Position numbers and translations under genes: made by a program. DNA of 64,000 bases from NCBI GenBank assembly GCA_036172245.1, contig JAYWIR010000001.1:10912001-10976000 (forward strand). Direction: 5' to 3'. The DNA comes from Raillietiella orientalis. Taxonomy: Eukaryota. Shown here piece by piece: positions 1 to 64,000 of the stretch (within the stretch, counting starts at the first letter, position 1; each line of letters opens with the position of its first letter). The notes under the pieces are model-generated. The model did not search any database. It was given only the letters and a program-made list of their open reading frames with translations, and was not told where the DNA came from.

Positions 1-3000
1 CAATCTCACTCCAGAAAGTCATGGATTTAGAGCCCATTCGAAGGGAATGGACAAAGGAGAGGAAGACAAATGTCTTCAGGGCATCGATCTCCTGCCACAA
101 TGCCAGTGGCGCATCGAAAACTGTGTCCACATCGTCCAGTATGTCGGTGTAGAGCGCATGGCTCCGAATAGCATCGAAGTCCACAGGCTTTCCGAGATAG
201 TTGCATGTGCGAGCGTCTTTGAGAGCGGGTGTGGGATCGCCAGCGATCTCAAAAGACATCTGTCTGACTGTTCTGGGAGTGGACACGTCGTAGTGGAATG
301 AGGCACGTTTTCTGGCATTTATCGACAGCCCTAAACTCTAGAGATACAGCGCGTGTACTTGCAAGCTCTCGGCGTCCTTTGTTAAGACAACCAGGTCATC
401 CGCATAAGCTAGCAGTGTCACTCCGGACACTTTTGTCTTGATGCCCTGGCATGTGGGTTTTATGGCTACTTCGAACAGTAGTCCAGAGAGAGTGCGGCCC
501 TGCTTTACCTCACTAGAGATGTACATGGGCGGAGAGAGCCCGGTAGAGGTCAAAACCTAGGTAGGTGGTGTTGTCTGTGTACATGTCGCAAATCAGTTCC
601 ACAGAAGTGTTGCCTGTTCCGGCACAGTGGAACGCACAAGGAAGCTGTGAATGGGGGATCGAGGCAAAAGCGTCCTCTAGATCCATCCACGCCGCACAGA
701 GTGTGAGATGCTGCCTCCGGCTATAGTCCATGAGATGCGCAAGCACAAAGTTATGCTCTCGCACCCCCCATCGAAGGGAAAAAAAAATCCCCTTTCATGA
801 GGACCTATAACCGCGTTCCAGTGAATCCAATCTCGCATGCGCCTGGCCATGCATTTGGTAAAAATCTTGGTCAGCAGCTATGCCGAAGTCCCAAGGGAAC
901 GGCTGAAGGCAGGAGATGCACCGAAGAACTTGGAGAGGGTGCGTATGGATGCTTGCGGGGCCGACCCTGTGGGTATCCCGTTGAGGACAAGTCGAATCGC
1001 ACGTCTCCGATTCCTGCTATGTAGGCGCTGAATAGCCCTTGGGGTTGGATGGCAATCGATTGAAGCGAGAAGGAACGGAGGCGAAGAGCGTGTCGAATGG
1101 TCGTGTAGATGGAGAAGAGAGTTCGCACAGCCAGCCTCAACTGTCAATGGTCGGAGGACGCTGAGCTAAGTCATCTCGAGTTTGGGTAGCCTCGTCAAGG
1201 AATGCCACGGGACTCAGCGCATTGCGGGCTATCAAACAACGTTGTCCTCGACGGCGCCCTTGCACGCGTGCTCGTCCAAGGATGACTCGGAGCTACATTC
1301 TCCTAGGGGTGAGGCTCGCTTGCATCAACGAGCAGGACGAATCTGGATCCAGAGGACGGGCGGTGATCCTTGCCTCTGTTCAGATTCCCCGCTCTGAGGG
1401 TGGCGGGTCCGAGTACGCGTGGCCTGTGGATGGTTAGCATTGAGCGGCATTCGGCGGCTACGTGCTCGCACTGTTTGCCACTCCTGCTCAAGAGGCGGGC
1501 GGGGGCCGGCGGGACAGGCGGTTGCGCACGCTCAGATCTTGGTAGAAGAACCGTGTCTGGAGCGTCGCGCGACCCCTTCCGTGGGTCTGCTGGCCTACCT
1601 GTGCGAGGCCGCAGGTGGCCGCGCGCGACATCCTCACGGTAGTCTGACCGAGGCCGCGTGGCTCTATCAGCGCTGGGAGGCAACGTTGGCTGGCCGCCGC
1701 GGATGCGTGGTTGTTGATGCCGGCGTTCCTGTCTGCCCGGAGCATCATGCCATCATGCTACGGTGGTTGGAAAGCGCCTTCTGGTTATGGAATCGTTGGC
1801 CGCAGTTGGCAGCTGGGCAGACAAGTGGAGGAGGCAGAGCAAAGGGTCGAAGAGGTCTGGGGCCACAACGATGCCTCCACAGAGGAGGAGTTGAGTGCTT
1901 GTCGCACTGCCTGCAGATAAAGTAGGTTCCGTTGTTATCGGAATCCCGTGCGCGGTATGAATGTGTCGCCGGAGCGATCCTAGGACGCGTTTGGATTCCA
2001 CAGCATAGGAAGATCATCTGCATCCGGGGAGAGGGCAGGACACGCTGGTGGCAGTCGGGAGGTAGACAGTCAGCACGTCATCCTCCGACAGCACATAGTG
2101 AGGTGGCAATTCGAGTTGCGTGAACCTATTCTGCTCTGCGTGCTGGGTTCTGCCAGTTTGCAGCTCAGTCTGCTCCAGCTCAGTTGGTATGTCCTGTTGG
2201 GCCTCAGGTCGCGTTTCGGGTCCATTAGCACGTGATGGCTTGGATGCGATCGAACCTGGGGATTCGAGCAGTCACCCGCCTCCTCCTTTGCCCTTTTTGT
2301 TCGCCGCAGCGTACGTAAGCTGGAAGTACTGGAGGTGCTGGTTGCAGGCTTGGCACATCCTGGATGATCAGGTCTTGCCTGTGAGGTGGAGATTGGTGGT
2401 CGGAAAACTCCATTCCAGTCCGAGACGGAGACGCCTCGGTTAGCACGGAGTCATGGGGACTGCCTGTCTCATGCTGGCCGCATGGGCTAGGCAGGGTTAG
2501 CGGTCCTCTCGGCGCCGGCTACCGTATACCAACCGCTCAATATCAGCCTCGGGTAATGGGGATAGTGCTACCATAGGCCCAGCTCTGAGGCGCGGATCAT
2601 CCAGATATATCTCCGGAGTGGACGAAAGCACTGGGAGGCAGGAGTTTGATTCCGCAGGTGTGGCATGCAAGGGTGAGCTCGGCAGCGGGGGAAAGTCGTC
2701 ATCCAGGAGGGAACGTATAGGCGGGCGGGTGGTGGACTGCCGACACGGTGTCTCCGGCGATGGGGGCCTTCTACGTGTGCTGGGAGCACATTGCAAGCTT
2801 ATGCTGTCTGAGCGACTCAGAGCACTTGGGGTGCAGAGCATCGCTTCCGGTGGCTGGTCCACTTCCTTGGTGGCATCCCTGCCGCTCCAGACATCCATCT
2901 TTGTCGTGCAGAGGTGGGTGACGAAGGTCCCCGGCTGAGTAGAATCGTAGCGATTAATGAGTCCTCCGTAATATCCTGCAGAGCTTCATGCATCCGCCTT

Positions 3001-3740
3001 TGGGGGTCGGTTTTTGCGTGCCGCCACTTGAGATGCTGCCTTAAGAGGTGAGGTCTGTCAAACGATGCAGGACATTGCGAGTAACGGGTACGTAATGAAG
3101 GGAGAATGGATGACCGTGGGAGGTCATGAGGCCGGCAGAATTGAGGAGAGAAGGCCCGCTGATCGCCGTCGTAGAGGATGCATTTGGGGCAAACGTATCG
3201 AGGAGCATCGATGACCACCAGGTGGATGCTGGCTAGGTGCCCCTTGAAACTCCTATTGCGGTTCTTAGTGAGAGCCTCTGTGCACACGAACGTGCAGTCT
3301 GTAATAGGAGAAGGGCACCTCCCGTGGAGGGTCGTAGTCAATGAATAGTTGCCCACCACTTGATAGAAAAGTCGGTGGGCAGAACATGCTGGTATGCACG
3401 TTATTTTCAAAGCAACCAATGGGAGTTCGACGAGGCGAGGTACAGCCAATCAGCATGCTGCCTGCACATCGAGGAGCCAATAGGCTTGAACCGTCGGGAC
3501 TCGTTTTCCCGCGAGGAGCAAAAAAAAAGAGTCGGTGTGGCGGTGGTATTAGCCACCGGAGCCGCCAATCACCCATGCAGTTCTTGCGACAAATAGCCAC
3601 AGTCAAATGTAAGTGGTCGCGATGCAAATTTCTCCCAGTAACCCTCTTACCTTCCTGTCATGCATACTCTCTGGCTCCCCCACCATGGAAGCACACATGC
3701 GGGGGACGATTTTTGTCCACAGTTACCGCATCCCTTGTTC
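1..3740 (-). mobile_element. Decayed Utopia/NeSL-like (RLE-clade) non-LTR retrotransposon, 5' part (zinc fingers + RT)
   Basis: Frameshifted minus-strand peptides: C2H2-like fingers (YSQCPASFDRPHLLRQHLKWRH; CPAANCGQRFHNQKALSNH) and RT motifs EHNFVL..AWMDLEDAFASIPH, VKQGRTLSGLLF, LAYADDLVVL. Confidence 0.85.
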
Positions 3741-3781
3741 TTTTATTGAGACATTTAAGTATATATTTTTGCCTATTTTTG
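1..3781. repeat. Left arm of large inverted duplication (pairs with 6021-9798); runs off the window start
   Basis: Position 1 pairs with 9798 and 3781 with 6021. Mirror ORFs have identical translations (e.g. 2817..3449- = 6353..6985+; 2497..2898- = 6904..7305+). Confidence 0.97.
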
Positions 3782-3785
3782 AGAT

Positions 3786-4655
3786 GCGAAGTGGGAGGTT
3801 GACATAAAAATCTTCGGAAGGGAGAAGAAGATTGGAGAATGTTAGACGGGCCAGCTAACAGACGCTGCCACCCCGAGTACGCCTCCCAATGGACTTGTGC
3901 GCTGGGGCGCGCTGCTCGATGTTCCGAGTGAACATCTGAAGTGGCCCCCGGTGCTCATGAACAACTCCACCCTCCCCTTAAAATGGCAGGAGTCGGCTCT
4001 ACTATTGCAGCACTGCGGATTCCCCTGCAACGCCCACCGACACCACTGGACCTGGAGAGCGGTGAACCCCAATTGCGTTAGGTGTGGGGAACATGAGTAC
4101 CTCCCCCACCTACTTGTGGATTGTGTTTTCCTTCGACCCCTCTGGCTCCGCTTTGCCGCTGCCATCCGTATCCCCTGCGGTGACCCCACGGGCGATATGA
4201 AAGTCCTCTTCGTTCCCTCCGCCCTCCGCCCTGCGGCTTCGTTAGCAGCCCTGTGCTGCCTACGCGGGATCGTCGCCGCTTGGAGCAAGGCAACGGGAGG
4301 ACCTCGAGATAAGGTGCCATCCAGCGTGCCGCCCAATTTTTGGAGAGTGCGACGCGATGACGCCACCTGGATCCACGAATTCAGAGAGAGCTTTCCGGCA
4401 TCCTGCGAAGGATGCAACGGCCCCAGCAGCAACAGTGATCCCTTCCCGTACCCTCCTACGTTTTCTTGTCTTTTTGTTTAGCTTTTTTGTTTATGCCTGC
4501 TTCCCCCTGCTGCCGTGGAGCACCGCACCGGTCTGCGAACCGGTGACCCGGCAGGCTCTGTGTTTCTTCGTGCGTGGCTGGAGCACTGGTCCAGCCACGG
4601 GACGTCTTTGTTAAAGTTTGTAATAATAAACTCCCCGGCGAAACCCGCGTGAAAA
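3786..4655 (+). mobile_element. L1/Tx1-like retrotransposon 3' fragment (ORF2 zf-RVT + 3' UTR), copy A
   Basis: ORF 3897..4481 contains NCVRCGEHEYLPHLLVDC (zf-RVT-like). Ends AATAAActccccggcgaaacccgcgtgaaaa. Strongly similar to 20700-21290 (-) and 55245-55541 (+). Confidence 0.85.
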
Positions 4656-5142
4656 TCGAAAGCTTCGTGCAGACTGCAAGGGCTCCGGGAGAGTCTGATC
4701 CTTGGTGGCCTTCCCCTCCCTGGTAAGAGGAGAATCCTGGATTGTCTTGTCCCGCCACCGCAATCCTTGATTGCACCTGTTACTATGTGTTCGCGAGGAA
4801 AAAGTTTGCTTCCCTGGTTCTTCCGGGAAGAGCGTACGTTTGCTCCGGACTGATCACGGATTCAGCCACCCGCCCCAGTCGCTCCGCCTTCTGTTTGGCA
4901 AGCAACTTCGCATCCGATTCACCACTGTGATAGGTCTCCAGTTTCCGATGTTGCGGAGGTCTCCTCCCGAAGGGAGGAGACGTATTCTTGCTGACCGGAA
5001 CGAGTAGGGAACATCTCGTTCGCCGATCAGCAGTCCTAGTCGGTGCACCTTGGGGACCACAGCTTCCGCGAAGCATTGGTAAAGGCGGTCAAGCCGTCCT
5101 CCCCTGGTTCCCTACGCCTTTTAAGGTTTCCGATGGCGGAGA
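4656..5142 (-). mobile_element. L1/Tx1-like RT N-terminal fragment, copy B
   Basis: RSARIRLLPSGGDLRNIGNWRPITVVN / DAKLLAK..ERLGRVAESVISPEQTYALPGR; colinear with 55542-56045. Confidence 0.85.
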
Positions 5143-6061
5143 GCCTTTATCCGAACACATCAGACCAACATGAACAAATACGCCGACCTGGCTGCCCGGC
5201 TGCGTGAACAAGGGTTCTCCACAATCAACCAAGCAATTGTGGTTGGCTCATGGGACCCAGAAAACTTTTGTTTTCCATTTTGGGTTATTACAATAGCTGT
5301 TGCTGGAATGGTTCTGGAGAATCTTCCGCGGTTGTTTTTTTCTCCGTGTTTTTCACGGTTGTTCGGTGCTTTCTTCCGGAGGTAGAGCATTGTCCAGATC
5401 ATCTGGTTGGGCTGCGTTTCTCTTTTTTACATGCGCTGCATAGATGCTACTTGAAAAGCGAATGTTGGTGGCTACCATCCGCTGTCGTAGCTTTACAAGC
5501 TGTTTTTTACTCACTTTTTATTGGACTGCCTTCCCAGATCATCAGGTCTCTCGCTGGACAAATGTGTCGAGAGATGATCAAATTTTCCCGCGACATCTAC
5601 ATGTCACACATATCCGTGAGGGACAACACGATAGTCTGGTTTAATTGTATCAATCCCTCACGGAGCCATTCTCCCAAAGACACGCAAGTGTGGCCGTCCT
5701 GGAATTCCCACCCTCATCAGTCCTAACCCCTATACCTCCCGAGGTGGAAAGAAATGATGGAAGCCAAGATACGAATGAAACTCGCCACCCAACCGAAGAG
5801 GAGGAAGGATGGAGGAAGCTATCACCACCACCTCACCTCCCTGTAGCTCTATAAATTGTGATGTGATCCCCCGTAACATATTCGATTCCTTATGTCCGCC
5901 ATGTGTGCCAGGTCAAGCAGTGAACCAACTAGCAATTGCAAACGAATGACCGAACCATAAGAAAACCCTCTTCAACACCTTTAGAATATCCCATTGGATG
6001 TACCAAACTGTCTAAATTCCCAAAAATGGGCAAAAATATATACTTAAATGTCTCAATAAAA
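5143..6061 (+). mobile_element. Utopia/NeSL-like 3' end (RLE C-terminus + probable 3' UTR), interrupted by about 250 bp of unrelated sequence
   Basis: NKYADLAARLREQGFSTINQAIVVGSWDPEN (5170-5265), resuming as IGLPSQIIRSLAGQMCREMIKFSRDIYMSHIS (about 5520-5620), typical of the RLE-element C-terminus. AATAAA at 6055-6060. The right boundary is inferred. Confidence 0.7.
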
Positions 6062-9000
6062 GAACAAGGGATGCGGTAACTGTGGACAAAAATCGTCCCC
6101 CGCATGTGTGCTTCCATGGTGGGGGAGCCAGAGAGTATGCATGACAGGAAGGTAAGAGGGTTACTGGGAGAAATTTGCATCGCGACCACTTACATTTGAC
6201 TGTGGCTATTTGTCGCAAGAACTGCATGGGTGATTGGCGGCTCCGGTGGCTAATACCACCGCCACACCGACTCTTTTTTTTTGCTCCTCGCGGGAAAACG
6301 AGTCCCGACGGTTCAAGCCTATTGGCTCCTCGATGTGCAGGCAGCATGCTGATTGGCTGTACCTCGCCTCGTCGAACTCCCATTGGTTGCTTTGAAAATA
6401 ACGTGCATACCAGCATGTTCTGCCCACCGACTTTTCTATCAAGTGGTGGGCAACTATTCATTGACTACGACCCTCCACGGGAGGTGCCCTTCTCCTATTA
6501 CAGACTGCACGTTCGTGTGCACAGAGGCTCTCACTAAGAACCGCAATAGGAGTTTCAAGGGGCACCTAGCCAGCATCCACCTGGTGGTCATCGATGCTCC
6601 TCGATACGTTTGCCCCAAATGCATCCTCTACGACGGCGATCAGCGGGCCTTCTCTCCTCAATTCTGCCGGCCTCATGACCTCCCACGGTCATCCATTCTC
6701 CCTTCATTACGTACCCGTTACTCGCAATGTCCTGCATCGTTTGACAGACCTCACCTCTTAAGGCAGCATCTCAAGTGGCGGCACGCAAAAACCGACCCCC
6801 AAAGGCGGATGCATGAAGCTCTGCAGGATATTACGGAGGACTCATTAATCGCTACGATTCTACTCAGCCGGGGACCTTCGTCACCCACCTCTGCACGACA
6901 AAGATGGATGTCTGGAGCGGCAGGGATGCCACCAAGGAAGTGGACCAGCCACCGGAAGCGATGCTCTGCACCCCAAGTGCTCTGAGTCGCTCAGACAGCA
7001 TAAGCTTGCAATGTGCTCCCAGCACACGTAGAAGGCCCCCATCGCCGGAGACACCGTGTCGGCAGTCCACCACCCGCCCGCCTATACGGTCCCTCCTGGA
7101 TGACGACTTTCCCCCGCTGCCGAGCTCACCCTTGCATGCCACACCTGCGGAATCAAACTCCTGCCTCCCAGTGCTTTCGTCCACTCCGGAGATATATCTG
7201 GATGATCCGCGCCTCAGAGCTGGGCCTATGGTAGCACTATCCCCATTACCCGAGGCTGATATTGAGCGGTTGGTATACGGTAGCCGGCGCCGAGAGGACC
7301 GCTAACCCTGCCTAGCCCATGCGGCCAGCATGAGACAGGCAGTCCCCATGACTCCGTGCTAACCGAGGCGTCTCCGTCTCGGACTGGAATGGAGTTTTCC
7401 GACCACCAATCTCCACCTCACAGGCAAGACCTGATCATCCAGGATGTGCCAAGCCTGCAACCAGCACCTCCAGTACTTCCAGCTTACGTACGCTGCGGCG
7501 AACAAAAAGGGCAAAGGAGGAGGCGGGTGACTGCTCGAATCCCCAGGTTCGATCGCATCCAAGCCATCACGTGCTAATGGACCCGAAACGCGACCTGAGG
7601 CCCAACAGGACATACCAACTGAGCTGGAGCAGACTGAGCTGCAAACTGGCAGAACCCAGCACGCAGAGCAGAATAGGTTCACGCAACTCGAATTGCCACC
7701 TCACTATGTGCTGTCGGAGGATGACGTGCTGACTGTCTACCTCCCGACTGCCACCAGCGTGTCCTGCCCTCTCCCCGGATGCAGATGATCTTCCTATGCT
7801 GTGGAATCCAAACGCGTCCTAGGATCGCTCCGGCGACACATTCATACCGCGCACGGGATTCCGATAACAACGGAACCTACTTTATCTGCAGGCAGTGCGA
7901 CAAGCACTCAACTCCTCCTCTGTGGAGGCATCGTTGTGGCCCCAGACCTCTTCGACCCTTTGCTCTGCCTCCTCCACTTGTCTGCCCAGCTGCCAACTGC
8001 GGCCAACGATTCCATAACCAGAAGGCGCTTTCCAACCACCGTAGCATGATGGCATGATGCTCCGGGCAGACAGGAACGCCGGCATCAACAACAACGCATC
8101 CGCGGCGGCCAGCCAACGTTGCCTCCCAGCGCTGATAGAGCCACGCGGCCTCGGTCAGACTACCGTGAGGATGTCGCGCGCGGCCACCTGCGGCCTCGCA
8201 CAGGTAGGCCAGCAGACCCACGGAAGGGGTCGCGCGACGCTCCAGACACGGTTCTTCTACCAAGATCTGAGCGTGCGCAACCGCCTGTCCCGCCGGCCCC
8301 CGCCCGCCTCTTGAGCAGGAGTGGCAAACAGTGCGAGCACGTAGCCGCCGAATGCCGCTCAATGCTAACCATCCACAGGCCACGCGTACTCGGACCCCCA
8401 CCCTCAGAGCGGGGAATCTGAACAGAGGCAAGGATCAACGCCTCGTCCTCTGGATCCAGATTCGTCCTGCTCCTGTTGATGCAAGCGAGCCTCACCCCTA
8501 GGAGAAATGTAGCTCCGAGTCATCCTTGGACGAGCACGCGTGCAAGGGCGCCGTCGAGGACAACGTTGTTTGATAGCCTGCAATGCGCTGAGTCCCGTGC
8601 ATTCCTTGACGAGGCTACCCAAACTCGAGATGACTTAGCTCAGCGTCCTCCGACCATTGACAGTTGAGGCTGGCTGTGCGAACTCTCTTCTCCATCTACA
8701 CGACCATTCGACACGCTCTTCGCCTCCGTTCCGCTGCTTCAATCGATTGCCATCCAACCCCAAGGGCTATTCAGCGCCTACATAGCAGGAATCGGAGACG
8801 TGCGATTCGACTTGTCCTCAACGGGATACCCACAGGGTCGGCCCCGCAAGCATCCATACGCACCCTCTCCAAGTTCTTCGGTGCATCTCCTGCCTTCAGC
8901 CGTTCCCTTGGGACTTCGGCATAGCTGCTGACCAAGATTTTTACCAAATGCATGGCCAGGCGCATGCGAGATTGGATTCACTGGAACGCGGTTATAGGTC

Positions 9001-9798
9001 CTCATGAAAGGGGATTTTTTTTTCCCTTCGATGGGGGGTGCGAGAGCATAACTTTGTACTTGCGCATCTCATGGACTATAGCCGGAGGCAGCATCTCACA
9101 CTCTGTGCGGCGTGGATGGATCTAGAGGACGCTGCCTCGATCCCCCATTCACAGCTTCCTTGTGCGTTCCACTGTGCCGGAACAGGCAGCAACACTTCTG
9201 TGGAACTGATTTGCGACATGTACACAGACAACACCACCTACCTAGGTTTTGACCTCTGTCAGCTCTCTCCGCCCATGTACATCTCTTGGGGTGAGGTAAA
9301 GCAGGGCCGCACTCTCTCTGGAACTGTCTGGAAGTAGCCATAAACCCACATGCCGCATCAAGACAAAAGTGTCCGGAGTGACACTGCTAGCTTATGCGGA
9401 TGACCTGGTTGTCTTAACAAAGGACGCCGAGAGCTTGCAAGTACACGCGCTGTATCTCTAGAGTTTAGGGCTGTCGATAAATGCCAGAAAACGTGCCTCA
9501 TTCCACTACGACGTGTCCACTCCCAGAACAGTCAGACAGATGTCTTTTGAGATCGCTGGCGATCCCACACCCGCTCTCAAAGACGCTCGCACATGCAACT
9601 ATCTCGGAAAGCCTGTGGACTTCGATGCTATTCGGAGCCATGCGCTCTACACCGACATACTGGACGATGTGGACACAGTTTTCGATGCGCCACTGGCATT
9701 GTGGCAGGAGATCGATGCCCTGAAGACATTTGTCTTCCTCTCCTTTGTCCATTCCCTTCGAATGGGCTCTAAATCCATGACTTTCTGGAGTGAGATTG
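6021..9798. repeat. Right arm of large inverted duplication
   Basis: Reverse complement of 1-3781; near-identical apart from small indels clustered at about 8390-8740 and 9130-9360. Confidence 0.97.
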
Positions 9799-10180
9799 AC
9801 AACATTCTCAAGAAAGCGCTCCAAGAGATCCTTCCGCTGACGCAAAAGCCTCCTCGACGGAGTATCTGTACGGCTGTGTGGCCCGAGGATCCCTCCTGGG
9901 CATGCTGATCCTGGTGGAGGAGGCTGATATCGTGGCCACCGACTCCGCGTTTAAACTCTTAACGTGTCCTGACGCGGTTATTCGTCAGTTCGCCAGAGAC
10001 TCCCTGAATGAGGCCATCCGGGCAAAAGAGCGACAACAGCCAGATGCACAATTCTCCTCGGCATATCTGAGCGGGGACCGCGCTCCACCCCTACATCACC
10101 AAACAAGGGTTCCTGCAGACTTTTGGTCCGGTGTCCGGAAAGCCTCGAAGAGACTTGGCATTCAGTGGAACTACTCCCAC
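6062..10180 (+). mobile_element. Decayed Utopia/NeSL-like non-LTR retrotransposon (5' UTR, zinc fingers, RT, thumb), 3'-truncated by a Tx1-like fragment
   Basis: Same finger and RT motifs as the left arm, plus YLGKPV..APLALWQEIDALKTF..WSEIDNILKKAL and GMLILVEEADIVATDSAFKLLTCPD, characteristic post-RT segments of this clade. Many stops and frameshifts. Confidence 0.85.
6173..6396 (+). promoter_or_regulatory. Putative Pol II promoter motif cluster in the element 5' region (mirror copy at 3406-3629, - strand)
   Basis: Octamer ATTTGCAT 6173-6180; ATTGG at 6233, 6321, 6352, 6382; E2F-like CGCGGGAAAA 6289-6298; CHR-like TTTGAA 6391-6396; ATG at 6415. Confidence 0.45.
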
Positions 10181-11579
10181 AGTGCACATATTTGAGGGCT
10201 ACGGACGCCTCTTCGGGGGCATGGCCGCAGCGCGAGTCACCCCGAAAGAAAATGCGAAACTCCCCCACAAACTAGAGGTCGCAAGCGAGTCGGTTGACCT
10301 GTGGTGTGTGGGGAAGCCACGGTATTGTGGCTACTGCGATGCAGTAGGTCACCTCCGAAAGAGGTGCCCGAACATCGAGTGCTACATGTGCGAGGAGAAG
10401 GGCCACGTCCGTCGTGTGTGCCCGAAACGCCCCACCCCGATTCCCCCGGCCGCCAAAAACGAGCAAGGGAAACGCGCGGGGAAAGAAAAAGTGCAATTGC
10501 GGGAAATTGGCCGAGATCAGCTGCCATTACCCCAATCCCCAAAACCGGCGTCGGAGGACAAGGTCCCCGAAACCGTAGAGGGAGAAGAGGGCTGGCAGCT
10601 TGTCAAAGCCAAAAAAGTAAAAAGGGACAGAAGTGTCCCGAAAAAAACGGAGAAAAACGCGACCGGAGCAAAAGCGAAATCCGTGCCGCGCGTAAAAACT
10701 CTCCGTGAGTGCACGGTGACGCTGGAGCGCATTAACGTTCCTGCCGACACCACCCGAGGCGATACGCCTTCAACCGCCGTTCCCGGCGCGATCGATGCGC
10801 GCGAAGGCGCACCTCTGCGCAAGCAGAGGGTCAGCCGCGCGACAAGCTCGCCGACAGCGAGGACGCCGCCTTCGAGAAGGCCGCGGAGGAGCTTGCGGCA
10901 ACGCTCGCAGAGAGCGAGAACCCCTCGCGGAAGGGACTGCGAAGGCCGGCACCGGCGAAAATGGCCCCCGCAGGCGAGTCCGACCGGGAGGCCGGAAGTG
11001 CATCCTCCTCCGCGGAAGCACCTCCACGAAAATCGGGACGAAAGTCCCAGAAATCCCGAAGGTGCATTCCGCCTCCGAGCGAGGGAGATGCAATGGGGAA
11101 AGGTGTGGTGGACGGCAGCGTGGGAGCCCAAGACGGGCATCTCCCACGTTCGGAAGCCGACGACCAGGCGACTCCAATGGAGGAGGGTGCCCAGGGGAGA
11201 GCAATGCCCCCTACATCCGTCCAACCTGAACATCCCGCACCCATGGAGGTGGGCGTACAGGTAGGCAGAACACCGCCTTCTCATGAGGAGCCGGACACGT
11301 CGGCACCTAAGAAGGATGGGGAGTTGGTGGGCGAGACGCCAACCCCGTCCAGCGACCCGCCCCAACAGGTGGCGGGACCCCCACCGCCAGGTTCCCAGGC
11401 ATAACACCTGGACTCGCCTGTCGCCGTCGGATCCGCGTGGTCTGTTGGAACGTCAACGGGCTGCGCGACACACACAGCCGCCACCCTGCGTGACTTCGAC
11501 CTGGCGCTTCTGCAGGAGATCCACGTGATCCCCGCAGGAGACGTCCAGGAGATCGAAACGATCGCGGGGGGTCGGTTGT
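10180..11579 (+). mobile_element. L1/Tx1-like fragment, copy C: ORF1 (two CCHC gag knuckles, frameshifted low-complexity tail) and the start of the ORF2 AP endonuclease
   Basis: CGYCDAVGHLRKRC and CYMCEEKGHVRRVC in ORF 10131..11264; IRVVCWNVNGL...DLALLQEIH at about 11430-11525 (APE motifs WNVNGL / LQETH). Confidence 0.85.
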
Positions 11580-13090
11580 TTATCACCCGGGTGCGCCGGG
11601 GCGTTTATTGAAAAACTATCCGGGAACAGAATTCCCGGACAAACGATACAGAAGAGACGAAGGGGGTGGGATCCCCGACACGCAGGTCGGTATACAAAAA
11701 GTCCGGAACGCGAGGGAGGGGACCACAAATACACTAGTATAAAAGATAAAAATAAAGATATGGGGAGGGTAGGGGACAGGGGTCTTTGGTACGGCCGGTC
11801 CTTCCTTTCAGAACCGGCGATGGATGCCGGCGATCTCTCTCCTCACGCCCTCCGGTAGATGGGCCCACTTGGCAGCCGACGACATGTTCGCGCTGGCTAA
11901 TCCGGTGGGCTGACGAAGGATGGCCAGCTTCTCCAACTCTCGGTGGGCCTTGTCGATGGCGCGGGTGCAACACACGGTTGCGACGACAGCACCTAAAGAC
12001 AGGCCGCCTGGCGTGAAGAAGCGGCGCATCAAGTCTCTCGCGGTGTCCCCCTGGTGCAGGAGAGCCGAGGGCAGCCTCCGCCACAGTCCTTGGAGGGCAC
12101 CGCAGTCCAGGAGCAGGTGCGGGAGCGTTTCCACTTCCCCGCACCGCTTACAGTTTGGGGAGACAGCTCCCCCGGAAACACGGTTCGTCCGCTGGTTGGA
12201 GTGAAAACCCCAATGCACCAGCATGGTGACGTCCTGTTTCCAAGTTAAAGGGAACACGGAAGTGTTCAAACAGGAGGGAGGGACCACAAGTTCTTCGGGG
12301 GGCACACTCAAGTGTTCACTCCACCGAAGGAGTCCCTTCGGGATGTGGCGAGGCGTGGCGGCGTCTGCCAGCTCGCAAGTCCTCCAGCCTCCTATGGGTC
12401 GTGTTCCTCCTGCGATGGTGCAGACGACCTCCCACCTCGCCGGTTGGCACCTGTCATCTCTTGCCCTGAGGGCTGACAGCGCGTCGGCGAGGGGGGTGAC
12501 GGCCAGGCGAGTCCGCTTCTCCTGGCTGTTGCACACCTCATCCACCGTGCAGTACGGGGAGAGGTGAGCGCAACGGAGTTCCAGAAGGGAAACATCCTGG
12601 TGCTTTGCCCAGGCATGCAACGCCTCCTGCCGCCAGGATTCAAAGTTCGTTGGGCGGCAGGAGATCCATTCCTGGGCTGCCAGGAGCCGGCAGAGGGGCT
12701 TCAACGGGAAACCGAAGCTTCTCGTGGCGCGCTCCGTATGCGGCCGCAGCGACAGAAGTCCATCGCTGCCGGTGCAGCGCCGCAGGAGCAGGCGCGCGGG
12801 AGCGCACCACGGAGTGGACCAAAGGTTGGCGCACAGGGCCAACATTCGAAGCTGCACCTGCAGCTCGATTCTCTCCAGCGTCAGGATGCCTAAGCCAGCA
12901 TCCCGCCGCGGAGCCGCCAAGTCTTTGAGGCGGATCCTGGACCTCGCAGGTCCCCACAGAGCGTTCCTCAACAGGCTGTGCGCTTGGAGCTTGGCCGAGT
13001 GGGGGGGCGGGAAAACAAAAAACAGGGGGCGCAAGAGGGGGGCAAGGAAGGTGTGCCTACCGGGCCGGGCCGAGTCGGGCCGCGTGCAAA
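11580..13090 (-). mobile_element. L1/Tx1-like 3' fragment, copy D (ORF2 C-terminal 408 aa open at 11808..13034, plus 3' UTR)
   Basis: LWG..RIRLKDLAAPRRDAGLGI and PNCKRCGEVETLPHLLLDC; 3' end AATAAAcgccccggcgcacccgggtgataa. Confidence 0.88.
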
Positions 13091-14109
13091 CGGGCGCACC
13101 TCGTGCAGTGATCTCTCACGTGATCTCCTCATCCCTCCTGTGTACATTTGTTTTTCCTTCTTTCATTTGTCAGGCTTCTTCCTCCCATCTCCCTTTTTCA
13201 CTATTTTTGCCCCTAGCAAACAGGTATGCGTGAGCTAACGGCATGAGTCACTGGAGCAATTGATTCGGGCGTTTACGTGAAGCCGTAGCGTGAGACGAAA
13301 CCTTTCTGGGTTGCAAGGAAGTAAAAGTCAGGTACGATGGGATCTCCGAGGACGAGAAGCATCTTCCTGGACCGTGGAGTGACGAGGACATGCCAGCAGG
13401 GCTGCTGTGGGGTAAGAACCGCAGCTGCCACTGCTGCAACTCCAAAGGAAGCCCACTGAACTTTGACCTCGCCAAGCTCCTGAACGCCTACCGACAGGAA
13501 AGGACCGGATACCTTCTTAAGAAATAGGAATGGATCATCCGGATGAAGCGTCTCCTAGCACGCATCCATGCTGCACTCGGCCAGCATCTCCGTGTTGAGA
13601 AAAGAGTCTTTCACGGCAGCCGAAGCACGGGAGGACCTTCGGGCGGGAAGCGGTGCTCGAAAAGAAGCCGTTTGGTCTGCAGCACCTCGACTGGATCTTC
13701 CCCTGCAGCACAGAAAATCCAATCGCATTCCTAGCTGTCGCATCTGCCGTCCGTCCATTCGGAGAAAAACCCCGGCGACGGCCTTTCGGTCCGAGGAAAA
13801 AGGGGAGAGCTGGTTCTGAGCAGCTGCTGCCCCGCATTCTTTATCCGGAATCCGAGCGTCCATTTGAACACCGGTGGACGGTACTTCGACACTCGAAACT
13901 CCCGGGTCACAGGACAGGGAAACCCGAAGATGTCAACAATGTGTGGGCTGTAGACTGGCAAAACGAGAAAGCCGAAGATTTGCTCGAGGATGCGGCAAGG
14001 TCGGAATGGAACGTGCTGGATTCTTTGCTTGGAGAGTTTTCCCGATGAAGAAATGTGACCCCGGCTGGCACTTCCTACCTCGCAGGCGTATGTTTTGTGT
14101 TCCTCGCTG

Positions 14110-14200
14110 ATATCTCCGTGGGACTCGGAACCCATGGGGCACCTAATCTCTCGGCGTCCATCCTCCACGCGGGGATTCGAACCCTCAACGAACTCCTGTT
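14110..14200 (-). repeat. Short fragment of the tRNA-headed dispersed repeat
   Basis: GGGGATTCGAACCC (B box on - strand) with an adjacent segment similar to 37420-37500 and 62820-62900. Confidence 0.55.
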
Positions 14201-16099
14201 TGAGCTCGAGTCTCGCATACGGCTTTGAGATAGGCACGGAACACCAGGAAGGACAACGACGAGGCAAGGGACAGCCTCACCTTCAGAAACTTCGGGTTTG
14301 TGGCACACGGCCCAAGACCTCGGTCTTAGGCACGCTTGGAAACACTCGAGCAACCCTCGTTGTCAGTCAAGCAACCAAACGCCGTTCAGTCCAGTCTCGG
14401 GAGCGGTTGCTTCCGACGTCTTGCGATCCACGGTCCTGCTGGTCACTTCCAGCAAGGCTAGACGAGCGGCGCAGCGCACGGCTTCATTTGCGCACACAGA
14501 GGGCGCGAATGGGAGCGGGGGGAACAGCAGCCTCATGCGCACGCTTGGAGAAATCCACGCATGGAGCCGTGGACTCTCAGTCAGCGCTCAAGCCTAAAGC
14601 GAAGGGCAACCCGCGGGAACCAACCGTAGTGAAGAGGTAGCCGGGAGCTTGCTAGGAGCGAGCGACAAGGATAAGAATTGAAGAGGGGGAGCGAGCAGGA
14701 ACAGGTGGAAGGGAGCCAAGGAGAACTGCACAGGTTCCACGGTTCCAAGCACTGAAGGCAGCAGGACAAGATGGCATTGGCGGAACTCTTCCTGCGTAAA
14801 TATGAGGACGCCATATGCTCAGCTGCGATGACGCAGCTGAGCATATGGCAAGTGTCGGGCAGCGTCAAATCTCAGCTGACTGCAGACAGGGAGACAGAAA
14901 AACGTCACAGTCCTCCGTGTGGATGCAGCGGATCGTTCAACCCGTCTGAACGACTCGTGCTTTGCTTAACAACGGCAGGTTGAGTCTTGAGCAACCTCTG
15001 GTTCTCGGCTTGCGATCTAGCTTTCCGCAGTCAGAACGATGATCTCGGTTCGCGTGCTGGGATGCTGCGGGAAAATCAACATGAGAATCGTAATGTTCCG
15101 CACGCGATGTTTCTCAGCGAAGATATCTCGGAAGAGCAGACCCCCCACGCCAAATCAACCATCACTGATCGCGTTGCACGCACTTTCGTGAACAGCAAAA
15201 CAGTTGGGCTCGGAATGCAACAGACCACACGCAAAACACTTCGCTGATGCAGCCATGGGAGAGTCGCGATTCTCATCCTTTGCTCTTTCCTGAGCAATCA
15301 TCAGACACGCAGGATCGCACCCAAGCCTTCGAGAATCTCGATTGAAACCTGAATTTTTTCCCCCCTGCCAGGAATCGGGAGAATCCCCCCATGTCCTGCG
15401 TCGCACACCTTTCCTATCGAATGTGCGAGGCAGGCGACGACCCACCGCGAATGAATAAGAGGAACTGAGCTTCTCTTTGTTCACTCGTGCTTGAAGGAAT
15501 TTTTCCAGCAGCAGGGATCCTCCGCCTCTCGTGGGTGCGGCGGTGCGGTACAGGTGGGTATCCGTAGCCGATGGCGCCCTTCTCGAGTTCATCAGCTGGA
15601 GCAGGACTCCGCAAGCTTGGGTCCTGGATTCAAGATGGCCGTTCGTCTAGCCGATGCAGAAACGAGCACCCGCTCCGGGAAAAAGGACTCTTTTCCGGCA
15701 GGGGCGACGGTTCCTCCGTTTCGGGTCACGCCGTTTGGCTCCTCGGTTTTTCGGACGGTCCGCAGTCAGCCTGTCTTGAGAATGCGCTACGGCCGCTGTC
15801 CGGAGCGGCTCCTCGTGGGGCGCAGCTCGCCTCCTCCGATCGGATGGTCAGCCTTTCGCGACGGCAGGCCCGGTGGTGGAGCCCTGACCTTGGGCTCAAG
15901 ACGCTCACCTCGCTACGAAAGCGATGAGCCCGTCGTTTTCATCTCGCAAACCGTCTGTCGCGATCTCACAAGGGACCCCGGAAATCAGCTGACGGCGTAA
16001 GTGAGCGGCCTTCGGCTCGGCAGTCGAAGCTTGCCGCCGGCTCTTTGTCGCTGGCGCGAAGCAGGGAGCGAACCCCTGACGCGAAGTCACGTCCGTTTC

Positions 16100-17900
16100 C
16101 CAGTTCAATAGAGTGGTCGCGAGTGGCAGCGGGAAAACGCTCTCTCACCAGACATGGAAGGAGCATACCTTGCCTACACTCTGTATACGGGGCATCCTCC
16201 TCCTCCCACGTACAATCTGTACGCGTCGATCACGAACAAATCTCATTCGAAGCCTGCTTTTTCTCACGGCAACCCATAGGTGCGAGATGAAGGCAGCACC
16301 TGATACTGCAGGCCCACCAATTGGCGGACTCCGAAAGAAAGATGTTCGGAACACCCGTTTCGTTTTCCTGCTATATAGGAGCAGGAGCGAGTCGGGATTC
16401 CTCCACAGAAGAGGAATCGTTCAGCATCCGCTTCCAGCATGCTCGCCGTCCTCCTTGTCTGTGTGGCCCTGTCAGGGTAAGATCTTCGGGTCTTTACTTT
16501 GCAAGACTGTGGCTCGTTCACGTTCTTTCTCCAGGGTTGCCCGCGTGAGCTCGACCAGCCGGTCCACACCCTCCATTTGGGATTCCACGAAGTACTGGTG
16601 AGAACCGCGCTACCTGACTACGCCCGAGGCGACCCCAAACCCCACTTTTCAGCGTCAGTGGTACACCGTCGTCGAGGCAGGCTCTGAGGAGTAAGAATTC
16701 GCTGTCAACGTGGACAGCACGTTCAGTGGTCTCTGGGTTCCGGACATTCAATGCGAAACGCCTTGGTGCAGTAAGCGACACGTCTGGATGAATAGCGGTG
16801 CCTCTTCAATGTGATGTGATCTTCTTCTAGAAACGCACAAGCGATTCGACCCTTCTAAGTCTTCCACATGGAGGGATAGGAAAAAGAGCCTTTCGGAGAT
16901 GGTACTTGGGAGGTACTTAAGCACAAGAGAGGGTGCGGACAACATCGCGGTAGGTGCTACTCTCAGAGTTCCGGCACTCCGACCTTTTAGGTTCGAAATA
17001 TCGATACGACGCTCGCATTCGAAGAGCGAGAGTCGCTCATGGAGTTGTTCACCCTGGAAACCAACAGCTCGTATCTGCATCAGTTCATGGTCGGAGATGG
17101 GATGCTTGGATTGGATCTGCTGAGTCTGCAAGTGGTTGCTGCCGAACCCAAGATTTACGGATTCTCCCTTGGAGAGTAAGGAGAGATGTGAATTCCGGGA
17201 ATAGCGCTTTGCCTCTCCTCCAACCAGGGATTTCGGTTCCAAAGTGACCTTTGGTGGAGTCGACTCCGAAGATTGGAAGAAAGTCCGGCAGTCCGTGTCG
17301 AAACCACTCCTGGATCGGAGTGGGAAGAAGTGGCCCAATATGGCCTCGTTCTCTTTAGAAGGGTAAGGAAGCACCCCTTCAGCTCGTGAGGGTGTCCCAA
17401 GCGACGGACCCTGCGCGCTTACCAGAGACGGTGGCGTGCAGGGAGCCACCCCCGAGTTTGCAAACCGCGTCGCGTGAAGTTTGGACCTTCGGGGGAAATT
17501 TCGTTCCTTCCCAGCATCCGTCTGAAAAACGCACCCTTACACCAAACGATCCCTTCCCCAATTTCTGACTTGCAGGATTTCCTATGGAGGTGAGTCTTTC
17601 GGAATAGGCGACGAAACAAGCGCCGTGATCGACACTGGCTTGAACTTTATGGAAGTACCCGAAGACTTCATGCAATGGTTGCTGGAGTTCATTCCCGCGA
17701 CACCCTCCCCGCCGTTCAACCGTCTGTACAAGGTTGGTGCTTCGCCGATGGCCGTGGCCTTGATGATCACTTGCCACGCATAGATGTCTTGCGACAGCCG
17801 CGATCCTGAGAAACAAAAGGACGTGACCTACTCGTTCGGCAACGGAGTGCAAGTTTCTCTTAACGTCATGGAGTACTCAATCCCGGTAAGCAAAAATTCC
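16100..17900 (-). mobile_element. Highly decayed LINE (CR1/L2/Jockey-like) RT remnant
   Basis: Degenerate RT-order motifs in ORF 16748..17449: RYSRNSHLSLLSK (~YRPISLLS.SK), SDHELMQIRAVGFQGEQL (~V.H..LL.KL..G..G.LL), a GVP..KYLP segment; further along, SWNP..DRL..TRAT. Confidence 0.45.
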
Positions 17901-19028
17901 GATCGGTAGGGTGGCAGCTCCTGCATCTGCGTTCTGCTTGCATGCGCGGAACATCTCTTCTTTACACGGGGGGGTCTCTCGCGCAAGAAGACATCGTGTT
18001 CTCTGAGGACAGCTCAGAGAACAAAACGTTTCGCAGCCTTTGGCTGCTTCAAGCAGTCAGAGGATGCTTGTCTGCCGGGAATCGCTCGAGGCTATTCTCG
18101 GCTGACCAACTGACAAGACTGAAAGGAGGAATCATTCATTCCGTATTATTTTTATGTCATTGTTTCTTCGGCAGGCCTATCCGGGAAGCAATGTCTGCTA
18201 CCTGCTTTTCAACCACGGGCTTCGAAAAGAGACCGAGTCACACTGGACCATTGGAGTGGAACTCATAAGAAAGCTTCTTATAAAATTGGAGCTCTCTAGT
18301 GGCAACGAGGGGAAAGTGACTTTGGCCAACTGAGCACTTTGTGTCATTTTCATCAGCAGTAATACATTTGGATGTGCTATTATTGTGTGCTTTTCTTCGT
18401 GGCGACGCCAAATTTGAGAAGAATCTTTCCGTTGATTTTGATCAAAGCAGCCATGGGTTGGTTGGGTTTTCCGCCACCACACGTCAGCATGCAGATGCTC
18501 GCTTACCGACCTCAGGCAATCCTCGCTAGTCCGAGATCAACTCGCTGTACCCTTAGGAGGGATTCTGCCATTGTCGGCTCACTCGAAGCGCGCGACACAG
18601 TCAGGCGACGGCCGCAGGTTGACCTCATACGCAGTCAGCTTCCTGCAACCGGATGGTGCACAAAATGATGGTCCATGGAAGGAAAGGGATCCCCCATTCC
18701 GTCGACCTCCGACATTTTCCAGACTGCCGCACAAGGTCGAGGAACCGACGTTTGGTTTTCAGACAGAGGATTCGTGGTCGTGCGCACTGCCGGGAGTCCG
18801 ACACATTCCAGGGAACACCGCCAGCAACGCAAGCACCGCTAAGCAGTGTCGAAAAAACTGTTCTTGTGACCGACACGTCCGTTGTTTGTCCCTCATAGCG
18901 CGTTCGTGAGAAACCCGTTGATCTGCGGAGGCACTCCCGTTCCCGAGATCCGTCTCTCCCCTTTCTTTTCTTTTTTTTAAGGCCAGTAACGACCTCAGAA
19001 GTCACCGTCACCATTGGCCTAGGATGAT

Positions 19029-20680
19029 GAACAACCGGTTATGCCAAGTCATTTATTAGATAAAACAATAAAAATACATTGGTGTGGTGGAACTCTAGGT
19101 TCCACCACTTGCAACGAACCTTCCGAAGATCAGTTCGTAGGTTCTGGAGAAATCTGCTTCGAGGAACGGAGGGGGAGGATGGAGGAAGAAATCAGTGTAC
19201 GCTGCTAGACCTCCTCCTCTGCATCCTGTTCAGGATGCTGGCAAGTTCCGTTCGTGCCTCGCCCAGGTGGGGCCATCTCGAGGCGGTCTTCGGGAAGATT
19301 CACGCTCAGTGGATGGAGCGCCTGCCATTTCGGTATCTTCTACCGGCGTTCTAAGCCGCCGTGATCCCGCGAGGACAGCAGAGCACGTCCAGGGACGCGG
19401 GTGGAGGCTGCGCTGTACGCGCGAAGATAAGGCAGCAAATGTCAGGGGTCACCCACCAGGATTCCTAGGATAGTCGCGAAGCGATCTCAAAATGATCGGA
19501 GGGCAACACAGTCTAACAGCAGGTCCGAGAGAGTCTCCTTCTTCCTGCACCTGACCTACTGAGCACCCATCCTCCCCTTGCGTCCAGTGGCAAAGGCGCG
19601 CTTTGCACAGGATTCCCCCATACGCCACCAGCAACGCCCACTCCAGCCACTTGAGGGAAGAGTGCCACTGTTCCCACATGCTGGATGCCAATTCCACTTC
19701 TCCGGGAAGATGCCGAGCAGCTCTCCCCAGCGTAGAAGTCTTTGGAGTGGAACACTTGAGACCGCCGCTTCTGTCCCTTCCCGAGTTGTCCATGCCAACG
19801 ATAGTTTCTTCTTTGCTTCCACGCAGCAAATCTCTTACCAACACCTTGCCAAAATTGTACTGTCCCTTGCGTCCCTTAGAAAGGGCAGCACTGTGTCAAG
19901 CGGAGTGGATGAGGTCCATCTTCTTCTGCGGGTCGAGGACGTCTATGCCTCGTTGCAGGCAGGTGTACTTCGTCTTCCTCGCGCCACGGATCTTTCCCCA
20001 GGCGAAGACCGATTCCTGAAGGCAGGTGGTGCAGTTTGCGGAGAGACAGAAGATGCAGGTTTTCTTCACCAGGGCAACCATCTGGCAAAGTTGGTATCCG
20101 CAACGCCTGAGCAATCTCTCGCGAGCGACGAGGAGGGAGGTGAGTCCCTCGCAGCTGATTGCAATCTTTGCGAGGAGCTGTGTTTTTGCGCATTACAGCG
20201 CGGTCCACGCTCTCGCCGCGAGGCCAGGTCTTATGAACTGGTTCTGACTCTCCATCCTGTCCAGCGAAAGGAGGCCCAGTCCACCATCCTTACGCGGAGC
20301 ACACAAGTCTTTGAGTCTTTGAGTTGGACTCTGTTTCCACAGGGCTTCCCTCAAAAGATCCTCGGCCCCTCTCTGTCTGTCAGGAGGAGCGAGGCAAACT
20401 ACAAGCAGGGAGCGGAGGAGGGCGGCTTCCAGCGAGTTTCACATCTCGGCCAGTCGCGGCGAGCAAAAGCTGCCGTGTGGGAACGGGCCGACCGCCATCT
20501 GTACTTTTTCGAGAAGGACGGACCGGACTTCTGCTATGCGGAAGTCCACCAACGGAACGCGAAGGTACCTGAAGTACCAGCACGTGGAGATTCACAGGTA
20601 GATGCAGTCCGACCATCCACGTTCCACGTCTCATCGACCGGTGCCAATGACGACTTCTCCCTGTTCGCCTGACGACCTGG
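19029..20680 (-). mobile_element. L1/Tx1-like 3' portion, copy E (RT thumb to 3' end)
   Basis: RKDGGLGLLSLDR segment at about 20260-20300; homology to 53385-54800; 3' end AATAAAtgacttggcataaccggttg at 19032-19057. Confidence 0.8.
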
Positions 20681-20699
20681 GCTCGTTCTTCCATTTACG

Positions 20700-21490
20700 G
20701 ATCCAGGTGGGGCCTCCGCGACGCCCTCCTCAGGAATTGGGCGGCGTCCTGGATGGCATCTTTATCGCGTGGTCCTCCCGTAGCCGTGCTCCATGCGGCG
20801 ACGATCCCGCGAAGGCAGCACAATGCTGCTATCGAGGCCGCTGGCTGAAGGACTTCGGCAACGAAGAGGGCTTTCAATGCGTCCCTGGGGTTGCCACAGG
20901 GGATACCGATGGCCGCGGCAAAGAGGAAGCAAATGGGCCGAAAGGCAACACGATTCACTAAGAGGTGGGGGAGGGACTCCCGTTCCCTTCACCTCACACA
21001 GTTGGGATCGACCGCTCTCCAGGTCCAGTGGTGTCGGTGGGCGTTGCAGGGGAGTCCGCAGTGCTGCAATAGTAGAGCCGACTCCTGCCATTTTAAGGGG
21101 AGGGTGGAGTTGTTCATGAGCACCGGGAGCCACTTCAGATGTTCCATGGGAACATCGAGCAGCGCGCCCCAGCGCACAAGTCCATTGGGAGGCGTACTCG
21201 GGGTGGCAGCGTCTGTTAGCTGGCCCGTCTAACACTCTCCAATCTTCTTCTCCTTTCCGGAGATGGTTGCTTTAACCTCCCACTTCGCCGCAACATCGCT
21301 GTCCTGATCTTCCACTAGGGAGGCCAGCGCAGCAGCGAGGGGGGTTCTTCCTGACCACGCTCGCTTCTTCGGATCCTCCAGGATCTCTCGGAGCGTGCTA
21401 CTTCAGAAGTACCCAAACAGGAACCGTCGTTCCTGTTGTGTGCGTTGCATGCCGCACTGTCCCACGTGCGAACGGTTTCCTGCAATTAAA
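20700..21490 (-). mobile_element. L1/Tx1-like ORF2 C-terminal fragment, copy F
   Basis: RWGALLDVPMEHLKWLPVLMNNSTLPLKWQESALLLQHCG..NCVR, nearly the same as copy A (3897..4481). Confidence 0.85.
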
Positions 21491-22979
21491 CACTACCGTT
21501 TGCAGGGCGACAGGTGATCCATCCTGGATTTTTCCGAACCAAGGCAGCCACCCTTACGCAGCTGGAGCCCACATCGGTTGATGCGGCTGCGATGGAGTGC
21601 AAGAAAGGACGTGAGTCCCATCTTCCCGGTGGCTCCAAGCTCCCTTCATTGAGAAAATCGCTTACAGATAATCTAAACAAGGGCTCACAACCCGTCAAAA
21701 GCTGAGTTGCTGAGTTCTTCATTGCCTACACCGGAGCATCGTACCGTACTTCACCAACTTGACTTTTCATAATACGTACTCGCAAAACCCATTGAAATCA
21801 ACGCGAGCTCAACTCTTAGGCATGGAACCGCAACTGCTGGCACTCAATCACACTCCGCAGTGGACGCCAGCCAAAGCATTCTCCTGAGGAACATGAAGGA
21901 CAGTTGGTACCATCAAACCTCTCAAAATTCGTATGTATGGGGCTGCATAGGCTAAGGACACAGGACATGTGCAAATTGTAACAGCCGAACCATGGGCAGA
22001 TATGAAATGGAATGCACTTGCTTCGGTCATATTAGTGACCTCTCCATGAAAAAACATCGGCTTTGCTGTAAACGAAAGCTTCTGATGGAATTAGTCGCTG
22101 CGTTTCCGTACGGAGGAACGAATACGAAAGGCTCGTGGAAGCATAGAAGAAATGCTTTTCAGCTGCCAACACGCCAAGCACGGCATGAAAAATGAACTTC
22201 TTGCAAACCGTTGCTCCGAGCGACCTCAAACGCAACCCAGTTATTGCCCACCTGACGCGGTTTTTGAATCCTTTCTGTGCATCTCGCAAATATGAGCTCC
22301 ATCATCGATCAGAATGCAAACGCGCAGACACCAGCAGACACTTTTTTTTTCCTTTTTGTTGCCTGGCATCAATTTTCCTTACTACTGAATTCCCGAACAC
22401 GGAAGGAATGCGTAAATCCATGCGGCTTGCTGCATGTCTCAAGCATATTACTGTACACATTATATTGTATATCGGAGATCAGATCAGAGCATTCAATAAC
22501 ATCCGATTTACCGATCACGTGATGTGCATTCATAGCGGCCACGTATGTCGTCCCCAGAACGATGGGTGCGTAATATCTTTCGTGGGCGTGTGTTTGCCCA
22601 AGTTGGAGTGAGCTTTGGGGAAACTATGACTTTCTTTTTTTAGCAGAAAATGGAATTCCTTCAACTCACGCAATGCGCCCGCTGATCACACGTGGTTGCA
22701 GCTCTTAACCTCATGTTCGCACCTTCCAAGAGTGAACATTCAAGAGGAAACACCCACGCATATCGCCTCGCACGCTTCGCGCTCCCACGCATCGCCAAGT
22801 CGAGTACACTTCGAAGGAGCATCCTCATTAGTGATGTAGCCACTTCCACGCCAACTATCGTTTCCAAAATGTGATCTCCTCTTCCCTTCCCCCCCCCCCC
22901 TCCCCTCCTGAAGAATGATATCACCCCAACCATGAAGCCTGACAAAATGTCAGAGTTCCTCTCGGAGGATTTGTGCTTC

Positions 22980-23400
22980 CTTACCGTTTGCTCAGGGCAG
23001 GAGCATTCTTCTCGTGAGAAAAGTCTCCTTTACAACCTTGATCTGTCGCCTTGTGGACCACCAGTTGGGCTGCTGGTTCCAACTTGGGGAGGCTGCCCGA
23101 CAAAAAGTGGCAACCGGTGCACGGGTTCCTCCAGCCAAGTATCGGTTACCGGATAGCACGGTCCGAGCAGCGTTCCATGACGACGGACGGACACATTTCT
23201 CTGGCCTGTTCGATGGGGTGAATGCTTAGGTAAGGAAGGCCTGCTGCCTGGCACAAAGTAGCCCAAGGTTCCAACTTGCCTTCATAATCCGGCAGATTTG
23301 GTGATGTGCGTTCCAGGTATCCGAGGACTCGATTGCTGATGGTCATATATAGGCGCGGCCATCTTCCATCTCATCAAATTCTCAGCAGCCTTGCTTATGA
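22980..23400 (-). mobile_element. Decayed LINE (CR1/L2-like) post-RT remnant
   Basis: SNRVLGYLERTSPNL resembles the ANRxLGxLxR motif that follows the RT thumb. Confidence 0.35.
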
Positions 23401-23804
23401 ATTAACAGGTGAGATAGAGGGGATAGAGGATTTCGCCTATCCTAATAATCGGAAGAGGACAGTTTACCATCGTAACGTGAAGCAGCTGCTTGAGAGAAAC
23501 CCTGAATCGCATCCGAGCTCTGTTCGAGTTATGACATCGGAAAAATAAATACGGTGGTGACAAAGCACGTGGTTCGGTGTGGTCACGGTCACTGACACGG
23601 CATAATTCGCTACACCCAGTTCTTACGGGAGACCGTTCGACCTGAAATGATTCCATGTGGATTCCATGTGAGCCACTTTCTGAAAAGTGCGCTGTCCATA
23701 GGTGGTTCCGTTGGTGGAGACGTCACTGGAATACAGCCGTCGTAAACCCCCGACGTCTCTGCATCTGATCGTCATCTGCATCGTCTCTGCCATTCCCTGG
23801 GCGC

Positions 23805-24800
23805 GAATCTTCCTGAGGACCTCCTGGAGGTGCCCCCACCTGGGCACTATCCGGACGGAACTTGCCAGCATCCTGAACAGGATGCCGGAGACGCCTGGCA
23901 ACGTACCGTGATCCCTTCCTCGATTCCCTCCCCCCTCCCCATAGGTGCGGGAAACGGGAGTCCCTCTCTCACCTGCTTATTGACTGTGTTGCCCTCCGAT
24001 TCTTGTGATGCAATATGCAACGGCCCTTGGTGCACCGACAGGGAATCCCAGGGACGTGATGAAGCGCCTCCTTGTTCGACCTCCTCCTCCTGGTTTTACC
24101 CAAGACGGAAACTGACTCCTGCAGCCAGGCTATCCAGTTAGCTGTAGGGCAGGAGATCCTTCAAAGGCAACGATTTTTCAGAGCTGGGAGCCAAGATAGC
24201 TCAAACTTCGCCCGGTGGCCACGAATACCAGAGTCAGAATACCAGAGTCAGTCTTTCGCAACCAGCTGCTCGCTAAACAACAATTCGAGCCGGAGATCAC
24301 CATGCTGTGATCCACAACTTGGATGCAAGGGCGAGTCTTCTGATCTGGAGCTGAGGTTTCATCCTCTCCAGCGTAAGGAGACCCAGTCCACCATCCCTAC
24401 GCGTAGCCACCTCCCTGTCCCCAGAGGGATTTCCTCAAGAGGTCCTTGGTTCGCTTCCTGATGTTGGATGAGACGCGGCATACAAAAAGTAGGAGACGGA
24501 GCAGAGGAACCACAAACTCATTCCACACTGCGGCACGTTCCTGCAAGTAAAACCTTCCAACGCAGAATTCCCCCAAGGGAATTCCAAGGTACTTGAATCA
24601 CCCACCCGTGAGGATCCCCAAGCAAATCCAGTGCGACCGTCTGGGCCTCGTCGCGCCAATAGATGACTTCGCCCTGTTCGCCTCAAGGCCTGCACCCCGA
24701 CTTAGCAACTGGAAGTCCTCGAGTGCGGATGCCGGGGTTGTCATGGGGAGCAGCAGCAAAGATGTGGGCCGACACGACAGGCATACCGGGCGGATCTGAT
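23805..24800. mobile_element. Scrambled L1/Tx1-like fragments, copy G: + strand C-terminus and zf piece (23805-23990), - strand RT/thumb pieces (24050-24800)
   Basis: + strand: WRCPHLGTIRTELASILNRM, then HRCGKRESLSHLLIDC. - strand: KYLG, RRDGGLGLLTLER and WLQESVS, matching 54200-54970. Confidence 0.75.
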
Positions 24801-25000
24801 CTCGCCAACTTTCAGAAAGGGTGGTCCTCAAGACGCTTAGATACTATCAGAATGATCTTTCTAAGAGTCTCCCTTTCTGAAAGTATTGGTCTTGGTCATG
24901 GATCTTTTCAGTCCACAAGACTTTCAGAAAGGGAGGCCAAATTCTTTTCAACATCCAATGCGGCATTCGTTGCTCAGAGGGTTTGATCATTGTCTTGATT

Positions 25001-37550: not shown

Positions 37551-40500
37551 TTTCCATGCTGCTCACGATCACTCTACTTGCCTACAGACAACGCTCTGAA
37601 AATGGCTAATGGCTGCTTCAACTAATCTTGGAAGGACGCTCGATACTGGCCGAACTGTCGAAGGAATGGAAATGTTGTGACGCTTACCTGCGGTAGCAAC
37701 TGCAAATTTCATCTGGAGATCCCTGCTGGAGCTGGAAGGACGCGACGTTTTTTCCTCGAGTTCCAATGGTTCGCTCTCGATTTATTACCTGCATTTGGCA
37801 TCATTCTGCTGCACATTTCGGAACCAACTTCAAGGGCATTACGATGCAATCCTTCTAAATGATGCTGCTTTGTCAAGGGAAGCAGTGAATACGTTCAGGG
37901 AAGATTAATGGGTATTTAATGATAATTCCATCCAACATAACGATCTCCCTGATAGGAAGGATTCTGTGTCATGAACTTCATTGCTCCCTGCAAACATGCA
38001 CATCTTAAAAAAAAACACACGCGAACACACTCTATCTTTCGTGGTAATGACACGAATGATGTCTACTGAGATATTCAGCCAAAGACGACTCCAAGGAGGC
38101 AACTGCGGAGCGTCTCGAATCTCCTGCGAGCAGAGTGAAAACATTCTTCCGACAAATCTTCTTTGCGTTTAACTCAGCATCGCCGATCGGCATAGAAGGG
38201 TGGCGCGGACAGCCACACTGTCCTGGCATGATCTGATTCGAATAAATATGCATTCGGGATCTGTACATAAATTTCATGCTGCCGCTGATCAATTTTTACG
38301 AGCAGCGTATCTTTGGAAACTTCGGGTCCGAATTCCATTGCTCCAGCTTCCTTCACGTGGATCATGACTATTCCTTCTATTTCTGATTCCGAATTCACTT
38401 TTGAAGTCTTTTCGTGCTGGTAGTCAGGATTTTCTCACTCGGCCGCTTTCCGTACGGGAGGAAGCATGCTGAGTCTAATAGCCCAGAGCCATTTTGCACG
38501 AATGAAAGCTTCGAGCGGAACATCCAGGAAAATCTCTTTGCTACGAGTTAGATGCAACTCTGCTGCACGCCCTGAGATGGAACAGCAGTCCTCGAGGTTT
38601 TGATTTGTTCGGGTGTATACCTCTAAGCAGGCAGCCATGGAGGAACCGCAGTCTCCTCACAGAACTGCATTGGGTGGACCACTCATCATCAGAAACTTCA
38701 ATAGACTTTCGATGGCTTTCGGTTTCTCTATCCTAATCATCAAATACAAGAGTTCATAAACTTACCTTTGCATCGGAGATGCTTTTGCTTGAAACACAAG
38801 ACCTGCAAAGCAACGAATACTCACCAAACTCATAGGATGCTGAGATCTGTTCGTTTTCCTAGCTCATGTTCACCTGCAAGACGTTTAGATATGCTAGAAG
38901 GGACTTCACGTTCCGGAGGGTCGCTAGAATAGCTGCAGACATGAAGCAATCCCTTTTCACTGGAACACTTGTGCATATCCAGGAATCTGACTGCTGTGGG
39001 ACTTTCCTTCAGAACGAATCATCGTGTTTCCGTCTTCTGTTCGACAGAATCGACTTTGCTGGATTTTCCATCCTGGCCGATCCTATCAACTTCGCGATCT
39101 TTCCCTGGAGATGCTTCCAAGGATGTCGAAATCCGCAAAAACAGCACCAGAAAGCAGTCGAGGTCACGGAGGAGGTACCTTGCCAGGTTTCCGCAGACTG
39201 CTGTGGCGCTGTGCGCTGCGAGGGCATCCAGATTCTTCGTTGCCAGTGAGACCGCATCTGCAGGCGTTGAAGCCCAAAGAGCGCCGTCTGACCTGACTTG
39301 TCCCTCAAGCAAGCGTGTCACCTGCGTGTCTAGAAATGCAAACCATGTGAACTGTAGGCTGAGTTCTGATGTTATAAAATATGTAACACGTGTTGTGAGA
39401 CGTATATAGCAATTTATGGAATGGCTACCATGCTGATAAAACGAAAGTGAATTCACGGGTTGAGTATATGCACGAGATTCGCTTAATGAAAGAGTTTTAA
39501 ACGGACTCGCTTGCAGCCCCACAAAAAGGGAAGCCTCAAAATGCAACCAAGGTCTCCAGGGCTGCATGCACCATAAAATCTCAGTCTATGTTATTGGAAT
39601 GTCAGACAACACCATTTTGCTGATGTTCAAGGATCAACATGCTGGTCGACCAGCAGGGTAGATGGTCACAATTCAACCGCAGCCATGATCCAGAATCATG
39701 TGCTTGCATCTCTGATGAATCCTGAGTTCTAGCCAACCCTCCTAGTAAGTGATTGGCTAGAACCCCAACTCCTGTTCCTCCACTTCTCTTCTTTTCTCTT
39801 CTCACACGTACAGGTGGCCCATCCGAATGTGAAAGTCACATCCGCACTGGAGCTTCAAGAAAGACACTGAATGTTTCAACTGTGCTTTCGGATAGTTCCC
39901 ACTTCAAGTGCCTGCATGTCAGGATGTCCAGAAGTTCCTGCACGATCAAGGATTCCTCTTGCATCTAAGAAATCACCGCTTTTCGCTTTGATGTAAATGT
40001 GAAGATCTCTCGTGATGGTACTCTGGCCCGGTCGAGCTCGATCGAGCGCGTGGAGCAAACCATCATCGGAATGCTTCCATGAGAGAGAGAGAAGGGGTGA
40101 AGAGGGAATGCACGCCGGTCCGACGCCTGGGCGCGAGCATGAGGGCACATAGATCACATGGGTGCAGCGCCACGGCCATGCTCCCGGGACTGCGCGGCCT
40201 GCTCTGAGACGGAAAAAGGGAACGACCTCCGGGAGGAGGAAAGGCGACTCCAGTTCATCCCTAACGGGTTTTCCTGTCTCATTTTCAGATCTCCGGAAGA
40301 AGAATTTTCGGAGAGAATTCTTTCGTCACTCGCACCTGAGTATCCGGAACGAAGGCGCGGTGCCAAGTACCGAGTTGAACAAGATTTCTTCTGGAGATGA
40401 TTTCGAGGTTCGGATGAGAGCAGTGGGAAACCAGATTCAGCCTCCCACTATCTGCTAGTGAGAGACCTTGGACACGAAGCACGGGCGGTCGGGAAGATAG

Positions 40501-40922
40501 CCGGGCGCGCAGCAGGATCTGCGGCCTCTCGCGCAGTTCCCGTGACGTGGAGAGACCGAGGCTGCTTCTTGGAGATAGTTGGAGGGAGAGGGAAGGAGCG
40601 TCCCACTGGGAGAGAAGAAGGAGAGAGGATAGGAGAGCTGCTGTTGAGGGGGAGGGAGAGGTTGTGTTGTCAGCTTGTTACCACCATCGTGATCCTGCTT
40701 CCCTCCTCAAGGCAGCATGGTAGGGAAAAACCTCCGCAGTGATTCTGCAGACCCTCGATGCAGACAGGAATGTCTGCTCCCTAGGGTCTCTCCAATTCCT
40801 CCGCCGTTGGTGCAAGTCCTGCATTCGGGAGATCGGCGAGAAGGAAGAAAGCGTTACTCTTTTTCCGATTTCGATTTGGGACTCTCTTCCGTGATTTTGC
40901 CGCTGCTGTTCGATCAGTGCGG

Positions 40923-40985
40923 TTCATCATCATTGTCGTCGTCGTCGTCATCGCCATGATCGTGATCATCATTATCGTCGTCATG
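40923..40985. repeat. (TCA/TCG)n trinucleotide repeat
   Basis: TCATCATCATTGTCGTCGTCGTCGTCATCGCCATGATCGTGATCATCATTATCGTCGTCAT. Confidence 0.8.
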
Positions 40986-41149
40986 TTTCCTCAGCCACGG
41001 TGCAACTCATCATTTCATTCTCGTGGAACCTCCAGCATCCAGTAGTTTGGGAAGCGGGGGTATCAAATCGTCCTTTTAGGGATGAATGCACTTTCTCCAA
41101 AGGAAGGGTAGGGTGGAAGGAATGATGAGAATTCAATCTCTTAACCCAC

Positions 41150-41560
41150 TTGCTTCCACACTTTGCGTCCTGAGGAGGGGTCCGAGCGCACGCCGAATCC
41201 TTTCAGAGCTGCGCAGCCTGATCGACGCTTCTCTTCAGACTCAAAGCGCGCCGCCGACCTGGACAGACACCATGTTTGTTGGTTATGGTCGTAAAGGAAC
41301 GAGGAGCACCTCCCAGAGACGCCTGGTCCTCTCCTGCATGGCCGAAAGCCCTCGTTCTTCGCTTTCGTGGAGGACGCTCTGCTGCAGTCGGTCTGTCGGA
41401 AGTTGCCCTCTGTCCAAAAGAGCTGAAGGACTCCAAGGTTTTGGGAGAATGAGGCATCGGAGGATCTTGAAAATCGCTTGCTACTCGTCTGAGCTCAGTG
41501 GACAGCATTTCCAAGCACCCCTGACCTCCCGCACTTGGAAGTGCTGATCCACAGAGTGCA
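41150..41560 (+). mobile_element. Decayed LINE RT N-terminal remnant
   Basis: LRSLIDASLQTQSAPPTWTDTMFVGYGRKG resembles L..LFN.SL..G..P..WK...V.PI.KKG. Confidence 0.4.
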
Positions 41561-42039
41561 GGGGTCATCTCGGGGCAGCTCCCTGATCCCCAGTAGGGGA
41601 AGACGGCGCAGTGTTTTCCCTTAGGATCGGAGAAGTCCCCTAAGATTTCTCCCGGAGTGCAAAAGGAAAGGGACGAGCCCATGCGCAACTCCTGCGATAG
41701 GTTCACGCCCACGAAGGCACCGAAGATGGATCCATGTGCTTGGCTTCCCTGAGTCGAAAGAACCGGCAATCGTAGTGGAAAGCCTACCTTCCAGCAACCT
41801 TCTGCTCCTCCTCCTATGTAGCCTTCTTTTTTTCTCCCATCTCTTCCTCTTTCTCTTTCTCCTCCTTTTCTTCTTCTTCCTCCTCCTCCTCCTCTCTCAC
41901 CACAAAAAAGGGGGGGGAACACATCATCCTTCCCCCCCCCCCAAAAAAAAAAACATCGTGCAGTTTTATTACTTTATCGGGCATTGAAATTGCTCCGCGT
42001 TCAAAATGTTTGAGCGGAGACGGAAGTTGGAAAGCGGAG

Positions 42040-42630
42040 GCTGAGGAGAATCGTCGGCCGGGCTTTGCGTGGGAATCCTAGGCGAGCGTAAGAGGCGCGA
42101 AGATCTCTACATGAGTTGCTTACCCCGTTGCCTGGCAGGAAGGGCTCACGGGCCGGAGCAAAGCCTCTCAGGGGATGCCCGAGGTGTCCACTTTGCCCTC
42201 GGAAAGGGTCAGTTGATCCATGACGGCAGGGCATGGCGTCCTGCTACGCCCTTCCATGTAAACAGTCGACTCCATCTTCTCGCTCAAAGGGCTAGGAGAG
42301 ATTTCTCCTTCCCCTCCTCCCCACCCGACGGGCTGTGGCAGGGAAGTTTCGACCCCTGGAGGCTCTTGACCACAGCTCCTGGTACAGTGCCGACAAGTGC
42401 CACTTTCAGTGGTGCCCGGCTTGTTTCTCTCGCGAGAAGGTTGCACCCCTGGCGGCGTGTTCGGAAAACCACGAGGTGGGCGAGCGTGGATGCCCTCCGG
42501 TGGCCCGAAGGTTCCCGCGTGGGTGTCCTGCCTCGGTCTTCCGCGGTGTCCTTTAGATTCACGTATCTTTTTCTTTCTCCCGGACTTCCGTGCTGGAGAC
42601 GGAAGCACTTCCGGTTGCCATTCAAACAAA
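42040..42630 (-). mobile_element. Decayed Tx1-like ORF1 remnant directly downstream of repeat S3
   Basis: DQLTLSEGKVD..RPVSPSCQATG..SCRDLR..LGFPRKARP parallels copy C ORF1 (HKLEVASESVD..KPRYCGYCDAVGH..CPNIECYMCEEKGHVRRVCP) with cysteines decayed. Confidence 0.4.
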
Positions 42631-42659
42631 CTTCCCGGGAACAGGATGTGCCCTTCTGA

Positions 42660-43075
42660 GCTCTTCCTTTTTACTTTCTCTCCTCCTCCCTACAGAGCCT
42701 CTCCAAATTTCTTTGAAGGGAACAGCGCGGTTCTTAGACTCTGGAGAGGCAACCCCCAAGGAGGGTATCAAGCATCTCCATGGTTGGCGATGGTACGGCT
42801 CCACTTTCTGATCCGGAGAGGAATTCCGAAGGGAACCGGCTCCTTGTTTCCTGAAAGGATCCCGGAGGGTCAACTTCCAATTCCGGATAATCAACAGGGG
42901 CTACCGCCAGTGCTCCACACGAAGCCTGCAGGACAACCAGCGTCATCCTGTAGGGGGCACTGTAAACTCACGTCGCACCCTCCATTCTCTGCGTCGATCC
43001 TCCGTATGGGGATTCGAACCCGCAACTCTTTTTGCCACTCGCGGAGACCGTAGACACACGGACGGCAGCGAGGGC
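42660..43075 (-). repeat. tRNA-headed dispersed repeat family, copy S3 (head half)
   Basis: - strand GGTCTCCGC..GCGGGTTCGAATCCCC head, followed by body segments shared with S2 and S5. Confidence 0.75.
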
Positions 43076-43799
43076 CGATCTGTTGGTGTACCAGCCTTTC
43101 TTCTGGATGCTGAGGTTCGGTTGCATACCAGAGGAGGCAAAAAAATAGAACAAAATGAAGTAAAAAGATCCGCGAAGATGACGTTCCAAGGAGTTGTGTC
43201 GAGAGGGCAGCTTTCGAGCACGGAAAGGTCAGATGATTGATGTGCAGCAGAGACCGCGTCGTTCATTAAAACGGCATAAATCATCGAAAACAGTCGATGT
43301 CCGTGCTCCCTTCCCTTCTTCCTTCCTCTCCTCCTCCTTCCTCTGATCCGGGCAGGCAGAGTCCCCGAAAATTCTTTACCGAAAAACAATCGGACTGTGC
43401 GGCATCTGGGCTTTGCCTTCCGCCGGTGCGAGGCAGGCGCAAACAAAAAGGCATAAAAGCGGCAGCCACCACCCCCAAGGCGCCTGCGAGACACAATGGG
43501 CATCGACAGACAGAACTTTTATTATTCAGAATCAGATAATTCATCCCTCTCTCTCCCTCTCTCCACCCGCCTCCCTCTCCTTTCAAAGAGACTTGGTCGA
43601 TCGAGACGCTCGCCGATGTCTCAATTCCGACCGCACAAAGAAAACGTCTAGACACAGGCTCGTGGCTATTCCCGTCACGCGCGCAGACGCATTCATCAAA
43701 GCGCTTCGTGGGTTTTTGTCATTCCCGGGGGATGGTCCATATAAATGTTTACGAATCCGGCGCGCGGGTCTGTAATGAAACTGATTCGCTAGGGAACAC

Positions 43800-46700
43800 G
43801 TCCGTGGACCAGCGAGAATCGCTGGGCGAGCCGTCGCGGCGGGAGCGGTTCCTCTGCTTCGTGCGCGCGTTCCCCAGGAAGCGCGAGCGCGCCGGCAGCC
43901 GCCGGGAACGCAGGAATTCCCGTCGTTCCCTCCTCCCCGTGCTGCGTCCGTGCGAAAAAAAGTTCAGCCGCAGGGAAATCTCCCTCTCCGCCTCGCCTTC
44001 CGCGAAGGCATCCGGTCCAGCAGGAAAAGGGGAGGAGGGTAGGGTGCAGCCGACCGTTGGCACATCGGTATACCGTAGGAGAGAGGGAAAAATTCCTGAC
44101 CCCGAAGTAGCCTTGCGCGCGCATTCGCGCCCCCCTCCCTTCCCACCGCGCAGGCTGGGCTTGCGGCCACCAGGAGATGCAGGCTGTGCGAAGACGGACC
44201 ATCAAGGACTCTCCTGACCTCCCCAACTCGACTGCCCTGAGACTTCCCGAGCAGCCTGCAGACGGAGAGCTGGACTGAGTGAAGGTGCTTCTCCTCCCGA
44301 GAGTGGCCGCGTCCTTCGGACGAATGTGTCCGTGCCTCCCCCCGATTTTTCAAGTCTCGAGCTGGCCTGCCTTCCCTCCGGCGGAGGAATCCCGGGCGGA
44401 TTCCGATCCTTGGACGTCCCCTGGGATCGAGCGAATTTCCGGGAGTTTGTCCGGCCGGCAAAGCGGGAGCGCGCAAGTCGTGCGGCAGTCAGCGCAAGCG
44501 GAGCTCCGAACCGGCCGGCGACTTTTCATCGACGTCGTCCAGGGTACTGCAGCCTGCGCTGCCTCCCAGCCTTCTCCGGACACCCTCACGGCCAGAGTGG
44601 CGCGGCGCCGACGCGGTACGACATGGGAAGGCCGAGGTCGATGCGCAGGGGGAGTTTGCCACGGGGGGTAAATGAGCGGGACGAGTGCTTGCCTGACAGC
44701 TGGTCCTCTGCCAGGTTCGCATTCCCTGCAAGAGCGACCTGCAGTCATGCTAGCAGTTGCGAGGGGCGGTTCGCGCGGACGAGGTCTCTTCCATCTTCCA
44801 TTTCGACTTCCCATTTCTTCTCTCTTCTTACTCATTTCCAGTCGCAACCTTGCTCGTTCATCGCGGACCACGCCGCTCCTCGAGACCGTGTCGGCGAATC
44901 GCAGCAAGGGTGTGCTTCCGGTCCGTGTTCTCTGAGGGGATGGCCGCGCGGGATTCCCGCCCCCTGGCGCTTGCCGTCGCCTTCGAGCCTACCTTTAGCA
45001 TCTCTTCTGAATCTTCCGCTTTCCTTTTCAGCATGCAGGTGGCTTGGTGCGCTCCCCGTGCGCTCACCAAGCCATTTGCACTTCAAACGTCCGCGTGGAG
45101 CAGTGTCCAGTGTTGACCTCCTTGCTCCAGAAGGAAGCGCGGCCTCTCCTGAGTTGGCAAGGGGACCAGGATCCTAACCGGGTGAGTTCCGGAGGCCGAG
45201 ACAGCCTCTCCTGGAGGAGGACAGAGGGCGCAAAAACGGGCCGGCGAAAGAAGCCAAAGAAAAGCAGGTTGGAGGTCAACAAGAACTTTCAAGAAACGCC
45301 GCGAGTCTCTTCCCCCCCCCCCCCCCCGAAGGGTGCGAAAGGCGTCTCTCGGAAAATTAAGGAGCCCGAAAGCGGGAGCGCGCCCAGGGAAGCAGCTGCC
45401 CAGGCAAATCGCTGATGATTTCGTTCGTGGACATAAAAGAACAACCTCAGCCGGAAACTTGACTGAACCTTCCTGCGTTCCTGTGACTGAAGTTTTTCCT
45501 TCTGACAAAGAGCACCTGGCAACCTGCAGGAGCAGATCCGAGATGGTTCCCACACGACTTCGAAAGGATGCTTCCGTCTGCGAGGATCAAGAGACGGTGG
45601 AGGACTTTGGGCATCTGAAGAGCCACGCTGCACGCCACGGGGCAGGAGACCCCCACATCGCGACCTCCAGCCCGGAGGAAAACGCGAGGTGGCTCTCCGT
45701 GGAAAGAAGGGAGGCAGACCGAAGAACATTCTGGACCCCCACCGGAGACTTCTGGAACTGTTTGCTGGCTTCCTGGAGTAGGAGGAGACGCCTTTTGTCG
45801 CGCCGTCCCTCTGCCCCCCTCTGGATACAGACCGACAACCTCCCAGCTGACGAAACATCAAGACGGACCCTCGGAAGATGCTCCTGGGGAAAAGACTGCT
45901 CTCCTCCCTCCCATCCTTGGCAACGGGCATTCTGCGAATTCAGGCGCGGGCGGCTACAGCAACGGCATCCCGAAGCTGCTTGGCAGAATCACCGCCACTC
46001 GAAGACCTGCAATTCGTCTGAACACCTCACCAAGCGACCGCGTCCTCCTGTAGCCGTTCCTGGTCGGCGCTCGACGGATAGAGTGGCCTTGCACGCGATC
46101 CATGGGACCTCGGTCACGCCGAACCTCGCTCCTGGGTTCCTTCCAGATCAGCCTCGCCCTGGAATCCCTGCGGAAAGATCCTCGCGCGTCTTCCTCTGGT
46201 TTTAGCCATGCATCACCGGCGGGCGGCCATTAGTGGTTTCATGACGTTCACGCTCCCCGTCGCTTTTCCCTTCTCACTACGGTGGTTGAGGTCCACGGAG
46301 ATTCCAGAATCAAAGCGGATTAGCCCTCCGGAAGGAGGATGGATGGGGAGGAGGTAGAGAAGGAAAGTCAAGTCGAATCTTCCTTGCCGCCCCTCCCCCT
46401 CCACTCTACTATGGTCCACTCGGTTTCTTCTGAGCGGCCGGAACACCACGGACACCCACAGAAATCGTTGTGCCGTGGCACGCCATGAGTCATAGCTCCA
46501 AGGGGAAAAAATTCCTGATAAGGGATGCTCCACCTCTTCGAACGACTTTCCCCACCGTCCTGCGAGTGGACGGAGGCGCTCACTGGCTTCCTCTTTCCCT
46601 CCTTCCAGCTTTGATGAGCTTCCCGTCCCGCGGAGCCTTTCCGGGAAAACGCCACACTTCTCGGCTGGAGCCGGCGCACACAGGGTCTGCCTTTTCTGTC

Positions 46701-48240
46701 CGCGCTACCTGGCGTCCGTGCCGGTGAGAGTCGATCCCGGGACTCCGGGTTTCGGAGCGGGAGGGGAGGGGCACGAAGGGAGGGCTTGCGAAAGGCGAAC
46801 GGGGGCAAAGACGGTGCCGGCAAGCCGCGTTCCATTCTTGCGAGCGCCCGCGAGAGGACAGGTGGTCTGAGGCGGAGACCACGATCTTCTGCTCTGGAGA
46901 TCGCTCTTGGAGAAAGAGAGAGGGGGATTCGGGGACGCACCGGCTCCTGTGACTCCCACCTTCCTTTTTTCTTTTTTTTCTCCTTTCCTGCCTCCAAGCA
47001 AAGGTCCTCCCGCTTTGCTCCTTCTTGCTCCTCCCCCGTTTCTTCGAGCCCGCTCGACCCTGAGTAATCGGGCGGCACTGCGATACATCCCCTCGGAGAG
47101 TAGCCTCGCCTCGAGGGCATCACCGAAGGAGAAAGCGTCGGGAATGCTCCTCTTCGCAAAGAGCACAGGGTCTTCCTGAAGTGGTGGCGCCACCAGGCGT
47201 TCCCAGTCCAGTTGGTTGAGTCGGCGTGGAGAGGCGCGACCAAACGGAGCAGTCCGCGTTGCCAAGGGGTCGCTGCCCGCCGTCTCGAGGCCCCTGGTAG
47301 AACCCCTTGCGATGCTGCTCCCAGTGGAGTTCCGAGCAGGGGGAGAGAATTTTCTTCGCTACAGGGTAACTGTTGGCCTACTTCGACGGAGAGGAAGCCT
47401 CTGCTGACATGTCAAACCTGAATGGCCCTTTTCTGCACACCTTTTGCGGAACCGGTCAAACGTTGCTGACCCAATGGTCAAAACGCTCTCACTTGCATCT
47501 CGAGAAGGTGGCAGGCTTAGACAGGGGTGCAGATTCCAAGAAGGGGTGGTGTTTTGCGGAGTCCCCCTGCTTCCCTGTTGCGAACGGTGGCAGAGCTACC
47601 ACCTGCGCAGCTTCCCGTGTCCCTCATTTGCCATGCTGCTATAGGGGGACCTCCGGGAGTTTTCTAAGGTCGCAGCGAGGGCTCCTCCAGCATCTAGCCA
47701 AGCGCTGGCGCTAGATCCCCTCGGAAACCTCTTGAGAATAAGCAGGTCAGTTCCTGTCCCCTTCGGCAAGACGCAGCCGTTTCCATGAAATGGGACCCCG
47801 CCGGCCGGCGAGCGCACGATTCGCTTCGCTTCTAAGAGAAAGAAGGGAGAGACAGTAGCGGTGCGCGTAGGGGACGTCGGCTGCCGCCGAAGAGCGACAG
47901 AATGCGGAGATTCTCGGGAGGCAGTTGCCCGAGCAACTTGTTTTTTTTCTTTTCCTTATTTTTTGCCCTCAGGTTTTTTTTTTAATCTTCGGTCGAACTC
48001 GACTTTGCTTCCACTGGCGAAAGCCTCAGCATCGGTGCTGCGGAGGCTGAGTTCGCACGAGAGATCCAAAGTGAAAATCTTCATCCGCCTGAGAGAAGCG
48101 GGCGCTTCTTGTCAGTCTTCCATCTCAAGGAGGGGGAGCCGCTTGCCGCAGCTCCTCAAATTGCCAAAAGACAGTGGAAATCCTTTTGGAGTTCTTTCGT
48201 TTCCGCTGCTTCGCTTTCAGCTTTTTTTTCCCCTTCTTTT
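43800..48240 (-). mobile_element. Highly decayed L1/Tx1-like element body (ORF1-, endonuclease- and RT-like remnants) downstream of repeat S4
   Basis: IPDAFSFGDALEARLLSEGMYRS (ORF1 pre-knuckle-like, about 47050-47160); VEGEGR..LYLLP..VDLN (APE-like, 46270-46410); weak RT N-terminal-like peptides at about 44250-44460. Confidence 0.35.
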
Positions 48241-49040
48241 TGGTTTGCCACGTGAAGAAGAACCGCTCGCCTCCTTAGGGGGGACTCACGGAGCTCTTCG
48301 ACACGGTCCACGTCACCCCAGGGCGTGTGTGACTCGTCAAGTTATAGGGTGTAACCACGGAAGGAGACCACACTATGAATCCAGAAAGGCTCCCGTGGGA
48401 GGATTCCATTCCTCTCACGCTTGGGAGGGAACCCCAAGGGAACCCTTGTCATGGTTGCCTCCGAAGGGAATTCCAAAGACAACCTTTTCCTTACTCTCTC
48501 TAGGGGGATCTCTTGGAGGAGTACTCCATCATTTCTTCTCCGAAGGGAACCCGGAAAGGATCTGCTCCTGGAATTTCTTCCCCAGAGGGAACCCGCAAGA
48601 AAACCGCTCCTTGTTTCTTTCTCTGAAGAAAACCTCGAAGGGACTCTTCCCAATTTTCTCTGAAGGGTGCTCCCCGAAGAGAGCAGCGCGCTTCTCACAC
48701 TCTGAAGAGGCGACCCCCTGAGGGAAGTATCAACCGTCTCTTTGATTACTGGAAGGACTCCAGAGGTCCTTTTAGTTCCAGCCACTTCCAAAGAGGGACC
48801 CAGAGGGTAGGCTTCCAATGTCCGTCAGTTAGTCCGGGGCTTTTCTGCTGCTTCCACCAGCGCCATCTCACTCGAAACCTGTGGGTCAACCAGAGTCATC
48901 CTGCGGACAAAAGGGGGGGGGGGCTCAAAACTCACGACATCCCCCCAATTTCTCGGTATCGATCCTACCCTGGGAGGGATTCGAACCCGCGACGGCTGGT
49001 GTCAAGAGCGGAGACCCCAGCCACGCGGCTGCCAACGTGG
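48240..49040 (-). repeat. tRNA-headed dispersed repeat family, copy S4 (best-preserved head)
   Basis: - strand CACGTTGGCAGCCGCGTGGCTGGGGTCTCCGCTCTTGACACCAGCCGTCGCGGGTTCGAATCCCTCCCAGGG (A-box-like + B box); about 8 degenerate ~40-bp monomers at 48420-48730. Confidence 0.8.
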
Positions 49041-51233
49041 GCAAGCTGTCAGCAGTCCAGCGATGTTCTTTCTCTTTTCTTTCTCTCAGAATTTCAAAAG
49101 GACCAGGACGAATGGAGCAAAGGGTTGCTGGCCCACTCTGAGGGAGACACTAGAAAATGTCTGCAAGAGAGTCCTTTCTTTCCCTGCCATTTGTTTGTTT
49201 GTTTATTTTGTTTCAAGCAGGAGGTTAGCTATTTTTATGTAGTAGTGAAAGTTTATTTGTTTAATTTATTCTAAAATAATTTGGAGTTAAAATATGTATT
49301 TATAATTTCAAATAGTAGTTAATTGACTAATATATATATATTAGCATAAATTTACACAATTTTAATATTATTATGTAGCATAAAAATATTTACACGCGTA
49401 ATTTATTTATTATATAATACTATTAATTTCATACCTGATTTTAAATATACTGTTTATATTAAATCATGAAAGTGAATTAAAATATTCTTTGATTTATACT
49501 GAAAGCTACCCGAGGAGGAAGGACCTTGATCTGCATCTCTGCACTGCTCTTTGGGCAAGGACGTCGTCATGTGCTTCTCCTTTTGGGGAGGACGATGTCC
49601 CAGCGTGCCATCCTCGAGTAGCTCCGCTACGTGAGGCTGGCTCACAGGGACCGCCATTGCAGTGGACCGGATAACAAGAGGAGCGCCTGCCTCTTTGGTT
49701 CTCTGTTCATCACTTTCGTCTGGAACGCAGAACGCAAATCATTTCTCCGTTCTCATTCCTCTCCCTTTTCTCCTTCTCTCTCTTCTCGTGAGCTCCTGGT
49801 CTCCACGGATATTTTCCTTTGCGTCGGCAGTGCGCGACCGCGACCCCGTTTGTGGAAAATGCAGGAGGAGTCGGGACTTCTGGCATCTGCTCAGCATTCA
49901 CGATCCTCTCGGCCATCCCTGACGCAAGGAGAAAATCAATCGATCAATCAATTACAATTAATCAGCTTCACAGAAGAATCAGAAGTAAAATGTTATCCTA
50001 CTAGATGAATTGGTGAATTATGATAAATGCATGTGAAGACATACATGTACTGTACGTTTGCGCAAATGTATTCTTGAATACACGTGCATATTAATCATTC
50101 AAGAAAACTGCATTCCATTTTCTTTTATCCCCTCTATATATATGTAACATTCTTGGCCTTTTAGGTGAATGACGAACAGTTGACTGTCATGTACGAAACT
50201 GTATGTGATCCCTGAGGCAGTTGTCAAATGCAATGAATGGGGTATGGGATTCCTTTGAAAGCTTGGCTTGCAGATCTAGACGTCCTCTAATCTGGATACT
50301 ATGAAAGTTATGCTGTGCATCCTTCGAGCAGCAATGCAAAAGTTTTCAGAAACTTGTAGTTTCCAGAAGTGAATAGTGATGTGCAAGACTGAATTAAAAT
50401 GGATCTTGGTAAATGGATTTGCTTTTCAAATGACCCTAGCATTTAGAAAAGAAATTTGTTAGATCCTAAAGAAATCTGCTGCAACTGTTCAAATCGAATT
50501 TCAAGAATAAGGATCGAACGCATGTGTGGCTACCCTTCCAATGGGTGCATCCCTGGATTCCCATCCCTCTTGGCCTTCAGGGTTCTAAATGTAATCGAGA
50601 TGGACGGCGACTATTTTTGTCGCCATGACAGGCGGAATGCCGGGAGGACGCGGACCGGCCTCCTAGCTGAGGAGGGAGGTCACGAAGCCGTTTCTGCATT
50701 GCCTGCGAGCATGAAAGAAGGAAGAGCAGGAAGCAGCAGCTTCCTCGGCTGCTGAGGATGGCTGCAACGGAGGACAGTGAGGATCCCGCGGAAATGCTGT
50801 GATCATTGGTAGGTAGAGTGAAGGAAAGTCCTGAGGACCTGCGTCTCCGCGCTTGGTTTGCAGAAACAGAGGTCAAGTTGCTGGCGAGGTGCCTCAAGCG
50901 TTTTGCTGCTGCGGTGGTTTGTTCCGCCTCGTGAAGTGGACGAGAGATTCTGCTGCTGCCCCAATGGAGCACCCGCCTACATCCTCTTCCTATGACACTC
51001 CGCACCCCACTTCCAGCGACCCCCTCCTCGGTATCCCCCCATCCCAGTTTCACTCCTGCATCTGAAGCCCTAAGATGACGATTTCTGCATGACTTCCCTC
51101 CCCATCCCCATCTAACTGCTGCTGTGCAATTCGAAGAACCGTCACAAGGTTACACAGGCGTTCAAGAAGTCGGAGTCCCAGAGCTGACCCTTTCCCTCAC
51201 TGGTCGTCCATCTCCTTCCTCCTCTCACTCCTC

Positions 51234-51277
51234 TCACTTCTCGGTCTTTTGGCTAAGATCGAAGTGGCTAAGATCAA
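51234..51277 (+). pseudogene. U2: U2 snRNA 5' fragment (about nt 2-33) with duplicated GGCTAAGATC
   Basis: TCACTTCTCGGTCTTTTGGCTAAGATCGAAGTG vs U2 TCGCTTCTCGGCCTTTTGGCTAAGATCA(A)AGTG, then a second GCTAAGATCAA. Confidence 0.8.
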
Positions 51278-53131
51278 TCTTCTCACTTTTTCATGTTCCC
51301 ACTTTCCCATCCTTCTCCTCCCCCTCCTCTTTCTCCACATCCCGGTCCCTGCCGTGCCTCCCGAGAGTGAATACCACAGTACGGAGCCTCATCTGCTCGA
51401 AGATGCGGGGAGAGTCTCCCTGGTGTCGGAGTGGCGGCGCAGTGCCCCAGGACAACATGAACTTTCATTTCCCTTTTTGTTCCTTGTTTAGGTGATTTAC
51501 ACGAACAGAAAGGAGGAAGAAGAGTCAAGAGGGAACCTGCATTGCAGAGATGTCCGCTGCGCATCGCTTCAGTTACAGCATCCGCAGCAGACGTTCTTCT
51601 TGAGCTATTGAGAGTGACGTTCGAAATGATGTGCTTTCAGATTTTCGAGTGCTTGGTCTTCCTCGAGACCAAAGTGACTTCTTCCTTCTCTCCCTTCCTG
51701 GGTACCCTCCATCCCAGATCTCACTCCTGCATCTGAAGCCCTGATATGGTAATCTCTGCACGACTGCCCCCGGTGTTCCCCGACCATGCTCAGTTTCTCG
51801 ACCTGATCCAAGGGTCGCTACGGACTCGAGGACGTTGGGATGCGCCGACCGATTCTCAGGAGCACGGTGTGCCGACTGCACACCTCGGAGATAACAGTGA
51901 TGGTGAGGGCACACCTCTAAACGCGCAAACTCCAAAGCAGCGTGTGCGTAGCCGAATCCAAAAAAAATGCGGATAACAGTTGTGCAGTGCATGAATGTAC
52001 AATTCGTTAGAATACAATCGTACACTCCATGTAGGGTGAATGAAGCGACATTTTTCTGTATTTTTCTTTTTTCTGTCCGGCAGAAAATTTTCTTAAAGGG
52101 GTGGGGGAACACGTTGTTCCTTAGCCCCCTCCCTTCTATAGTGGAGTTCCAGAGCTTTCCGCAAGATGTCAGGGGAGCTGTCATTGCTTGAAGCAACCGT
52201 TCTGATGGGGAGGGCTTCTCAAAAGGTTACCGATTCGCCAAGAAGCCCAAAAGTAGACAATGCTATGTGAGGAGGGGGAAAAGGGGAGGATGGAACGAGC
52301 TCGCAGGAGTCCGAGGAGCCTCGATATGAGGATGGGACTCTGGATTGAGGAGAAGCCAGGTGCTGGACGATACGCGTAAGGCTATCGGAAAGAGGTAACA
52401 GTAAACCCGTGCGCTACTAAATTACGCTGTGCAATTATCCGGTAAGGACCGACGTCATTCACGACAGCCTCAGGAATCTTCTGGGAAACCGCAAATGGGG
52501 TTCTTGCTCGCGTTGTCCTGAAGGACGACGCGATATTGAACACAGAGAAGTTCGTGAAGCGAAAGAGGACCATCAGCAAGCTTTCTGGCCTTCCTGTAAC
52601 CGCTGCCTTCTGCTCTCTTTCGCACCTCCTAGAGCGCTCACCAATTGGATTTCCATCTGCCACATGAAGAACCACCCGTTCAGAAATTGAGGATGCCGAC
52701 AAGGACATCGAGGAAGGAGAGGAGTTCTTTGCCAGCAAGGGATGTGAGCTGCAGATTTGTGTCTCTAGATGCCAGAAAAGCAGGACTATTAGGCTGAGGC
52801 CACACGGAGCAGGAGACGGTAGAGGGATGCGTTATCACCTCTGCATCTGGTGTCCACTCCGCAAAGGTTTCTGGCGCACGAAAAAAGCGTGTGGTGCAAC
52901 ACACGCTGAGCAGGGCGATTCCACGTTCCATTGGGTCTGCGTACGTTCGAGCAAATTCAACGATGCGCATGGGTGTGCGTGTACGCATGCATGCCTATCG
53001 CTTCTTCGGAGTGAGGTCGACGCGTATCGGGCAAGTGTTTGGGCAATGCCCTAGCATTCCTCAGGGCAGCTTCTGGAACACGTGGCACGCTTCGCGTGCA
53101 ATGCAAGCAGCCCTCACGGGCGCCACGGTGT

Positions 53132-56100
53132 TTATCACCCGGATATGCCGCGGCATTTATTATTAAAATTTTCATCATAAAAATTTCATAATAAAGTCTC
53201 AACGTTATGTGAAGGCAGAACACGTGGTTCTGCCTGTCTTAACACACTTGCCGCTGCCGGCCCGCAGGCTTCTGAGGTCCACTATGGAGGCGATGGGGAA
53301 GGGAAAACCACAAAGGAAAATAAAAAATCAAACAAAAATCAAGGGAAGGGAAATGTTTCAGGAGAGGGGAGGGCTGGGAAGGGATCACTGTTCGCTCCGA
53401 GGGGTCCTCTGCATCCTCTTCAGGATGCGGACAAGTGCTGGACGTAATGTTCTTAGCCGGAACCATCGGGAAGCTTTCTCAATGTTGAGAGCCGCCCAGT
53501 GAATGGAGTTCCGAATGTTATGTCCTCTCCTGGACGCAGTCCATTTTTCCAGGATCCCGCGTATGCAGCAGAGAACTGCTACACACGCGGCTGCTGGCAG
53601 GGCGTCCTGCATCAGGAGGCGACGGAAAATGTCCTTCGGGTCGCCCCCGGGAATGTCCAAGATCGACAACAGTCGATCCCACATGGGTCGAAGGGCGGCA
53701 CACTCGATGATAAGGTGGAGAAAGGTCTCCCGTTCCCCGCACCCCGCACAATTGGCATCCACAGTCCCGAATGTCCAATGGGAGAGGCGTGCTTTGCAAA
53801 GGAGTCTCCAATGGAACACCAGCAGTGCCGTCTCCTGCCATTCCAGGGAGAGAGTACGACTATCCCAGCACGCTGGGGACCACTTCACCTCCTCCGGAGG
53901 TATGCCGAGTAGCTCGCCCCAGCGCCCTACTCCTCTAGACGGGACGCTCGGAGTCGCAGTGTCCGCTAACTCCTGAGTCGTCCACGCCTTCAGTGGTTTT
54001 CTCCCGCCTCGGATGAGGCAGGAAACTTCCCACAATGCTCATTCGTTGCTGTTCCTGATGTTCTTGAGGGAGGACAGCACGGGGACAAGGGTGGTCGAAG
54101 AAACTCACAGAAACTTCCGCGGGTTGTTGATTATATCCTGCAGGGGCTGTCGAGCGTTGGGTCCTCGACGGAGACAGTTGTACTCCACCTCGCTCGTGCC
54201 GTTGATCTTGGCCCACGCGGAAACTGACTCCTGCAGCCAGGCAGTGCAGTTTGCGGGGAGACAGGAGATCCAGGTGTTCTTCCTCATCGAGGCGACCATC
54301 TGGCGCAGGTCACGGCCACAGTTGCTGAGGCTGCGCTGGTATGCCACGAGGATCGAGGACAATCCTTCGCAACCGGTCGCTCTGCTGGCGAGGAGTCGTG
54401 CGGGTTCGCACTAGGGCGTCTTCCAAAACTTCGCCGCAAGGGCGAGTCTTCAGAACTGGAGCTGCCGCTCCATGCGCTCCAGCATCAGGAGGCCTAATCC
54501 ACCATCCCTGCGTGGATTGCACATGTCTTTCAATCGGACACGGGACCTCCCTGTGTCCCAAAGGTGTTTCCTTAGGAGGACTTCGGTCCTTTGTTTCATG
54601 ATCGGTGGAGGGGGCAAACAAAAAGTAGGGGGCGAAGGAGGGGGGCCGCGAAGGCGTTCCACACCGCGGCCCGTTCTGGCAAGTAAAACTTGCCGTCCCG
54701 GAACGGGCCGATCGCCAATTCCACTTTTCGGAGAAGGTACTTGATAACGGAACGCCAAGGTACTTGATGTACCCATCCGTGGGGATCCCCAACCGGATCC
54801 AGTCCGGCCGGCCGCCCCACGACGTATTCGTAATGACGATTTCTCCCTGTTCACCTCCAGGCCCGTCCCGCGGCGCAGCAGCTCAAAGAAGTCTTCGAGC
54901 GCCGATACCGGGGTGGACCCAGGGAACAGGAGAAGAAGGTCGTCGGCATAGGCTGACACGGCAGGCATGCCGGGACACGAGCTCGGCAGGGTTGCCAGAG
55001 TCTCCCTGTATGCCCTCAGCAGCAACTCGAAGTAGATGCTGAAGAGCAGGGGGCTCAGGCTGTCACCCTGCCTTATGCCACGGCGAACCGGAACGCCGTA
55101 CACGTGTTGGCCGCTGAAAGTAATGTTGATTAGATCGAAGCGCCAGCAGGAGAGCAGGTAAGCCAGGAAGAAGTCCGGAAATCCCAACTGTTTCAGGAGC
55201 TCCAGAAGGAGTTCCTGGTCGAGGCAGTCTAAAGCTTTCGAGATGGCCCCACCTGGATCCGCGAATACAGAAAGAGCTTGCGAGCATCCTGCGAAGGATG
55301 CAACGGCCTTAACAGTAACTGTGATCCCTTCCTGTACCCTCCCACTTCTTCTTTTTTTTTTGTTTAGTTTTTTGTTTTCCCCCTTCCCCCTGCTGCCGTC
55401 GTGGACCGTACCGGTCTGCGAACCGGTGACCCGGCAGGCTCTGTGTTTCTTCGTGCGTAGCTGGTGCAATGGTCCAGCCACTGCACGTCTTTGTTAAAGT
55501 TTGTTTTTATAATAAACGCCCTGGCGAAACCCGGGTGAAAATCGAAATCTTTACGCAAATCGACTGCAACAGCGAGGGCTCCGGGCACGGCTCTTCCACC
55601 AAGGGTTTCCCCTCCCTGGCCACAGGAGAATCCAGGATTCTCTTAAACTCCCTGTGCTTCGCGTTGTTGCAACTGCCACCATGTACTAGCAAGGAACAGG
55701 TTGGCCTCCATGGATCGTCCTGGAACAGCGTACGTCTGCTCCGGACTCACCACGGATTCCGCCACCCGTCCCAGTCGCTCAGCCCAAAGCTTGGCAAGCA
55801 ACTTCGCATCCGCATTCACTACTGTGATGGGACGCCAGTTGCCTACGTTGCGTGTGTCTCCTTGTTTTGGCAGGAGACGTACTTTAGCTGACCGGAACGA
55901 CATGGGGACATCCCCTTGTTCTCGGATCAGCGTGCATAGTTTGTGCACCAGGGGCTACCAGCTCCGCCGCGAAGCGTTGGTAAAATTCCGCGGGCAGGCC
56001 GTCTTTATCTGGTGCCATACGTTCTTGAGCTTTCCGATGGCAGAGATGATCTCCTCCATCGAGAAAGGCTCCTGCAGGTGTTGGCGATCTTCCTCCTTCA

Positions 56101-57042
56101 ACGCGTGTGCGCCCTCCGGCAGCAATCTCTACACAAAGGCGCGCTCTGCTGTTCCCCGCGCATATAAAGAGTGAAAATCCCGTAAGATGCGGATCACCTG
56201 TGCTGGGGCAGAGCATTCTCGGCCTTGGACGTCCAGCAAGCTGGCCGACCTGGATTACCAGGCCTGTCTCTCAGCCCCAGCTTTATATTCCGCCAGGCGT
56301 CGGACGTCGGGATTCCTGGAGTGAGGACGGGCATGTAGGTTCGCGCCGTCATTCCTTAATCCTTCGCCGAAACCTGGAGGAAGACGGTCCAGGGGAAAAT
56401 GGTCTCAGAACTCGCGGACTGAGCTCTTCATTACGTCCCAGTCCGCGAGCATCTGCAGATGGAATCCTCGCAGGAATTCGCGGAGGTGGTTCGCTGCTCC
56501 TGAGAGGCGCAACCAGTCCCCTAACAGACGCCACGTTTGCGAGGGCGGGCCTCTTCCGCCCGGGTGTATCTAGAGCACAAGCCGGAGGACAACTCGGACG
56601 GCAATGCTCCCCGATTTCCCAACCATGTGCACAGGTGATGGTCGAGGAACATGTGGTCGATCCTTGTCTCCGTCCCAGCGTCACCTGCCAACAAGTTGCG
56701 CGCATGCATTGCTGCGCACATCTCGTTGACCAGTTGTGCTCGTGTTCCGGGTGCACCTGTCAGCAGGAGGACTTAAAGTCCCCGGCAATCAGGTGCGCCC
56801 TTCGAACGTCTGTTTCAGCCAGCCAATCTCGCCGCAGGCCTTCGAAGAACGCAGTGCATTCTGTGGGGCTGTGGCTATCGCGTGGCGCGTACAAGTTCGT
56901 AATCACGAGGTCGATCTCGTAGGACCACTTGATGGCAAGTTGCTCAACTTGACCTTCCCCGTCGAACTGCATGTCGCGCAGCGCATGACCGACGGCTGGC
57001 TTCAGCAAAAAAGCCACACCGCGGGTGCAGTCTTGTCCACTT
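53132..57042 (-). mobile_element. 5'-truncated L1/Tx1-like retrotransposon, copy H (APE-RT-zf ORF2 pseudogene + 3' UTR) with a 12-bp TSD
   Basis: TRGVAFLLK..NLYAP..IAGDF; TRIDHMF; DGLPAEFY; NWRPITVVN; VDLRKDFD; RGIRQGDSLSPLLF; AYADDL; KYLG; NCAGCGERETFLHLIIEC. TSD GCGCCACGGTGT at 53120-53131 and 57043-57054. Confidence 0.92.
55245..55541 (+). mobile_element. 5'-truncated L1/Tx1-like 3' end, copy I, inserted antisense into RT motif A of copy H
   Basis: Colinear with 4362-4655; ends AATAAAcgccctggcgaaacccgggtgaaaa; flanked by degenerate duplicates TCTAAAGCTTTCG (55228-55240) and TCGAAATCTTTACG (55542-55555). Confidence 0.88.
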
Positions 57043-60000
57043 GCGCCACGGTGTACATCTGGAAGTGCAGATTTATGCTGCAGATAACGCAGAATACCTG
57101 CCTTCCTTTTCACAAGATGCAAGGAGGATCAACCGGAAAAGATGTAGGTCAGGACGTGGGATAAATTCCTTCTTCGCGAATTCAGAAAAAAAAGGAAGTG
57201 GGCGAGATGTTTTTCAGCAGAAGGGGATCAAAAGCACCACCACCACTACCACCACCAACAAAAGCATGAGGGAAGGCAGTAGTAGGTGGATTCAATATGG
57301 CAGAAGCTGCTGTGCTAGGTAGCTCCTAGGCAATCATCAGCTGCGTGAAGTTTGGGCAGGCAAAGAGCTGACCAAAAAATGTTGCAGTTCGGAAACTGTG
57401 CCATCCTCATTCCATTCTGGCTTTTGACTCGGACAAGACTGTGGAAAAGTTGGACCACTAAGGAAGGAAAGGAGGGAGGAGGGAGGAACTCACCAAAGGG
57501 AAGAAGAAGTTCCTTCGAAAGAAAGAGCCGCGAATCTGAAATGGAGGAGGCAGCGGCAAAGGAACAGAAAGATGCCCGAAGGCTCGCGGAGGAAGATCGA
57601 AAGCGAAAGTTGCTCTTGGCATGCCGACGTTCTTTTCGGGGTGGGCAGGGTGGCGAGCATACGCTGCGACTGTAGCGACAACTTTTTTCTCATTGCCCTA
57701 AGTTGTGCCTCTCCACCCAAGGGCGCTGCTGCCGCTCATGTTACACAGACTTCAGCATCCCTTTAGCATCCCTTCAAGAGGTGAGATCCTACCCACCGTG
57801 CAAATCTGCTTCCTTGGGAAATTTTTGTTTCCATTTTCTCACGCCAACGAGGATGAAGTTCCTTCTTTGCTTCTGACGACAGACAACGCGCCTTCCGAAA
57901 GGTAGCAGATGTAGAATAAGAGATGGCGCCTTTGAAACCGAGCGCTGAAGTGCTCAGCGGATGACAAATGGCTCACGCCGTAATGTGGGATCCTTTCGAG
58001 ATGCGCATGCACGCTGCTCCGGTCTTGTTCCTCGAGAGGGCAGAAGTTTCCCCTCACAGCTCAGCTTCCAGGGGCGGTCCACGTGGGAAACCGCGCGGAA
58101 ACGTGGTTCACGTGGCAGCGAAGTCCACGGAAGAAGAAGACAAATCCACAAGTCGTGCAGCTGCTGTATGCATTCTCACACCCGCGAAGTTTCACCATCC
58201 GTGCTGGTCTTCGAGTCCACTCTCCCGCGGCATGTCCGCGAACACACACAGATCCACGTAAACCCATATAAGAATCCCTTCCAATCCTGCGTTGCGTGGC
58301 GATCTACAAACCGTTCGAGAGTAGGGCTCGTGGCTGAGGAAGGCTGCTGAGTAAACACGTTAATCTGGAAGGGGTGCAGGTCTGCTCACATCCATTCAGG
58401 TCCAGGAAGGATGCAGTGATGGAGGGGGAAGATTTATGATATGGAGGGTTGGGCGGCCACGGGCAGCGAACGTGAGCTGCACGGCGGGTTCATTAAACCC
58501 GCACGAAACTGCAAGCATTCCCAGCGTAGACAGACCTTTCTGTGGAACCCCGTCTTATAGGATCGAATCAGCTCAGTAGATTTGTCCAGCTTGGCTTCCC
58601 GACACCGCGAGTTTTCGTTCTTCCTTTTTTTTGGCTTACCCTTTGGAAAGGCCCTCCTATTTGTGAACGGAATCTGCAGCTCATGGTGATGGTTCGATGG
58701 CTACCCCATTCCAGACGCCGCAAAGCATGCAGAGGACCTTGGAAGTTTGACGACTTTCCTGAACAACAACTCATGCCCAAGGGCCTGCAAAACAGTAAAG
58801 TCAGAAAGGACTCTGTGCGTAGAACCGACCTTCAGTTTTAATCTCCTTATGGAGAGACCTAGAAAGAAGAAACTATGAAGGTAAATGATTTACCGAAGGT
58901 AAGTCATTCACCTCTTACTCTGAAGGTGAAGATTACCTCGGGAAGAATGCGGAAGAGTGAAGTAAGAATGGTCAGCAGAGCATGCAGGGACCTTTGAGAA
59001 CCTTTGGAACTCTGGATCGAGAGATACCCTAACAGATGGCTCCAGGTTGTGGATCTTCGAGAAGATAACAAGGAGCTACTCGTAAGGATTATACCACACG
59101 ACATCTTATAAAACCCTTAAAAGAATGGGTTCTTCTACTGCGGTCTTGGGGGGACATCTTCTGTGCAAACAAAATGAAAAAAAAAAAAAAGGGAGTAGTG
59201 TCCTGAGATCCATTCAAGAGGGGGTGTCCAAACTCCATAGAATGACCGAGATACTCCGTTCACAACGACGGAAGGATCAAATAGTAACACGGTTGCCAAG
59301 TTTTTTGCCTTTCTTCCTGCGTTTCGAGTCACAAGGCAGAGACGAACCGCAACATCCAGGTTGTCAGATGCATCTGAAACTAGAGGTCCTTCTATTCCAA
59401 GGAGCACAAGAACCCAGCGACTGACTATAAAGGAGGATAGGGGCCTACGGGGGCAAAGTCATCTTCTCTGAACATTGCGCCGGCGCACAGAGAGCGGTTC
59501 CAACCAGCATCTAAGAGGAAGAAGAAAAGACGAGGAGCCGATTTACTCTTCGTTGTCTGGTGAACGAAGGAGCATTTATGATCTTCAGTTCCTGATCTTC
59601 AATTGTTTCGTAAGTTCTCTTGGCCTACTCTCTTGACCCTTTGGGTGCGGAGTTCATCAGATGTAAACGCCCATGTTGACGGCACGCGAGTCGCAGTGGC
59701 GATCCCTGTGGACGGCGTGCTTTTTCGCGTGCCGCGCACGCGATCGAGGAACCGACTGACTATAGAAAGTGATCATTAAAGTTGCTATTGTAATTGTTTA
59801 TTCACACCACATTAAATAAAATGTTTTCATTTTTGCCAAACACATTTTTTTTTATTTTTGTGTCTATATTTGGCTATTCTATTATCTACAATATTTTCAT
59901 ATCTTCAGAATTAGATGACGATGATAAGCATAGGGATATTTTCACAATTTCATCGTCATATTCTTCATTCGAATCCGACTCTTCATCTATTTCACTGCTG

Positions 60001-60192
60001 TCTCCTGTAATAATCTCTTCAAAATTATTCGAAATTTTTAAGATATCACAAAGATAAAAAACAACATAATGAATTATGTACGACACCGAGAAAAAACGAG
60101 AATAGTAAGCCGATATTATGTTTACTGTCGTTGCTAAGGAAATTATGAGAACGTGAGTGCATGCATCATCTCAAACATTGATGATCTTAACT

Positions 60193-60828
60193 CAGTGCTT
60201 CCCAAAGTGGGCGGCACCGCCCACCCCGTGGTGGGCGCTGGAACGATTCAGGGGGACGATAGTAGCCTCAAGTGCAATTGGGGGGAGTTGAATAGAAATA
60301 GAGGGGAAAGAATAAGGAAAGAGGAGAAGATGAGGAAATTTTAAAAAAAACATCCGTACACGTTTTATCTGTACTATAGGAGTTGGGTCGTAGTTGGGTT
60401 AGGCACTTTGTCTCCCAAATAAAATGCAGGTTGTAATCGATTCGTGGTCAAGTCTGCCGACGGGTCTCATCAAGAAAGTGTTGGCTGACGAGCGTGTCGC
60501 GCATTTCCGGAATCCGATCCAGCATGCATCTGCAGGAATGCGTGCGTGCAATTACTTGTGTACAATGCCATACTATTAATAGGCAAAATTATGAAATCAA
60601 ATTGAGATGGTCTCTGAGCTGTGTGAGAAGCAGCTAAAAAGAGTAAAAGCGCATCAATTTTCCACAATAGTTTTGATAAAAGAGCAAGTTACACGTGAGT
60701 ATATATATCAGGGCTTCCCAAAGTGGGTGATACCTTCCCCCGGTGGGCGCTGGGACGATTCAGAGGGGCACTGAGTAATTTTTTATCTGAAAAAGGTGCG
60801 GTAGGCCAAATCAGTTTGGGAAGCACTG
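60193..60828. mobile_element. Non-autonomous hAT (Charlie-like) DNA transposon
   Basis: Perfect 14-bp TIRs CAGTGCTTCCCAAA / TTTGGGAAGCACTG; 8-bp flanks TCTTAACT and TGTTATGT (5/8 match, central TA); internal repeat of the left end at 60709. Confidence 0.85.
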
Positions 60829-61089
60829 TGTTATGTCGCATGTACAAGGCAAAGACATTTGCCAGACGCATAGATGCGTTCATAGCCCTCAAAGGGTTAA
60901 TATTAGGAAAGCATTCGTGATGGGCAGGAAATGAGATGCAGGGATTCACTCAGCCTCTTTCCAGAATCGGCGCGATTTGAACACACACAAATCTCCAAGG
61001 TCACGGAGATGGGTCGGCATGGTCCGATTGGAACGCTTTTCAGAAAACCGACCGCAGACCACTGTTGGAGTTTCACGCGCAGCGTGGGG

Positions 61090-61270
61090 GGAATCGCCCC
61101 ATGGCAGCCCTCAACATGAGTAAGACTGCCAGATGGCCTCACCTAGAAGAAGAAGAGGTCAAGAAGGAGATCGTCGGCATCCAGCTTCGGTTTTGGAAAG
61201 AAGAAACGGCCATCGCCGGTGACCCGTGTTGCTACCCTCCCTTTATTTATTCATTTTTTAAAACTTACTC
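61090..61270 (+). mobile_element. L1/Tx1-like ORF2 C-terminal fragment, copy K
   Basis: AALNMSKTARWPHLEEEEVKKEIVGIQLRF parallels the copy D terminus SANMSSAAKWAHLPEGVRREIAGIHRRF. Confidence 0.7.
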
Positions 61271-62259
61271 CCTCCCACTCCTTCCGGACATTTCCCGGTT
61301 TTCCAATAAGGAACGAGGCAAATCCAAGACTTTGTTTCTGCTCTCCTCTCCACGTTTACTTCCTATTCCCTTCCTCCTGTTCCGGACTTTTCGAAATCTC
61401 GACTTGCATCTCGCTGTACCCTGTCTCCTCTCGAACTTCCTTTCTTTCTTCACGATGCTCTTGCTGTTTCGAAAGCATTTTTTTCCCCAATTGCCTGCTT
61501 ATTCTTCGCAAAGAAACGCATCGTCGTCACCGGGTGGCCATCTGCAGACCACGGTGCTTCGTCACATCCTACCCCAACAGCAAGTTCCATGTGAAGCCTT
61601 GGCAACGACCGAAACGAGGATGGACGTAGTTCGAGAGTCAGAGGGCACAACTTTCTCTTTGGCTCATTCTAACACGATCTGATTTTGGACCCACCGGCGT
61701 GACACTTCGTTGCTTTCGTAGATTCCTGGAAACCATCCGACGCGGGAAGGATACCTGCTCTCAGCTCGAGGTCAGATACCACAGCTACCGGGCACTGTTC
61801 TCTACCACGCGCAAGTGCTCACCATTGAATCCGAGCACGCAGAAGAACAGGACACCTTTCCTTTTTCGAAGGTTTCCAAAACCTCCTGGTCCTGTTTACT
61901 GCCTCCTGGTGTGACGCCGGGGCGTTCATTTTCCAATAAGAAAAAATGAACAGAATAGGGCGTCGTCCTGCAAAATCCCACGAGCTCACGAGAGGAGATG
62001 TGACCACTTCCTTGCAGGTTAGCTACAGAGCAGGACAGGGGGGCAAGAAATCAGTGGATAAATAAGAGAGGGAAGAGAGCACAGTGAACTCCCGCCAGGT
62101 CTTCTGAGAGCGATGCGGGCGGTAGTTCTTCCTACACTCGTTGCTTCGGATGAGACCATTTCCTCACCACTGAGGAGGAAGGCGTGTGGCCTTCCTTCCT
62201 CGATGGCGCGCTTCTCGAGAAAAATCGAAATCCACGCTCCTCCTGACATAACACAGGGT

Positions 62260-62903
62260 TCGCCAGGTACTGAAGAACCGTTCGCCTCCTTGTGGGGGGT
62301 CACGAAGCTCTTTGACCCTGTCCACGCCACCTGAGGGTGCATATCACTATTCTAGTTAGGGAGAAACTCCGGAGAACTAACCTAAGAAGACTCCGGAGGG
62401 AGGAGTTGGTTCCTCTCATGCTTGGTAGGGGAACCCCGAATAAAAACAGATTATTTATCATCTCTGGAGGGATCCCCTGGAAAGGGTGCGCTCCTGGAAT
62501 TCCTTCTCCGGAGGGATCCCGCAAAGGAATGGCTCTTCCTTTCCTCCTCCGAGAGAACCCAGAAGAGACGCTTCTTAATTTCTCTGGAGGGGTGCTCCCC
62601 GAAGGGAGCAGCGCGCTCTTTGACACTCTGGAGAGGCGGACCCCCGAAGGTGGTATCAACCAGACCTGTGGTACGGCTCCATTTCCACAACCAAAGGGGG
62701 ACTCTGAAAGGAACCGACTCCTTGGTTTCTGGAAGGACTCCGGGGAGTCAGCTTCCAATCCCGGCCAGTTAACAGGGACGTTCGGCTTCAGCCGGTGCCG
62801 CACCCCAACAGGCCAACCAGTGTCATCTTGCGGGGAGACTCGAAACCCACGACGCACCCATTTCTCTGGCATTTATCCTCCACGTGGGAATTCGAACCCT
62901 CAC
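62260..62903 (-). repeat. tRNA-headed dispersed repeat family, copy S5 (head broken just upstream of the B box)
   Basis: On +: GAAGAACCGTTCGCCTCCTTGTGGGGGGTCACGAAGCTC ... monomers ... GTGGGAATTCGAACCC. Confidence 0.8.
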
Positions 62904-63059
62904 AAAGCTTGGTATTGGGCACATAGATGCCCAATACCAAGCTTTCTCTTCCTCATTCTTCCCAAGGCTACCACCACCTTCGGAGTTTCTTCTTTCCAAG
63001 TCTTTCTATGAGGAGGTCTGAAAACTGAAGGTCGTTTCTCCTTACAGGGTGTCCTTTCC

Positions 63060-64000
63060 GACTTTTCTGTTTCTCAGGCTCCCAGGAAGGGCAGTACAGG
63101 ATTGGGCGATGGGGACTGCAGAGAAAACCTCATGCCACGTGAAGCAGTGCCGCCACAGCTCCCTTGGGGTGTCTTCAGGGTAAAGCAGGGCACCCTCATT
63201 TCCGACTTCTCGGGAGAATACCGCAGTCCAGAAGAACGTGCGGGAGCGTTTCCACCTTCCCACGTCTCGCACCGTTCGGGGAGACGCTTCCCTCCGTCCA
63301 GCCGTGCAGGCGCAGGAAGCCCCAGCGCACTAAGGGCCAAGCTGCGTGCCGCCAACTGAGGAGGAGGGCGAATCCCTTCCTGAGAGTGCCATATGGAGAT
63401 GTTCCTCCCAGCGGAGGTTTTATTATTTTTTTTCTTTTTTTAGCGTGGGGCGGCGGGGTAGCTGGCTCGCCAGTCGACCGTTTGTGTGCGAGTGTCGTCA
63501 CCGTTTGCTGGGCAGCTCGAAGTCTTCCGCCGTTCCTCTCCTGCAGGAGGAGCAGCTCTGTGGCCAGAAGGGCAGCAGAAACCGTTGTGCACGTCTTCTG
63601 GCCCATCTCGCTTCTTCCAAGAACACCGCCTCAGGTTGTGAATGGGACGTGTCAAAGCAAGGTTGGTTCTCTTGACGCAGGATCCAGCTGCCATGCGCCG
63701 TGGTGTCTCTTCCGTGTCCATGGGATTGCGAAAGAGGACCTTCCATGCGCACCAGTTCCCGGGATCCATGAGGGGGAAGTGCAGATTGAACTTTGCCTCC
63801 TCCCTGGAAAGGTTCCATGCTTTTCAGAGGAACTTCCTTCCATGAGATCCGTTCTATCAGATGCAACCTTCCCTTCCATCCCCAAGCAAGAGCTGGGATA
63901 TCTCTGAGGTCCAAGAGGTCTTCCTCTCCGTCTTCTCCTATTCAACACAGTTTCTCGCATGGATTGAGCCATCGGATGGATTCCTGAGTGACCAGGCTGG
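63060..64000 (-). mobile_element. Decayed L1/Tx1-like ORF2 C-terminal region, copy J (runs off the window end)
   Basis: LVRWGF..GSVSPNGARRGKVETLPHVLLDCG parallels copy D LVHWGF..GAVSPNCKRCGEVETLPHLLLDCG. Confidence 0.75.

Follow-up and report, generated by a model that had tools for sequence, protein, structure and literature searches.

Two antisense LINE insertions at one nucleotide of reverse transcriptase motif A point to a target-specific subfamily

The locus analyzed here raises the question of why two copies of one LINE subfamily should end, both in antisense, at the same nucleotide of the reverse transcriptase (RT) genes of related elements. Within the window, by which we mean the whole 64-kb stretch of DNA under analysis, two out of two termini of the subfamily adjoin the same position of RT motif A. 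The reading that we consider probable is that the subfamily is a target-site-specific LINE aimed at the codons for motif A in related LINEs. The evidence base for this reading consists of two junctions in one 64-kb window, and the reasoning is that insertions into the same nucleotide and in the same antisense orientation, provided that they are independent, imply sequence-specific targeting. The argument turns, hence, on what the junctions are, on whether the two events were separate and on what else might have brought them to the same place.

The two inserts, copies A and I (Table 1), are 5'-truncated copies of a single non-LTR subfamily. Copy I aligns with positions 4353-4655 of copy A at 86.3% identity by BLAST (262 of 300 aligned bases the same, 87%), and the minus-strand segment 20699-21288 likewise matches copy A at 86%. 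The 3' UTR of copy A ends in AATAATAAACTCCCCGGCGAAACCCGCGTGAAAA, and the 3' terminus common to both copies, the 19-mer GGCGAAACCCGSGTGAAAA, occurs twice in the 64-kb window even if up to three mismatches are allowed, two or more occurrences being found in none of 100 shuffled sequences. When the final 150 nt of each copy are folded as RNA, two hairpins are common to both, but the z-scores are only -1.5 and -2.4, and we base no structural claim on them. Copy A also retains the C-terminus of ORF2 in an open frame (3846-4481) with a CCHC zinc finger, in which the pattern C-x2-C-x7-H-x4-C is visible and which the zf-RVT profile matches with E = 0.0012 at 19.9 bits, below the Pfam cut-off of 27.5. 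On its 5' side this copy is cut at 3785/3786 by the left arm of an inverted repeat that belongs to another element. A full-length copy of the subfamily was not found in the 64-kb window and its endonuclease is thus not seen there, the domain being absent from copies A and I, which are both truncated.

A third fragment, copy C, has lost its 3' part and is uninformative as to the 3' junction. No RT-like sequence was found beside its approximate 5' end, the limits of this copy being uncertain, and its 5' neighborhood gives a weak hint that not every copy of the subfamily sits in an RT gene. At 20680-20699 copy C joins, in the same orientation, the RT of element D (19026-20677), a 5'-truncated element resembling host H. 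The remaining 3' part of copy C was not found downstream of this fusion; it is no clean nested insertion but either a deletion or a chimera.

Table 1. Inserts, host elements and target sites in the window
Feature	Position	Strand	Description	Basis
Copy A	3786-4655	+	3' part (870 bp) of the subfamily	BLAST
Target remnant, site 1	4656-4666		TCGAAAGCTTC; antisense of codons E-A-F-D (first two bases) in motif A of host B	
Host B	4656-5143	-	5'-truncated, decayed RT fragment, from ..GNWRPITVVN.. to ..LHEAFD, ending at the junction	tblastn, BLASTN
Copy C	20699-21288, reaching further 5' to ~21600	-	Third fragment of the subfamily	86% identity to copy A 3786-4374
Host H	53131-57254 (5' limit approximate)	-	Decayed LINE, interrupted by several frameshifts and stop codons	Translations, Pfam
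Target-site duplication, upstream copy	55228-55238		TCTAAAGCTTT	
Copy I	55239-55541	+	303-bp 5'-truncated copy, 3' UTR and last codons	BLAST
Target-site duplication, downstream copy	55542-55552		TCGAAATCTTT	

At the first site the plus strand runs through ...GGCGAAACCCGCGTGAAAA up to position 4655 and then reads TCGAAAGCTTCGTGCAG, and at the second it runs through ...GGCGAAACCCGGGTGAAAA up to position 55541 and then reads TCGAAATCTTTACGCAAATCGAC. Both copies adjoin TCGAAA on the antisense strand of an RT-bearing element, and, translated on the minus strand, the flank of site 1 gives ..SLHEAF(D) and that of site 2 ..VAVDLRKDF(D). Past copy I, host H continues with KALDCLDQELLLE.., and KxFD is legible on both sides of the insert. 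Within the K-A-F-D codons of motif A, the junction thus follows the second base of D, to within some 3 nt. This tolerance comes from the TC that follows GTGAAAA, which may be derived from the element (an alignment of five termini gives GTGAWAAWC), so that the junction can be placed only within about 3 nt; its position is nonetheless identical at both sites whichever way the TC is assigned. A first-pass annotation of this DNA had described two GTGAAAA ends lying antisense in motif A codons, and the flanking sequences, their translations and the splitting of the RVT_1 domain in host H all bear this out. The palindromic core that it placed around the junctions stands in part: AAAGCTTT is perfect in the upstream duplicate at site 2 only (55231-55238), whereas downstream of the inserts the sequence is AAAGCTTC at site 1 and AAATCTTT at site 2. 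As for the insert lengths, the figure of at least 870 bp for copy A agrees with our 870 bp, but the 297 bp given for copy I becomes 303 bp by BLAST.

The identity of the two hosts rests on protein and nucleotide matches. With the N-terminal RT part of host H as query, tblastn finds host B at 4660-5143 (44-70% identity, E = 1.5e-40), and BLASTN aligns host B with 55565-56021 at 72.9% identity; a continuation of host B beyond motif A was not found in the 64-kb window. Host H comprises an endonuclease-like region, an RT split by copy I, a putative zf-RVT finger (E = 4.6e-5 and 24.4 bits, below the Pfam cut-off of 27.5) and a 3' UTR that ends in ..GGGTGATAAAC. The Pfam RVT_1 profile matches host H on either side of copy I, at profile positions 2-55 upstream and 106-191 downstream (E = 4e-11 and 4.5e-6), and it is in the gap between these two stretches that motif A belongs. 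The motifs ..IAGDF.. and ..RIDH.. in host H may be endonuclease-like; a Pfam search of two host H fragments for the apurinic-type endonuclease domain returned no match. The C-termini of copy A and host H share 45% amino-acid identity.

Site 2 is a true insertion. The 11-bp target-site duplication that flanks copy I matches at nine of its 11 bases (P = 1.3e-4 at fixed offset), its two copies differing at the other two; at site 1 the 5' junction of copy A is destroyed, so that no duplication can be checked there. The downstream duplicate has TCG and the upstream one TCT, a difference that, in this single case, would be compatible with a priming RNA bearing some read-through or terminal bases at its end. 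The interrupted sequence also has an uninterrupted counterpart in public run X1, where a contig of 279 letters, 87% like host H, lies on 55110-55225 and 55540-55702 (116 and 163 letters, 36 of them different). The 314 bases that it skips correspond exactly to the length of the insert (303 bp) and the duplication (11 bp) together, and the contig represents a member of the family, paralogous or orthologous, whose site is empty. X1 represents a related organism at best: it contains 6% of the sampled words of positions 1-10000 of the window, and among its 31 contigs on 55089-55988 none is 95% or more alike. Read depth from X1 is unbroken across 55541/55542, and among the 8 of 33 pieces listed no contig could be demonstrated to bridge the 3' junction of copy I. 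Finally, host H has only two close relatives in a set of 1.84 billion representative proteins, P0001 (66% identity) and P0002 (74%), both from metagenome contigs, and each of them runs through VDLRKAFDCVDQ without interruption.

The evidence favors the view that copies A and I inserted in independent events, which lends support, in part, to the targeting that the first-pass annotation had inferred. Site 2 has a duplication of its own and an empty-site contig, the 5' truncation points differ (copy A extends over at least 870 bp, copy I over 303 bp bounded by its own duplication), and the inserts are far more alike than their hosts. Between the inserts the K2P distance is 0.139; between the flanks of hosts B and H, 361 of 485 bases are identical (74%), with a K2P distance of 0.313, and the divergence of inserts and flanks differs by Fisher's test with p = 1.2e-5 (p = 9e-4 for transversions alone). 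GC content and CpG density in the inserts are similar to those of the flanks. The 11-bp duplication at site 2 and the variable 5' truncation (303 bp as opposed to at least 870 bp) together make up the signature of target-primed insertion.

These same data bear on the alternative, raised in simpler form by the annotation itself, that an insert-bearing host was duplicated or retrotransposed as a composite and that the insert was later partly deleted in one copy. A single ancestral insertion would account for the shared junction and orientation, and the region indeed abounds in repeats that have been rearranged, one of them the near-perfect inverted duplication that surrounds site 1. It predicts, however, equal divergence of inserts and hosts and no private duplication, and is thus considered unlikely: the divergence between the hosts exceeds that between the inserts more than twofold, neither the 11-bp duplication of copy I nor the exact 314-base skip in X1 is what a later internal deletion would leave behind, and a host with a broken RT would be unable to amplify on its own. 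We regard this history as very improbable. Identity between the two loci falls right at the junction, where host B has a 10-nt gap relative to host H, and gene conversion, which would have moved flank together with insert, was likewise set aside, no such movement being seen.

If the two insertions were separate, their agreement might still be a coincidence of random nesting in a window dense in nested LINE fragments, or else a product of misassembly. Neither has much to recommend it. By a rough estimate of our own, an insertion somewhere in about 5 kb of host-family DNA would strike the same nucleotide and strand once in some 10,000 times, and the two loci lie 51 kb apart with sequences that differ, which speaks against a duplicated assembly error. 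Chance and misassembly together are scarcely credible to us as an explanation.

How far the preference extends can be judged from the occupancy of the window and from the sibling elements of the same clade. A tblastn search with the N-terminal RT part of host H identifies only two loci in the window, B and H, with an RT that bears motif A, and both are occupied; the other clade members (elements E and D, a fragment at 24095-24759 and copy C) are 5'-truncated and devoid of motif A. Five 3' termini of the clade (4625-4655, 11578-11609, 19026-19057, 53130-53161 and 55511-55541) share a module made up of AATAAA, a short hairpin-like GGC..CCG(G) and GTGAWAAWC, with no poly(A) tail, and the core pattern of this module has five matches in the window against an expected 0.16. 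The three sibling termini, those of E, H and D, have this module but unrelated flanks, and the flanks of H and D gave no match in tblastn maps against the LINE proteins of the window. Hence, the shared flanks are special to the subfamily of copies A and I and no general artifact of the clade.

The main rival to sequence-specific targeting is a loose hot spot, in which a short or structural cleavage preference (the near-palindrome AAAGCTTT together with terminal microhomology) would suffice, most copies would lie elsewhere and the hits in RT genes would reflect the frequency of the motif in a LINE-rich region. The core is in fact short and nearly palindromic, the end of the element and the target may have TC(G) in common, copy C lies without RT beside its 5' end and the junctions number only two. 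Against this, the two junctions coincide exactly in position and have the same orientation, the likeness between the flanks of sites 1 and 2 reaches beyond the 8-bp core (TCKAAAGCTTYRYGCARA), and three near matches to the target 11-mer (at 31294, 33062 and 61469, with one mismatch each) are unoccupied. We therefore deem a loose hot spot unlikely, if less so than the other alternatives.

Searches outside the window added no further junctions. A metagenome scan for the 19-mer terminus gave 40 loci. The AATAAA module precedes none of them and their flanks are unrelated throughout, and we read them as chance matches rather than as termini of the subfamily. The 22-mer spanning the junction had no match in genome contigs and none in viral contigs. 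Protein word searches with the sense ORF of copy A and the antisense 3' UTR peptide, both against longer proteins, and with the antisense ORF that spans the site 1 junction, scored nothing.

Under sequence-specific targeting, copies A and I would be independent target-primed insertions in which the endonuclease and the 3' end of the RNA select a defined sequence. This target would be approximately TCKAAAGCTTT with neighboring bases, that is, the antisense of the K-A-F-D codons in RT motif A of related LINEs. The host-sense strand would be nicked after ..AAAGCTTT(C/A)GA, give or take 3 nt, and the nicked 3' end would then prime reverse transcription of an element RNA ending in ..GUGAAAA(UC), either through 2-3 nt of microhomology or because the RNA carries read-through target bases. 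In rDNA- and snRNA-specific LINEs, read-through target bases at the 3' end of the RNA may guide priming. A cut in the other strand 11 nt away would give rise to the 11-bp duplication, and 5' truncation to the unequal lengths of the inserts. The positions of the nicks, the role of the endonuclease and a genome-wide preference are what we infer from the junctions. Such a site would be an abundant and persistent landing place, since constraint at the protein level keeps motif A codons alike in diverged families.

A plain consequence of each insertion is that the RT of the host copy is broken, but that disabling siblings should be the point of the targeting is speculation. It is possible, and we put it forward tentatively, that the subfamily belongs to a 'hyperparasitic' LINE lineage dedicated to the motif-A (KAFD) codons in the RT genes of other LINEs. 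The need of the victims for a working enzyme would preserve the target, providing the lineage with a self-renewing safe haven, and each insertion would knock out a competitor. The targets of LINEs so far comprise host RNA genes, microsatellites, telomeres and a few transposons. If the idea is correct, the target here would be maintained by selection on mobile elements themselves, and the system would constitute a clean case of competition of transposon against transposon. More generally, site-specific LINEs serve as models of retrotransposon target choice and as starting points for targeted gene insertion.

The clade to which these elements belong bears on the comparison with known systems, and the 'Tx1-like' label of the first-pass annotation can be taken as tentative only. 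Searches of host H against solved structures (PDB) do not discriminate between clades, matching R2Bm at 4e-12 and human L1 ORF2p at 1.5e-10. Among 20 HMMER relatives of host H that were looked up, the six with an organism name all come from flowering plants, the two closest relatives being from metagenomes; the nearest named relatives are thus plant LINE-like proteins. Tx1 is described as a clade of animals (PMC4494074), and the plant relatives of host H, as judged by sequence likeness, lean towards L1 and away from Tx1, the subfamily itself having no RT in the window.

Insertion of LINEs into transposons is not in itself new. PMC4494074 describes target preference in many Tx1-clade families and lists Tx1L in the piggyBac-type Tx1D, Tx1-Mar in Mariner-N4_AMi, Tx1-8_Crp and Tx1-4_AMi in LTR retrotransposons and Tx1-9_AMi in Harbinger, target specificity being taken there as more than 20% of flanks alike. 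Transposons are also listed among LINE targets in the introduction of PMC5035012, and Zepp L1 elements are described as inserting into existing Zepp copies in PMC8226300 (citing Higashiyama 1997). Our subfamily resembles the transposon-targeting Tx1 LINEs in having a putative zf-RVT-type C-terminal finger, a defined position in another mobile element, often an opposite orientation and no long poly(A) tail. It differs from them in that its target would consist of the catalytic RT motif codons of related LINEs and not of a DNA transposon or LTR element, and in that the nearest named relatives are from plants. With Zepp and ZeppL, of the L1 clade in green algae, it shares the entry into existing LINE copies and nested, 5'-truncated 3' ends (in Zepp, as arrays). 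Zepp, on the other hand, targets its own copies and forms tandem, centromere-linked clusters, according to PMC8226300, whereas the inserts described here lie antisense at one motif A nucleotide of other, diverged families, and no tandem 3'-end array of the Zepp kind was seen in the window.

The rDNA- and snRNA-specific elements R1, R2, Keno, Mutsu and Utopia have in common with our subfamily a conserved multicopy landing site and precise junctions. Their targets are host RNA genes under host selection, whereas here it would be selection on the enzyme of other transposons that keeps the target. A literature search of main article texts found no description of a LINE that targets RT-motif codons. 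Given the precedents of the Tx1 families and Zepp, the behavior is known and the kind of target would be new.

Several further features of the window deserve mention. At both sites the RT frame of the host runs on without a stop for 58-59 codons into the insert, where it reads the antisense of the 3' UTR (minus-strand frames 4478-4861 and 55367-55642). The resulting peptide, FH[AP]GFA..GSPVRRPVR.., bears a weak likeness to the RT stretch expected after motif A, and its GSPVRRPVR resembles RT motif B (GVPVRRGIR) in a roughly collinear place. Its score was reached in 1 to 28 of 1000 shuffles against three 66-residue targets, and Pfam gave no match for it. That the 3' UTR might be a captured RT fragment was dropped and the likeness judged to be probably due to chance, given that the 3' UTRs of copies A and I align with sibling E (hairpin, T-rich tract and terminus) and that the five termini share their end module.

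A U2 snRNA-like sequence, divergent in its 5' part, lies at 27465-27643 on the plus strand and scores 51.6 bits, slightly over the Rfam gathering score of 46. Other site-specific LINEs target U2 genes; no element was seen beside this one.

Around site 1 lies a near-perfect inverted repeat made up of two copies (1-3784, minus strand, and 6018-9798, plus strand) of another retroelement, which has C2H2-like fingers and the RT-like motif ..AAWMDLEDAFASIPH... Over 2380 nt the two arms (1405-3784 and 6018-8397) show about 100% complementarity. Site 1 falls in the 2233-bp spacer between them, towards which the 5' ends of the arms point, and it is the left arm that cuts copy A. The arrangement is a recent inverted duplication, a head-to-head insertion or an assembly fold-back.

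Sibling E is another LINE that lies antisense within a LINE, although the site is not the same. Its 3' end (at about 11578, minus strand), which closes with the same ..GGGTGATAAAC as host H, lies inside element F (10071 to about 11577, plus strand), at the start of a coding region in which WNVNGLR..LLQEIH is, we presume, endonuclease-like (..WNVNGLR..DFDLALLQEIHVIPAGDVQEIETIAGGRL, followed by E). Element F also has an ORF1 with CCHC knuckles.
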